DNA from: Balanoglossus misakiensis
Lineage: Eukaryota; Animalia; Hemichordata
Reading direction: 5' to 3'
Assembly: GCA_040954595.2 (NCBI GenBank)
Contig: CM082576.2
Coordinates: 18,895,028-18,959,027 of the forward strand
DNA: 64,000 nucleotides
The notes beneath the pieces were generated by a model. The model was given only the letters and a program-made list of their open reading frames with translations. It was not told the origin of the DNA and ran no database searches. Position 1 is the stretch's first letter, and the number at the start of each line of letters is the position of its first letter. Made by a program: the position numbers and the translations under genes. This document shows, one piece after another, positions 1-64,000 of the stretch.

Positions 1-3000
1 GCAAGCTTGATGATGCATCACGGTAGATAGTGATGCAAACACTTCACTTTGACATGGGCATTAAATGCATATGGGGATTTCAAGTTGATTACAAATCCCT
101 GGGTTAATACGCGTCCAAAAGCACTGTAATTTGACATTGCTAATGCGATGTTGACATTGAATGTAATTCTCCGCATTAGGGCAAATGGAAAAGCAAGCTT
201 AATGATGCAATGGAGTAGACGGTGATGCAAGCTATGCATTTTGACATAGGTATTTAATGCATGTGCATGGGTATTTAATGTTGAATGTAAATTCCCAGGT
301 TAATACATCTCCAAAAGCACTGTAATTTAAAATTGCTAATGTAAGGGTGACATTGAATCTGATTCTTTGCATTATGGGAAATGGCCTAACAAGCCTAATG
401 ATCTATCTGAGTAGATGGTGATGCAAGCTAAGCATTTTGACATAGGTACTAAATGTATATACATGGGTATTTAAAGTTGTCTGTAAATCCCCAGGTTAAT
501 ACATGGCCATAAGCTCTATAATTTGACATTGCTAATGAAATGGTGACACTGAATCTGATTCTTTGCATCAGGGTAAATGGCGATGCAAGCTTGATGATGC
601 ATCCCGGTAGATAGTGATGCAAACACTTCACTGTGACATGGGTATTAAATGCATATGGGGATTAAAAGTTGACTGAAAATCCCTGGGTTAATACAAGTCC
701 AAAAGCACTGAAATTTGACATAGCTAATACAATGGTGACATTGAATGTGATTCTTTGCATTAGGGGAAATGGCGTAGCAAGCCTAATGATGCATCAGTGT
801 AGATGGTGATCCAAGCTATGCTTTTTGACATAGGTATTTAATGCATGTGCATGGGTATTTAATGTTGACTGTAAATCCCTGGGTTAATACAAATCCAAAA
901 GCACTGTAATTTGACATTGCTAATACAACGGTGTCATTTAATCTGATTCTTTGCATCAGGGCAAATTGCGAAGCAAGCTTAATGATGCATCGGAGTATAT
1001 GGTGATGCAAGCTATGCACTTTGACATACGTATTTAATGCATATGCATTGGTATTTAATGTTGACTGTAAATCCCCAGGTTAATACGTGGCCAAAAGCAC
1101 TGTAATTTGACATTGCTAATGCTACCGTGACACTAAATCTGATTCTTTGCATTAGGGTAAATTGTGAAGCAAGCTTGATGATGCATCAGGATAGATGGTG
1201 TTTTAAGCCCCTCACATTGACATTGGAATATAACGCATATGGGGATTTAAAGTTAATTGTAAATACCCAGGTTAATACATGGCCAAAAGCACTGTAATTT
1301 AAAATTGCTAATGCAATGGTGACATTGAATGTGATTCTTTGCATTAGGGGAACTGGCGTAGCAATCCTAATAGTGCATCAGAGTAGATGGTGATGCAAGC
1401 TCTGCACTTTGACATAGGTATTTAATGCATATGCATGTGTATTTAATGTTGACTGTAAATCCTCAGGTGAATACATGGCCATAAACACTATAATTTGACA
1501 TTGCTAATGAAATGGTGACACTGAATCTGATTCTTTGCATCAGGGCATATTGTGAAGCATGCTTGATGATGCATTAGGGTCAATAGTGATGGAAACACTG
1601 CACTATGACATGGGTATTTAATGCATACGCATTGATATTTACAGTTGACTCTAAATCCCGAGGTTTATACATGGCTAAAAGCGCTGTAATTTAAAATTAC
1701 TAATGCAAAGGTTACATTGAATATGGGTAAATGGTGAAGCAAGCTTGAAGATGCATCAGGGTAGCTGGTGTTTCAAGCCCTTCACATTGACATTGGAATA
1801 TAATGCATATGGGGATTTAAAATTGATTGTAAATCCCTAGGTTAATACATGGCCAAAAGCACTGTAATTTAAAATTGCTAATGCAATGGTGACATTGAAT
1901 GTGATTCTTTGCATCAGGGCATATTGTGAAGCATGCTTGATGATGCATTAGGGTCAATAGTGATGGAAACACTGCACTATGACATGGGTATTTAATGCAT
2001 ACGCATTGATATTTACAGTTGACTCTTAATCCCGAGGTTAATACATGGCTAAAAGCACTGTAATTTAAAATTACTAATGCAAAGGTTACATTGAATATGG
2101 GTAAATGGTGAAGCAAGCTTGAAGATGCATCAGGGTAGATGGTGTTTCAAGCCCTTCACATTGACATTGGAATATAATGCATATGGGGATTTAAAATTGA
2201 TTGTAAATCCCTAGGTTAATACGTGGCCAAAAGCAATTTTATTTGACATTGCTAATGCAACGATGACATTGAATCCGATTCTTTGTATCAGGGTAAATGG
2301 CGATGCAAGCTTGATGATGCATCACGGTAGATAGTGATGCAAACACTTCACTTTGACATGGGCATTAAATGCATATGGGGATTTCAAGTTGTTTACAAAT
2401 CCCTGGGTTAATACGCATCCAAAAGCACTGTAATTTGACATTGCTAATGCGATGTTAACATTGAATGTAATTCTCCGCATTAGGGCAAATGGAAAAGCAA
2501 GCTTAATGATGCAATGGAGTAGACGGTGATGCAAGCTATGCATTTTGACATAGGTATTTAATGCATGTGCATGGGTATTTAATGTTGAATGTAAATTCCC
2601 AGGTTAATACATCTCCAAAAGCACTGTAATTTAAAATTGCTAATGTAAGGGTGACATTGAATCTGATTCTTTGCATTATGGGAAATGGCCTAACAAGCCT
2701 AATGATCCATCTGAGTAGATGGTGATGCAAGCTAAGCATTTTGACATAGGTACTAAATGTATATACATGGGTATTTAAAGTTGTCTGTAAATCCCCAGGT
2801 TAATACATGGCCATAAGCTCTATAATTTGACATTGCTAATGAAATGGTGACACTGAATCTGATTCTTTGCATCAGGGCATATTGTGAAGCATGCTTGATG
2901 ATGTATTAGTGTCAACAGTGATGGAAACACTGCACTATGACATGGGTATTTAATGCATATGCATTGATATTTACAGTTGACTCTAAATCCCGAGGTTAGT

Positions 3001-4930
3001 ACATGGCTAAAAGCGCTGTAATTTAAAATTACTAATGCAAAGGTTACATTAAATATGGGTAAATGGTGAAGCAAGCTTGAAGATGCATCAGGGTAGATGG
3101 TGTTTCAAGCCCTTCACATTGACTTGGAATATAATGCATATGGGGATTTAAAATTGATTGTAAATCCCTAGGTTAATACGTGGCCAAAAGCAATTTTATT
3201 TGACATTGCTAATGCAACGATGACATTGAATCCGATTCTTTGCATCAGGGTAAATGGCGATGCAAGCTTGATGATGCATCATGGTAGATAGTGATGCAAA
3301 CACTTCACTTTGACATGGGCATTAAATGCATATGGGGATTTCAAGTTGATTACAAATCCCTGGATTAATACGCGTCCAAAAGCACTGTAATTTGACATTG
3401 CTAATGCGATGTTGACATTGAATGTAATTCTCCGCATTAGGGCAAATGGCAAAGCAAGCTTAATGATGCAATGGAGTAGACGGTGATGCAAGCTATGCAT
3501 TTTGACATAGGTATTTAATGCATGTGCTTGGGTATTTAATGTTGAATGTAAATTCCCAGGTTAATACATCTCCAAAAGCACTGTAATTTAAAATTGCTAA
3601 TGTAAGGGTGACATTGAATCTGATTCTTTGCATTATGGGAAATGGCATAGCAAGCCTAATGATCCATCTGAGTAGATGGTGATGCAAGCTAAGCATTTTG
3701 ATATAGGTACTAAATGTATATACATGGGTATTTAAAGTTGTCTGTAAATCCCCAGGTTAATTCTTGGCAAAAAGCAATTTTATTTTACATTGCTAATGAA
3801 ATGGTGACACTGAATCTGATTCTTTGCATCAGGGTAAATGGCGATGCAAGCTTGATGATGCATCCCGGTAGATAGTGATGCAAACACTTCACTTTGACAT
3901 GGGTATTAAATGCATATGGGGATTAAAAGTTGACTGAAAATCCCTGGGTTAATACAAGTCCAAAAGCACTGAAATTTGACATAGCTAATACAATGGTGAC
4001 ATTGAATGTGATTCTTTGCATTAGGGGAAATGGCGTAGCAAGCCTAATGATGCATCAGTGTAGATGGTGATCCAAGCTCTGCGCTTTGGCATACGTATTT
4101 AATGCATGTGCATGGGTATTTAATGTTGAATGTAAATTCCCAGGTTAATACATCTCCAAAAGCACTGTAATTTAAAATTGCTAATGTAAGGGTGACATTG
4201 AATCTGATTCTTTGCATTATGGGAAATGGCATAGCAAGCCTAATGATCCATCTGAGTAGATGGTGATGCAAGCTAAGCATTTTGATATAGGTACTAAATG
4301 TATATACATGGGTATTTAAAGTTGTCTGTAAATCCCCAGGTTAATTCTTGGCAAAAAGCAATTTTATTTTACATTGCTAATGAAATGGTGACACTGAATC
4401 TGATTCTTTGCATCAGGGTAAATGGCGATGCAAGCTTGATGATGCATCCCGGTAGATAGTGATGCAAACACTTCACTTTGACATGGGTATTAAATGCATA
4501 TGGGGATTAAAAGTTGACTGAAAATCCCTGGGTTAATACAAGTCCAAAAGCACTGAAATTTGACATAGCTAATACAATGGTGACATTGAATGTGATTCTT
4601 TGCATTAGGGGAAATGGCGTAGCAAGCCTAATGATGCATCAGTGTAGATGGTGATCCAAGCTCTGCGCTTTGGCATACGTATTTAATGCATGTGCATGGG
4701 TATTTAATGTTGAATGTAAATTCCCAGGTTAATATATGCATGGGTATTTAATGTTGACTGTAAATCCCTAGGTTAATACATGGCCATAAGTACTGTAAGG
4801 GGTAGATGGTGATGCAAGCTCTGCACTTTGACATGGGGATTAAATGCATGCTGAGGGGGATTTTAAGTTGTCTGTAAATCCCCAGGTTGATATGTGGCCA
4901 AAAGCACTGTAATTTGACATTGCTAATGAT
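1..4930. repeat. Tandem satellite, 192/196-bp monomer, with higher-order repeats; begins before the window
   Basis: The motif GCAAGC(T/C)T(G/A)ATG recurs at 1, 193, 389, 585, 777, 973 and 1169 (spacing 192-196). Near-identical ORF translations recur at offsets of 957 and 584 bp. Confidence 0.95.
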
Positions 4931-5350
4931 GGTGAGCTGTACTCCCCAGGGAGTTGAATGGAATGTTTAGGTCCAACGACCTAGGTCAAATGACCATGGG
5001 ACAACTTTAAAGCATGTTGAGATTTAATGTGCTACATAAGTTATAAATATTATATTAATATTATTACATAAACAACACTCTTACCTAGCTAAGGAAGTGG
5101 TCAGGTGAAAAATATTTGCAGAGCTGACCAATTATTTAAGGAATATTAAAGTTGGGTAATTTGGACGTATTCATACGGGTGTTGGTCAATGGAAAGTCCT
5201 TTGTTCATTTTCAAAATGGCAACCAAAAATGCGAACAAAACACACTGAATTATGTACGGGATATTGGTGTTGCCTAATTTGCGTGTTTCCACATTTACTT
5301 AAACTCTCACAGGGAGACAAATGTCACAGCAAACGGAAAAATGACTATGC
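4830..5350 (+). repeat. Duplicated block (satellite end + SINE tail + flank), copy 1; copy 2 at ~8927-9456
   Basis: The run ACATGGGGATTAAATGCA...CTCCCCAGGGAGTTGAATGG...GCAAACGGAAAAATGA is colinear and highly similar at both places. Confidence 0.85.
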
Positions 5351-7199
5351 TACACACAACACTTTTATTGATCATGGAAAATGTTCATGAGAATTGTGTT
5401 ATGGTACTTTTCGGGGCTCACGACCTGTGTTATAGGAAATCTGACAAGGAATCCAAACTGTACCACATACACAACACTTTAATTAAGCATGGGAAATGGT
5501 CCTGAGAACAATATTCTCAGAGTTGACAAACTGTGTTATCTGCGTTATATTGATGTTGTCTAATTTACACGCCTGTACATTTATTTATACTCTGACTTTG
5601 AGCTTAATAAGGCAGCGCCTGCTAAGGTCAATTTGCCACGTACACTTTTAATTAGCATAGATAATGATCATGATAACTTCATTTTCAGAGCTGACAAACT
5701 GTGTTATGTGAAATTCATGTTGCCTATTTCATGATAATGGCTTGTGGTACACAATGGTTAACAGCAATCAGCAATTGCTTGTATGATAGGTATAATGATC
5801 GATTTACAAATTTCAATGGTATAATAATGGGCAACACATGTGGAAGTGTTTAATAAACAGTTAACTGATGTGGTGATGGTTTGTGGTAAAATTGAGGGTA
5901 CACAGATTATAATGGGCAAAACAATGAATATAATAGAGGTTGATGATGGTGAATGGTTTCATATGAATGGTGTAATAAAGGTTAACAAATGTGGTGATAG
6001 CTTTGGTGTACAGGGCTGTTCATATCTTTAGTAATGACAAAGGTATAATAGTGATAAAAGCTTAAATAAGTGTTAGGGCACAATCTTCATGATGGTTCAT
6101 TCATTGGTTAATGTGTATATTTTATTAATATCATGCTATTGTTTATCAGTTAGATCATAATCAGGGTTTTTCCATGCACATAGTCATCATGAATCAGCGG
6201 AATTCTTCTGAATAGTACCTGTGATCATTTTTGCGCACCGACGCATTGTACGCGACAGACATGCAGAAAATATTAACATGTAACTCACAGGCATAGTGTT
6301 AAATCTAAACGACTATATGTTAGATAAGCTTTACCTCCCCACCCCATCAAAATTCCAAATTTAGCTTGATGTGACGTTTTCGGGTAGTACCAATTCGGAA
6401 ACTTTCATGGTTCATTCATTGAACCAAATATTGGATTTGACACACTGTGTCTTGGGTGGGTAAAGCATGGTGAAATGTTGGCAGTAAACTTTAACCAGAC
6501 AGGTCACATGAAAGGAAGATTTTATCATTTGAGTTCGATGGCATACATGATAAGATATGTCAGTTCTGACACCTTTTTTGCAGATGTAGATGCTGATGTA
6601 TTTTTTCCATTGGACACAATACTCAAAGTCCAGTCTGTGTTTAAAATGATACCCTGGTCACACACAGTGAGAAATGTCAGCCTTTGACTTAATTATCTAA
6701 TTTATGCATTGTTAACAATGCACTGTGACATTTACTGCATGTATTTTTCCCCCTGTGGAAACTTACTATGCTTTGAATACATGTTCCCTAATGGGGTGTT
6801 AAAGGATACAGTAGGATCTGTTTCGGTAGCAAATATGACACTGTTTTCAACATATTTGACTGGTGGCAATATGTGGTTTTACGTTGGTATCCATCATGTA
6901 ACTCAGATCACCTATATGAAGCTCCATAGTAAATTTCACAGAAGTCGGCTGATCAATTCCAGAAAAGTAGATTTTTTACCAAAAATGTGGAAAAAGACAA
7001 AAAAATGCATAACAAGTAGAAAATTCACACTATTAGCTTAAAACATACAGAAATGTGTGAGGCTAATATAAGGTACTATCATACCATTTTTTCAAATCAA
7101 TATGACCAGGACTTGTCGAGTTTCTGAGTTTTGACCAAATTAAGGTTTTCCCAGCTAATTTGTATATATTTTTGGCAATGACAACTTCGTTTGAATAAA

Positions 7200-7385
7200 C
7201 TCCCATCTACAGCCTAGCATGCATCTACACACCAAATATTGAGGTTATTGGCGCAACGGTTTTCAAGTTTTTGATGTGTACGGACATACATCCATCTATC
7301 CGTCCATATGTCCATACATACATACAGACGCAACCAAATCCATAAGGTCCCACTGTATATACCTATACAAATGGGACCAAATAAA
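7200..7385. mobile_element. Possible terminus of a non-autonomous Helentron/HINE-like element
   Basis: A degenerate (CATA/CATC)n microsatellite at ~7280-7330, then a hairpin GGTCCCA...TGTAT...ATACA...TGGGACC and an A-rich tail. The other end was not located. Confidence 0.45.
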
Positions 7386-8159
7386 ACACACAAAAAATAA
7401 CACTTAACATCTTACAGTGCAGGGCCTTGCTAGTTGATGTGGTACAATTCTATCATATCACTTCACAGCTGGTAGCCAAGGGCAGTGTTTGCACAGAGGA
7501 GCCTCCTGAATGTCTTCGCTCGTTCACACCTCTTCAGTGATAATGTCTGGATTACATTGACATGAAACTGTTTGTTCAGTAGTGTTTCAACTGCCAGCTA
7601 CCTGGGTTCATTTTACACCCAAACACTGAAAATATTGCAGCAGTCAATAATATAACCTACACACTGTGTGAAATTCACCATGTTCTAAAGTAATGTTGAT
7701 GTCTAATGTGCATTGTGACTTACAGGGCATGCACGGCTAAAGCTTGTCGAAAGTTGACAAAGCAAAAGACCAGACCAGTTGCCTGTTTTAAAATGTGCTT
7801 CATTCCAAGGACCTTGGCGATGAGTCATGAATTGGGAAACGTTCATGAGACCCATTTTTTTTCACTGGACCAGCACATTTAATGATATGACCATGAAATT
7901 GAACTGTTCCCAGGAGCTACTGAGAGTTGCCTTGTTTCACCCCCAAGTTACTACCTGGGGTTTTTACAATGACGACAGTAGTTCCAAAAAAAAACGTTGT
8001 ACTTTTATGAATAATCGATTAGGGTAGATTTATTCATGGTAGTAAAACTTTTTGGCCTGCAGTTGCCAAACAAAGACAATTACAAGTAAGGGACTGGACG
8101 TAAACTACCAGGGGGAGCGCAGGGGAATTGACGAAAGCGATGGCCTCAAATTAATGTCA

Positions 8160-8510
8160 TAGTCCAGTGGTTAGAGCATCAGACCCATAATCAAAGAATC
8201 AAGAGTTTGATCCCTGGCATGGTTGTGGTGTTGTGTCCTCTGGCAAGGCAATTTACATCTCCTTGCCTCTCCCTGCCTATAAGAAAAGGGTAATTTGGTG
8301 GATCGGATATTGTAATGTGTATGTATAGGTCTGCTTTGCTGATATAAAAGCTGCACATGTGAGCTGTTGTTTGCTCCCCATGGAGTGGAATGGAATATTT
8401 TAGGTCCAACGACCTAGGTCAAATTACCATGGGAAACACTTCAAAGCAGCACATTGAGATTTATTGCATAATGTGCTATATAAGTAATAAATATTATATT
8501 GATATTATTA
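8160..8510 (+). mobile_element. tRNA-derived SINE with CORE-like central block
   Basis: Box A-like GTCCAGTGGTTAGAGC (8162), box B-like GAGTTTGATCCC (~8203), CORE-like GTGTTGTGTCCTCTGGCAAGGCAATTTAC, and a 3' GTGCTATATAAG followed by a (TAT)n tail. The tail alone also occurs at ~4935 and ~9030. Confidence 0.7.
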
Positions 8511-8583
8511 CATAAACAACACTCTTACTTAGCAAAGGAAGTGGTCAGGTGAACTATATTCGCAGAGCTGACCAATTGTTTAA

Positions 8584-8926
8584 AGGGGCAAAGTCTCTCA
8601 TCGCTGCCTTTTTTCAATTAATTATGTATGATACAAGACGCCATTGATGTTATTCTACATGTGGATATATGGTGAATCAACATTCGACCACACACAACTT
8701 CCGTCTCGTTTGTACGATATGAGAGTAAAAACTCGCCCAAAATGAATAAATGGTAAAGAACGATTATTCATTTTGGCGAGTTTTTCACTCTCCTGTCTAT
8801 AAGAGGGATGGAAGTTGTGTGTGGTTGAACGTTCATTCGCTATATATCCACATGTAGAATAACAAACGGTGTCTCTTATCAAATATAATATGGGAAAAAG
8901 GGCAGCGAGAGAGAGACTTTGTCCCT
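8584..8926. mobile_element. Kolobok-type TTAA MITE, copy 1
   Basis: TTAA|AGGGGCAAAGTCTCTC...GAGAGACTTTGTCCCT terminal inverted repeats; the right TTAA is missing. A second copy lies at 42784-43131. Confidence 0.8.
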
Positions 8927-9456
8927 CACATGGGGATTAAATGCACATGCGTGTGTATTTAAAGTTAACTGTAAATCCCCAGGTTAATACGTGGCCAAAA
9001 GCACTGTAATTTGGCATTTCTAATGATGGTGAGATGTTGTTTGCTCCCCAGGGAGTTGAATGGAATATTTAGGTCCAACATCCTAGGTCAAATGACCATG
9101 GGACAACTTAAAGCACGTTGAGATTTAATGTGCTACATAAGTTATAAATATTATAAAAATATTATTACATAAACAACACTCTTCCTTAGCAAAGGAAGTG
9201 GTCAGGTGAAATATATTCGCAGAGCTGACCAATTCTTTAAGGAAAATTAAAGTTGGGTAATTTGGATGTATTCATACGAGTGTTGGTCAATGATAGGAAA
9301 GTCCTTTGTTCATTTTCAAAATGAAAACCAAAAATGCGAACAAAACACACTGAATTACGTATGGGATATTGATGTTGCCTAATTTGCGTGACTCTACATT
9401 TACTTAAACTCTCACAGGGAGACAAATGTCACAGCAAACGGAAAAATGATTATGCT
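8927..9456 (+). repeat. Duplicated block, copy 2 (isolated satellite fragment + SINE tail + flank)
   Basis: Matches 4830-5350. Confidence 0.85.
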
Positions 9457-9459
9457 AAG

Positions 9460-11425
9460 CAATACGCCAACCTTTAAAATATACTTTAGAAAGTTTGTAT
9501 TCATACTTTCTTCAAGTTGTCATAACGCTACCCCGAAATGTGTTTAAGTATTGCCTTTGTATTAATGGGCTAGATTCATGGCGTTATATGTCATAAATTA
9601 AAAAGCCAACCCTTATTGATTTTGATAATATTTATGTCGGAGAATCCACAATGAAAAATATGTATTTCAATTTAATAACTCAAAATGATTTTCAAATCCA
9701 TGACCTTATTTTCAACTCCAGTGATCGTACATCCTGAACCTTGTGCCAGTAAATGATTGGCCATTACAGGGTTAATGGGCACTCTCCCGTTCTCTTCCTC
9801 CGCAGTTTCATTCATGTTCTTGTTTGACGGAAATGGGTGTGACCAGACGCTTGAATGTTTTCATGTGGGTGTCGTTGTTCATCGGGATCGGTCTCCTGGT
9901 GTGTCTGTACAGGTACGCAAGGAGAAACTGCCCACAAGAAGCTGCGAGTGAAACTATTTAAGGTAGTATGTGCCTCGCGGTCCGAGATTCAGACAAATGA
10001 TAGTCCTCAAAACTTTTTCAAGTCTTTGATTTACTAAAGTGTATGGTGAGTCTCTTTGAAAACAACAAAAACATTACTCACCATATTGTTATTTTTTTGA
10101 AAGTTTAAAATGAAGTTGACAATGTACCAAACAGATTCTATTTATTTCTTCATGACCATGTTCACCCCAAGGTCATATGGACCTGCAAGTATATGCCAGA
10201 GCCAGAGTCGACATTACCGAAGCCAGAGTTCAAAGCTTGCAGGTCACCCCTTGCCAGCTCATGTCTAGCTAAACTGCCATGGATGCCAAGAGATATAGGA
10301 CTACAGTAACCTGTAGATGGTTTCAGTATGTTTGAAGAAAGTGGTGGCGCACTTTTGGCTACATTTGAAATGGCTATGGTACCAGTGGTTGAATTTGCAA
10401 AGGTGACCTTTGACCTGGTATCATTAAAGATATTAAAGAACGATTGAACATTCCTTGTTGTCGTAAAATGACATCTGTAATAACTTATATTTTATCTGTT
10501 CATCTTGAAGTACTATATATTTAAACGCCAATTTTCCATTGCCAATCAATTTTTACAAATAAATTGTAATATGCATGTTGATTTTACAAAAACTCCTTAC
10601 TTCAAAGTGAATTCTGTTACACATCACGTAAATATTTTCCCCACGAATTCTTCAGTTGCTGACTCGGAAATTTCATATATTGGGCAGAAATTGGATATAT
10701 TACCGAGCCATTAAAATTACAGTTTTCTATTTTAATTGATCTTCCATAACTTCAAGTACTTTGATTTGACATAAATTAAAACATCATGGTGAATAAATAA
10801 AAAATCTTTGATTATCTAATTGTGCATGTTTACATGGTTTTATTTTAGTATGCTGGGTACTTAATGTCTAATTGCTCGCTGATTTTATACTGTTCAAGAT
10901 GACAATCTAATTTTAGTTTTCAGCTGATAATGGAAATTACTGATTAAAAAAATTGAATTTTGTCATGAATAAACTTGTTGTTCATGGCAGTTGCTGTACT
11001 TTGTTTCATGTGTATTCAATTTTTGCAAGAATACCATTGAGCACAGTTTGATTTGATTAAACACGTTTATCGGAAAATTTTGTCATTTGAAATATCTGTT
11101 TTTGCGCCCTCTACCATTTGACCAAATGATTCTCTTATTTTGGTGGCCTTTGTCTGTGTATATGAGAATACTATAGTACTCTCGCATCGATGATAGTAGA
11201 AGTTGAAAACGTCTCTTGCCACGTGGCCTAGAAGAAAGGTGATCTTTAGAGTAAAATAAAACAAACTATCCAGATAGGAAGCTAGAAAAGAAGTTGAATC
11301 GTTGAAATTTTATTTATTTTTATATTGTTAATATCGTTGGTGATGTTGACTGGCCGACAATCTTTGTCACACCAGTATTTGCAGGTAGATTAAAACATTG
11401 CCTATTCCAGCAATAATCACAACAG
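9460..11425 (+). repeat. ~2-kb dispersed repeat, copy 1 (unclassified)
   Basis: Colinear, high identity with 30649-32616 from CAATACGCCAACCTTTAAAAT to CCAGCAATAATCACAACAG. Confidence 0.9.
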
Positions 11426-11639
11426 TCTTACTTTTTCTATCTTTGTAAGCGTTAATCTTTATTGACCTCGCTTGTTGTTTTGTGTTTTTGTGTTGGTTTT
11501 GTTTTTGTTTTGTTTTTTTAGTAGTTTCATAATTTTATTTGTATTTTTAAAATGTTTTCCTGTTTTTTGTTTACTTTTTTATTTTTTTTACTATTTGTTG
11601 ATTGTAATGCTGTATGGGTCTCGACTGTCGGTCCCAACT

Positions 11640-12936
11640 TGTCATATAATTAGGTAGTACTGGAGTCAGTGGAAACCCAGGTGCCCGCATAATTTCAGGT
11701 GTAGTGACACTGTGTATTGTCATGTTAATGAATAGGGCTTCGTTAGCTAAGTTTCGTGTAGTAAGAGAGCACACTTCAATTTAGGTCTTGAAGGGAGCAA
11801 CAAGTCGGGTCTCCCTGCTCAGTGAGTAGAAATACTAGGGGAAATATTGCACCATACCTTGCTGTGTCCATGTAATGCTGTAGCGCGCATTAGTGCTCTC
11901 AGGACCACTGTTTCTGCAATTCGAGTGGAAGTAAATTCAGTACTTCTAGAAAGCAGAATTATGCTTATTCAGTGCAAACCGGTGTGGTCGGGCGATTGGC
12001 GTGGCTGGCATGGTCGTATGTGGTGTGGCTGGAAATTGCTCCAAGCAGAGTTCTGTGGAACCATCCTATAGACCCGGTATTGCTGAGCATGAAGTGTGGT
12101 GAAGAATTCTCGTGTAAGTAATGTATTTGTTTATTTATTTACTATAACTTAAATTTATATTTTATGGATATTTATGTCAAATTCGACAATTTGTAAGTAA
12201 TAGGACGGTCATAGTTAAAGCATAATTTTCCATGATATCACATGTAATCATGACGCTTTAACTAGTCCAAATTTCTGATAATTATTATTGAGAAACGTCA
12301 GTATTCATTTGTGAACAGTTGCTAAGGTGGACATTTCAGTCAATGTTTGTTGATTTTTCATTCAGCCATTTAACCCAAGACTTGCATCTAACAAGTCAGT
12401 CTTCAGTGTGTTTACTTGACTACTGGAGGACTACAAGTGGTAGAAAACATGGTGTATCACAGATTGTATGTGTAATGTGGATCGTCGCTACATCGTTCAT
12501 CTATACAGGACTCCATCCCATATTGTGGTTGAATCATGATTGTTTACTATGAATGTTATATACAGCTAAGTGACACTTACCATTGTTTAGACAATATGCA
12601 ATAGACAATAAACTATAGTGATATTGTGAATATATTCATTTATGTAATATATTAAGTAACCCATTGTATTGTATGACCAATTGTATCAGCATACCTGTAC
12701 CTGCTAAATTGGTTAGGACAGAGACATTTGATATTGTGCATATTGTGCACAAAAATTATATTCCTAGTATTATCTTTATATTATTTAATTGATTTAAATT
12801 AAATCAACTGTATTATTGTATCCGCACTGGTTTGTGTAGTTTCTCCCCATACCTTATCCACGGATGTTTACTCCTTGGCACTGAGAGCTGCTCAATATTT
12901 ATCCTGAAATCAGAGGGGTGCCCTCCACCTCTGACA
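11640..12936 (+). repeat. 5' LTR of the Gypsy element (~1.3 kb)
   Basis: Starts TGTCA and ends TGACA (inverted termini), immediately followed by a PBS. Left of 11640 the sequence matches 32927-32950, which marks the insertion point. No 3' LTR is present to confirm it. Confidence 0.75.
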
Positions 12937-12938
12937 TT

Positions 12939-12955
12939 TGGGGGCTCGTCCGGGA
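12939..12955 (+). promoter_or_regulatory. Primer binding site complementary to the tRNA-Pro 3' end
   Basis: TGGGGGCTCGTCCGGGA lies 2 nt after the LTR end and is the canonical tRNA-Pro PBS. Confidence 0.9.
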
Positions 12956-13274
12956 GTTTTATCGTTTTGTTGTGCATTTGTTTGTATACTATCATAAATT
13001 GTTGCCATATAGTGGAGACCATGGTTTTGATAGGTAGAGATTCTGCAAATTGTGAAGACGGTGCTGGGTCTGTAGGCTGGTACTGTTACTGTATGTGCGC
13101 TTGTGGTTTCCTGCTATATAATATGGGCCGTGTTGGTTTGCGTCGTGCGTTTGGCTGTGTTGACTTGTGCTGAATGCCCTGTACTGCTAGGGGTTGTCAA
13201 ACTGGGGGTTGTAAATCGCGATACAGCAAAGCATATATGCAGAAAGAATATCTAAGATAGGGAGAAAATTTGGG

Positions 13275-15047
13275 TTGGAAGGGACTGCTTTAAAAGATTA
13301 TGTTAGAGAGGAACAAATTAGACAGAGGGATCTTAGGGCTACTGAGAGAGAGGAGCAGAGAGAAGATAATAGGCGGCGCGAGGAACATGAGAGAGAGATA
13401 CTGAAAATGCAAATTCACTTACAAGAATTAAAATTGAAAGGGGAAAATACAGAACAGCAGGTTACTGAAAATAATTTGGCCAAAGCGCGTGCTCCGAGAC
13501 TACAGGGTTTACGTGAGGATGTTGATGATATGGATGCGTACCTTCAACGTTTTCAGCGCTACGCCACTGCTCAGAAGTGGGAAAAAGATGACTGGGGGTG
13601 AATCTCAGTGCATATTGTTACAAGGTAAGGATGTATCCACATACAACCAAATGCCTGCAGCGTCTGCAAATAATTATGATGAATTGAAACCAGAGTTATT
13701 GAGGGCTTACCAGTTAAGTGAGGAGAGTTTTCATGACAAGTTCCGTTCGTGTATGCCACATTATGATGAAAGTGCTCAAAAGTTTATGGACCGTATTGGT
13801 GACTATTTGGGCAGATGGGTAGAACTGGCTGGTACTCCAAAGACGTACAATGGGCTTACAGATCTGTTACTTCGAGAGCAGTTTATTGGAGTATGTTCCA
13901 GAGACATGGCAATGTTCATTAGAGAGCGACGGCCAGAGAATGTCCAAGAGATGGTATCTACTGCCTCAAAATACTTAGATGCCCGAGGGTGGTGGAAACT
14001 GCCAAGTAATGCCAAGAATAATCCAAGGAGCCAGCCGACAGCAAATACCAAGCCTGCTGTATATCCAAATCAAGTAAATAAGTTTAATAACAAAACCAAT
14101 GGTTCCCATGTTTTTAAAGGTACGTGCTTCGTATGTGGTAAAGGTGGTCATATGGCCAAAGATTGTAGAAGTAAGCCAAAGATGCATAAGACGGCGGTAT
14201 TGTTAACTGAAGAAGATAGAAACTATCCACCTAAACAAGAATGTACACATTGGGGCAACCGTCAACAGCCCAGGGGACTAGACACTGGTTATGCATGTAT
14301 GGTGGTAGCAATGGAAATAGATAAAACAGATGCAACACTGAATAAGGAGTTCGTGTTACCATGTAGTCATAAGCTCCCAGTGATGAGTGCTGCTTGTAGT
14401 GCCCATGGAGTGAAGAAGATGCCGGTAATGAAGGGATTGGTCGATGGTAAGCTGGTTAGCGTTTTGCGTGATAGTGGGTGTAGTAGCGTGGTAGTTCGAA
14501 GAAGTCTGGTGTCAAGTAATCAGCTGACTGGTGAGTACAGGACGTGTGTTCTGATAGATGGGACTATTAGAAGAGTACCTGTAGCCTCTATAAAAGTTGA
14601 TACCCCTTACTTTGTTGGTGATGTTACTGCACTGTGCATGATGAACCCTGTGTATGATTTAATACTGGGCAACATTGATGGTGTATCTGACCCTTCGAAT
14701 CCTGATACTACATGGCAGGAACCATTGCCGACATGTAGACTGTGTACAACTGTTGGACAGGTACCAGGTTTAGCAAATGCTGTGGAGACCAGAGCCCAGA
14801 AGATAGCCAACCAAAAACCAATCAGAGAGCTTAAAGTACCTAAAGCTGTTGGTGAAGTGGTGATGCCAGGGAAGCTTCAACAAGCTCAAGAAGAAGACTC
14901 CACTCTTGACAAACTACGTGAGAAGGCAATTTTGGGTGACGAGAAAGTGACTAGGAATGGAGGTAGGTTGAAGTTCATCATGAAAGATGGGATCCTGTAC
15001 AGAGAGTTCAATTCGCCAATGGTCCAATTTGGTGAAAAGCTGTTACA
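13275..15047 (+). pseudogene. gag: Gypsy gag-protease (frameshifted near 13595-13615)
   Basis: DDMDAYLQRFQRYA..W gag motif, SCAN-like LLLREQF, zinc knuckle CFVCGKGGHMAKDC, aspartic protease LRDSGCSSVVV. The frame is broken at 15048 by the insertion. Confidence 0.9.
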
Positions 15048-15087
15048 CACTGCGGGAAATACTAGAGCTATGTTGGGCAGTATTCCG
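15048..15087 (+). repeat. Left bipartite terminal inverted repeat
   Basis: CACTGCGG, an 18-nt spacer, then TGGGCAGTATT at positions 27-37 from the end. Confidence 0.85.
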
Positions 15088-15131
15088 CGAAGCGCGAGCT
15101 CCCATGTTCACCATAGCAACGCATTGCCAAG

Positions 15132-15775
15132 ATGGCGGCGCCCGTGTTGATCGATGCCGAGAAAGTTATAAAACGCAAATTGCGAGAGGCAAAATCTGTG
15201 CTTAAAAATGCGTGTCGGACAATCTGTATATACACCCACTCTTTGATGAACTTGAGGATGTGACAACAAGGGCCATATTTCGAAACGACAAGCTGTCAAA
15301 GGACAAGATTCGTTGGCGTGACGTCGCCGTATTTCCCATGTTTCAGCGTGATATGACCTACTGGCAGAAGACCTTCTACGCTCGGCTGTCAACATCCCCG
15401 TCGTTAAGGTCACCATGGCAAAGCAGCTTTACACAACAAATGCCGAGGGAAGTATTTGATGTTTTTCATCAGTTTGCTACTCGGACCGGTTTTGGTATCG
15501 ACGAGAAGACCTCCAGGGCTATCATAACCTTGACCTTCACAAGTTCCTCGAAGCTATTGTATGTGATACGGAAAGGTTATTGCTACGAGGGCGCTATCGG
15601 TCAGCATACAGAGAATATCCTAGAGAAGAAAGTCCGTGGAAAGAGGGTAGCTGTTATATGCACACCTGAGAAGCCCTGTGTTGTGAAATATTTTATCAAC
15701 AGGGAGACTGTTGCTGTTAGATTCAGCTTTGGTGCCTGGAACAAACATGGAATTCCATTACATCCAGAGAACTGA
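15132..15775 (+). CDS. Transposon partner gene, ~214 aa, unknown function; one apparent frameshift
   Basis: 187-codon stop-free frame at 15212-15775. An upstream AAGATGGCGGCG start at 15132 joins it if one A is added to the A5 run near 15204 (MAAPVLIDAEKVIKRKLREAKSVLKKCVSDNLYIHPLF...). AATAAA at 15904. Confidence 0.65.
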
Positions 15776-16627
15776 ACCCTATTGATTTTTCACACTGATT
15801 CAACCCATCTGACGAACATTTTTTTCCTGATCTGTGGCACATGTTGTTCAGTGTAGATGTATCAGTCTGTCAAGACAGTCCTCTCACAATTGACATATAT
15901 TCAAATAAAAAAAGGAAAATTAGAAGACTCAAAAATTCATCACTTGTCTTTATTTATCTACATTCAATACAAATGAACAGATAACGTTTACAAAATTTCC
16001 TAAACTGTAAAATTCTTTTTTTCCATCATTATTGTAACATAGATTTTTCATTAGTTTCAGAAAAAAATGTATGTTACCTACAATCAACATTGATAAGTCA
16101 ATCAAAACTGCTCATCTAACAGTTAACCAGGATTTCTGGTCTAAATTTAATTAATATTTACAATTAATTCCATGACAAAATTTATAAATATCAAGAATTT
16201 GATGAGACTTAATTCTTTATTTTTTCACAAATTCATTAAAATTTCGTGCAGGTGCAGAATAAACAACTCCTCAAGAAAAATGTAAAACTTTTCTATCAAG
16301 CTTATGTATGTCATACATTTTAATTTTGCAAAGCACTGCAATCACTATACGATTAAGGGTTTATTCACAATACTTAATAGTGGTAAGATAAGTTTCAATT
16401 TCCCTGTCCCCATACATGCACACATATACAAAATCCCATAAGAAACATATCATCTCCAGTTCAAAAAGTGTGAATTCATGTGATTTGTGATCTCCATTTT
16501 TATTAAATGCAGCTCTCAACTACAGATGAGTCTTTATAATTCTGTAATGTAATTAATACCATAGTTATCCTTTAATTCTAAAGTAGCACACAGTGACACA
16601 ATCCACTGTTTCAAATTCAATCATTGT

Positions 16628-18868
16628 TCACAGCATAAGTTTCTTGAGTTTATTTGATATTTTACCAGTGACAGCTGCTTTTTTTATGTCATCCATAATT
16701 GGGTCAACACATATTTCACAGGCAGTCATTGTTTCATTTTTCAAATTGCCACACATACAGTAGCCTGCATTCTCATAATATCGACTGGGAATGTATTTTT
16801 CTTTTTCTTTAAGCTCAAATTGACCTACATTTGCCCTTCTATAGTTGTCAGCTTTTGGACTTTTGTTCCTCAGCCAAAAAAGCATCACATATTCGTGTCG
16901 AAATATGAGGGCCCACCTATTTTGAGGTGTAGAATTTTCACTGAATTCTAGCAGGCGTAGATGCTTTGCCTCTCTGCCTTCCATTGTGTTTAGGCCTAAT
17001 CCCAGACTGAATTGCTTATAGATACTAGTGGTGTGTTTTGGGACTACATAACCAATGTGCCACACAGTATTATTGACATTCAGAAACAGGGAATGTAGAT
17101 TAAAGTACCACCGACACTTATGCCTAAGTACAAGCAAATCTCCCTCATTTATGTTGAATCGTGAGAATAACAAAGTGATATCTCAAAGCAAGATACCAGT
17201 ATATGTGTAGAGAGCTAATTGAGCCCGACGCTTTGGACTGTCTGTATCGCTTCTCAATGCTAATACCAATCCCATGAAATGCCAAGCAAGTTTGCGAGAC
17301 TCCTCACCAGTGAAGCGATAAACCACATTAATGTTGGCATTTGACTTGACACTATTTTCATTGAAGTATTTTACAATCTTATTATACAACTTTCCAGCTT
17401 TTACTTGATATTTTAGGGCAGACAGGAATTTGTACAGATATGACTCGTTAGGTAGATTCTCAATTTTAACTCCATTTTCACGACCCTTTTCCGAAGTGTG
17501 GGCAACTGCGTCAATCAGTAATCGTTGGAAGTAGTATTGCCATGCATTGTTCTTTAAATGCAATGGCTCAGCCTTGGCACAATCAATAAATCTACCCAAC
17601 GGTGGTACAAATTCCTGTCTTGACCTCAGACTGGCTATAAATTGTGTGATTTTGGGTCGCACTGTTTTGGGCTTTCCAGTTTTAATTTTCTTAGTTGACT
17701 TCAACTTTTCAACAGCTTCTGCATCTTTAATTCTTTTCTGATATTTCCATTCATCCCACTTCTGACCTGGGCCAATTTCTGCTCCAATACAATCAATATC
17801 ATTTTTGGAAACGTTAGCAAATGAGCTGAAATACTTTGCTGCATTGCTTAGTTCTCCAGACACACTGGCCAATCCCTTCTGATCAAAGGGTAAAAGTGAC
17901 ACCTGAAAAGTTACATCAAGACTGCCAACTTTATATTTACGTTTCTCAATACACTCAAGGTCTTTTGACAATGCAATTGCAAATTCAATCATTATGGGGT
18001 CATCCTCTTTTATGTTTGCCCCTAATAGGAGAAAATTGTGGTCTGGGCTAGCAACACGGTGGGTCACATTCAAGAAACTAACTAGCCATGCAGTAGCCTG
18101 TCCATGTTTGCCAAACGGAGCCCCGTCAGCACCTATACTGATTTGAAATGAGCCCTCCTGTTTACCGAACCAGTTAAGAATATCAGGCTGTGTTTCCCCC
18201 ATATTTAAATATAAACTGGCAATCTTAATAAGCAACTCCTCAGGGTTTCTTTTTAAGCCGACTTGTTTGCCTTCAGATGATATAATTGGCTCAAGATTTC
18301 CAATGTCAAGGTTACTTACATACTGTACAACTTTTGTGTATGGGAGCAGTCTTGGTATTCTACAGCCAGAATGAATTTCTAATGCTTTCCTAGGATGTTT
18401 CAAGTTGGAGAACATCTGAAGTTCACTCTGCCTCAGACAGTTATATTTTCGTTTGGATAGTACTCCGCCCTCATACATAGTTCTGACACTCCTCACCAAA
18501 TTGTTCTCACTTTTCTCAAATTTACTGATGTATTTATCAAATACTGATGGCATTACTTTTTTACTGATTTGGGGAGAGGTTCTGAAGTATGTTTTCATTT
18601 GGTCAGGAGTGGCAGAATTAACAAGAGTATACCACAAACCATCAAGTGCTGCTTTTGGTGGATGTAGTACATTCGGTTTATTTATACCTTTGGCTGGGCT
18701 TACATCTGTAGTTGCTACATGAATATTTATGGCTGCTGATAAGGTTTCACACCTACGTTCATACTGTTGACGTCGCGACAGCTTCAAAGATTCACTATTA
18801 TCTGCACATACTTCAGTGTTCTTGTGGACCCATTTAGAGCGTTTCACATTAACATCATCAACAGGAAT
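16628..18868 (-). pseudogene. DDE transposase main exon, RAG1/Transib/Chapaev-like; single in-frame TGA at 17183-17185
   Basis: ORFs 17183-18847 and 16628-17173 share a frame across one TGA (likely CGA>TGA; LL*DITLLFSRF). Motifs in RAG1-core order: GADGAPF (D at 18125-18127), PFDQKGL..G (D at 17882-17884), EPLHL, RFTGEESRKL, GLNTMEGREAKH (E at 16970-16972). Acceptor TTAATCTTTCAG ends at 18869. Confidence 0.85.
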
Positions 18869-19221
18869 CTGAAAGATTAAGTGTGTGATAAATATATAAT
18901 AATTAGAATATAATCATTATATATAAAATAAAATCTTCTTACAAGTTAATCATTAATTTAAATGTCCTTGATAAGAAATACACAAGTGTAGCCTGTATTT
19001 TTCTGACAACTTCTGCAATAAAAATCCTAAAAAATATATATAGTTTGTTGGAAAACCTAGATGTTTTGCATCAAAGCTGAACCCATTTTGTTATCATTGT
19101 TTACACAGGATCATGTGACATGAAGTTCAAAAAGCGAATTTGGGCTAAAATTTGAAGAGGATTTATACAAATCTGAGATTTTTAAAATTATGACTAAGTC
19201 TATTTATCTGATCTAGCTTAC

Positions 19222-19681
19222 CTTTCTCTTATTATTCTTTGTAGCTAAGATCTCACAAATCTTACTGTTCTTCTTCTCTAGTCTAGCTAGCTGGGTTGAG
19301 GATCTTTTTACTAGTCTCCTAGCTGCACTCAACTTATTCAACTTATCCTGAATTATGCTTTCTTCCTCATCTCTCTTTCTCTTTCTCTGTCTACACCACT
19401 CTCCTAAGTTAAACCTGTGTTTAGTCTGTCCTCTCTTTGTTCTAACTACCAATAGGTTGTTGGCCACGCTCCCAGACAAAGATCTAGTCTTCAATTTCTC
19501 CTGATATAGTTGTTGCAAACACTTCTCTTCAGCTACCTGTCCCGCTAACTTTTGGTCCTTTGCCCACTGGCCTATGTTGAAGTAACTTTTCCCTTTTCTA
19601 TTCGGCATAACAATAGACAAACTTTTAAGAAGTGCGCTACTCCTGTTGAATAGTTTGCCCCACATGGCTCTAAATCTATAC
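19222..19681 (-). CDS. Upstream exon of the transposase (basic, coiled-coil-like N-terminus)
   Basis: The open frame ends at AAG|GTAAG (donor at 19221) in phase 0 and matches the phase-0 acceptor at 18869 (353-bp intron). Acceptor CCCTTTTCAG at 19682; candidate ATG at 19665. The true start may lie further upstream. Confidence 0.75.
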
Positions 19682-20473
19682 CTGAAAAGGGTGAACAAGA
19701 GAAATATCTTTACAATAATTATCTATCCGAGGGAAGCAAAAACAAAACACCTGCTCATTATACTTCCTCCAGAAATTGAGGTCAAAGGTGACATAGAAAG
19801 AATGTGGGTAACCTTACCATAACAATCTCGCCCGTTCATTTTTTTCTTATTTCGTTTTCACCCTCGAATTTCCAGCGAATTATATCAAGAATATATTTTA
19901 GCACAAACTATTGGTTTCTGATTTTTCAGTTACGGTCTTATTTTCTGTCAATTCTATGAACAATATCACCATGTCGCTGAAAATTCGAAGCGCCGCCATT
20001 ACAATCAATGTAACCCGTGCTGCTGCCAAGGAACACACAGGGTCGTATATTTTCGCTTGGTATGATTTCGTCATATTGCTTGTAGCAGCATTTTAAACAT
20101 GGAATCCTATGTTTACGTATAAAAGACTAAATTCGTATGGTTTTCAAATTGAAAAAAACAATTCTGTGAAGCTGAATCGTTGTAATTTTTAGTGTTTGTT
20201 TATGGTTGCTTAGGACGGCTTCTGGTATAGCAACGGCCAGGGACTGTCAGCGGGTGATCAAAATGTTCAAGTTATTTGGCTGATACACATAAATAACACA
20301 GCAGAATCGCAACTTTATTTCATATTGTCTCTGACATCTTGCTAATTTTACTAAACAAAACTTGGAATAAAGCAATATTACTCACCGAATTATGCTGTGC
20401 ATCGACAGCTGTGTTCGATCGCGAACGCCATTACTGTGTCTAATTAAATATTCATGAGCTTCATAGGCTGCCA

Positions 20474-20514
20474 CGGAAATACTGCCCATAGGTGGCGTCG
20501 TTCAAGCTGTAGTG
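20474..20514 (-). repeat. Right bipartite terminal inverted repeat
   Basis: The reverse complement reads CACTACAG, an 18-nt spacer, then TGGGCAGTATT at positions 27-37. Confidence 0.85.
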
Positions 20515-20517
20515 ACA

Positions 20518-22523
20518 GGTGGTGGTTCCCAGAGTGTATCGTAACCAGGTGATGAGACTAGCCCATGAATCAGTGCTGGGTGGTCACCACGGAACTCACA
20601 AGACCACAGACAAGATCCTCAGCAACTTCGTTTGGCCTGGGCTAACATCAGATGTTTCCCGTTACTGTCAGTCCTGTGATTCATGTCAACGGACACAACC
20701 AAAGGGACGGGTGACCAAGGTACCACTTGGAAGTATGCCACTAATAGATATCCCTTTCCTACGTATTGCAGTAGACCTGGTTGGCCCTATTCATCCATGC
20801 ACTGAACGCAAGAATAGGTACATACTTACTGTTGTTGATTATGCAACACGCTATCCGGAGGCTGTTGCATTGACTAACATTGATACCAAGACTGTTGCAG
20901 AGGCGCTCCTGGACATCTACTCAAGAGTGGGGTGTCCACGTGAAATTCTGACAGATCAAGGAACTCAATTTACATCAGATGTGATGCGTGAGGTCAGCCG
21001 GCTTTTGTCTATAAAGCAGAAGACTACCACCCCATACCACCCAGCATTCAATGGTCTAGTGGAACGGTTCAATGGTACATTGAAACTCATGCTCAGGAAG
21101 ATGTGTGAGGAACATCCAACATATTGGGATCGTTATCTGAATGCTTTACTATTTGCCTACAGAGAAACGCCTCAATCGAGCACAGGATTCTCTCCGTTTG
21201 AGTTACTTTATGGGAGGAGTGTGCGTGGTCCAATGGCTATCTTGAAAGAACTATGGACTGGAGAGATCAGTGAACCAGAAACCAAAACGACTTATCAATA
21301 CATCCTTGATCTTCAAAAGAAATTAAAGAAGGCATGCGATTTAGCAAGACAAGAACTGAAGATATCACAAGGCAAATACAAGTCCTACTACAATAGAAAG
21401 GCCAAATGGAGGAAGTTCAACAAAGGTGACGAGGTGTTATTGCTACTACCTACTGACCATAATAAACTACTTATGCACTGGAAGGGTCCTTTTCCAGTGG
21501 TGGAGAAAGCGAGCAATATGGATTACAAGATTGACTTTGGTCATAGGGTGAAAACATTCCATGCCAACCTGTTGAAGAGGTACTATCGAAGAACTGATCA
21601 GCTAGATGAAGTATCAGCTGGACTTCTTGAGATTGTGTGTGTATCTGTGATAGATGAGCAGAGTTATGAATCTTCAGAAGTACAAGAGAACACAGGGGTT
21701 AAAGTAAACGATGACTTACTGCGGGTTCCTGCATTCAAGCAGAAAGAATTTGCTGCAGATGTGAATGTATGTGACAACTTGTCAGACATACAGGAGCAAG
21801 TGGTGAGGAGGTTGCTGATCAATTACAAAGATATGTTAACTGATATTCGTGGTAACACCAACCTGGGTTTCCATGACATCAAGTTGATGGATCCAACACC
21901 AGTATGCAGTAGGCCATACCCCATCCCTCATGCACTCCGTGAAGCAGTGAAAGATGAAGTCAAAACGATGATTAAGATGGGAGTAGCTGAACCTTCAGAG
22001 AGTCCATATGCTGTTCCACTGGTAATGGTGAAGAAATCTGATGGGTCCAATCGTTGTTGTGTTGACATGAGAAAGCTCAATCGCATAACAGTGTTTGATG
22101 CAGAGCCTACACCAGACCTGAGTGAGCTTTTTGCTTTTTGCTAAGTTATCCAAGGATCACTATTTCACTAAAGTAGATCTCAGCAAAGAATATTGGCAAG
22201 TCCCGTTGACTGATAATTCTAAACAATTGACGGCATTTATCACGCATGATGGGCTATACCATTTTATCAAAATGCCTTTCGGACTTGTAAATAGTGCTGC
22301 GACTTTTAGCAGAATTATGAGAAGATTGTTAAGAGATATGAAGAACGTAGACAACTATATCGATCACATACTGATCCACACTGCATCATGGGAAGAACAT
22401 ATCAAGACAATTACAGATTTGATGAGCAGACTACGAAAGGCAAAGTTAACAGCGAGACCAACTAAGTGTTATGTGGGTTATGAGCAGATCGATTTCCTGG
22501 GTCATGTGGTTGGTCATGGTGAA
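20518..22523 (+). pseudogene. pol: Gypsy pol: integrase followed by truncated reverse transcriptase
   Basis: Integrase HHCC (AHES..GHHG..CQSCDSC) and DDE (AVDLVGP, ILTDQG, GLVERFNGTLK). RT motifs VKKSDGSNRCCVDMRKLN, DLSKEYWQ, MPFGLVN and YIDH (degenerate YIDD). Frameshift near 22130; homology stops after FLGHVVG. Confidence 0.92.
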
Positions 22524-22599
22524 CTAGTCCTGTTTCAAAATGACCTACATTACAGGTCGTATGCACACGTATTACATGTTCTGATTGGTTTATCCACTT

Positions 22600-22885
22600 C
22601 TCTAAGGTCCACTTGCGGCTCGCTGATTGGAGGGACCTTATGTGTTAGGTCTTATTACTATGTATTATTCACCAGACCTTGTAGGTTAGGTCTTATTACA
22701 ATGCATTATTCACTTTACAGCTCCCTGATTGGTTAATGTGTAGGTCTGGTCCTCCAGTGTTCACTGCCTCATTATGCAGGACCTTGTAGGTTAGGTCTTA
22801 TTAATATGTATTTATTCACCATACAGCTCCCTGATTGGTTAACGTGTCAGTCTGGTCCCCCCCAGTGTTCACTGCCTCATTGTGA
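22600..22885. repeat. Short tandem sub-repeats (~105 bp) in the sequence replacing the Gypsy 3' part
   Basis: GACCTTGTAGGTTAGGTCTTATTA...CAGCTCCCTGATTGGTTAA...CAGTGTTCACTGCCTCATT occurs at ~22675 and ~22780, with a partial copy at ~22634. Confidence 0.6.
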
Positions 22886-23944
22886 AATGTCCCATGTGCT
22901 TCCTGGCTAGCATTGTGGTAACATATTATTCGGGGTGTCCGCAGATCGTTCATTGATTTTCTGAGAAATAGCCTAACTGATACTATCTCCAACATAAACC
23001 GCACCCTGGAAAGATTAAATGATCTTTTAGGTGGACTTTGAAAATCTGATTAACTCATCTAAGCATTTTAGCTAAGTTGTATATTTTTTAATTATAATCA
23101 TACAAAATACTTAAAAAATAAAAACAATGTTCAGTTTTAATACCCACTGATGAGGGGAAACATCAGTTTCAAATTCTTTTCATGGGAGCGCTTGAGCAGA
23201 GTTATGAGTTTTGCTCTGTGAAAGAAAATGGGGGGATTTCAAAATTTTGGCAGTTCGGAAGGGGGATTTCAAAATATTTCGGGTTGTGAAAGGGGGGGGG
23301 CATGTGAAAATTAGCGGTAAAAGATGAATCCCCCCCCCCCTCCAGAGGTGTTTGTGAATGCAGCCTAAGAAAGAAAAAATGTGAAATGGGTCAAATATGG
23401 GCCGGACGTGCCCATTCAACTCAATTTACTTTTGTTTGCTTTAAGTAGGAATTGATCACAGCTATATTTATTTTGGACACCTGAGCGACAAGAAAACAAT
23501 CTGATTCTACATTTTAAAAAGAGTCATTGGAAAAGCACTGCAATTTTGTTTCTTGCTTTAAAAAAGTTTGGGGTGGCATGTAATAATTAAGGTGTGTCTA
23601 AATTACTAATTTGGTGCACCTCAAAGCCCTTAGCCAATGTAAATTATATCCTGCATTGTATTCATGATATTTGCATGGCATTTGCATGCGCGTATCACGT
23701 CTCCTTGCTCTGCAAAATAGTCGAGATTTTCTGCAAAGGATTCCAGTTTTTTGTTGTATTACTCAAGGAATTGGTTTACGAATGGTCTATGCTTGTCCTG
23801 CTGTGGTCAGAAATTGATGTTCTTTGCTTTTGACAAGGCATTTGGGCCGAATTTTAGTGAACTTCGGTAAGCCATTCACTACTGCTGATAGCGGTTACGT
23901 AATTTGGTGTGGGATCGTGACGTGGCCACTTGTGGTGACTCAGT

Positions 23945-25123
23945 ATGCCTCTGACCTGCGAGGACTGCGGAGAGTGCTCTTCGAGAGTTAGTCTGTGCCA
24001 AGGAGATATGCATCTGTGTAATACTTGCAACAAGAAACGATTTGGTGGCAGTAACGGCTCTACAGCGGATGGAGGAAGTGGACGAAGTAGAATAAGCGAC
24101 AGTGGTGTGGTAATTAACGAACTTTTATGTTTTATTGTGAATAAGATGGATGTTCTTACAACAGACCTGCTGGTGAAGTTGTGTTGCGACCAATTTAACG
24201 ATGGAGAAGTCGAGACTGCAAAGCGTACTCTTTTTGAACTATGTTGCAATGACCCTGGGAGGATGATAAAACGTCAGGGGCAGAATAAACGATTCAACAA
24301 TTTGATGGATATGGTGAAATTGCTCCACGAAGTTGACATTGAAGACCTGCCATGCTTCGTTGCTAAAGATTTGGCAAAACTCCCGCCAATTGATACGTCT
24401 CACATCGACGTCTCCACATTGATGACAGAACTGAAGTCACTAAGGCGAGAAATGGCACAAATGAAAGACACTGTGGTGCGGTCCGAGGTGACCGATTTTG
24501 CAAGTGAACTCAGTTTGTTGCGGCAAGAAATTTGTGAAGTGAAAAATTGCGTCGATAATTTGCAGAAAGGAGGTGTTGAAAGCGACGTGGTTTCACAGGT
24601 GGCACAATGTGAGCCGCCAAGACCAGCTGTTTGTGAGCCACTGGATCCCCATTGTTCTCTGAACAAAGACCCTCATACGAGCTCGTATGCAGACATAGTT
24701 CAATCACGTGTATCAGCGGTGAAAGCCAAGCGTCCAGTTCAGTCGGACCGTCCATCGACAAAGGTATCTGAAATCCAGTCGGGGAATGGAGAAGAAGAGT
24801 TTACTGTGGTGTCTCGCCGACCTAAACGTCGTCCTCAGGCAGTTTTTGGCACAGCAAAACTCAGTGATGATTCTGCTATCAAATCTGTTCGCCCTAATCC
24901 GCCTTTTAAATTTTTTGTCACTAGATTTGCACCCACAACGACTTCAGATGCTGTTATTTCTTATATTAAAAAACGCAGTCATGTTACCGTTAAATGCGAA
25001 CAACTGAAAACCAAATATGATACTTATTCATCATTTGTGGTTGAAACGACACGTGAGTTCGCCGAGGAAATTCGTGACCCTGCGATGTGGCCTGATGGTA
25101 TTCTTATCCGCCGTTACTATTAA
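23945..25123 (+). CDS. LINE ORF1 protein, 392 aa
   Basis: Intact ATG-to-stop ORF ending 8 nt before ORF2. N-terminal CxxC..CxxC, VVINELLCFI block, coiled coil, and C-terminal RRM-like FFVTRF...YSSF..WPDGILIRRY typical of CR1/L2 ORF1. Confidence 0.88.
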   Translation: MPLTCEDCGECSSRVSLCQGDMHLCNTCNKKRFGGSNGSTADGGSGRSRISDSGVVINELLCFIVNKMDVLTTDLLVKLCCDQFNDGEVETAKRTLFELCCNDPGRMIKRQGQNKRFNNLMDMVKLLHEVDIEDLPCFVAKDLAKLPPIDTSHIDVSTLMTELKSLRREMAQMKDTVVRSEVTDFASELSLLRQEICEVKNCVDNLQKGGVESDVVSQVAQCEPPRPAVCEPLDPHCSLNKDPHTSSYADIVQSRVSAVKAKRPVQSDRPSTKVSEIQSGNGEEEFTVVSRRPKRRPQAVFGTAKLSDDSAIKSVRPNPPFKFFVTRFAPTTTSDAVISYIKKRSHVTVKCEQLKTKYDTYSSFVVETTREFAEEIRDPAMWPDGILIRRYY

Positions 25124-25131
25124 TTTATTGT

Positions 25132-27946
25132 ATGACACTACGTCTTTCTACATATAACTGTCGTGGCATAAAGTCATCAGTAGACTCTATTATGTCTCTC
25201 TGTAACGATCATGATGTTATACTCGTTCAAGAACACTGGCTGACGGAAGCGGAACTACCTCTTCTGTCGAGTATTCACAAAGACTTTAATGCATGTGGTA
25301 TTTCTGCCATTCAAGATGACTGTGGAATTCGCATCGGGCGTCCATTTGGTGGAGTTGCAATCATGTGGCGTAAATCCTTGGGACAAAACTTTTCAATAAA
25401 ATATTTAGATGATACAAGACTTTTAGGTGCTGATATTGTTACATCTTCTGGAAAACTTTTTATTTTATGTGCGTACCTCCCGACCTGTTCTGGAGAAAAT
25501 TATGACACTTATATGAATTATTTGGCAAAAATTAATTGCATTATTAATGATATTGACACAACGAATGTTATAATTCTTGGCGATTTTAACGCTAACTTTG
25601 GTACAATATTTGCTAGGGAGCTTGATATTTTTTGTAAAGAACATAATTTGTATATCTCCGATGTTGAAAAGCTTGGTAGATGCAATGATAATTTTACATT
25701 CGTTAGTGATGCACATGGTAGTACTGGTTGGTTGGACCATATTTTGAGCACCCATGCAGTACATAATGCTATTTCTAGTATTGGTATTTTGTATGATTAT
25801 GTGTCCTCTGACCATTTTCCTCTTTCTGTAAATATTGATATTGTTGGGTTAGTACATACAGATCCGATTCCACAAAATGTTACCAATGCTCATGCGAAGC
25901 CTAACTGGAGTAAAGCGACACCCAGGAACTTGTCTGCTTATGAACATATGACGGAGTGCTTACTCCGTAGACTGGATATCCCAAATGTTGCTCTTGTATG
26001 TCGAGATCCTAACTGTAAGAATATAGATCACATTAGCAGTCTAAATTCTTTGTATTCGAATATTGTTACTTCTCTTAAATCAGCTGCGTTGAACTGCATT
26101 CCTGCTTCGAAGGCAGAGGGGTTGGGTTTTAATACTGTTCCAGGTTGGAATGAACATGTACGTGATTTTCACAATGCCGCTCGTGATGCATTTAAATTAT
26201 GGGCTGCTAATGGCAGGCCTAGGTTTGGCCCGCTCTTTGATCTCATGCGCAGAACTCGTGCAAAATTTAAGTCGGTTTTACGGGCGTGTAGAAGAGATGA
26301 AAACCTAGCCAGGGCCCAGGCTTTGGCCAAAAACTTGACGCAGGGGGGCACACGTAAGTTTTGGCAGTCTGTACATACCACTCGTGGTTGTTTATCTTCG
26401 CTTCCGACCAGTGTAGGTGGCTGCACCGGTCATGAAAATGTTGCCGATATGTGGAAACAACATTATGAAAGTTTGTTGAATTCTGTTTCGAACTGTCGTG
26501 ATAGAGCATTTGTATTGTCATCGTTAAATGAAACTGGTTCCCACAACAATGCCATGGTTGTTACTGCGATGGAACTAAAAGGGTGTATTGATAAGCTTGA
26601 GAAGGGAAAGGCATTGGGCTATGATGGTCTTGGTGCCGAACATCTCATGTATGCAAGTCCAATCATTTGCGTTATGTTGAGTTTATGTTTTACTAGTTTT
26701 TTTACACATGGTTATTTACCCGAGACTTTAATGCACGCCATTATTTGTCCTATTGTGAAGGATAAATCCAAAGATCTTACTTCTGTGGATAATTATAGGC
26801 CCATTGCAATTGTCACGGCCATCTCGAAAGTTCTGGAACTTTGTATTCTATCTCGTATTGATTCACTCTTAGATACAAGCAATTTACAGTTTGGTTTTAA
26901 AAGTAATCACTCTACCGACATGTGTATCTTTGTTCTCAAAGAAATTGTTGACTTTTATAAGAGGCATAATACGCCAGTTTACCTCTGTTTTATGGATGCT
27001 ACGAAAGCTTTTGATAGGGTCAACCACTGGACTTTGTTTAGAAAACTGATTAACTGCAAGATACCTCTTTTTATTATTCGTATTTTACAATATTGGTATA
27101 GTAATCAATGCTTTTCTGTGCGCTGGGCATCTGTAATTTCTAATTCCTTCAGTGTTATTAACGGTGTACGGCAAGGAAGTATTCTTTCACCCAAACTGTT
27201 CGCTATATATGTAAATGATTTAAGCGGTCAGCTGCAATCAGCCGGGGTTGGCTGTTACCTAGCTAATACCATTGTTAACCATTTGTTCTATGCAGACGAT
27301 TTAGTCTTGATTTGTCCGTCGGTCAAAGCATTACAGAAACTGAGTAACATTTGTGAACTGTATGGAAATGAGCATGATATTATTTTTCATACTGCAAAGA
27401 CAGAGTGTATGGCAATTTTCCCAAAGTCTTGGAAAGCACACAGAATTCCTTGTGTATATTTGTATGGTAAACCTCTTAAGTATGTATGTACAAAAAAAGT
27501 ATCTTGGCTATATTATGTCCTCTTCGGGTATGGATGATGCTGATATGCAGCGGCAGCTTCGTTGCTTTTATGCTAGAGCTAATTTTATTTTGCGTAATTT
27601 TGGCCATTGCTCATATAAGGTGAAGTGCACTCTTTTTAAAAGTTTTTTATATAGTGTTTATTGTCTTAACGTGTGGTGTAACTACAGTGTCAAACAAATG
27701 TCTACTTTAAAAGTTGCGTATAACAATACCTTAAGATTGATTTTTAATCTGAAACGCGATGTAAGCATAAGTCATAACTTTGTAAGTAGGAATATTTTGA
27801 ACTTCACCTCGCTACATCGAAAATTGGTTTTCTCCTTTTGCCAACGCTTACAAAAAAGCGGTAACCCGGTTATCCGCAGTTGTATACAGACTGACTGTTA
27901 CTTTTTATCTACATTCTGGGGGCATTGCAGGGTTGTTCTTCATTAA
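25132..27946 (+). CDS. LINE ORF2 (AP endonuclease + RT); one frameshift at the A7 run 27492-27498
   Basis: APE motifs TYNCRG, QEHWL, GDFNA, WLDHIL, SDHFPL. RT motifs NYRPIA, QFGFK, DATKAFD, GVRQGSILSP, FYADDL. Deleting one A gives KKYLGY and continues into ORF 27353-27946. Confidence 0.92.
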
Positions 27947-28822
27947 GTTTTTGGGATTTTTTTTTTCTTTTGTGTCTTTCTTTTATGGAGTTGTTTCTGG
28001 GTTTGTTTTGTATGTTTTTTCTACAGTATGGGCATACCGCCTGAATTAAAGAATAAATAAAAAAAATTAAATAGATATCCTCCCGCGAGGTCAATGCCAT
28101 TCAATGTCAAACAGTCTCAACAAAGACCATTGGACACTCATAGCCGTTTTGTATGAAAGTGACTGGAGTACGAGATGAGTTTCATGACAACAACAAATCA
28201 TGCTCAGTCTCGCTGCAGGGTCTATAATTTCCATAACGGCTAGACGCTGGACACTATCTTAGGTAACACTTTAGGGTCATAGTGCTGGAACGACATGTTT
28301 AAACAGGTCGTTCCGGCACTCTGACCCTTTCGGCCCCAGTCGTTTCAGCCCCCATTTTCCACGACCCAAGTCGTTACAGCCCGGACAGTAACACCCCAAA
28401 CATTTCAACACTTATCAGGGAAGACCTTAGCCCAACTATTAAAACTTGGCTTGAACCTACTTAAGTTCTCCGCATGAAATATGAGCGAGCGTTGTCAGAG
28501 GACGACAGCTACGCACACTTTGGGCGTGACCGAATCAAACAGAATTGAATATTCTATATTCGGAAAAAACACCTTATCTCCGTTTTGCCGTTGACAAACC
28601 GATTTCTGTCATGACAGTTACTCCCGGGGACTGTGACAGACCATATACAGACAGTAGAGGCCGCGCGCTGGGGGTCTACACAAGTCACTACAGCTGATGT
28701 AAGCAAGTACAACATGCTTTGCTTGCAGGAATGTTCCATTTTCAATAGAGGGGTGTGTATATTCAGAGGGAATGTCAGTCAGGGCCCTGGCTGGCAACAT
28801 GCGGCGTATATATTGACAATCT

Positions 28823-29750
28823 TAGCCGGGAGACCAGGGCGTCGATCTAAAATACAACGCTCGGGGACAGTCGAGCAAGTCCTGCTGAGCTGAAAGATAG
28901 TAGTCTTGGCAACGATCGAGGTCGCTTAGTAACAAATGGATAACGAGTGATCTATCAAATGTTGACGGGCGCCAGTGGTTGGATGATATAATTAAAGGCA
29001 CGTAAGCTGTAACTGGATAAAAAATTAAAGTTTTAAATAATCTCATATATGCTTTTAATTATGTCTATTAAATGCTATTTCATGATAATATATCAAGCTC
29101 AACACTTATTTATGACAAAATGGCCAAAAATTAAAGAAAAACGAAAATTCCTGCAATTTTAAAAAAAGCGCAATATTGCAATGAAAAATGAAAATCTGAT
29201 GTCTCAGTGGTGTACATTTACTTCCATGAGCTCAAGTGGATGAGATCATGTTTTGTTTATGAAGTTTCACAACCGGAAATGCAACATTTTCATTGTTTCT
29301 TGCATTTTCCCACGGTGGCGGCCATAATCGCTTGCGGCAAAGCTTTATTATTTATCTGGTTAAAACTTGCATATGCACTCATACTTAGGGTTTATAATGC
29401 TTGTGTATTGTTCACTACCTTCATCTGTATGGACTAATGGTAGTGCAGTTTGAAACAAAAATTATGAAAATTATCCCAAAAGTTACACCTTACGTGCCTT
29501 TAACAAAGCTTGGTTATGAATATTCATACACCTTCAAAACCACTCCCACATCCCATCGCGGGAATTTCACACATGACTCCACCTCTATTTCCTTATTTAG
29601 AAGGCGACGATGTCATGTGGTTAACATTGAGTGACCAATTAGCTTACACGCAAGATTTACCACACGTGTCGTTCTACGAACAGAATTCTGTTCGTAAATA
29701 GAGACTGTCCCCGGGCGTTTCTTTTCCCCGACGCCCTGGTCTCCAGGCTA
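28823..29750. mobile_element. Non-autonomous TIR element with 9-bp TSD (possibly AcademH-type)
   Basis: TAGCCGGGAGACCAGGGCGTCG...CGACGCCCTGGTCTCCAGGCTA inverted ends; TSD TGACAATCT at 28814-28822 and 29751-29759. Confidence 0.85.
28996..29499. mobile_element. Kolobok-type MITE nested in the previous element
   Basis: TTAA TSD on both sides; 19-bp TIR AGGCACGTAAG(C/G)TGTAACT with one mismatch. Confidence 0.9.
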
Positions 29751-30061
29751 TGACAATCTCGCTGATAGGCGCAGCTGGAATTTATGTTTCTGTGGTATGA
29801 TTATTGTATTTTATCAATGCACAATCACGATGGGCGAGTTTCAAGCAAGCAATTGGATTCGCTTCAATCCCTCACTAAAATCTAGACTGCACCACTGTAT
29901 AATAACACAATACAGTCTTCTAACCTCATGGTATAAACAGGAACTCTTGTCTGCTGGACATCCGGGTACTTTGGTCTACTGAGTGAACGCGTTACGTATA
30001 GAGGTAGCGCAAAGTGAAAACCTATTTAAGGCAGCCACAACAATCAGTGTTGACGTACATA

Positions 30062-30166
30062 CAATCTGACTAAAATCGCAGTTGGTATGACGACAGCATA
30101 CTAATAATACTGTACCACATAAGTAAAAGACGTCGTCGTACCATACATCTGATTTTATTCAGATTA
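30062..30166. mobile_element. Short palindromic MITE, degenerate copy
   Basis: CAATCTGACTAAAATC...GATTTTATTCAGATTA; same family as 30426-30535. Confidence 0.65.
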
Positions 30167-30183
30167 CTGCATATTTGCATATA

Positions 30184-30390
30184 CTGTGAAACAAGTTATT
30201 TTCGCGAGCAATACATTTTCGCGAGATACGTGAGAGCCAAAATGGTATGAAAATAAGAGGTCGCATAATTATTTTTGAAGATAACGATGCAGTGAATGAA
30301 ATAAGAGAACGCGAAAATTAATACTCGCGAAACAGTAGCCTCTCTCGATATCGTGAAAATTTCAACTCGCTAAAATAAAGTGTTTTACAG
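30184..30390. mobile_element. Tc1/mariner-type MITE
   Basis: TA|CTGTGAAACA...TGTTTTACAG|TA, with inverted internal TTTTCGCGA / CGCGAAAA motifs. Confidence 0.75.
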
Positions 30391-30425
30391 TAGTTTATGT
30401 ATGTAAAGTGTTCCTGATGTTAACA

Positions 30426-30535
30426 CAATCTGATTAAAATCAGATGTAGGCCTAGGGAATGGCGACGTAGTTTTTGATGCTGCGACAGCATAAAAAACAC
30501 GTCGCCGTTCCCTACATCTGATTTTAATCAGATTA
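30426..30535. mobile_element. Short palindromic MITE
   Basis: Near-perfect hairpin AATCTGATTAAAATCAGATGTAGG...CCTACATCTGATTTTAATCAGATT. Flanks ATGTTAACA / GCGTTAACA look like a decayed 9-bp TSD. Confidence 0.8.
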
Positions 30536-30648
30536 GCGTTAACATAACTTTATCAGAATAAGTTAACGCCATAACTTTGACAGAATAAGAGTTGCCTCAA
30601 ACGGCTCTAACCGAATTTCCATTAATAGCAGAACAAACAAGCTGTAAT

Positions 30649-32616
30649 CAATACGCCAACCTTTAAAATATTACTTTAGAAAGTTTGTATTCATACTTTC
30701 TTCAAGTTGTCATAACGCTAACCCGAAATGTGTTTTAGTATTGCCTTTGTATTAATGGGCTAGATTCATGGCGTTATATGTCATAAATTAAAAAGACAAC
30801 CCTTATTGTTTTTGATAATATTTATGTCGGAGAATCCACAATGAAAAATATGTATTTTCAATTTCATAACTCAAAATAATTTCCAAATCCATGACCTTAT
30901 TTTCAACTCCAGTGATCGTACATCCTGAACCTTGTTCCAGTAAATGATTGGTCATTACAGGGTTAATGGGCACTCTCCCGTTCTCTTCCTCCGCAGTTTC
31001 ATTCATGTTCTTGTTTGACGGAAATGGGTGTGACCAGACGCTTGAATGTTTTCATGTGGGTTGAGTTGTTCATCGGGAACGGCCTCCTGGTGTGTCTGTA
31101 CAGGTACGCAAGGAGAAACTGCCCACAAGAAGCTGCGAGTGAAACTATTTAAGGTAGTATGTGCCTCGCGGTCCGAGATTCAGACAAATGATAGTCCTCA
31201 AAACTTTTTCAAGTAATTGATTTACTAAAGTGTGTGGTGAGTCTCTTTGAAAACAACAACAATATTACTCATCATATTGTAATTTTTTGAAACTATAAAA
31301 TGAAGTTGACAATGCACCAAACAGATTCTATTTATTTCTTCATGACCATGTTCACCCCAAGGTCATATGGACCTGCAAGTATATGCCAGAGCCAGAGACG
31401 ACATTACCGAAGCCAGAGTTTAAAGCTTACAGGTCACCCCTTGCCAGCTCATGACTAGCTAAACTGCCATGGATGCCAAGAGATATATGACTACGGTAAC
31501 CTGTAGATGGTTTCAGTATGTTTGAAGAAAGTGGTGGCGCACTTTTGGCTACATTTGAAATGGCTATGGTACCAGTGGTTGAATTTGCAAAGGTGACCTT
31601 TGACCTGGCATCTTTAAAGATATTAAAGAACGATTTACCATTCCTTGTTGTCGTAAAATGACATCTGTAATAACTTATATTTTATCTGTTCATCTTGAAG
31701 TACTATATATTTAAACGCCAATTTTCCATTGCCAATCAAGTTTTTACAAATAAATTGTAATAAGCATGTTGATTTTACAAAAACTCCTTACTTCCAAGTG
31801 AATTCTGTTACACATCACGTAACTATTTTCCCCACGAATTCTTCAGTTGCTAACTCGGAAATTTCATATATTGGGCAGAAATTGGATACATTACCCAGCC
31901 ATTAAAATTACAGTTTTCTATTTTAATTGATCGTCCATAACTTCAAGTACTTTGACTTGACATACATTAAAAACATCATGGTGAATAAATAAAAATTATT
32001 TGATTATCTAATTGTGCATGTTTACATGGTTTTATTTTAGTATGCTGGGTACTTAATGTCTAATGGCTCGCTGATTTTATACTGTTCAAGATGACAATCT
32101 AATTTTAGTTTTCAGCTGATAATTGAAATCAATGATTCAAAAAAATTGAATTTTGACATGAATAAACTTCTTGTTCATGGCAGTTGCTGTGTTTTGTTTC
32201 ATTTGTATTCAATTTTTGCAAGCATACCATTGAGCACAGTTTGATTTGATTAAACACGTTTATCGGAAAATTTTGTCATTTGAAATATCTGTTTTTGCGC
32301 CCTCTACCATTTGACCAAATGATTCTCTTATTTTGGTGGCCTTTGTCTGTGTATATGAGAATACTATAGTACTCTCGCATCGATCATAGTAGAAGTTGAA
32401 AACGTCTCTTGCCACGTGGCCTGGAAGAAAGGCGATCTTTAGAGTAAAAAAAACAAACTATCCAGATAGGAAGCTAGAAAAGAAGTTGAATCGTTGAAAT
32501 TTTATTTATTTTATATTGTTAATATCGTTGGTGATGTTGACTGGCCGACAATCTTTGTCACACGAGTCTTTTCAGGCAGATTAAAACATTGCCTATTCCA
32601 GCAATAATCACAACAG
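30649..32616 (+). repeat. ~2-kb dispersed repeat, copy 2
   Basis: Matches 9460-11425. Confidence 0.9.
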
Positions 32617-33599
32617 GAGTGTGTCACACAGGAGACAGTTGGGATTATAGTCATAATCTACCTTAGTTTGTTGTCAACAACCAGATGTGGTCGCATTCCG
32701 TGCATCCGTGCATATTTTGGAACAACGACTCTATCGAACAGACGTATTTCAAACACCTTGGAGAAAAACATCGATGACCAGTGGAATTGACTGTCGCTTG
32801 AAATCCGATAGGAATACACCTGTTTACGGTGGACGATACCGACACTCCTCTGCTAACTTAATCTGCTCTGCTAACTATACCTGCTTTGATTAAGTTGCGG
32901 CTAAAACTTTCCTTACAATACAATGTGGGTCTCGACTGTCGGTCCGAACTATAGCGACGACAGCCTCGGTATGTTTCGCCGATAGCAATCCGGAGATGAA
33001 ATTTGCATACAGCAATATCTTTCAAGATAAATAATTTATGTCCTAAAGGTATTACTTTTAGTGGTCTGACGGAGACGTTTTCTGCTGTAACATGCAAAAC
33101 CTGCGGCGGACCTGAGGTCATGTTGCGAACACTGTAGTTTTGTTACGCCCGCCATCCTTCGGACGTTTACCTCATCGGGGCTTCTTTGGGGAATCAGCCA
33201 CGTCCGAAGGGTGAGAGTGTAAATTCTCTCCCTCTCCTTCTCCACCCAACATATTCATAGAGTCAGAGAGAGGTACCCGGCATATCGTAAACTTAACGAG
33301 AGGCATAACGAGACTTTCAACAAGTTTTCCGAGTAACACAAATAGTTCTGGTTTATTACTGGTCACACGTAAGAATTACACGACTCTATCCATGCTCGTT
33401 GACTCCCGTCACGGATCTCCGGTGATAATAATGTGATATCAAATTTCATCACCTCTTATTAATACGTTAGTCAAGTATTATGTCATAAAAGGAACACGTC
33501 ATCTTAATATTTCTTAAACATGAACTTAGCGCGTGATATCTCTATCTCGTTCTGACATGTATCAATTACACAATCTTGTTTACTCTGAGTGAAGTACCT

Positions 33600-36500
33600 A
33601 TTTTTTTTGATGATTTTCACCGGTTTTTTTTTTCAAAAATCGACGAACCCATGATTTTTTTCAAAATCGACGAAATTTTGAGATTTTGCAGTCGAAAATT
33701 TGTCATTTTGTTGATTTTCACCCATGTTTTTTTTAAACAATCGACGAACCCATGATTTTTTTTCAAAATCGACGAACTTTTGAGATTTGGAAAATCGAAA
33801 ATTTGTCATTTTTTGATGATTTTCACCCATGATTTTTTTACAAAAATCGACGAACCCATGATTTTTTTCAAAATCGACGAAATTTTGAGGTTTGGCAAAG
33901 TCGAAAATGTTTCATTTTTTGATGATTTTCACCATGTTTTTTTTTAAAAATCAACGAACCCATGATTTTTTTTCAAAATCGACGAAATTTTGAAATTTTG
34001 CAGTCGAAAATTTGTAAATTTTTGATGATTTTCACCCATGTTTTTTTAAAAAATCAACGAACCCATGATTTTTTTCAAAATCGACGAAATTTTGAGATTT
34101 TGCAAAGTCGAAAATTCACCCATGTTTTTTTTCAAAAATCGACGAACCCATAATTTTTTTCAAAATCGACGAAATTTTGAGATTTTGCAAAATCAAAAAT
34201 TTGTCATTTTTTGATGATTTTCACCATGATTTTTTTCAAAAATCGACCAAATTTTGAGTTTTTGCAGTCGAAAATTTGTAATTTTTTGATGATTTTCACC
34301 CATGTTTTTTTTTCAAAAATCGACGAACCCATGATTTTTTTCGAAATCGACGAAATTTTGAGATTTTGCATTCGAAAATTTGTCATTTTTTGATGATTTT
34401 CACCCATGATTTTTTTCAAAAATCGACGAACCCATAATTTTTTTCAAAATCGACGAAATTTTGAGATTTTGCAAAATCAAAAATTTGTCATTTTTTGATG
34501 ATTTTCACCATGATTTTTTTCAAAAATCGACCAAATTTTGAGTTTTTGCAGTCGAAAATTTGTAATTTTTTGATGATTTTCACCCATGTTTTTTTTTCAA
34601 AAATCGACGAACCCATGATTTTTTTCGAAATCGACGAAATTTTGAGATTTTGCATTCGAAAATTTGTCATTTTTTGATGATTTTCACCCATGATTTTTTT
34701 CAAAAATCGACGAACCCATAATTTTTTTCAAAATCGACGAAATTTTGAGATTTCGCAAAGTTGAAAATTTGACATTTGTTGATGATTTTCATGAGCTATA
34801 GCCCATGATTTTTTTTTCAAAATTCAACGAACCCATTATTTTTTTCAAAATCGACGAAATTTTGAGATTTTGCAAGAACCCATGATTTTTTTCAAAATCT
34901 CAAAATTTCGTCGATTTTGAAAAAAATCATGGGTTCGTCGATTTTTGAAAAAAAACATGGGAGAAAATCTTCAAAAAATGGGAATTTTGTCGATTTTTGA
35001 AAAAAAAAATCATGGGTGAAAATCATCAAAAAATGACAAATTTTCGACTTTGCAAAATCTCAAAATTTCGTCGATTTTTGAGAAAAATCATGGGTGAAAA
35101 TCATCAAAAAATGACAAATTTTCGACTTTGCAAAATCTCAAAATTTCGTCGATTTTTGAAAAAAAACATGGATGAAAATCATCGAAAAATGACAAATTTT
35201 CGACTGCAAAATCTCAAAATTTCGTCGATTTTTGAGAAAAATCATGGGTGAAAATCATCAAAAAATGACAAATTTTCGACTTTGCAAAATCTCAAAATTT
35301 CGTCGATTTTTGAAAAAAAACATGGATGAAAATCATCGAAAAATGACAAATTTTCGACTGCAAAATCTCAAAATTTTGTCGATTTTGAAAAAAGTATGGG
35401 TTCGTCGATTTTTAAAAAAAATCATGGGTGAAAATCATCAAAAAATGACAAATTTTCGACTTTGCAAGAACTTCGAGATTTTCGTCGATTTTTGAAAAAA
35501 AAAATCGTGGGGGGGGGGGGGGAAATCATAAAAAAATGACAAATTTTCGACTTTGCAAAATCTCAATATATCGTCGATTTTGGAAAAAAAAACATGGGTT
35601 CGTCGAAAAAAAACATGGGTGAAAATCATCAAAAAATGACAAATTTTCGACTTTGCAAAATCTCAAAAGTCCGTCGATTTTGAAAAAAAACATGGGTGAA
35701 AATCTTCAAAAAATGACAAATTTTCGACTTTGCAAAAACTCAAAATTTCGTCGATTTTTGAAAAAAATCATGGGTTCGTTCAATTTTGAAAAAAACATGG
35801 GTGAAAATCATCAAAAAATGACAAATTTTCGACTTTGCAAAATCTCAAAATTTCGTCGATTTTTGAAAAAAATCATGGGTGAAAATCATCAAAAAATGAC
35901 AAATTTTCGACTTTGCAAAATCTTAAAATTTCGTCAATTTTTGAAAAAAATCATGGGTAAAAATCATCAATAAATGAAAAATTTTCGACTTTGCAAAATC
36001 TCAAAATTTCGTCGATTTTTGAAAAAAATCATGGGTGAAAATCATCAAAAAATGACAAATTTTCGACTTTGCAAAATTTTCAAAAATTCGTCGATTTTTG
36101 AAAAAAAAATGGGTTATAGCTTATGAAAGTCATCAACAAATGACAAATTTTCGACTGCAAAATCTTAAAATTTCGTCGATTTTTGAAAAAAAAACATGGA
36201 TGAAAATCATCAAAAAATGACAAATTTTCGACTGCAAAATCTCAAAATTTTGTCGATTTTGAAAAAAGTATGGGTTCGTCGATTTTTAAAAAAAATCATG
36301 GGTGAAAATCATCAAAAAATGACAAATTTTCGACTTTGCAAGAACTTCGAGATTTTCGTAGATTTTTGAAAAAAAAAAATCGTGGGGGGGGGGGGGGAAA
36401 TCATAAAAAAATGACAAATTTTCGACTTTGCAAAATCTCAAAATATCGTCGATTTTGGAAAAAAAAACATGGGTTCGTCGAAAAAAAAACATGGGTGAAA

Positions 36501-39500
36501 ATCATCAAAAAATGACAAATTTTCGACTTTGCAAAATCTCAAAAGTCCATCGATTTTGAAAAAAAACATGGGTGAAAATCTTCAAAAAATGACAAATTTT
36601 CGACTTTGCAAAAACTCAAAATTTCGTCGATTTTTGAAAAAAAATGGGTGAAAATCATCAAAAATGACAAAGTTTCGACTTTGCAAAATCTCAAAATTTC
36701 GAAAATTTGTCATTTTTTGATGATTTTCACCCATGATTTTTTTCAAAAATCGACGAACCCATAATTTTTTTCAAAATCGACGAAATTTTGAGATTTCGCA
36801 AAGTTGAAAATTTGACATTTGTTGATGATTTTCATGAGCTATAGCCCATGATTTTTTTTTCAAAAATCGACGAACCCATGTTTTTTTTTCAAAAATCGAC
36901 GATTTTTTGAGATTTCGCAAAGTTGAAAATTTGACATTTGTTGATGATTTTCATGAGGTATAGCCCATGATTTTTTTTTTCAAAAATCGACGAAATTTTG
37001 AGATTTGCAAAGTCGAACATTGGTCATTTTGATGATTTTTACCCATTTTTTTTTTCAAAAATCGACGAACCCATGATTTTTTTTCAAAATCGACGAAATT
37101 TTGAGATTTTGCAAAGTCGAAAATTTGTCATTTTTTGATGATTTTCATCCATGTTTTTTTCACAATTCAACGAACCCATGATTGTTTTCAAAATCGACGA
37201 AATTTTGAGATTTTGCAAGAACCCATGATTTTTTTCAAATTCGACGAAATTTTGAGATTTTGCAAAGTCGAAAATTTGTCATTTTTTGATGATTTTCACC
37301 CATGATTTTTTGCAAAAATCGACGAACCCATGATTTTTTTCCAAAATCGACGAAATTTTGAGATTTTGCAAAGTCGAAAATTTGTCATTTTTTGATGATT
37401 TTCATCCATGTTTTTTTTTCAAAATTCAACGAACCCATGATTTTTTTCAAAATCGACGAAATTTTGAGATTTTGCAAGAACCCATGATTTTTTTCAAAAT
37501 CTCAAAATTTCGTCGATTTTGAAAAAAATCATGGGTTCGTCGATTTTTGAAAAAAAAACATGGGAGAAAATCTTCAAAAAATGGGAATTTTGTCGATTTT
37601 TGAAAAAAAAAATCATGGGTGAAAATCATCAAAAAATGACAAATTTTCGACTTTGCAAAATTTCAAAATTTCGTCGATTTTTGAGAAAAATCATGGGTGA
37701 AAATCATCAAAAAATGACAAATTTTCGACTTTGCAAAATCTCAAAATTTCGTCGATTTTTGAAAAAAAACATGGGTGAAAATCATCAAAAAATGACAAAT
37801 TTTCGACTTTGCAAAATCTCAAAATTTCGTCGATTTTTGAAAAAAAACATGGATGAAAATCATCGAAAAATGACAAATTTTCGACTGCAAAATCTCAAAA
37901 TTTCGTCGATTTTTGAGAAAAATCATGGGTGAAAATCATCAAAAAATGACAAATTTTCGACTTTGCAAAATCTCAAAATTTCGTCGATTTTTGAAAAAAA
38001 ACATGGATGAAAATCATCGAAAAATGACAAATTTTCGACTGCAAAATCTCAAAATTTTGTCGATTTTGAAAAAAGTATGGGTTCGTCGATTTTTAAAAAA
38101 AATCATGGGTGAAAATCATCAAAAAATGACAAATTTTCGACTTTGCAAGAACTTCGAGATTTTCGTCGATTTTTGAAAAAAAAAATCGTGGGGGGGGGGG
38201 AAATCATAAAAAAATGACAAATTTTCGACTTTGCAAAATCTCAATATATCGTCGATTTTGGAAAAAAAAACATGGGTTCGTCGAAAAAAAACATGGGTGA
38301 AAATCATCAAAAAATGACATATTTTCGACTTTGCAAAATCTCAAAAGTCCGTCGATTTTGAAAAAAAACATGGGTGAAAATCTTCAAAAAATGACAAATT
38401 TTCGACTTTGCAAAAACTCAAAATTTCGTCGATTTTTGAAAAAAAATGGGTGAAAATCATCAAAAATGACAAAGTTTCGACTTTGCAAAATCTCAAAATT
38501 TCATCGATTTCTGAAAAAAATCATAGGGGAAAATCATCAAAAAATGACAAATTTTCGACTGCAAAATCTTAAAATTTCGTCAATTTTTGAAAAAAATCAT
38601 GGGTAAAAATCATCAATAAATGAAAAATGTTCGACTTTGCAAAATCTCAAAATTTCGTCGATTTTTGAAAAAAATCATGGGTGAAAATCATCAAAAAATG
38701 ACAAATTTTCGACTTTGCAAAATTTTCAAAAATTCGTCGATTTTTGAAAAAAAAAATGGGTTATAGCTTATGAAAGTCATCAACAAATGACAAATTTTCG
38801 ACTGCAAAATCTTAAAATTTCGTCGATTTTTGAAAAAAAAACATGGATGAAAATCATCAAAAAATGACAAATTTTCGACTGCAAAACCTCAAAATTTTGT
38901 CGATTTTGAAAAAAGTATGGGTTCGTCGATTTTTAAAAAAAATCATGGGTGAAAATCATCAAAAAATGACAAATTTTCGACTTTGCAAAATCTCAAAATA
39001 TCGTCGATTTTGGAAAAAAAAACATGGGTTCGTCGAAAAAAAAACATGGGTGAAAATCATCAAAAAATGACAAATTTTCGACTTTGCAAAATCTCTAAAG
39101 TCCGTCGATTTTGAAAAAAAACATGGGTGAAAATCTTCAAAAAATGACAAATTTTCGACTTTGCAAAAACTCAAAATTTCGTCGATTTTTGAAAAAAAAA
39201 TGGGTGAAAATCATCAAAAATGACAAAGTTTCGACTTTGCAAAATCTCAAAATTTCATCGATTTCTGAAAAAAATCATAGGGGAAAATCATCAAAAAATG
39301 ACAAATTTTCGACTGCACAATCTTAAAATTTCGTCAATTTTTGAAAAAAAATCATGGGTAAAAATCATCAATAAATGAAAAATTTTCGACTTTGCAAAAT
39401 CTCAAAATTTCGTCGATTTTTGAAAAAAATCATGGGTGAAAATCATCAAAAAATGACAAATTTTCGACTTTGCAAAATTTTCAAAAATTCGTTGATTTTT

Positions 39501-40195
39501 GAAAAAAATGGGTTATAGCTGATGAAAATCATCAACAAATGACAAATTTTCGACTTTGCAAAATCTCAAAATTTCGTCGATTTTGAAAAAAATCATGGTT
39601 TCGTCGATTTTTGAAAAAAAACATGGGTGAAAATCTTCAAAAAATGACAAATTTTCGACTTTGCAAAAACTGAAAATTTCATCGATTTTTGAAAAAAATA
39701 ATGGGTGAAAATCATCAAAAAAGACAAAGTTTCGACTTTGCAAAATCTCAAAATTTCGTCGATTTCTGAAAAAAATCATGGGTAAAATCGTCAAAAAAAT
39801 GACAGATTTTCGACAGCAAAATCTTAAAATTTCGTCAATTTTTGAAAAAAAATCATGGGTAAAAATCATCAAAAAATGACAAATTTTCGACTTTGCAAAA
39901 TCTCAAAATTTCGTCAATTTTTGAAAAAAAAATCGTGCGGGGGGGAAATCATCAAAAAAATGACAAATTTTCGACTTTGCAAAATTTTCAAAAATTCGTC
40001 GATTTTTGAAAAAAAAAACATGGGTTCGTCCATTTTTGAAAAAAAAAACATGGGTGAAAATCATCAACAAATGACAAATGTTCAACTTTGCAAAATCTCA
40101 AAATATTGTCGATTTTTGAAAAAAAACATGGGTTCGTCGATTTTTGAAAAAAAAAAAAACATGGGTGAAAATCGTCAAAAAATGACACATTTTTA
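33600..40195. repeat. 78-bp satellite, divergent block with three orientation switches (~34895, ~36700, ~37497)
   Basis: Tracts alternate between GTCATTTTTTGATGATTTTCACC and its reverse complement GGTGAAAATCATCAAAAAATGAC. Confidence 0.95.
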
Positions 40196-40219
40196 TCGTG
40201 GCCCCTACACGTCAATTTT

Positions 40220-40780
40220 AATTTATTATTTTGAAAGTTAAACTTTAATTTTAGATAGACAATATCTTTTCCCAAGAAGTAAACTTTAATTTTGGTGGCG
40301 GCAACTAATTTTGATGGACAAAACTTTTTGATTTTGACAATAAAACTTTAATTTTAATTATCACAAATTTTATTTTAGAGAACCAAATTTTATTTTTCGA
40401 AAGCAAATTTTATTTTTTCCAAGAATAATATTTTAATAAGGATTTATTTTGTCCAAAATAAACAGTAACAACTTGAGATAAACTTATTCATACTACGTGG
40501 ATTTTTTTTTCAAAAAGGTATGTTTTAATTTTTAAAGAAAAAGTTCATTTTGTAAAATAACAAATTATTTTTCCCAGGTGAAAATATTTTACGGAGTTAA
40601 ATTTTAATTTACATTTAAATAACCTTTAAACACTCGAGATAAAATTATATGTACTCGATGGAATTATTTAACTTTTTAAAACAAAATGTTTTTATTGCTT
40701 AAGAAAAAACAAATTTTTACTAATGTTACAAATTATTTTTCCCGGGTGAAAAGTTTATTTTACAGGGATCAATTTAATTT
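40220..40780 (+). repeat. AT-rich arm, diverged inverted copy of ~43575-43977
   Basis: TATTATTTTGAAAGTTAAACTTT...ATAGACAATATCT..CCCAA at 40224 onward pairs with the reverse complement of ~43923-43973. GGGTGAAAA.TTTATTTTACAG at ~40744 pairs with ~43593-43613. Confidence 0.7.
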
Positions 40781-40896
40781 ATAACACACCATGCAGCGAA
40801 CCCTCGATCGTGATTCGTCAATACGACGTCACGTGACCTTAGTCATTTCGAACTGTTGCCTTGGGCATCAGTTCGATAGGTTTGGTGTGTTATAAA

Positions 40897-41082
40897 ACAC
40901 ATGATGGCTGACATATTCGGGCAACAGTGTATTTTTAATGACCTCGGGACTGCCAGTCACACCAAAACAGTCTGTTTTCCCTCGGGCTATGCCCTCGGGA
41001 AAACAAGACTGTTTTAGTTGTGACTAGCAGCACCCTCGGTCATCAAAATACACTGTTGCCCTCATTGTCAGTCATCATGTGT
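40897..41082. mobile_element. Palindromic non-autonomous element (Crypton-like appearance)
   Basis: ~186-bp imperfect palindrome ACACATGATGGCTGACA...TGTCAGTCATCATGTGT centred on CCCTCGGGCTATGCCCTCGGG. The neighbouring 40779-40895 has TTATAACACACC / GGTGTGTTATAA ends. Confidence 0.6.
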
Positions 41083-41083
41083 A

Positions 41084-42020
41084 CCGTAATCTATCCTTCG
41101 GTTCGACCAGGAAAAAATAATTATTCTTTACAAAAAGACGAAACAATGGGGGTAAAAATGAGTCAAAGTGCCAGAACGATCCCCTCGGACATTTATGCAA
41201 ATTAGGTTCAAATAGGCTTCATGGTGCGATTGAAAATCAACCACACATTTCGCCACTTGTCCCATTTGTTGTTCCACATCAAATAAATGGAAGATCCGAG
41301 AAAATCCACACTTTCCCAGTTTTTGTACAGTCATCCTATAAGTATAAGCGCTTCTACGGTACCGCCTGTGAGTCTTACAGCTTTGAAACCAGTGCGTAAT
41401 ATAAAAGCATACGGGATGTGGGAACACGCTTTGAGGTGGTCCCTTGGGACAAAGACGTTTTTAATTTATTCACGCACAGGGATGTATTTTTAGCCAGACA
41501 TCGACAATGGCAAGACCTAGTTGCCTAGCAATTATCACCATGAACTTTGCTACAAGTTTCACTATCACTTCCACTGGGCCTCTCAATTTTTTCAGCAGCG
41601 CCCCAGCGGCAGTAAGTTCCGACTACCTCAAGGCTTTGCCTGTAGGTTTTGGGGCTCCTCATTTTACTGATGACCATCAGCAACAAGGCAAATTGACCGT
41701 AGACTAAGCAAGGTGCTAAACATCGCTCTTTTCAGAGGGGTAATTTTACATGCAAGCTCATGAGCAACTGCCACTTGTATCCCCTCAATTTTCAGCCACC
41801 CCCCTGTTACAAAATGACCCCTTTCCTTAATTAACTATTCACGCCTGATTTGAGGTCAGACAAGGGTCATTCATTCATGGCGTTTTGAGCTCAGGCCAAG
41901 GGGAAAACGGTTACGCGTTTAGCACTAGGCGAAATTTTAGGGGTTGTTAAATAATTAATTATCTGAAAAATAGTGGGTGGACTAACTAATGGAGTGGTCG
42001 AACCGATAGAACGATTACGG
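41084..42020. mobile_element. Non-autonomous Tc1/mariner-type element
   Basis: TA|CCGTAATC......TCGGTTCGACCA on the left and TGGTCGAACCGA......GATTACGG|TG on the right. Confidence 0.7.
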
Positions 42021-42027
42021 TGTACTG

Positions 42028-42467
42028 ATTTCTAGTAACACAACTTATGGGGGCGCTCTTTCTAATGCTACTGACAAACTTTTGTTATGAGGGCGCAATT
42101 CAGGTTTCGGCGTGCGAATTTCTTTTACATGCATGACAAAATATATTTTCAGAAAGCGAAATATTTTTTTCTTCGCGGCGGAAATGAAGCTATCCCACAA
42201 TTCCCGTAAATGAGGACGTTACAGGAGTGCATAAATCCAACAAACACATGAGATGGCTATCTATCCACAGTGCAATGTTTACAGATTGTATCTACTATAC
42301 TACGACCCGGGCAGACAAATCCGGACAATCTCGCCGACGTATCGTAGACCTTTGAATGACGCTGTCGATCAAATTGAATACAAGATCTAGGGGAGTCGGT
42401 CCGTGGGAGAAATCGGCCAGGTGCGAACTTGGCTCGTAGGATCGTTTAAATTAAAGTCCTTTAAATT
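42028..42467 (+). repeat. Left arm of a ~440-bp inverted repeat
   Basis: Reverse complement of 43139-43570, high identity throughout. Confidence 0.92.
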
Positions 42468-42783
42468 ATGTTTCGTGTATGCTTCACATTTTACGTGTAC
42501 AGTAAACCACAGTGCTGCTCTGTCCCTGTCCCTAGGCAGTTTGTGGAGTGACCGTGGTACAGTCGCCGCCGTTTAATCAGGACACCATGAGTTATATATA
42601 GCCGCTCTAGAAAACATGACCTCAGACAGGTCCCTCAGGACCGTGCCTCCAATTCAACGATCACGTAGATGGACGCGCTGCCGCTTATGAGGTCACCGGG
42701 GAGCTTTCCAAAGTGGTCGCGTGGAGCTGCTTCAGTCCGTCCTCGACGTGAAACACCCGAAATTGGAAGGGATAGCCGGTTAA

Positions 42784-43131
42784 AGGGACAAAGTCTCTCT
42801 CTCGCTGGCCTTTTTCCATTAATTATGTTTGATACAAGACGCCGTTTATGTTATTCTACATGTGGATATATGGTGAATCAACATTCGACCACACACAACT
42901 TCCATCTCGTTTGTAGGATATAAGAGTAAAACCTCGCCCAAAATGAATAAATTGTAAAAAACAAATATTCATTATGGCGAGTTTTTTTCACTCTCCTGTC
43001 TATAAGAGGTATGGAAGTTGTGTGTGGTTGAATGTTCATTCACTATGTATCCACATGTAGAATAACAAACGTTGTCTTTTATCAAATATAATTAATGGCA
43101 AAAAGGGCAGCGAGAGAGAGACTTTGTCCCT
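42784..43131. mobile_element. Kolobok-type TTAA MITE, copy 2
   Basis: TTAA|AGGGACAAAGTCTCTCTCTCGCTG...CAGCGAGAGAGAGACTTTGTCCCT|TTAT; same family as 8584-8926. Confidence 0.85.
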
Positions 43132-43138
43132 TTATTCG

Positions 43139-43570
43139 AATTTAAAGGACTTTAATTTAAACGATCCTACGAGCCAAGTTCGCACCTGGCCGATTTCTCC
43201 CACGGACCGACTCCCCTGGATCTTGTATTCGATTCGATCGACAGCGTCATTTAAAGGTCTACGATGGCGGCGAGATTGTCCGGATTTGTCTGCCCGGGTC
43301 GTAGTAGATACAATCTGTAAACATTGCACTGTGGATAGATAGCCATCTCATCTGTTTGTTGGATTTATGTACTCCTGTAACGTCCTCATGTACGGGAATT
43401 GTGGGATAGCTTCATTTCCGCCGCGAAGAATAAAATATTTTGCTTTCTGAAAATATATTTTGTCATGCATGTAAAAGAAATTCGCCCGCCGAAACCTGAA
43501 TTGCGCCCTCATGAAAAAGTTTATTAGTAGCAATAGAAAGAGCGCCCCCATAAGTTGTGTAACTAGAAAT
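43139..43570 (-). repeat. Right arm of the ~440-bp inverted repeat
   Basis: Reverse complement of 42028-42467. Confidence 0.92.
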
Positions 43571-43986
43571 TAGATAAAAATATATTTACATCTGTAAAAT
43601 AAAATTTTCACCCGCGAAAAGTAATGTTACTTAAAAAAAGTTTTACAAAATTAAATATTTCTTTCCGGAAATAAAATAATTCTATGTAGTATAGATAATT
43701 TTATCTCAAGTCTTAGAAGTTTATTTTGGAAAAAAGTCTTAAAATTTTAGTCTCGGGAAAAAATAAAATTGGCTTTCGGAAATTAAACTTTTGTTCTCTA
43801 AAATAGGAGTTGTGTAAAGTAAAATTATAGTTTTACTGTCAAAATTAAAAAGTTTACTCCACTGAAATTGAAATTGTGTGCGTCAAAATTATAGTTGCCT
43901 TCACGAAAACTTTATTTTACTTTTGGGAGGAGATATTGTCTATAATTTTGAAAGTTTAACTTTCAAAATAATATTTTAGGCCTGAC

Positions 43987-46900
43987 ATGATTTTCACCCA
44001 TGATTGTTTTCAAAAATCGACGAAATTTTGAGATTTTGCAAAGTCGAAAATTTGTCATTTTTTGATGATTTTCACCCATGATTTTTTTTCAAAAAATCTA
44101 CGAAATTTTGAGATTTTGCAAAGTCGAAAATTTGTCATTTTTTGATTATTTTCACCCATGATTTTTTTCAAAAATCTACGAAATTTTGAGATTTTGCAAA
44201 GTCGAAAATTTTTCATTTTTTGATGATTTTCACCCATGATTTTTTTCAAAAATCTACGAAATTTTGAGATTTTGCAAAGTCGAAAATTTGTCATTTTTTG
44301 ATGATTTTTACCCATGATTTTTTTCAAAAATTGACGAAATTTTAAGATTTTGCAAAGTCGAAAATTTGTCATTTTTTGATGATTTTCACCCATGTTTTTT
44401 TTCAAAATTGAACGAACCCATGATTTTTTTCAAAAATCGACGAAATTTTGAGATTTTGCAAAGTAGAAAATTTGTCATTTTTTGATGATTTTCACCCATG
44501 ATTTTTTTCAAAAATCGACGAAATTTTGAGATTTTGCAAAGTCGAAAATTTGTCATTTTTTGATGATTTTCACCCATGATTTTTTTTTCAAAAACCGACA
44601 AAATTTTGAGATTTTGCAAAGTCGAAAATTTGTCATTTTTTGATTATTTTCACCCATGATTTTTTTCAAAAATCGACAAAATTTTTAGATTTTGCAAAGT
44701 CGAAAATTTGTCATTTTTTGATGATTTTCACCATGATTTTTTTTTAAAAAATCGACGAAATTTTGAGATTTTGCAAAGTCGAAAATTTGTCATTTTTTGA
44801 TGATTTTCACCCATGATTTTTTTCAAAAATCGACGAAATTTGAGATTTTGCAAAGTCGAAAATTTGTCATTTTTTGATGATTTTCACCCATGATTTTTTT
44901 CATAAATCGACGAAATTTGAGATTTTGCAAAGTCGAAAATTTGTCATTTTTTGATGATTTTCACCCATGATTTTTTTCAAAAATCGACGAAATTTTGAGA
45001 TTTTGCAAATTCGAAAATTTGTAATTTTTTGATGATTTTCACCATGTTTTTTTTCAAAAATCAACGAACCCATGATTTTTTTTCAAAAATCGACCAAATT
45101 TTGGGATTTTGCAAAGACGAAAATTTGTCATTTTTTGATGATTTTCACCCATGATTTTTCTCAAAAATCGACGAAATTTTGAGATTTTGCAAAGTCGAAA
45201 ATTTGTCATTTTTTGATGATTTTCACCCATGATTTTTTTCAAAAATCGACGAAATTTTGAGATTTTGCAAATTCGAAAATTTGTAATTTTTTGAAGATTT
45301 TCACCCATGTTTTTTTTCAAAAATCAACGAACCCATGATTTTTTTTCAAAAATCGACCAAATTTTGGGATTTTGCAAAGACGAAAATTTGTCATTTTTTG
45401 ATGATTTTCACCGATTATTTTTCTCAAAAATCGACGAAATTTTGAGATTTTGCAAAGTCGAAAATTTGTCATTTTTTGATGATTTTCACCCATGATTTTT
45501 TTCAAAAATCGACGAAATTTGAGATTTTGCAAATTCGAAAATTTGTAATTTTTTGTTGATTTTCACCCTTTTTTTTCAAAAATCAACGAACCCATGATTT
45601 TTTTTCAAAAATCGACAAAATTTTGAGATTTTGCAAAGCCGAAAATTTGTCATTTTTTGATGATTTTCACCCATGATTTTTCTCAAAAATCGACGAAATT
45701 TTGAGATTTTGCAAAGTCGAAAATTTTTCATTTTTTGATGATTTTCACCCATGATTTTTTTCAAAAATCTACGAAATTTTGAGATTTTGCAAAGTCGAAA
45801 ATTTGTCATTTTTTGATGATTTTCACCCATGATTTTTTTCAAAAATCTACGAAATTTTGAGATTTTGCAAAGTCGAAAATTTGTCATTTTTTGATTATTT
45901 TCACCCATGATTTTTTTCAAAAATCTACGAAATTTTGAGATTTTGCAAAGTCGAAAATTTGTCATTTTTTGATGATTTTCACCCATGATTTTTTTTCAAA
46001 AAATCGACGAAATTTTGAGATTTTGCAAAGTCGAAAATTTGTCATTTTTTGATGATTTTCACCCATGATTTTTTTCAAAAACCTACGAAATTTTGAGATT
46101 TTGCAAAGTCGAAAATTTGTCATTTATTAATGATTTTCACCCATGATTTTTTTTCAAAAATCGACAAAATTTTGAGATTTTGCAAAGTCGAAAATTTGTC
46201 ATTTTTTGATGATTTTCACCCATGATTTTTTTCAAAAATCTACGAAATTTTGAGATTTTGCAAAGTCGAAAATTTGTCATTTTTTGATGATTTTCACCCA
46301 TGATTTTTTTTCAAAAAATCTACGAAATTTTGAGATTTTGCAAAGTCGAAAATTTGTCATTTTTTGATTATTTTCACCCATGATTTTTTTCAAAAATCTA
46401 CGAAATTTTGAGATTTTGCAAAGTCGAAAATTTGTCATTTTTTGATGATTTTCACCCATGATTTTTTTTCAAAAAATCGACGAAATTTTGAGATTTTGCA
46501 AAGTCGAAAATTTGTCATTTTTTGATGATTTTCACCCATGATTTTTTTCAAAAACCTACGAAATTTTGAGATTTTGCAAAGTCGAAAATTTGTCATTTAT
46601 TAATGATTTTCACCCATGATTTTTTTTCAAAAATCGACAAAATTTTGAGATTTTGCAAAGTCGAAAATTTGTCATTTTTTGATGATTTTCACCCATGATT
46701 TTTTTTCAAAAAATCGACGAAATTTTGAGATTTTGCAAAGTCGAAAATTTGTCATTTTTTGATTATTTTCACCCATGATTTTTTTTTTCAAAAAATCGAC
46801 ACAATTTTGAGATTTTGCAAAGTCGAAAATGTGTCATTTTTTGATGATTTTCACCCATGATTTTTTTCAAAAATCGACGAAATTTTGAGATTTTGCAAAG

Positions 46901-49900
46901 TCGAAAATTTTTCATTTTTTGATGATTTTCACCCATGATTTTTTTTCAAAAATCTGCGAAATTTTGAGATTTTGCAAAGTCGAAAATTTGTCATTTTTTG
47001 ATGATTTTCACCCATGATTTTTTTTCAAAAAATCGACGAAATTTTGAGATTTTGCAAAGTCGAAAATTTGTCATTTTTTGATTATTTTCACCCATGATTT
47101 TTTTTTTCAAAAAATCGACACAATTTTGAGATTTTGCAAAGTCGAAAATGTGTCATTTTTTGATGATTTTCACCCATGATTTTTTTCAAAAATCGACGAA
47201 ATTTGAGATTTTGCAAAGTCGAAAATTTGTCATTTTTTGATGATTTTTACCCATGATTTTTTTTTTCAAAAATCGACCAAATTTTGAGATTTTGCAAAGA
47301 CGAAAATGTGTCATTTTTTGATGATTTTCACCCATGATTTTTTTTCAAAAATCTACGAAATTTTGAGATTTTGCAAAGTCGAAAATTTGTCATTTTTTGA
47401 TGATTTTCACCCATGATTTTTCTCAAAAATCGACGAAATTTTGAGATTTTGCAAAGTCGAAAATTTGTCATTTTTTGATGATTTTCACCCATGTTTTTTT
47501 CAAAATTGAACGAACCCATGATTTTTTTCAAAAATCGACGAAATTTCGAGATTTTGCAAAGTAGAAAATTTGTCATTTTTTGATGATTTTCACCCATGAT
47601 TTTTTTCAAAAATCGACGAAATTTTGAGATTTTGCAAAGTCGAAAATTTGTCATTTTTTGATTATTTTCACCCATGTTTTTTTTCAAAAATCAACGAACC
47701 CATGATTTTTTTTCAAAAATCGACAAAATTTTGAGATTTTGCAAAGTCGAAAATTTGTCATTTTTTGATGATTTTCACCCATGATTTTTCTCAAAAATCG
47801 ACGAAATTTTGAGATTTTGCAAAGTCAAAATTTGTCATTTTTTGATGATTTTCACCCATGATTTTTTTTCAAAAATCGACGAAATTTTGAGATTTTGCAA
47901 AGTCGAAAATTTGTAATTTTTTGATGATTTTCACCCATGTTTTTTTCAAAATTGAACGAACCCATGATTTTTTTCAAAAATCGACGAAATTTTTAGATTT
48001 TGCAAAGTCGAAAATTTGTCGTTTTTTGATGATTTTCACCCATGATTTTTTTCAAAAATCGACGAAATTTTGAGATTTTGCAAAGTCGAAAATTTGTCAT
48101 TTTTTGATGATTTTCACCCATGATTTTTTTCAAAAATCGACGAAATTTTTAGATTTTGCAAAGTCGAAAATTTGTAATTTTTTGATGATTTTTACCCATG
48201 ATTTTTTTTTCAAAAATCGACGAAACTTTGAGATTTTGCAAAGACGAAAATTTGTAATTTTTTGATGATTTTCACCCATGACTTTTTTTCAAAAATTTAC
48301 GAAATTTTGAGATTTTGCAAAGTCGAAAATTTGTCATTTTTTGATGATTTTCACCCATGTTTTTTTTTTCAAAAATCGACGAAATTTTGAGATTTTGCAA
48401 ATTCGAAAATTTGTAATTTTTTGATGATTTTCACCCATGTTTTTTTTCAAAAATCAACGAACCCATGATTTTTTTTCAAAAAAGGACAAAATTTTGAGAT
48501 TTTGCAAAGTCGAAAATTTGTCATTTTTTGATGATTTTCACCCATGATTTTTCTCAAAAATCGACGAAATTTTGAGATTTTGGAAAGTCGAAAATTTGTC
48601 ATTTTTTGATGATTTTCACCCATGATTTTTTTTCAAAATTCGACGAAATTTTGAGATTTTGCAAAGTCGAAAATTTGTCATTTATTAATGATTTTCACCC
48701 ATGATTATTTTTCAAAAATCGACAAAATTTTGAGATTTTGCAAAGTCGAAAATTTGTAATTTGTTGATGATTTTCACCCATGTTTTTTTTCAAAATTGAA
48801 CGAACCCATGATTTTTTTCAAAAATCGACGAAATTTTGAGATTTTGCAAAGTCGAAAATTTGTGATTTTTTGATGATTTTCACCCATGATTTTTTTCAAA
48901 AATCGACAAAATTTTTAGATTTTGCAAAGTCGAAAATTTGTCATTTTTTGATTATTTTCACCCATGATTTTTTTCAAAAATCGACAAAATTTTGAGATTT
49001 TGCAAAGACGAAAATTTGTCATTTTTTGATGATTTTCACCCATGATTTTTTTTCAAAAATGTACGAAATTTTGAGATTTTGCAAAGTCGAAAATTTGTCA
49101 TTTTTTGATGATTTTCACCCATGATTTTTTTCAAAAATCGACAAAATTTTGAGATTTTGCAAAGACGAAAATTTGTCATTTTTTGATGATTTTCACCCAT
49201 AATTTTTTTCAAAAGTCGACGAAATTTTGAGATTTTGCAAAGACAAAAATTTTTCATTTTTTGATGATTTTCACCCGTGATTTTTTTCAAAAATCGACAA
49301 AATTTTGAGATTTTGCAAAGTCGAAAATTTGACATTTTTTGATGATTTTCACCCATGTTTTTTTTCAAAAATCAACGAACCCATGATTTTTTTTCAAAAA
49401 TCGACGAAATTTAGAGATTTTGCAAAGTCGAAAATTTGTCATTTCTTAATGATTTTCACCCATGTTTTTTTTTCAAAAATCGACAAAATTTTGAGATTTT
49501 GCAAAGTCGAAAATTTGTAATTTTTTTATGATTTTCACCCATGTTTTTTTCAAAATTGAACGAACCCATGATTTTTTTCAAAAATCGACGAAATTTTGAG
49601 ATTTTGCAAAGTCGAAAATTTTTCATTTTTTGATGATTTTCACCCATGATTTTTTTTCAAAAATCTGCGAAATTTTGAGATTTTGCAAAGTCGAAAATTT
49701 GTCATTTTTTGATGATTTTCACCCATGATTTTTTTTCAAAAAATCGACGAAATTTTGAGATTTTGCAAAGTCGAAAATTTGTCATTTTTTGATTATTTTC
49801 ACCCATGATTTTTTTTTTCAAAAAATCGACACAATTTTGAGATTTTGCAAAGTCGAAAATGTGTCATTTTTTGATGATTTTCACCCATGATTTTTTTCAA

Positions 49901-52900
49901 AAATCGACGAAATTTGAGATTTTGCAAAGTCGAAAATTTGTCATTTTTTGATGATTTTTACCCATGATTTTTTTTTTCAAAAATCGACCAAATTTTGAGA
50001 TTTTGCAAAGACGAAAATGTGTCATTTTTTGATGATTTTCACCCATGATTTTTTTTCAAAAATCTACGAAATTTTGAGATTTTGCAAAGTCGAAAATTTG
50101 TCATTTTTTGATGATTTTCACCCATGATTTTTCTCAAAAATCGACGAAATTTTGAGATTTTGCAAAGTCGAAAATTTGTCATTTTTTTATGATTTTCACC
50201 CATGTTTTTTTCAAAATTGAACGAACCCATGATTTTTTTCAAAAATCGACGAAATTTCGAGATTTTGCAAAGTAGAAAATTTGTCATTTTTTGATGATTT
50301 TCACCCATGATTTTTTTCAAAAATCGACGAAATTTTGAGATTTTGCAAAGTCGAAAATTTGTCATTTTTTGATTATTTTCACCCATGATTTTTTTCAAAA
50401 ATCGACAAAATTTTTAGATTTTGCAAAGTCGAAAATTTGTCATTTTTTGATGATTTTCACCATGATTTTTTTTTTTAAAATCGACGAAATTTTGAGATTT
50501 TGCAAAGTCGAAAATTTGTCATTTTTTGATGATTTTCACCCATGATTTTTTTCAAAAATCGACGAAATTTGAGATTTTGCAAAGTCGAAAATTTGTCATT
50601 TTTTGATGATTTTCACCCATGATTTTTTCAAAAATCGACGAAATTTTGAGATTTTGCAAATTCGAAAATTTGTACTTTTTTGATGATTTTCACCCATGTT
50701 TTTTTTTCAAAAATCAACGAACCCATGATTTTTTTTCAAAAATCGACAAAATTTTGAGATTTTGCAAAGTCGAAAATTTGTCATTTTTTGATGATTTTCA
50801 CCCATGATTTTTCTCAAAAATCGACGAAATTTTGAGATTTTGCAAAGTCGAAATTTGTCATTTTTTGATGATTTTCACCCATGATTTTTTTTCAAAAATC
50901 GACGAAATTTTGAGATTTTGCAAAGTCGAAAATTTGTAATTTTTTGATGATTTTCACCCATGTTTTTTTCAAAATTGAACGAACCCATGATTTTTTTCAA
51001 AAATCGACGAAATTTTTAGATTTTGCAAAGTCGAAAATTTGTCGTTTTTTGATGATTTTCACCCATGATTTTTTTCAAAAATCGACGAAATTTTGAGATT
51101 TTGCAAAGTCGAAAATTTGTCATTTTTTGATGATTTTCACCCATGATTTTTTTCAAAAATCGACGAAATTTTTAGATTTTGCAAAGTCGAAAATTTGTAA
51201 TTTTTTGATGATTTTTACCCATGATTTTTTTTTTCAAAAATCGACGAAACTTTGAGATTTTGCAAAGACGAAAATTTGTAATTTTTTGATGATTTTCACC
51301 CATGACTTTTTTTCAAAAATTTACGAAATTTTGAGATTTTGCAAAGTCGAAAATTTGTCATTTTTTGATGATTTTCACCCATGTTTTTTTTTTCAAAAAT
51401 CGACGAAATTTTGAGATTTTGCAAATTCGAAAATTTGTAATTTTTTGATGATTTTCACCCATGTTTTTTTTCAAAAATCAACGAACCCATGATTTTTTTT
51501 CAAAAAAGGACAAAATTTTGAGATTTTGCAAAGTCGAAAATTTGTCATTTTTTGATGATTTTCACCCATGATTTTTCTCAAAAATCGACGAAATTTTGAG
51601 ATTTTGGAAAGTCGAAAATTTGTCATTTTTTGATGATTTTCACCCATGATTTTTTTTCAAAAATCGACGAAATTTTGAGATTTTGCAAAGTCGAAAATTT
51701 GTCATTTATTAATGATTTTCACCCATGATTTTTCTCAAAAATCGACGAAATTTTGAGATTTTGGAAAGTCGAAAATTTGTCATTTTTTGATGATTTTCAC
51801 CCATGATTTTTTTTCAAAAATTGACGAAATTTTGATATTTTGCAAAGTCGAAAATTTGTCATTTATTAATGATTTTCACCCATGATTTTTTTTTCAAAAA
51901 TAGACAAAATTTTGAGATTTTGCAAAGTCGAAAATTTGTAATTTTTTGATGATTTTCACCCATGTTTTTTTCAAAATTGAACGAACCCATGATTTTTTTC
52001 AAAAATCGACGAAATTTTTAGATTTTGCAAAGTCGAAAATTTGTCATTTTTTGATGATTTTCACCCATGTTTTTTTTTTTCAAAAATCGACGAAATTTTG
52101 AGATTTTGCAAATTCGAAAATTTGTAATTTTTTGATGATTTTCACCCATGTTTTTTTTCAAAAATCAACGAACCCATGATTTTTTTTCAAAAGAGGACAA
52201 CATTTTGAGATTTTGCAAAGTCGAAAATTTGTCATTTTTTGATGATTTTCACCCATGATTTTTTTCAAAAATCGACGAAATTTTGAGATTTTGCAAAGTC
52301 GAAAATTTGTCATTTTTTGATGATTTTCACCCATGATTTTTTTTCAAAAATCGACGAAATTTTGAGATTTTGCAAAGTCGAAAATTTGTCATTTATTAAT
52401 GATTTTCACCCATGATTTTTTTTCAAAAATCGACAAAATTTTGAGATTTTGCAAAGTCGAAAATTTGTAATTTTTTGATGATTTTCACCCATGTTTTTTT
52501 TCAAAATTGAACGAACCCATGATTTTTTTCAAAAATCGACGAAATTTTGAGATTTTGCAAAGTCGAAAATTTGTCATTTTTTGATGATTTTCACCCATGA
52601 TTTTTTTCAAAAATCGACAAAATTTTTAGATTTTGCAAAGTCGAAAATTTGTCATTTTTTGATTATTTTCACCCATGATTTTTTTCAAAAATCGACAAAA
52701 CTTTTAGATTTTGCAAAGTCGAAAATTTGTCATTTTTTGATGATTTTCACCATGATTTTTTTTTAAAAATCGACGAAATTTTGAGATTTTGCAAAGACGA
52801 AAATTTGTCATTTTTTGATGATTTTCACCCATGTTTTTTTTCAAAAATCAACGAACCCATGATTTTTTTTCAAAAAAGGACAAAATTTTGAGATTTTGCA

Positions 52901-55900
52901 AAGTCGAAAATTTGTCATTTATTAATGATTTTCACCCATGATTTTTTTTCAAAAATCGACAAAATTTTGAGATTTTGCAATGTCGAAAATTTGTAATTTT
53001 TTGATGATTTTCACCCATGTTTTTTTTCAAAATTGAACGAACCCATGATTTTTTTCAAAAATCGACGAAATTTTGAGATTTTGCAAAGTCGAAAATTTGT
53101 CATTTTTTGATGATTTTCACCCAAGACTTTTTTTCAAAAATTTACGAAATTTTGAGATTTTGCAAAGTCGAAAATTTGTCATTTTTTGATGATTTTCACC
53201 CATGTTTTTTTTTTTCAAAAATCGACGAAATTTTGAGATTTTGCAAATTCGAAAATTTGTAATTTTTTGATGATTTTCACCCATGTTTTTTTTCAAAAAT
53301 CAACGAACCCATGATTTTTTTTCAAAAGAGGACAACATTTTGAGATTTTGCAAAGTCGAAAATTTGTCATTTTTTGATGATTTTCACCCATGATTTTTTT
53401 CAAAAATCGACGAAATTTTGAGATTTTGCAAAGTCGAAAATTTGTCATTTTTTGATGATTTTCACCCATGATTTTTTTTCAAAAATCGACGAAATTTTGA
53501 GATTTTGCAAAGTCGAAAATTTGTCATTTTTTAATGATTTTCACCCATGATTTTTTTTCAAAAATCGACAAAATTTTGAGATTTTGCAAAGTCGAAAATT
53601 TGTAATTTTTTGATGATTTTCACCCATGTTTTTTTTCAAAATTGAACAAACCCATGATTTTTTTCAAAAATCGACGAAATTTTGAGATTTTGCAAAGTCG
53701 AAAATTTGTCATTTTTTGATGATTTTCACCCAAGATTTTTTTCAAAAATCGACAAAATTTTTAGATTTTGCAAAGTCGAAAATTTGTCATTTTTTGATTA
53801 TTTTCACCCATGATTTTTTTCAAAAATCGACAAAACTTTTAGATTTTGCAAAGTCGAAAATTTGTCATTTTTTGATGATTTTCACCATGATTTTTTTTTA
53901 AAAATCGACGAAATTTTGAGATTTTGCAAAGACGAAAATTTGTCATTTGTTGATGATTTTCACCCATGTTTTTTTTCAAAAATCAACGAACCCATGATTT
54001 TTTTTCAAAAAAGGACAAAATTTTGAGATTTTGCAAAGTCGAAAATTTGTCATTTATTAATGATTTTCACCCATGATTTTTTTTTCAAAAATCGACAAAA
54101 TTTTGAGATTTTGCAAAGTCGAAAATTTGTAATTTTTTGATGATTTTCACCCATGTTTTTTTTCAAAATTGAACGAACCCATGATTTTTTTCAAAAATCG
54201 ACGAAATTTTGGGATTTTGCAAAGTCGAAAATTTGTCATTTTTTGATGATTTTCACCCATGATTTTTTTCAAAAATCGACAAAATTTTTAGATTTTGCAA
54301 AGTCGAAAATTTGTCATTTTTTGATTATTTTCACCCATGATTTTTTTCAAAAATCGACAAAATTTTTAGATTTTGCAAAGTCGAAAATTTGTCATTTTTT
54401 GATGATTTTCACCATGATTTTTTTTTTAAAAATCGACGAAATTTTGAGATTTTGCAAAGACGAAAATTTGTCATTTTTTGATGATTTTCACCCATGATTT
54501 TTTTTCAAAAATGTACGAAATTTTGAGATTTTGCAAAGTCGAAAATTTGTCGTTTTTTGATGATTTTCACCCATGATTTTTTCAAAAATCGACAAAATTT
54601 TGAGATTTTGCAAAGACGAAAATTTGTCATTTTTTGATGATTTTCACCCATGATTTTTTTCAAAAGTCGACGAAATTTTGAGATTTTGCAAAGACAAAAT
54701 TTTTTCATTTTTTGATGATTTTCACCCGTGATTTTTTTCAAAAATAGACAAAATTTTGAGATTTTGCAAAGTCGAAAATTTGTAATTTTTTGATGATTTT
54801 CACCCATGTTTTTTTTCAAAATTGAACGAACCCATGATTTTTTTCAAAAATCGACGAAATTTTGAGATTTTGCAAAGTCGAAAATTTGTCATTTTTTGAT
54901 GATTTTCACCCATGATTTTTTTCAAAAATCGACGAAATTTTGAGATTTTGCAAAGTCGAAAATTTGTCATTTTTTGATGATTTTCACCCATGATTTTTTT
55001 CAAAAATCGACAAAATTTTTAGATTTTGCAAAGTCGAAAATTTGTCATTTTTTGATTATTTTCACCCATGATTTTTTTCAAAAATCGACAAAACTTTTAG
55101 ATTTTGCAAAGTCGAAAATTTGTCATTTTTTGATGATTTTCACCCGTGATTTTTTTTTAAAAATCGACGAAATTTTGAGATTTTGCAAAGACGAAAATTT
55201 GTCATTTTTTGATGATTTTCACCCATGTTTTTTTTCAAAAATCAACGAACCCATGATTTTTTTTCAAAAAAGGACAAAATTTTGAGATTTTGCAAAGTCG
55301 AAAATTTGTCATTTATTAATGATTTTCACCCATGATTTTTTTTTCAAAAATCGATAAAATTTTGAGATTTTGCAAAGTCGAAAATTTGTAATTTTTTGAT
55401 GATTTTCACCCATGTTTTTTTTCAAAATTGAACGAACCCATGATTTTTTTCAAAAATCGACGAAATTTTGAGATTTTGCAAAGTCGAAAATTTGTCATTT
55501 TTTGATGATTTTCACCCATGATTTTTTTCAAAAATCGACAAAATTTTTAGATTTTGCAAAGTCGAAAATTTGTCATTTTTTGATGATTTTCACCCATGTT
55601 TTTTTTCAAAATTGAACAAACCCATGATTTTTTTCAAAAATCGACGAAATTTTGAGATTTTGCAAAGTCGAAAATTTGTCATTTTTTGATGATTTTCACC
55701 CATGATTTTTTTCAAAAATCGACAAAATTTTTAGATTTTGCAAAGTCGAAAATTTGTCATTTTTTGATTATTTTCACCCATGATTTTTTTCAAAAATCGA
55801 CAAAACTTTTAGATTTTGCAAAGTCGAAAATTTGTCATTTTTTGATGATTTTCACCATGATTTTTTTTTAAAAATCGACGAAATTTTGAGATTTTGCAAA

Positions 55901-58900
55901 GACGAAAATTTGTCATTTGTTGATGATTTTCACCCATGTTTTTTTTCAAAAATCAACGAACCCATGATTTTTTTTCAAAAAAGGACAAAATTTTGAGATT
56001 TTGCAAAGTCGAAAATTTGTCATTTATTAATGATTTTCACCCATGATTTTTTTTTCAAAAATCGACAAAATTTTGAGATTTTGCAAAGTCGAAAATTTGT
56101 AATTTTTTGATGATTTTCACCCATGTTTTTTTTCAAAATTGAACGAACCCATGATTTTTTTCAAAAATCGACGAAATTTTGAGATTTTGCAAAGTCGAAA
56201 ATTTGTCATTTTTTGATGATTTTCACCCATGATTTTTTTCAAAAATCGACAAAATTTTTAGATTTTGCAAAGTCGAAAATTTGTCATTTTTTGATTATTT
56301 TCACCCATGATTTTTTTCAAAAATCGACAAAATTTTTAGATTTTGCAAAGTCGAAAATTTGTCATTTTTTGATGATTTTCACCATGATTTTTTTTTTAAA
56401 AATCGACGAAATTTTGAGATTTTGCAAAGACGAAAATTTGTCATTTTTTGATGATTTTCACCCATGATTTTTTTTCAAAAATGTACGAAATTTTGAGATT
56501 TTGCAAAGTCGAAAATTTGTCGTTTTTTGATGATTTTCACCCATGATTTTTTCAAAAATCGACAAAATTTTGAGATTTTGCAAAGACGAAAATTTGTCAT
56601 TTTTTGATGATTTTCACCCATGATTTTTTTCAAAAGTCGACGAAATTTTGAGATTTTGCAAAGACAAAATTTTTTCATTTTTTGATGATTTTCACCCGTG
56701 ATTTTTTTCAAAAATAGACAAAATTTTGAGATTTTGCAAAGTCGAAAATTTGTAATTTTTTGATGATTTTCACCCATGTTTTTTTTCAAAATTGAACGAA
56801 CCCATGATTTTTTTCAAAAATCGACGAAATTTTGAGATTTTGCAAAGTCGAAAATTTGTCATTTTTTGATGATTTTCACCCATGATTTTTTTCAAAAATC
56901 GACGAAATTTTGAGATTTTGCAAAGTCGAAAATTTGTCATTTTTTGATGATTTTCACCCATGATTTTTTTCAAAAATCGACAAAATTTTTAGATTTTGCA
57001 AAGTCGAAAATTTGTCATTTTTTGATTATTTTCACCCATGATTTTTTTCAAAAATCGACAAAACTTTTAGATTTTGCAAAGTCGAAAATTTGTCATTTTT
57101 TGATGATTTTCACCCATGATTTTTTTCAAAAATCGACAAAATTTTTAGATTTTGCAAAGTCGAAAATTTGTCATTTTTTGATTATTTTCACCCATGATTT
57201 TTTTCAAAAATCGACAAAACTTTTAGATTTTGCAAAGTCGAAAATTTGTCATTTTTTGATGATTTTCACCCGTGATTTTTTTTTAAAAATCGACGAAATT
57301 TTGAGATTTTGCAAAGACGAAAATTTGTCATTTTTTGATGATTTTCACCCATGTTTTTTTTCAAAAATCAACGAACCCATGATTTTTTTTCAAAAAAGGA
57401 CAAAATTTTGAGATTTTGCAAAGTCGAAAATTTGTCATTTATTAATGATTTTCACCCATGATTTTTTTTTCAAAAATCGATAAAATTTTGAGATTTTGCA
57501 AAGTCGAAAATTTGTAATTTTTTGATGATTTTCACCCATGTTTTTTTTCAAAATTGAACGAACCCATGATTTTTTTCAAAAATCGACGAAATTTTGAGAT
57601 TTTGCAAAGTCGAAAATTTGTCATTTTTTGATGATTTTCACCCATGATTTTTTTCAAAAATCGACAAAATTTTTAGATTTTGCAAAGTCGAAAATTTGTC
57701 ATTTTTTGATGATTTTCACCCATGTTTTTTTTCAAAATTGAACAAACCCATGATTTTTTTCAAAAATCGACGAAATTTTGAGATTTTGCAAAGTCGAAAA
57801 TTTGTCATTTTTTGATGATTTTCACCCATGATTTTTTTCAAAAATCGACAAAATTTTTAGATTTTGCAAAGTCGAAAATTTGTCATTTTTTGATTATTTT
57901 CACCCATGATTTTTTTCAAAAATCGACAAAACTTTTAGATTTTGCAAAGTCGAAAATTTGTCATTTTTTGATGATTTTCACCATGATTTTTTTTTAAAAA
58001 TCGACGAAATTTTGAGATTTTGCAAAGACGAAAATTTGTCATTTGTTGATGATTTTCACCCATGTTTTTTTTCAAAAATCAACGAACCCATGATTTTTTT
58101 TCAAAAAAGGACAAAATTTTGAGATTTTGCAAAGTCGAAAATTTGTCATTTATTAATGATTTTCACCCATGATTTTTTTTTCAAAAATCGACAAAATTTT
58201 GAGATTTTGCAAAGTCGAAAATTTGTAATTTTTTGATGATTTTCACCCATGTTTTTTTTCAAAATTGAACGAACCCATGATTTTTTTCAAAAATCGACGA
58301 AATTTTGAGATTTTGCAAAGTCGAAAATTTGTCATTTTTTGATGATTTTCACCCATGATTTTTTTCAAAAATCGACAAAATTTTTAGATTTTGCAAAGTC
58401 GAAAATTTGTCATTTTTTGATTATTTTCACCCATGATTTTTTTCAAAAATCGACAAAACTTTTAGATTTTGCAAAGTCGAAAATTTGTCATTTTTTGATG
58501 ATTTTCACCATGATTTTTTTTTAAAAATCGACGAAATTTTGAGATTTTGCAAAGACGAAAATTTGTCATTTGTTGATGATTTTCACCCATGTTTTTTTTC
58601 AAAAATCAACGAACCCATGATTTTTTTTCAAAAAAGGACAAAATTTTGAGATTTTGCAAAGTCGAAAATTTGTCATTTATTAATGATTTTCACCCATGAT
58701 TTTTTTTTCAAAAATCGACAAAATTTTGAGATTTTGCAAAGTCGAAAATTTGTAATTTTTTGATGATTTTCACCCATGTTTTTTTTCAAAATTGAACGAA
58801 CCCATGATTTTTTTCAAAAATCGACGAAATTTTGAGATTTTGCAAAGTCGAAAATTTGTCATTTTTTGATGATTTTCACCCATGATTTTTTTCAAAAATC

Positions 58901-61900
58901 GACAAAATTTTTAGATTTTGCAAAGTCGAAAATTTGTCATTTTTTGATTATTTTCACCCATGTTTTTTTTCAAAAATCAACGAACCCATGATTTTTTTTC
59001 AAAAAAGGACAAAATTTTGAGATTTTGCAAAGTCGAAAATTTGTCATTTATTAATGATTTTCACCCATGATTTTTTTTTCAAAAATCGATACAATTTTGA
59101 GATTTTGCAAAGTCGAAAATTTGTAATTTTTTGATGATTTTCACCCATGTTTTTTTTCAAAATTGAACGAACCCATGATTTTTTTCAAAAATCGACGAAA
59201 TTTTGAGATTTTGCAAAGTCGAAAATTTGTCATTTTTTGATGATTTTCACCCATGATTTTTTTCAAAAATCGACAAAATTTTTAGATTTTGCAAAGTCGA
59301 AAATTTGTCATTTTTTGATGATTTTCACCCATGTTTTTTTTCAAAATTGAACAAACCCATGATTTTTTTCAAAAATCGACGAAATTTTGAGATTTTGCAA
59401 AGTCGAAAATTTGTCATTTTTTGATGATTTTCACCCATGATTTTTTTCAAAAATCGACAAAATTTTTAGATTTTGCAAAGTCGAAAATTTGTCATTTTTT
59501 GATTATTTTCACCCATGATTTTTTTCAAAAATCGACAAAACTTTTAGATTTTGCAAAGTCGAAAATTTGTCATTTTTTGATGATTTTCACCATGATTTTT
59601 TTTTAAAAATCGACGAAATTTTGAGATTTTGCAAAGACGAAAATTTGTCATTTGTTGATGATTTTCACCCATGTTTTTTTTCAAAAATCAACGAACCCAT
59701 GATTTTTTTTCAAAAAAGGACAAAATTTTGAGATTTTGCAAAGTCGAAAATTTGTCATTTATTAATGATTTTCACCCATGATTTTTTTTTCAAAAATCGA
59801 CAAAATTTTGAGATTTTGCAAAGTCGAAAATTTGTAATTTTTTGATGATTTTCACCCATGTTTTTTTTCAAAATTGAACGAACCCATGATTTTTTTCAAA
59901 AATCGACGAAATTTTGAGATTTTGCAAAGTCGAAAATTTGTCATTTTTTGATGATTTTCACCCATGATTTTTTTCAAAAATCGACAAAATTTTTAGATTT
60001 TGCAAAGTCGAAAATTTGTCATTTTTTGATTATTTTCACCCATGATTTTTTTCAAAAATCGACAAAATTTTTAGATTTTGCAAAGTCGAAAATTTGTCAT
60101 TTTTTGATGATTTTCACCATGATTTTTTTTTTAAAAATCGACGAAATTTTGAGATTTTGCAAAGACGAAAATTTGTCATTTTTTGATGATTTTCACCCAT
60201 GATTTTTTTTCAAAAATGTACGAAATTTTGAGATTTTGCAAAGTCGAAAATTTGTCGTTTTTTGATGATTTTCACCCATGATTTTTTCAAAAATCGACAA
60301 AATTTTGAGATTTTGCAAAGACGAAAATTTGTCATTTTTTGATGATTTTCACCCATGATTTTTTTCAAAAGTCGACGAAATTTTGAGATTTTGCAAAGAC
60401 AAAATTTTTTCATTTTTTGATGATTTTCACCCGTGATTTTTTTCAAAAATAGACAAAATTTTGAGATTTTGCAAAGTCGAAAATTTGTAATTTTTTGATG
60501 ATTTTCACCCATGTTTTTTTTCAAAATTGAACGAACCCATGATTTTTTTCAAAAATCGACGAAATTTTGAGATTTTGCAAAGTCGAAAATTTGTCATTTT
60601 TTGATGATTTTCACCCATGATTTTTTTCAAAAATCGACGAAATTTTGAGATTTTGCAAAGTCGAAAATTTGTCATTTTTTGATGATTTTCACCCATGATT
60701 TTTTTCAAAAATCGACAAAATTTTTAGATTTTGCAAAGTCGAAAATTTGTCATTTTTTGATTATTTTCACCCATGATTTTTTTCAAAAATCGACAAAACT
60801 TTTAGATTTTGCAAAGTCGAAAATTTGTCATTTTTTGATGATTTTCACCCGTGATTTTTTTTTAAAAATCGACGAAATTTTGAGATTTTGCAAAGACGAA
60901 AATTTGTCATTTTTTGATGATTTTCACCCATGTTTTTTTTCAAAAATCAACGAACCCATGATTTTTTTTCAAAAAAGGACAAAATTTTGAGATTTTGCAA
61001 AGTCGAAAATTTGTCATTTATTAATGATTTTCACCCATGATTTTTTTTTCAAAAATCGACAAAATTTTGAGATTTTGCAAAGTCGAAAATTTGTAATTTT
61101 TTGATGATTTTCACCCATGTTTTTTTTCAAAATTGAACGAACCCATGATTTTTTTCAAAAATCGACGAAATTTTGAGATTTTGCAAAGTCGAAAATTTGT
61201 CATTTTTTGATGATTTTCACCCATGATTTTTTTCAAAAATCGACAAAATTTTTAGATTTTGCAAAGTCGAAAATTTGTCATTTTTTGATGATTTTCACCC
61301 ATGTTTTTTTCCAAAAATCAACGAACCCATGATTTTTTTTCAAAAGAGGACAACATTTTGAGATTTTGCAAAGTCGAAAATTTGTCATTTTTTGATGATT
61401 TTCACCCATGATTTTTTTCAAAAATCGACGAAATTTTGAGATTTTGCAAAGTCGAAAATTTGTCATTTTTTGATGATTTTCACCCATGATTTTTTTTCAA
61501 AAATCGACGAAATTTTGAGATTTTGCAAAGTCGAAAATTTGTCATTTTTTAATGATTTTCACCCATGATTTTTTTTCAAAAATCGACAAAATTTTGAGAT
61601 TTTGCAAAGTCGAAAATTTGTAATTTTTTGATGATTTTCACCCATGTTTTTTTTCAAAATTGAACGAACCCATGATTTTTTTCAAAAATCGACGAAATTT
61701 TGAGATTTTGCAAAGTCGAAAATTTGTCATTTTTTGATGATTTTCACCCATGATTTTTTTCAAAAATCGACAAAATTTTTAGATTTTGCAAAGTCGAAAA
61801 TTTGTCATTTTTTGATTATTTTCACCCATGATTTTTTTCAAAAATCGACAAAACTTTTAGATTTTGCAAAGTCGAAAATTTGTCATTTTTTGATGATTTT

Positions 61901-64000
61901 CACCATGATTTTTTTTTAAAAATCGACGAAATTTTGAGATTTTGCAAAGACGAAAATTTGTCATTTTTTGATGATTTTCACCCATGTTTTTTTTCAAAAA
62001 TCAACGAACCCATGATTTTTTTTCAAAAAAGGACAAAATTTTGAGATTTTGCAAAGTCGAAAATTTGTCATTTTTTGATGATTTTCACCCATGATTTTTT
62101 TTCAAAAATCGACAAAATTTTGAGATTTTGCAAAGTCGAAAATTTGTCATTTTTTGATGATTTTCACCATGATTTTTTTTTTAAAAATCGAGGAAATTTT
62201 GAGATTTTGCAAAGACGAAAATTTGTCATTTTTTGATGATTTTCACCCATGATTTTTTTTCAAAAATGTACGAAATTTTGAGATTTTGCAAAGTCGAAAA
62301 TTTGTCGTTTTTTGATGATTTTCACCCATGATTTTTTTCAAAAATCGACAAAATTTTGAGATTTTGCAAAGACGAAAATTTGTCATTTTTTGATGATTTT
62401 CACCCATGATTTTTTTCAAAAATCGACGAAATTTTGAGATTTTGCAAAGTCGAAAATTTGTCATTTTTTGATGATTTTCACCCATGATTTTTTTTCAAAA
62501 ATCGACGAAATTTTGAGATTTTGCAAAGTCGAAAATTTGTCATTTTTTAATGATTTTCACCCATGATTTTTTTTCAAAAATCGACAAAATTTTGAGATTT
62601 TGCAAAGTCGAAAATTTGTAATTTTTTGATGATTTTCACCCTTGTTTTTTTTCAAAATTGAACGAACCCATGATTTTTTTCAAAAATCGACGAAATTTTG
62701 AGATTTTGCAAAGTCGAAAATTTGTCATTTTTTGATGATTTTCACCCATGATTTTTTTCAAAAATCGACAAAATTTTTAGATTTTGCAAATTCGAAAATT
62801 TGTCATTTTTTGATTATTTTCACCCATGATTTTTTTCAAAAATCGACAAAACTTTTAGATTTTGCAAAGTCGAAAATTTGTCATTTTTTGATGATTTTCA
62901 CCATGATTTTTTTTTAAAAATCGACGAAATTTTGAGATTTTGCAAAGACGAAAATTTGTCATATTTTGATGATTTTCACCCATGTTTTTTTTCAAAAATC
63001 AACGAACCCATGATTTTTTTTCAAAAAAGGACAAAATTTTGAGATTTTGCAAAGTCGAAAATTTGTCATTTATTAATGATTTTCACCCATGATTTTTTTT
63101 CAAAAATCGACAAAATTTTGAGATTTTGCAAAGTCGAAAATTTGTAATTTTTTGATGATTTTCACCCATGTTTTTTTTTCAAAATTGAACGAACCCATGA
63201 TTTTTTTCAAAAATCGACGAAATTTTGAGATTTTGCAAAGTCGAAAATTTGTCATTTTTTGATGATTTTCACCCATGATTTTTTTCAAAAATCGACAAAA
63301 TTTTTAGATTTTGCAAAGTCGAAAATTTGTCATTTTTTGATTATTTTCACCCATGATTTTTTTCAAAAATCGACAAAATTTTTAGATTTTGCAAAGTCGA
63401 AAATTTGTCATTTTTTGATGATTTTCACCATGATTTTTTTTTTAAAAATCGACGATATTTTGAGATTTTGCAAAGACGAAAATTTGTCATTTTTTGATGA
63501 TTTTCACCCATGATTTTTTTTCAAAAATGTACGAAATTTTGAGATTTTGCAAAGTCGAAAATTTGTCGTTTTTTGATGATTTTCACCCATGATTTTTTTC
63601 AAAAGTCGACGAAATTTTGAGATTTTGCAAAGACAAAATTTTTTCATTTTTTGATGATTTTCACCCGTGATTTTTTTCAAAAATCGACAAAATTTTGAGA
63701 TTTTGCAAAGTCGAAAATTTGACATTTTTTGATGATTTTCACCCATGTTTTTTTTCAAAAATCAACGAACCCATGATTTTTTTTCAAAAATCGACGAAAT
63801 TTAGAGATTTTGCAAAGTCGAAAATTTGTCATTTCTTAATGATTTTCACCCATGTTTTTTTTTCAAAAATCGACAAAATTTTGAGATTTTGCAAAGTCGA
63901 AAATTTGTAATTTTTTGATGATTTTCACCAATGTTTTTTTTAAAAATCAACGAACCCATGATTTTTTTCAAAAATTGACAACATTTTGAGATTTTGCAAA
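43987..64000 (+). repeat. 78-bp satellite, homogeneous single-orientation array (>20 kb, runs off the window)
   Basis: Consensus GATTTTGCAAAGTCGAAAATTTGTCATTTTTTGATGATTTTCACCCATGATTTTTTTCAAAAATCGACGAAATTTTGA (78 bp). Longer variants carry a duplicated ~29-bp ACCCATG...CGA subunit. Confidence 0.97.

Follow-up and report, generated by a model that had tools for sequence, protein, structure and literature searches.

The 64,000-nt window of Balanoglossus misakiensis DNA contains a 5467-bp insert (positions 15048..20514), a two-gene DNA transposon, now damaged, with a predicted DDE transposase of the RAG1/Transib/CACTA type and a likely cofactor; it probably belongs to a branch of its own within the CMCT clade. 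The large protein has a RAG1-like fold in its predicted model, and the small gene facing it likely encodes a cofactor required for movement of the element. By fold and ends, the lineage is filed as a deviant CMCT branch, and profiles and descriptions set it apart from RAGL, Transib, Chapaev3, and EnSpm. It likely represents an undescribed lineage that arrived at the RAG-like two-gene layout with another partner. The family occurs in a hemichordate and many cnidarians, being abundant in Nematostella and corals, and the partner accompanies the transposase in dozens of related marine-animal elements. The loci examined are the best 80 of 238; these 80 are redundant, and 17 were taken as representatives.

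Host retrotransposon and element ends

The insert interrupts a Gypsy LTR retrotransposon (9456..32616, plus strand, integrase upstream of RT), which lies outside the transposon proper. The Gypsy frame enters the element reading FGEKLL and resumes on the other side with QVVVP, the halves being in register across the insert; the downstream half matches Pfam Integrase_H2C2 from its residue 4 onward. This agrees with the frame that excision restores in the first-pass annotation, whose account of the insert (flanking ACA/ACA, start CACTGC, end GTAGTG) is exact when read from the window sequence. A search for an uninterrupted Gypsy copy for comparison found none. The terminal direct repeats of the Gypsy element (1975 bp) are 96.4% identical, which places a bound on the age of the transposon insertion.

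The target-site duplication, ACA, occupies 15045..15047 on the left and 20515..20517 on the right. Boundary shifts of no more than 4 bp were scanned for duplications 2–8 bp long; just two pairs gave a 3-bp duplication and no pair gave one of at least 4 bp; 15048/20514 was the sole pair with CAC at both ends. The left end (15048..15084, plus strand) and the right end (20478..20514, minus strand) each consist of a terminal CACT and a subterminal TGGGCAGTATT (15074–15084 and 20478–20488, respectively), located at positions 27–37 from the terminus in both. A 10-nt in-register run arose in 8 of 200,000 shuffles, and the equal depth of the shared motif adds support for the element ends. The relatives carry a weaker, family-wide second element at positions 23–33, and their terminal consensus is CACGC.. 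versus CACT.. in the window element, whose ends are based on one copy and family resemblance. With 5′-CA..TG-3′ termini and a duplication within 2–5 bp, the window element shows these two of the traits by which CMCT transposons are defined (PMC12730594).

Among the 12 relative loci with two ends, the duplication is 3 bp in five and 4–5 bp in none. The proposed 3-bp duplication stands for the window element and recurs across the family, but it is absent at seven of these loci. Patterns in which two loci share one flank (L012/L013, L016/L018, and L020/L021) suggest collapsed assemblies. The six accepted duplications, including that of the window element, are ACA, TAG, ATT, AAT, AGC, and GAT; an inner-end pair at L010, which was set aside, reads TTA.

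The transposase and its partner

The predicted transposase gene lies on the minus strand. Exon 1 (19222..19665; 148 codons, basic) contains the FN(I/L)GxW motif twice, which is also N-terminal in nine relatives; it has two Cys and no zinc-finger Pfam match, and there may be further exons upstream. It is joined in phase 0 across an AT-rich GT-AG intron (18869..19221), predicted from sequence, with canonical splice sites AG/GTAAGC (19222) and TTTCAG/ (18868), to exon 2 (16628..18868; 746 codons), which would form the RNase H-fold core. The resulting 894 codons agree with the spliced protein of about 890 residues reported earlier. Candidate catalytic residues, assigned by conservation and secondary structure, are D248 (18125–18127), D329 (17882–17884), H437, and E633 (16970–16972), all encoded in exon 2 and near-invariant across the family; in the LH motif, L436 is found in 163/166 and H437 in 165/165. 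An in-frame TGA (17183–17185) interrupts the window copy, and 136 of 145 relatives have Arg at the same site.

The C(2)C zinc motif, whose absence the first-pass annotation overlooked, is missing: CxxC occurs in 0/174 proteins within 31 columns after D329, where the consensus is YFSSFA. The second His of the H(3-4)H motif preceding the Glu is present in 132/142 and the full motif in 52/141; the window's own protein lacks the motif. A C-terminal four-cysteine tail, Cx1-2C..Cx2C, is found in 115/124.

An Atlas structure search with predicted models gave TM values of 0.63 for RAG1, 0.62 and 0.61 for Transposase_21 clusters, and 0.59 for Plavaka. All motif blocks quoted in RAG1-core order are found in the protein; however, structural alignments to RAG1 begin only at model residue 111–117, so the comparison of LKLSRRQQYERR with the N-terminal part of RAG1 is unsupported. 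Sequence identity to RAG1 is 9–12%, and searches to E 10 with the single protein and with two profiles retrieved neither RAG1 nor HzTransib chains. Neither a RAG1 Pfam match nor a Plavaka match was found; at E up to 1, none of 23 members had Transposase_21 (PF02992) among the first 25 of the 30 families listed, and all 120 precomputed rows have "-". No CACTA or Chapaev structure is known to have been solved, and no such chain is among the PDB matches, so RAG1 may be the top match by default. The Atlas feature neighbours listed include RAG1_RNase_H clusters and a fungal DUF1280 cluster but no Transposase_21 set. Hence, the label "RAG/Transib-like" is apt for a predicted RAG1-type DDE fold, but not in any special sense, as there is no profile link and CACTA-type and Plavaka proteins superpose about equally.

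The small partner gene (15132..15775, plus strand) encodes about 210 residues when intact, and its family carries the Pfam accession PF26709, every named member of which is "uncharacterized". Its probable start is the ATG at 15132, in the context AAGATGGCG, and at about 15200 a frameshift separates it from the conserved frame (15206–15775); the family profile matches at 15203–15763 (E 7e-48). The two stop codons are separated by an AT-rich stretch (15776..16627) that has AATAAA on both strands and probably consists of overlapping 3′ UTRs. The convergent arrangement is family-wide, as 35/35 full matches lie downstream on the opposite strand (tail-to-tail), and the partner is under purifying selection throughout the family. 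In several families, inverted partial copies of the partner gene sit close to the left end. The 208-aa model (pLDDT 86) comprises three helices and one α/β domain. No kelch Pfam match was obtained in 18 members, and no structural match pointing to a function was found.

Both genes of the window copy are damaged, by the TGA and the frameshift; the element is thus complete, as first described, in structure but not in coding state. Loci L018, L028, and L076 carry copies in which the two genes look intact, both ends are present, and a duplication flanks the element.

Alternative explanations and proposed mechanism

The partner has about an even chance of being an accessory subunit of the transposition complex, i.e., RAG2's role with an unrelated fold; an anti-silencing or regulatory factor apart from the transposase is possible on lesser odds, and any other role is improbable. 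A related explanation, which we regard as rather unlikely, makes the small gene a defence-evasion passenger outside the transposition machinery, e.g., a nucleic-acid-binding or Argonaute-mimicking anti-silencing protein. The ArgoN/ArgoL1/PAZ clusters among its Atlas feature neighbours (0.93), four short-Argonaute (SPARTA) entries in the weak part of the Foldseek listing (E about 0.1), and the inverted partial copies favor it. Yet the tool's own thresholds class the Atlas signal as weak (134/256 features shared, recognition 1330), no Argonaute chain is among the 50 structure-search rows listed, and strict retention and co-divergence suit either role.

It is unlikely that the element is a deep Transib/RAG branch, a sister of RAGL with another partner gene in the same tail-to-tail place, a reading that would bear directly on RAG2 acquisition. 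The 9–12% identity to RAG1 and the lack of a RAG1/Transib profile match argue against it, the mean identity of RAG1L and Transib being 26%; the zinc ligands conserved in RAG1L are gone, the tail departs from Cx2Cx3GHx4C, and the two ends have equal spacing. The Z gap may be due to chain length.

It is improbable that the element belongs to a divergent EnSpm/CACTA-type family of animals (or another CMC family), perhaps already so labelled in Repbase/Dfam, with the second gene in a CACTA accessory role and the RAG1 likeness reflecting the clade's common fold: the near-equal TM values and the abundance in Nematostella and corals, whose genomes are covered by repeat databases, suit it, but Transposase_21 is lacking in members, precomputed rows, and listed Atlas neighbours alike, and the second gene is convergent, that of CACTA being normally co-directional. 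PMC12730594 describes Repbase as filing elements under EnSpm by CACT termini and a 3-bp duplication, as found here, but gives C(2)C as common to all CMCT groups, and all 174 proteins here lack it.

Under the preferred reading of a separate CMCT branch with a cofactor, and by analogy with RAG1 and HzTransib, a transposase dimer would bind both ends, nick beside the terminal CAC, open the second strand by way of a hairpin formed on flanking DNA, and join the ends to the target with a stagger of 3 bp, not 5. The motif about 25–35 bp inside each end may serve as a second binding site, equally spaced at both ends without 12/23-type asymmetry, and could be recognized either by the basic helices at the N-terminus or by the C-terminal four-cysteine tail. 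In the helical insertion domain, folding would proceed without zinc, unlike in RAG1 and Transib. Tentatively, the family may even be an undescribed superfamily-level RAG1/Transib/CACTA branch of cnidarians and hemichordates, recently active, in which a zinc-site-free transposase depends on a new-fold tail-to-tail partner, reinventing the ProtoRAG design with RSS-like bipartite ends and a 3-bp stagger.

Two problems in the evolution of V(D)J recombination are how dependence on a second subunit arose in the RAG1 ancestor and what determines the 5-bp stagger. This lineage offers a natural comparison, combining the same predicted core and layout with another, seemingly obligate partner, a missing zinc site, and a 3-bp stagger, and the three intact-looking copies make excision and partner-dependence assays directly feasible. 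PF26709 would gain a function, and many uncharacterized coral and acorn-worm genes would become transposon genes. This interest is tempered by a CMCT clade already rich in divergent lineages and by the 3-bp Transibs already described.

Comparison with known systems

As the first-pass annotation held, the element fits poorly with RAGL, Transib, and Chapaev3 as defined. RAGL/ProtoRAG and vertebrate RAG1-RAG2 (PDB 6dbi, 4wwx, 6b40; PMC7204232, PMC10629977, PMC8289069) provide the closest layout, since ProtoRAG also has a tail-to-tail second gene. However, RAGL/ProtoRAG duplicates 5 bp, its partner is the six-bladed kelch RAG2L (kelch-PHD in RAG2) instead of a 210-aa helical-hairpin and α/β protein, and it has four zinc ligands (ZnC2, ZnH2) and a Cx2Cx3GHx4C tail; symmetric end spacing and the remote sequence relation to RAG1 also separate the two.

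Transib (HzTransib, PDB 6pqn/6pqx; PMC1131882) is described as encoding a transposase alone and, in PMC12730594, as retaining C(2)C and H(3-4)H, whereas the present element has a second gene, no C(2)C, and no detected sequence similarity. The earlier premise that Transibs always make 5-bp duplications is out of date, as Hayabusa and Transib-6 make 3-bp ones (Nozomi/Hayabusa group, bioRxiv 10.64898/2026.08.26.747230, section 20). Chapaev3 (PMC4079192) shares CAC..GTG ends, a 3-bp duplication, the LH motif, and animal hosts, but it duplicates TWA, which none of the six accepted duplications matches, and it is described with C(2)C and H(4)H motifs and an N-terminal Chapa zinc finger; in the present family, C(2)C is absent and a second gene is constant. 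EnSpm/CACTA, Plavaka, ESTA, and Lanisha, all of the CMCT clade (PMC12730594), share the CA..TG termini and the 2–5-bp duplication; EnSpm/CACTA and Plavaka equal RAG1 in fold similarity in predicted models (TM 0.59–0.62), and CACTA has an accessory gene too. From all of these, the present family differs in lacking Transposase_21 and Plavaka matches and C(2)C, and in having a convergent partner of an unrelated family.

Element boundaries and the interrupted Gypsy

The element is a real, well-bounded insertion of 5467 bp (window positions 15048–20514), beginning with CACTGC at 15048 and ending with GTAGTG at 20514. In the sequence it is flanked by the target-site duplication ACA on the left (15045–15047) and on the right (20515–20517), exactly as the first-pass annotation had described. 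In a boundary-shift scan, duplications longer than 3 bp were absent at all shifted boundaries, and 15048/20514 was the only pair with CAC at both ends. The left and right ends share 22 of 40 positions and contain no long inverted repeat; TGGGCAGTATT is present at positions 27–37 of both, and an in-register run like it was reached in 8 of 200,000 shuffles.

The interrupted host is a Gypsy LTR retrotransposon (9456–32616) with the order protease–integrase–RT. The insertion lies just before the integrase zinc-binding domain, and the two Gypsy halves are in register across it, as originally noted. The integrase precedes RT, an order of the Gmr1 type, and Gag carries a SCAN domain and a zinc knuckle. 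Its ~2-kb terminal repeats (9456–11425 and 30645–32616) are 96.4% identical across 1975 bp, so the DNA transposon insertion is fairly recent. The host is broken by this transposon, by frame changes and by a second insertion. A LINE is nested inside it (23939–27946); its ORF1 has 394 codons and no Pfam match, and its ORF2, an endonuclease-RT, spans 813 codons, with a further frame of 200 codons behind it.

Elsewhere in the window, a tandem array of ~196-bp units (~25 copies, 76% matches) occupies 1–4935, and a related piece at 8928–9457, adjoining the Gypsy 5′ repeat, matches 4831–5352 at 90.6%. A large satellite (33603–40193 and 43987–64000) consists of 77–79-bp units, with 27–28-bp and 105–107-bp variants; the units run in either direction, and the array inverts at several points from 34.9 to 37.5 kb. 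Between the satellite blocks lies a 443-bp inverted repeat pair, 94% identical (42025–42467 and 43139–43573); a 350-bp stretch lying between its two arms recurs at 8580–8926. The pair and the stretch it encloses are possibly a small non-autonomous DNA element.

Structural affinity of the transposase

Predicted-model superposition on P0002, a transposase-family protein, in the Atlas of protein clusters gave TM scores of 0.63 for RAG1, 0.62 and 0.61 for Transposase_21 (CACTA type), 0.59 for Plavaka, and 0.58 for a fungal DUF1280 cluster, and its Atlas feature neighbours tend toward RAG1_RNase_H clusters. The protein is less RAG-like than the initial label RAG/Transib-like implies: with profiles of 76 and 23 family members, neither RAG1 nor HzTransib came up at E up to 10. 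C(2)C, listed by Kojima for every CMCT group (PMC12730594), occurs in 0 of 174 family proteins, with YFSSFA in its place; H(3–4)H is kept in 52 of 141, and 115 of 124 have a motif of four cysteines at the C-terminus. A fair statement is that the transposase has a predicted fold of the CMCT clade at large, with the zinc site lost. Two divergent members have additional N-terminal domains: P0132 matches part of a bromodomain there, at an E of 5e-4 that is below cut-off, and P0217 has a stretch rich in Cys and His.

The partner gene and the termini of relatives

The small partner gene is a fixed component of the element. In the best 80 of 238 metagenome loci of the transposase family, the small protein of the window matches 35, and a match was found in 32 of the 35 loci having at least 1.5 kb downstream; it is absent from loci L030, L051 and L072. 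Every full match lies downstream of the transposase on the opposite strand, which bears out the convergent arrangement first reported. Intact partner proteins have 200–240 aa and begin with MAA; in the window copy, a frameshift follows the probable start at 15132. In a set of 17 representative loci plus the window, distances between transposases correlate with those between partners (rho 0.62, p 2e-4), and the two trees have most supported groups in common; dN/dS is 0.26–0.35 in three pairs and saturated in six.

A partner profile search recovered 110 relatives, 101 of them with Pfam accession PF26709, a family whose named members are uncharacterized Acropora proteins and which is not mentioned in the literature searched. 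The model of the L076 copy (pLDDT 86) comprises three helices and an α/β domain and is not a kelch propeller. Structure searches with this model gave no convincing match, and an Argonaute N/PAZ lead is weak.

Close to the terminus, the partner start (KMAA) lies nearly always in a AAGATGGCG/AAAATGGCG context in the window (15127–15140) and the loci. On the reverse strand, 15127–15140 spells GCCATCTTG, letter for letter like ProtoRAG TR5 (PMC8289069); this likeness is probably a coincidence via a start motif of YY1 type.

Near-identical relatives with differing flanks lose shared sequence at CACGC(C/T)GG-type termini. A 3-bp duplication is present in 5 of 12 two-ended loci (L018 TAG, L028 ATT, L065 AAT, L066 AGC, L076 GAT), against a 3-bp match in 22 of 690 unrelated flank pairs (p 2e-5), and a 4–5-bp duplication in none of the 12. 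The 3-bp length recurs in other copies, although seven loci lack it (a 2-bp match in one, 1-bp in two, none in four). In several of these, one flank recurs at another locus and the opposite flank does not, a pattern that collapse of short-read assemblies may explain. Across 35 non-redundant termini, positions 23–33 of left and right ends alike hold a further, weaker element (up to 0.84 bits), in the place of the window motif. Loci L018, L028 and L076 have both ends, the duplication, and open frames for transposase core and partner.

Four families (L010–L014; L016–L018; L019; L020/L021/L042/L055) carry, near the left end and upstream of the transposase, an inverted 80–180-bp partner-gene fragment that could be a source of hairpin or antisense RNA. 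In L009–L014, a second, inner CACGCC terminus follows the fragment, which looks as though a right end had been turned round and taken over as the new left end. In L043 (2728–5005), a ~2.3-kb insertion separates transposase and partner relative to L001, L002 and L075.

Proposed mechanism and comparison with known systems

The DDE transposase would perform cut-and-paste on bipartite, symmetric CAC ends, putatively by nick–hairpin cleavage as in RAG1 and Transib, and would make the 3-bp stagger at the target that the duplications show. The partner, kept by selection, likely serves as a cofactor, for which the chances are about even, or, somewhat less probably, as a regulator or anti-silencing factor. 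The window copy is probably dead because of the stop and frameshift in its genes, unless these are assembly errors.

A description of the lineage was not found in the literature searched; the novelty claim is limited mainly because Repbase, Repbase Reports, Dfam, most subscription journals and bioRxiv supplements lay outside its scope. The available part of bioRxiv 10.1101/2021.09.26.461848 holds nothing specific to the lineage. Family motifs are absent from the accessible supplement text of PMC12730594, PMC9435367 and PMC7204232, where alignments may be given as images or with spaces between the letters; the tree file of Kojima, as far as available, gives names only.

Collectively, the initial observation is confirmed and its interpretation supported in part, the element representing a two-gene CMCT lineage that is widespread and recently active, has a partner family of its own, makes 3-bp duplications and lacks C(2)C. 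Transibs are described as single-gene (PMC1131882), whereas this family is two-gene. The 5-bp duplication initially taken as a rule for both groups applies to RAGL but not to every Transib, since members of the Nozomi group make duplications of 3 bp and of 2 bp (bioRxiv 10.64898/2026.08.26.747230). In RAGL elements the duplication is 5 bp long, RAG2L is a kelch protein and there are four zinc ligands (PMC7204232; PMC10629977; bioRxiv 10.1101/100735; PMC9435367; PMC8289069), in contrast to the 3-bp duplications and non-kelch partner found here. Chapaev3 differs in its TWA duplications and in having the C(2)C motif (PMC4079192; PMC4411706) that is missing from all 174 family proteins.

Follow-up and report, generated by a model that had tools for sequence, protein, structure and literature searches.

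A DNA transposon of Balanoglossus misakiensis with a predicted RAG1/Transib-fold transposase and a motif at a fixed distance from its CAC tips

The window analysed here, a 64,000-nucleotide stretch of the genome of the acorn worm Balanoglossus misakiensis, contains a DNA transposon of 5467 bp that starts with CAC and ends with GTG (15048..20514). It is bordered by identical ACA trinucleotides on the left (15045..15047) and on the right (20515..20517). Comparison of the flanks for duplications of 2, 4, 5 and 6 bp yielded none, and only the 3-bp ACA matches. The transposon interrupts the frames of a Gypsy retroelement. It splits the gag/protease frame (13438..15047, plus strand; Pfam SCAN, zf-CCHC and a weak Asp_protease_2), and the integrase frame (20516..22144, plus strand; Integrase_H2C2 and rve) follows on its other side. 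Because the ACA duplication and the interruption of Gypsy gag-pol fix the borders, the ends of the transposon are defined without using the box described below. The element thus displays the terminal inverted motifs and the target-site duplication (TSD) of DDE cut-and-paste transposons. Two direct repeats of 1975 bp, 96.4% identical to each other (9456-11425 and 30645-32616), likely represent the LTRs of the host Gypsy; enclosed in it, too, is a LINE-like ORF pair at 23939-27946. The nested elements are surrounded by a 196-bp tandem array and a long 78-bp AT-rich satellite (window 1-4738 and 33600-64000).

Sequencing contigs from one sample span both transposon/Gypsy junctions (window 14900-20700). 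No alternative flank for the exact family of the window element was found in these contigs, which can show presence only. In run X1, the transposon, both Gypsy flanks and the junction-crossing contigs have similar depth (about 1500-1750), and a contig of a sister element has a depth of 114; the transposon and its host Gypsy may have been amplified together, depth not being equivalent to copy number. Differences between the run contigs and the window lie at the partner-gene frameshift (15203) and at the transposase stop (17185), and the contigs contain more indels in the transposase frame (positions listed: 16736 and 17809), so that the places at which the window copy is broken are not those of the run copies. 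The same sample includes a second, more distant relative of the transposase gene on a 5099-bp contig, which aligns to window positions 17353-17438 over 86 nt with 14 differences.

The main exon of the transposase gene (16628..18868, minus strand) comprises 746 codons and encodes a DDE transposase of predicted RAG1 fold, with D248, D329 and E633 as the catalytic residues according to the predicted fold and the alignment, and with a C-terminal CxC...CxxC motif. Its reading frame contains one premature stop (17183-17185, minus strand). A probable upstream exon with an undefined start (19222..19722, minus strand) is an open frame, the GT donor of which, at 19221, is in phase with the AG acceptor preceding 18868; this splice is placed by consensus only. 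Among 7993 scored candidates, 401 are relatives of the transposase, the best being from Ptychodera flava (73%). Other named matches, from Dendronephthya, Porites, Nematostella and Actinia, are all uncharacterized proteins, and the transposase profile recovers 696 representatives at E-values up to 1e-30. None of the 13 transposase proteins or pieces compared with Pfam matched a transposase family. Searches for RAG1 and Transib among PDB sequences, which cover only solved members, gave 0 hits with phmmer and none with the profile at E-values up to 10. The AlphaFold model of the transposase (pLDDT 87) was matched by Foldseek to RAG1 (E-value 2e-12), HzTransib (9e-8) and BbRAG1L (1e-5). VIA returned Z scores of 22.8 for RAG1 (468 aligned residues, rmsd 3.8), 20.1 for HzTransib and 20.0 for BbRAG1L, as well as 11.0 for the P element and 5.3 for Hermes. 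The transposase is thus predicted to have the RAG1/Transib fold, at an identity of 11-13% in the structural alignment to the Transib comparison.

The VIA alignments mostly begin at residues 113-118 of the model. Four of the 50 extend to residues 10-75, which they superimpose on RAG1 from residues 408-413 onwards with an rmsd of 6-8, and most do without this part. Passages of PMC1131882 give residues 387-480 as the nonamer-binding region of RAG1. On the basis of the model, the N-terminal helical part of the transposase is predicted to align loosely with this nonamer-binding domain. In 80 aligned family members, both aspartates of the catalytic triad are invariant (80/80 each) and the glutamate is present in 78. 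Neither CxxC nor C(2)C is conserved between the second aspartate and the glutamate in these 80 sequences. In the H(4)H motif, which precedes the glutamate, the first histidine is found in 29/80 members (it is a tyrosine in the window) and the second in 76/80; the C-terminal CxC...CxxC is shared by 72-74 of the 80. A C(2)C zinc motif is common to the named CMCT lineages according to parts of PMC12730594. Since CxxC is absent and the first histidine of H(4)H is degenerate, the zinc site of those lineages has likely been lost. Three distant relatives of the transposase (P0334, P0338 and P0348) carry a C-terminal SAP-like domain, and two of them also have a weak match to a C2H2 finger.

The second gene of the transposon (15132..15775, plus strand), recognized through its homologues and the PF26709 assignment precomputed in relatives, encodes a small partner protein of about 210 aa in relatives. 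Its ATG lies at element nt 85, and the window copy is frameshifted near 15203, where the run contigs differ by an indel. The gene is convergent (tail-to-tail) to the transposase gene in 32 of the 34 loci with at least 1500 bp downstream, representing 15 of 16 families. The partner profile collects 112 relatives, nearly all of them with a precomputed match to Pfam PF26709; our literature search found no paper naming this accession. The model of the partner (pLDDT 88) consists of a helical hairpin and an alpha/beta domain, and is not a beta-propeller. No kelch or PHD Pfam match was found in 17 members, no Foldseek match at E-values up to 0.001 and nothing among PDB sequences below an E-value of 0.059. 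In the wide VIA search, matches were confined to the helical hairpin at the N-terminus (Z up to 7.6), and the C-terminal domain (about residues 66-208) was barely probed. No DNA-binding fold was matched by Foldseek or, for the hairpin part, by VIA. The predicted complex of the transposase and partner of L076, a related element with both frames open, scored 0.00 in a run without alignments and with the partner fold uncertain, a score that speaks neither for nor against an association. In 23 of the 25 listed ends, the partner ATG is located 75-132 nt from its end of the element. A CAGCGG-like motif, possibly a promoter element, is present at nt 52-68 in 20 of the 25 listed partner-side ends; it precedes the ATG by 30-70 nt and floats with respect to the tip.

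Both ends of the window element are organized in two parts, and their sequences are present in the window as the initial annotation wrote them. The left end consists of the terminal block CACTGCGG (15048..15055, plus strand), which is CACGCYGGG-like in relatives, an 18-nt spacer (15056..15073, plus strand) and the box TGGGCAGTATT at nt 27-37 (15074..15084, plus strand). At the right end, read on the minus strand, the terminal block CACTACAG (20507..20514), with CACTA at its tip, is followed by an 18-nt spacer (20489..20506) and by an exact match to the box TGGGCAGTATT, again at nt 27-37 (20478..20488). The start of the box at nt 27 on both ends and the equal length of the spacers, both claimed initially, hold: the two ends are identical at 6/8 positions in nt 1-8, at 4/18 in nt 9-26 and at 11/11 in nt 27-37. 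Exact TGGGCAGTATT occurs in the 64-kb window only at these two places (15074-15084, plus strand, and 20478-20488, minus strand). Among 159,372 opposite-strand CAC-CAC pairs in window 5001-33000, eight, the true pair included, have a same-offset run of at least 11.

The left end also carries an inverted partial box, GGGAAATACT (15054..15063, minus strand), from which the initial annotation had deduced that the two ends are asymmetric. The inverted partial box indeed exists and has a 9-nt exact match to the box region of the right end, a length that 10 of 5000 shuffles attained when tested post hoc. However, the resulting asymmetry is private to the window copy. Matches of this kind reach at most 6 nt in 29 ends of relatives compared with themselves and in 26 cross-end comparisons, and the inverted partial box is absent from the loose end of the sister element. 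As it occurs in no relative examined, it does not represent an asymmetry of the family, and we reject it as a family feature; its unusual presence here may be due to a one-off copy from the other end or to chance. General hairpin formation by the ends is likewise rejected (mean z of -0.43 over 31 ends, -1.8 for the left end of the window).

A sister element of the same organism, found in the one-sample contigs, aligns with the window element from 15073 inward over 114 nt with 20 differences and 2 gaps, and is ~82% alike inward of nt 26. When its 30-letter loose end is taken as adjoining the joint of the alignment, CAC lies exactly 25 letters out; by hand count, the tip matches at 8/9 positions and nt 10-25 at 5/16. 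The flank beside this tip differs from that of the window element. The sister element thus holds the 18-nt spacing with a third, unrelated spacer.

The ends of more distant relatives were collected by a metagenome scan, which yielded 250 transposase relatives; the best 80 of these 250, representing 43 DNA-level families, were used. The tip pattern covers nt 1-9 only and was picked after a first look at the ends. Around the best 80 transposases, 53 tip motifs face inward and none (0) outward. Three probably spurious hits (L008 8158, L068 2773 and L072 60) were dropped before the counts on 29 ends and are still counted in the 53 and in the 31-end table. After removal of doubtful hits and redundancy, the set comprised 29 ends from 16 families. 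A pattern search of viral contigs gave 54 matches, with no relatives among them. In seven of nine multi-copy groups, the flanks directly outside CAC differ among copies of the same end. Five of the 12 loci with both ends have a 3-bp TSD (L010, which is ambiguous, L018, L027, L066 and L076), compared with 3-bp matches in 15 of 396 arbitrary flank pairs; no TSD of 4 or 5 bp was found among the 12. The TSD sequences are ACA, TAG, AGC, AAT and GAT, with TTA only in the ambiguous L010. The other 7/12 loci have no 3-bp TSD, which may result from chimeric assembly of multicopy elements. In L009-L014 (5' region), L016-L019, L043 and L056, an inverted partial copy of the partner-side region is located upstream of the transposase; a second internal CAC end is present in L009-L014, and partner fragments in L016-L019.

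The distance between the tip and the box is a property of the whole family. When the 6-mer of the window box was slid along the 29 ends of relatives, the best position was nt 27 (3.14/6), followed by nt 28 (2.83), and no other position exceeded 2.10. Identity between families amounts to 0.42 at nt 24-33 (0.33 at nt 11-23, 0.26 at nt 38-60); none of 1000 jittered sets (0/1000) reached 0.42. A profile of nt 24-36 (majority AATTTGGCCATTT), scored at 27 offsets, fitted best at offset 0 in 18/29 ends with the family left out and in 16/29 with the clade left out, versus 2/29 and 0/29, respectively, for a control block in the same held-out test; the clade-out profile thus misses offset 0 in 13/29 ends. 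With the window ends left out, the profile built from relatives only scores best at offset 0 on both of them. The box is found in all five clades of the tree, with family-specific letters; the tree, a quick midpoint-rooted version containing family members only, was used solely to sort the ends into these clades. One profile fits both sides of the relatives at offset 0, showing that the spacing is symmetric (18/18 in the window). The box is weakly dyad-like, with its centre near nt 30 (complementarity of 0.43). Since the position of the partner ATG varies from nt 75 to 132 as the box stays put, the position of the box is measured from the tip. The fixed distance that had been deduced from two ends therefore extends to the family: tip block and box are each conserved in their own right, they lie at a constant distance from each other throughout the family, and the sister element keeps the register. 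Free variation of the box position, which the initial annotation had considered, is not what we observe.

The spacers are less independent than the window copy suggests. They are unrelated in the window, as had been claimed, but in 13 end-to-end pairings from 10 relative families nt 11-23 match at anything between 1/13 and 12/13 positions, and nt 27-37 at 3/11 to 10/11. In families 0, 5 (inner end), 8, 9 and 31, nt 11-23 match between the ends at 10-12/13 positions, forming near-continuous inverted repeats of ~35 nt, so that the spacer is not free and only relatively variable. The spacer also carries positional information, since a spacer profile (14 offsets) itself finds offset 0 in 15/29 ends with the family left out and in 7/29 with the clade left out. 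This profile often fits best 10-11 nt further inward (nt 19-23 and 29-33), which suggests a weak repeat one helical turn apart in the ends of relatives. Among the pairings compared, the sharp split into an identical box and an unrelated spacer is seen only in the window and in L008, the end pair of which matches at 10/10 positions in the tip, 3/13 at nt 11-23 and 10/11 in the box. In L018, one spacer carries an 8-nt deletion despite the 3-bp TSD of the locus, and in L076 one box is displaced by 1 nt; the first-D motif of L076 contains an unusual arginine. Continuous inverted repeats, the other possibility raised initially, are thus approached in several families, whereas L008 and the sister element are split like the window. 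The two-part layout of the ends is real and family-wide, and softer than in the window copy.

Taken together, we consider it probable that these are the ends of a transposon with a 3-bp TSD and a transposase of predicted RAG1/Transib fold, and that each end combines a conserved tip (nt 1-9) with a second motif at a constant distance (nt 24-36), which likely serves the transposition complex as a binding site of its own. If the analogy with RAG and ProtoRAG holds, the CAC border would be cut by the catalytic core, likely through the nick and hairpin reactions of RAG, and the N-terminal domain of the transposase would hold the box, about three helical turns further inward. The length of the spacer would then be constrained more than its sequence, the two equal 18/18 ends would pair without a 12/23 rule, integration would occur with a 3-bp stagger and the partner protein would likely serve as an accessory factor. 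For the TR1-spacer-TR5 ends of ProtoRAG, passages of PMC8289069 report that mutation of TR5 and shortening of the spacer lower recombination and its precision. Invertebrate RAGL transposons are said in parts of PMC7204232 and PMC10462144 to rely mainly on the first 15-17 bp, with which the matching up to nt 16-17 in several of the present families would fit.

To a chance match of the box we assign a negligible probability: 11-mers with two mismatches to the box are found in the window at chance frequency (15 versus 12.3 expected), but the rarity of CAC pairs with such a run (8/159,372) and the offset 0 chosen on both window ends by the relatives-only profile rule it out. A more substantial alternative sees the ends as ordinary, imperfect inverted repeats of ~35 nt that are bound over their full length; the spacer difference in the window would then reflect relaxed constraint or decay. 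The near-continuous repeats of families 0, 5, 8, 9 and 31 and the positional signal of the spacer profile are what this alternative would lead one to expect. Nevertheless, the sister element, ~82% alike inward of nt 26 and with 8/9 matches in its tip, has only 5/16 at nt 10-25 and still keeps the length; L008 is independently split; and cross-family conservation rises again at nt 24-33 after the spacer. We therefore regard full-length binding as unlikely.

The remaining alternatives concern the function of the box. It could be bound by the partner protein and not by the N-terminal domain of the transposase, the partner providing distal recognition of the end. The conserved convergent partner (32/34 loci, 15/16 families), the dyad-like nature of the box and its centre at about nt 30, between the nonamer positions of the 12- and 23-RSS (by the arithmetic of 7+12 and 7+23), are compatible with such a role. 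However, the N-terminal helices of the transposase align with the nonamer-binding domain of RAG1 in the 4/50 VIA alignments mentioned above, and no DNA-binding fold was matched for the partner, making partner binding distinctly unlikely; it would, moreover, retain the bipartite site and change only the binder. It is also conceivable that the box is a promoter element or a site for a host transcription factor, with both genes reading inward, so that its fixed place was inherited and is not a rule of transposition. Such a role is possible because, at both ends, a gene start or candidate start that reads inward is no more than about 130 nt away: the partner ATG is 75-132 nt from the end in 23/25 listed ends, and starts of the ATGGCG type were seen by eye near several transposase-side ends. 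The weak dyad near nt 30 (0.43 complementary) would also suit a promoter box. Yet the box is fixed relative to CAC, whereas the positions of the start codon and of the CAGCGG-like motif vary by tens of bases, and its family-specific letters would fit co-evolution with an element-encoded protein better than recognition by one host factor. Accordingly, we give the promoter explanation little probability. A separate binding site in the ends remains our preferred reading.

The initial annotation had likened the ends to RSSs and to the termini of Transib and ProtoRAG. The likeness stands for the layout and for the RAG1/Transib-like transposase model, but sequence, zinc motif and partner gene are not those of Transib or ProtoRAG. 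A two-part layout of the ends has itself been described already for Transib and RAGL (parts of PMC1131882 and PMC9435367). The RAGL/ProtoRAG transposons have CAC tips and two conserved blocks separated by a fixed-length spacer (TR1-TRsp-TR5, passages of PMC8289069). They also share with the present family two tail-to-tail genes, the RAG1-like core fold and a cysteine-rich C-terminal tail. By contrast, the TSD is 3 bp here versus 5 bp, the spacing 18/18 versus 27/31, the tail CxC...CxxC versus CX2CX3GHX4C, and the second gene encodes an alpha/beta protein of ~210 aa lacking kelch and PHD matches instead of the kelch-PHD RAG2L; there is no conserved CxxC and no sequence-level match, and the box resembles neither TR5 nor the nonamer. 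We reject membership in RAGL on the basis of the 3-bp TSD and the lack of RAG2 and CxxC. V(D)J RSSs similarly start with CAC and consist of a conserved block, a spacer and a conserved block. Unlike them, the ends described here have no 12/23 asymmetry, no A-rich nonamer and a different tip consensus after CAC. They are RSS-like only in arrangement and are symmetric; with equal spacing on both ends, no 12/23-type rule applies.

Transib elements come close in their CAC tips and conserved-spacer-conserved terminal inverted repeats, symmetric in many families (passages of PMC1131882 and PMC9435367), and in fold (Z of 20.1 to HzTransib). The 3-bp TSD alone does not exclude this group, because some Transibs, those starting with G, have TSDs of 3 bp according to parts of bioRxiv 10.64898/2026.08.26.747230. 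The differences are the absence of a profile match to HzTransib or RAG1 at E-values up to 10, with the 11-13% identity in the structural alignment, the degenerate zinc motif, the second conserved gene and the GC-rich box at nt 27; the second gene and the missing similarity in sequence speak against placing the family in Transib. EnSpm elements encode a second protein besides the transposase. EnSpm/CACTA and wider CMCT elements have CAC..GTG termini with a 3-bp TSD, and the right tip in the window reads CACTA; the definition of CMCT in passages of PMC12730594, CA..TG termini with a TSD of 2-5 bp, describes the present element as well. It differs from them in having no Pfam transposase hit, no C(2)C and convergent genes. 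Chapaev3 and Chapaev share CAC...GTG, a 3-bp TSD and an LH motif (parts of PMC4079192). However, the TSDs found here (ACA, TAG, AGC, AAT and GAT) are not the TWA given for Chapaev3 in that source, and unlike Chapaev the family has no C(2)C, only a partial H(4)H and no Chapa-type zinc finger in the aligned exon. As neither TWA nor C(2)C, which appear in passages of PMC4079192 and PMC4411706, is present, membership in Chapaev3 is rejected.

The transposon may be an unclassified cousin of the transposons ancestral to V(D)J recombination. Tentatively, and with slightly less than even confidence, we propose that it belongs to a RAG1-fold lineage that is unclassified, occurs widely in corals and anemones and is also present in acorn worms, and that combines a lost zinc site with symmetric 18/18 bipartite ends, a 3-bp TSD and a tail-to-tail partner. 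This partner would have been acquired independently at the place occupied by RAG2 in RAGL, making the lineage a parallel invention of the RAG1-plus-cofactor arrangement. No description of the lineage was found in the searched literature, to which Repbase and subscription journals did not belong; the lineage is probably unclassified, and a Repbase name may exist. For PF26709, the family provides a context, that of a transposon partner gene, and a role as transposase is indicated for many "uncharacterized" proteins of marine invertebrates (696 representatives at E-values up to 1e-30).

The evolution of RAG1 towards a two-part signal and dependence on a partner is an open question for which very few outgroups, Transib and ProtoRAG, are at hand. 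The present transposon family can serve as a deep outgroup that shares the predicted core fold and has a motif at fixed distance, symmetric spacing, another target stagger and another convergent partner. L076 is a natural element, both frames of which are open, and the element of P0002, a Ptychodera relative with its own ends, is an alternative to it; whether the spacing follows a rule, what binds the box and which role the partner has are therefore directly testable.

Follow-up and report, generated by a model that had tools for sequence, protein, structure and literature searches.

A Small Convergent Partner Gene Is Co-inherited with a RAG1-Fold Transposase in a DNA Transposon of Balanoglossus misakiensis and Its Relatives

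The stretch of DNA analysed here, referred to as the window, comprises 64,000 nucleotides of Balanoglossus misakiensis (assembly GCA_040954595.2, contig CM082576.2, positions 18,895,028 to 18,959,027 of the forward strand). It contains a DNA transposon of 5,467 bp (15048–20514) with CAC...GTG termini, which read CACTG at the left and TAGTG at the right on the forward strand. Within the element, two genes converge, one encoding a transposase and the other a small partner protein:

15045..15047, no strand: left copy, ACA, of the 3-bp target-site duplication
15048..15084, plus strand: partner-side end, CACTG terminus with TGGGCAGTATT at 27–37 from the end
15132..15775, plus strand: single-exon partner gene encoding 216 aa in the contig form, with 7 letters near 15203 missing from the window copy; assigned the family label PF26709.1
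15776..16627, no strand: AT-rich gap of 852 bp between the two stop codons, 29% GC
15904..15909, plus strand: candidate polyadenylation signal of the partner gene, AATAAA
16628..18868, minus strand: main exon of the RAG1-fold DDE transposase, with a premature stop at 17183–17185 in the window copy
19222..19681, minus strand: predicted upstream coding exon of the transposase, with AG/GT sites in phase with the main exon
20478..20514, minus strand: transposase-side end, CACTA terminus with TGGGCAGTATT at 27–37 from the end
20515..20517, no strand: right copy, ACA, of the 3-bp target-site duplication

The inner motif TGGGCAGTATT is equidistant from both termini and, as a 10-mer, occurs exactly twice in the whole window. 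Insertion of the element split a Gypsy-type retroelement between its protease region and its integrase. This host retroelement (13215–22736) has its integrase ahead of the reverse transcriptase, the Gmr1-like order, and is apparently truncated in the reverse transcriptase region. Single contigs from two public sequencing runs, both of one sample that is possibly the window's own, span the Gypsy flank into the element at both sides. The window and contig forms therefore share one insertion site, and as such provide no evidence for recent jumping in the host. Contig depth is high and continuous over the Gypsy element and the nested transposon (9000–23600), which, depth not being equal to copy number, hints that the block was multiplied as one unit. 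Elsewhere in the window, contigs of both deeper runs skip 4.4 kb (23668–28073), a polymorphic insertion that holds a 394-codon frame (23939–25123), and two long, very uniform AT-rich tracts of 25–28% GC (34000–41000 and 44000–64000) are probably satellite arrays.

The partner frame had been predicted to start just inside the left end of the element, and ATG 15132 is indeed the 85th base counted from CACTG at 15048. In the window copy, the intact part is an open frame of 189 codons (15206–15775), a length equalled in 1 of 1000 base shuffles of 15132–15775. The original prediction held that the frame could be repaired by restoring a single A in the homopolymer at 15204–15208, for a product of about 214 aa. 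In substance this was correct, since the gene is restored in the contigs of both runs, but the detail was not: the contigs carry 7 extra letters behind 15203 instead of one A, which join ATG 15132 in frame to the open frame and yield 216 aa. The register agrees with that of the closest relative, a homolog of 207 aa whose residue 29 aligns to residue 5 of the open frame. The 24-codon N-terminal piece by itself gave no in-place alignment to relatives, and the start at ATG 15132 is supported by position, motif, and register. Inside the ORF, the window and contig forms show three differences, every one residue-changing.

Other features of the predicted arrangement were also recovered. The gap before the transposase stop is AT-rich compared to the partner ORF (29% versus 46% GC), and the transposase, whose stop lies at 16628, converges on the partner gene. 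The expected AATAAA is present at 15904; because the gap holds 4 plus-strand and 7 minus-strand signal-like hexamers, this single match carries little weight. The richness of the product in aromatic residues proved real but modest (13%), and the conserved aromatics look like the core of a fold.

A word-based search with the window partner protein returned 25 candidates, none of which passed, and HMMER identified 75 relatives at 20–39% identity, most full-length ones being 200–240 aa long; neither search found a homolog closer than 39%. All 75 proteins returned by the profile search carry the precomputed label PF26709.1, and the partner protein family is therefore already catalogued, as PF26709. 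Its named members are uncharacterized or hypothetical proteins of Acropora and Pocillopora. No link between PF26709 and transposons was found on record, the accession being absent from the literature searched, and Pfam scans of the partner, including 71 members, gave no match with a Pfam set that had no PF26709 entry.

Members of the partner family span 200–260 aa and are basic, with a median pI of 9.3 (above 8.5 in 40 of 46 full-length homologs). They share the motifs RR-L--P-W and, at the C terminus, YG-WN--G-PQH, in which conservation of the C-terminal Asn and His reaches 96% and 85%; Glu82 is conserved in 68%. No residue is invariant in the alignment, and Cys reaches 60% in none of its columns (86 sequences). 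A confident model of 189 aa (pLDDT 89.8) predicts an alpha/beta structure for the partner, made up of 4 helices and 7 strands. A fold search against the PDB and viral models returned nothing at E 0.001, and a profile search against PDB sequences nothing below E 0.07. Structural comparison with 48,161 chains gave a best Z-score of 4.7, a value that establishes neither a known nor a new fold. In agreement with the original prediction, the partner is not RAG2: the Pfam scans, the model, and the Cys columns reveal neither kelch repeats nor a PHD finger, the latter being discounted by the lack of a conserved Cys column, and 200–260 aa is too short for a six-bladed kelch beta-propeller. A separate observation concerns a 613-aa protein of Tubulanus polymorphus (XP_074652023), tau/MAP2-like by eye, with a C-terminal partner-like domain (E 3e-4), which could reflect domestication of such a domain or a gene-model join.

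The transposase main exon is 74–75% identical to a Ptychodera flava protein on either side of the premature stop. In the contigs, a different base at 17185 removes this stop, but at 16736 and 17809 they differ by 1 base from the window, which runs colinear with the Ptychodera protein at both sites; both forms in the sample are thus damaged. A word search identified 299 transposase relatives among 7,995 candidates; among those listed, the Ptychodera flava protein stands at 74% identity and the others at 34–46%, with the named ones from corals and anemones. With a model of the Ptychodera transposase as query (pLDDT 91.3), Foldseek ranked RAG1 best (E 1.3e-11), followed by HzTransib (4e-6) and the ProtoRAG protein BbRAG1L (4.5e-6), at 10–14% identity; the alignment to RAG1 extends over 550–700 columns. 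D181 and D262 are invariant (89 of 89 sequences), as is E566 in the 88 of 88 rows with a residue, and by motif likeness the three are presumed to form the catalytic triad. A C-terminal CxC...CxxC is invariant in the family. The C(2)C motif is absent: its expected place reads Y-F-S-S-F, and Cys occurs in at most 9 of 89 sequences at any column from 258 to 290. In H(3-4)H, only the second His, H545, is invariant, the first being variable (44 of 88 at column 540). The aligned part, outside which the relatives' upstream exons lie, has no conserved Cys cluster before the C terminus, and the window's upstream frame contains only 3 Cys. A Pfam scan of 8 transposase sequences matched no transposase family, and a profile search against PDB sequences gave nothing below E 0.28.

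To what extent the partner accompanies this transposase type was read from the transposase side. A metagenome scan with the transposase yielded 254 loci, the best 80 of which were analysed; these almost wholly resemble coral and anemone proteins. Because 37 of the 80 loci have less than 1 kb downstream, they were too short for the linkage count. Where at least 1 kb of sequence follows the transposase, 35 of 43 loci have a partner homolog there on the opposite strand; where 1.5 kb or more follows, 32 of 34 do. Homologs thus sit tail to tail with the transposase as a rule, but not in every locus: L070 (4.6 kb downstream) and L028 (1.8 kb downstream) have no partner, although a close relative of L070 does carry one. 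When loci are grouped into lineages at 90%, 80%, and 70% DNA identity, the partner is carried by 16 of 17, 15 of 16, and 14 of 15, respectively. On the other side, 33 loci have 1.5 kb or more of sequence upstream of the transposase, and none shows a near-full partner copy there. Shorter partner-gene fragments do lie there, near the other end, in L081 (4913–5254), L017 (1165–1263), and L058 (1066–1224).

The ends of the related elements, located from breakpoints between copies, begin with CACGC. In 21 of 24 loci, the distance from the end to the first partner ATG is 77–117 bp, compared to 85 in the window, and in 17 of the 21 this ATG is part of ATGGCG; the intergenic gap ranges from 233 to 2916 bp. 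Eleven metagenome loci have both true ends. Four of these show a 3-bp duplication, the other seven none of at least 3 bp, and in none of the eleven does it reach 4 bp. At least two pairs of loci have one flank in common but not the other, which suggests that ends from different copies were joined during assembly. In one subfamily, a second end-like CACGCCGGG occurs about 845 bp inside the transposase-side end (L007 3240, L009 4148, L010 901, L011 1513, and L014 1759). At L074, a Myb/SANT-like ORF just beyond the element end (7530–8300) probably belongs to a neighbouring Harbinger-type element.

One further element, L081, is complete at 8.5 kb, with a convergent partner and a 3-bp duplication. 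It occupies 4328–12869 of a contig that is assigned to an Anaerolineae metagenome-assembled genome (MAG), where a 294-bp satellite surrounds it. A bacterial origin was considered and rejected, as 185,579 species genomes gave a single match, in satellite DNA of a MAG contig; L081 is most likely animal DNA in a bacterial bin.

Sequence comparisons among these loci address whether the partner gene is maintained. Of 21 pairs selected (more than 50% identity, at least 8 differences), 15 had measurable dS; most belong to a single subfamily group, and they cannot be treated as independent. Between subfamilies, dN/dS for the partner is well below 1, as had been anticipated for a functional gene, at 0.26–0.59 overall and 0.26–0.30 in the five deepest pairs, compared to 0.07–0.54 for the transposase. 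Two pairs tested singly gave p = 1e-7 and p = 0.002. For co-descent, 12 of 18 clusters had frames long enough for trees. The partner and transposase trees of these 12 cognate pairs agree except for the placement of L027, which is weakly supported in the partner tree, and their distances correlate (Mantel rho 0.72, p = 2e-4). Mean identity is 27% for the partner and 43% for the transposase, so the partner changes faster. The matching trees set aside the possibility of a one-off captured fragment. It is important to note that linked genes share their history regardless of contact, and co-descent therefore demonstrates long co-inheritance only. The partner is a dedicated second gene under purifying selection, co-inherited with the transposase; conservation, dN/dS, and matching trees bear out the earlier view of a dedicated element gene distinct from RAG2.

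With regard to its role, a model in which the partner is a non-catalytic, nucleic-acid-binding accessory subunit in an undescribed two-gene lineage of RAG1-fold transposons stands at about an even chance. According to this model, each gene would be expressed from a promoter near its own end, consistent with a partner start 77–117 bp inside the terminus. The basic partner would bind DNA, the transposase, or both, and would assist assembly of the transposase, either at the ends of the element or on target DNA. It might thus fill a RAG2-like role in activation and target capture by means of an unrelated fold, and perhaps prop up a transposase domain that lacks the zinc ligands of RAG1 and Transib. 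The convergent linkage across loci and lineages, the same layout in L081, the fixed start position, dN/dS below 1, co-descent, the basic chemistry, and the confident alpha/beta model all fit. There is precedent in RAG2L of RAGL elements (PMC10629977) and in the accessory proteins of Kolobok lineages (PMC9587614).

Several observations weigh against an accessory subunit. Linkage and co-descent demonstrate service to the element rather than contact with the transposase, and the faster change of the partner would equally suit a protein engaged in a conflict with its host. The alignment of the transposase to RAG1 spans 550–700 columns, and an end-binding domain of its own is probable. In addition to L070 and L028, the 74%-identical Ptychodera flava transposase is annotated without a close partner, which is either unannotated or absent there; this counts, for now, against strict dependence. 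A stronger version, in which a superfamily-level lineage independently evolved an obligate two-subunit transposase, with the RAG1–RAG2 layout, a new-fold partner, and no ZnB zinc site, is put forward as a tentative reading with less than an even chance.

Alternatively, the partner could be an anti-silencing factor in the manner of the VANC proteins of plant Mutator-like elements, one that sustains expression of the element by binding its DNA, its RNA, or the small-RNA machinery of the host. The faster change and the basic surface would be expected of such a protein, but dN/dS gives no sign of positive selection. Language-model features place the partner nearest PAZ/ArgoL1 clusters (0.93; 134 of 256 features shared, recognition 1330), a weak lead, as a second family member gave no usable match in the language-model atlas and Pfam matches of 71 members include no PAZ family. 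Likewise, the structural comparison returned faint similarity to RNA-binding folds, such as the N-terminal domain of RNase H3 (Z 4.6, rmsd 2.1, 53 aligned), yet all Z-scores are below 5 and within background. An anti-silencing role is considered unlikely, if worth keeping in mind.

A negative regulator, which would control copy number by repressing the transposase promoter or inhibiting the enzyme, perhaps with help from an overlap between the convergent 3′ ends, is improbable. The short intergenic gap in many loci, the interleaving of polyadenylation-like signals from both strands in the window gap, and ATGGCG-type motifs near either end would suit it; near-universal retention alongside transposases only about 40% identical is more readily understood if the factor is needed than if it acts as a brake. 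At least as improbable are two further roles: targeting, with the transpososome anchored by the partner to some feature of host chromatin, and processing of intermediates by a nuclease activity that has gone unrecognised. Kolobok lineages do have nucleases among their accessory proteins (PMC9587614), and the C-terminal Asn, His, and Glu82 are well conserved. However, the partner has no invariant catalytic set, Pfam scans reveal neither a chromodomain nor a nuclease family, and insertion sites are varied (a Gypsy element in the window, a satellite in L081). The idea of an ORF carried as a passenger or arisen by chance, and of no use to the element, is largely refuted and very improbable: the window copy is broken and its residue-changing differences are what a dead copy would show, but family-wide conservation, fixed position, purifying selection, and the confident fold argue otherwise.

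The accessory-subunit model bears on the origin of V(D)J recombination, where an open question is how a Transib-like enzyme that worked as a single protein became dependent on RAG2. If the element represents a sister lineage that shares the tail-to-tail layout but has an unrelated partner, partner acquisition would be a recurring step in the clade of RAG1-fold enzymes, and should the obligate two-subunit reading be true, nature would have arrived a second time at a solution to the problem solved by RAG2. This offers a direct comparison, both of whether the partner docks at the RAG2 site and of whether it accounts for the 3-bp stagger and the loss of the zinc site. More generally, the uncharacterised PF26709 family, with many copies in coral genomes, gains a context for its role.

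Among known systems, ProtoRAG and the RAGL elements are similar in having a RAG1-fold DDE transposase, CAC termini, a convergent second gene, and two-part ends. RAGL elements encode RAG2L with kelch and PHD domains and generate 5-bp duplications, according to PMC10629977 and PMC9435367; here, the partner is a 200–260-aa alpha/beta protein with neither domain, the duplication is 3 bp, and the inner motif is equidistant from both ends. The original prediction that the partner occupies the position of RAG2L in ProtoRAG therefore holds for the convergent layout inside the ends, but the element is a separate lineage rather than ProtoRAG. With respect to RAG1 itself, the transposase is only 10–14% identical and lacks the C(2)C zinc motif. 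Transib resembles the element in fold (HzTransib) and in CAC termini but encodes no RAG2-like protein and makes 5-bp duplications (PMC10629977), in contrast to the fixed second gene and 3-bp duplications found here. The 3-bp duplication, the missing C(2)C motif, and the lack of RAG2 together indicate that the element is neither RAGL nor Transib.

The CMCT clade (EnSpm/CACTA, Mirage, Chapaev, Chapaev3, Plavaka, ESTA, and Lanisha) is comparable in its CA..TG termini and 2–5-bp duplications, and the EnSpm signature of CAC..GTG with a 3-bp duplication is seen in the present element too; C(2)C is given for all CMCT transposases and RAG1 (PMC12730594). Unlike these, the present family lacks C(2)C, retains only the second His of H(3-4)H, and has an invariant C-terminal CxC...CxxC. 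Chapaev and Chapaev3 are described as having an N-terminal Chapa zinc-finger domain (PMC4411706). The pairing of this transposase with this partner was not found described in the literature searched; Repbase and subscription journals lay outside that scope, so the family may already have a Repbase name. Kolobok Kol0, with its transposase and KolX, is likewise a DDE transposon that encodes a second, small and dedicated protein whose role is unclear, although KolX has a zinc "ballast" fold with seven conserved Cys (PMC9587614), whereas the partner has no conserved Cys. Taken together, these comparisons place the element as a variant of the two-gene DDE transposons, possibly a new lineage.
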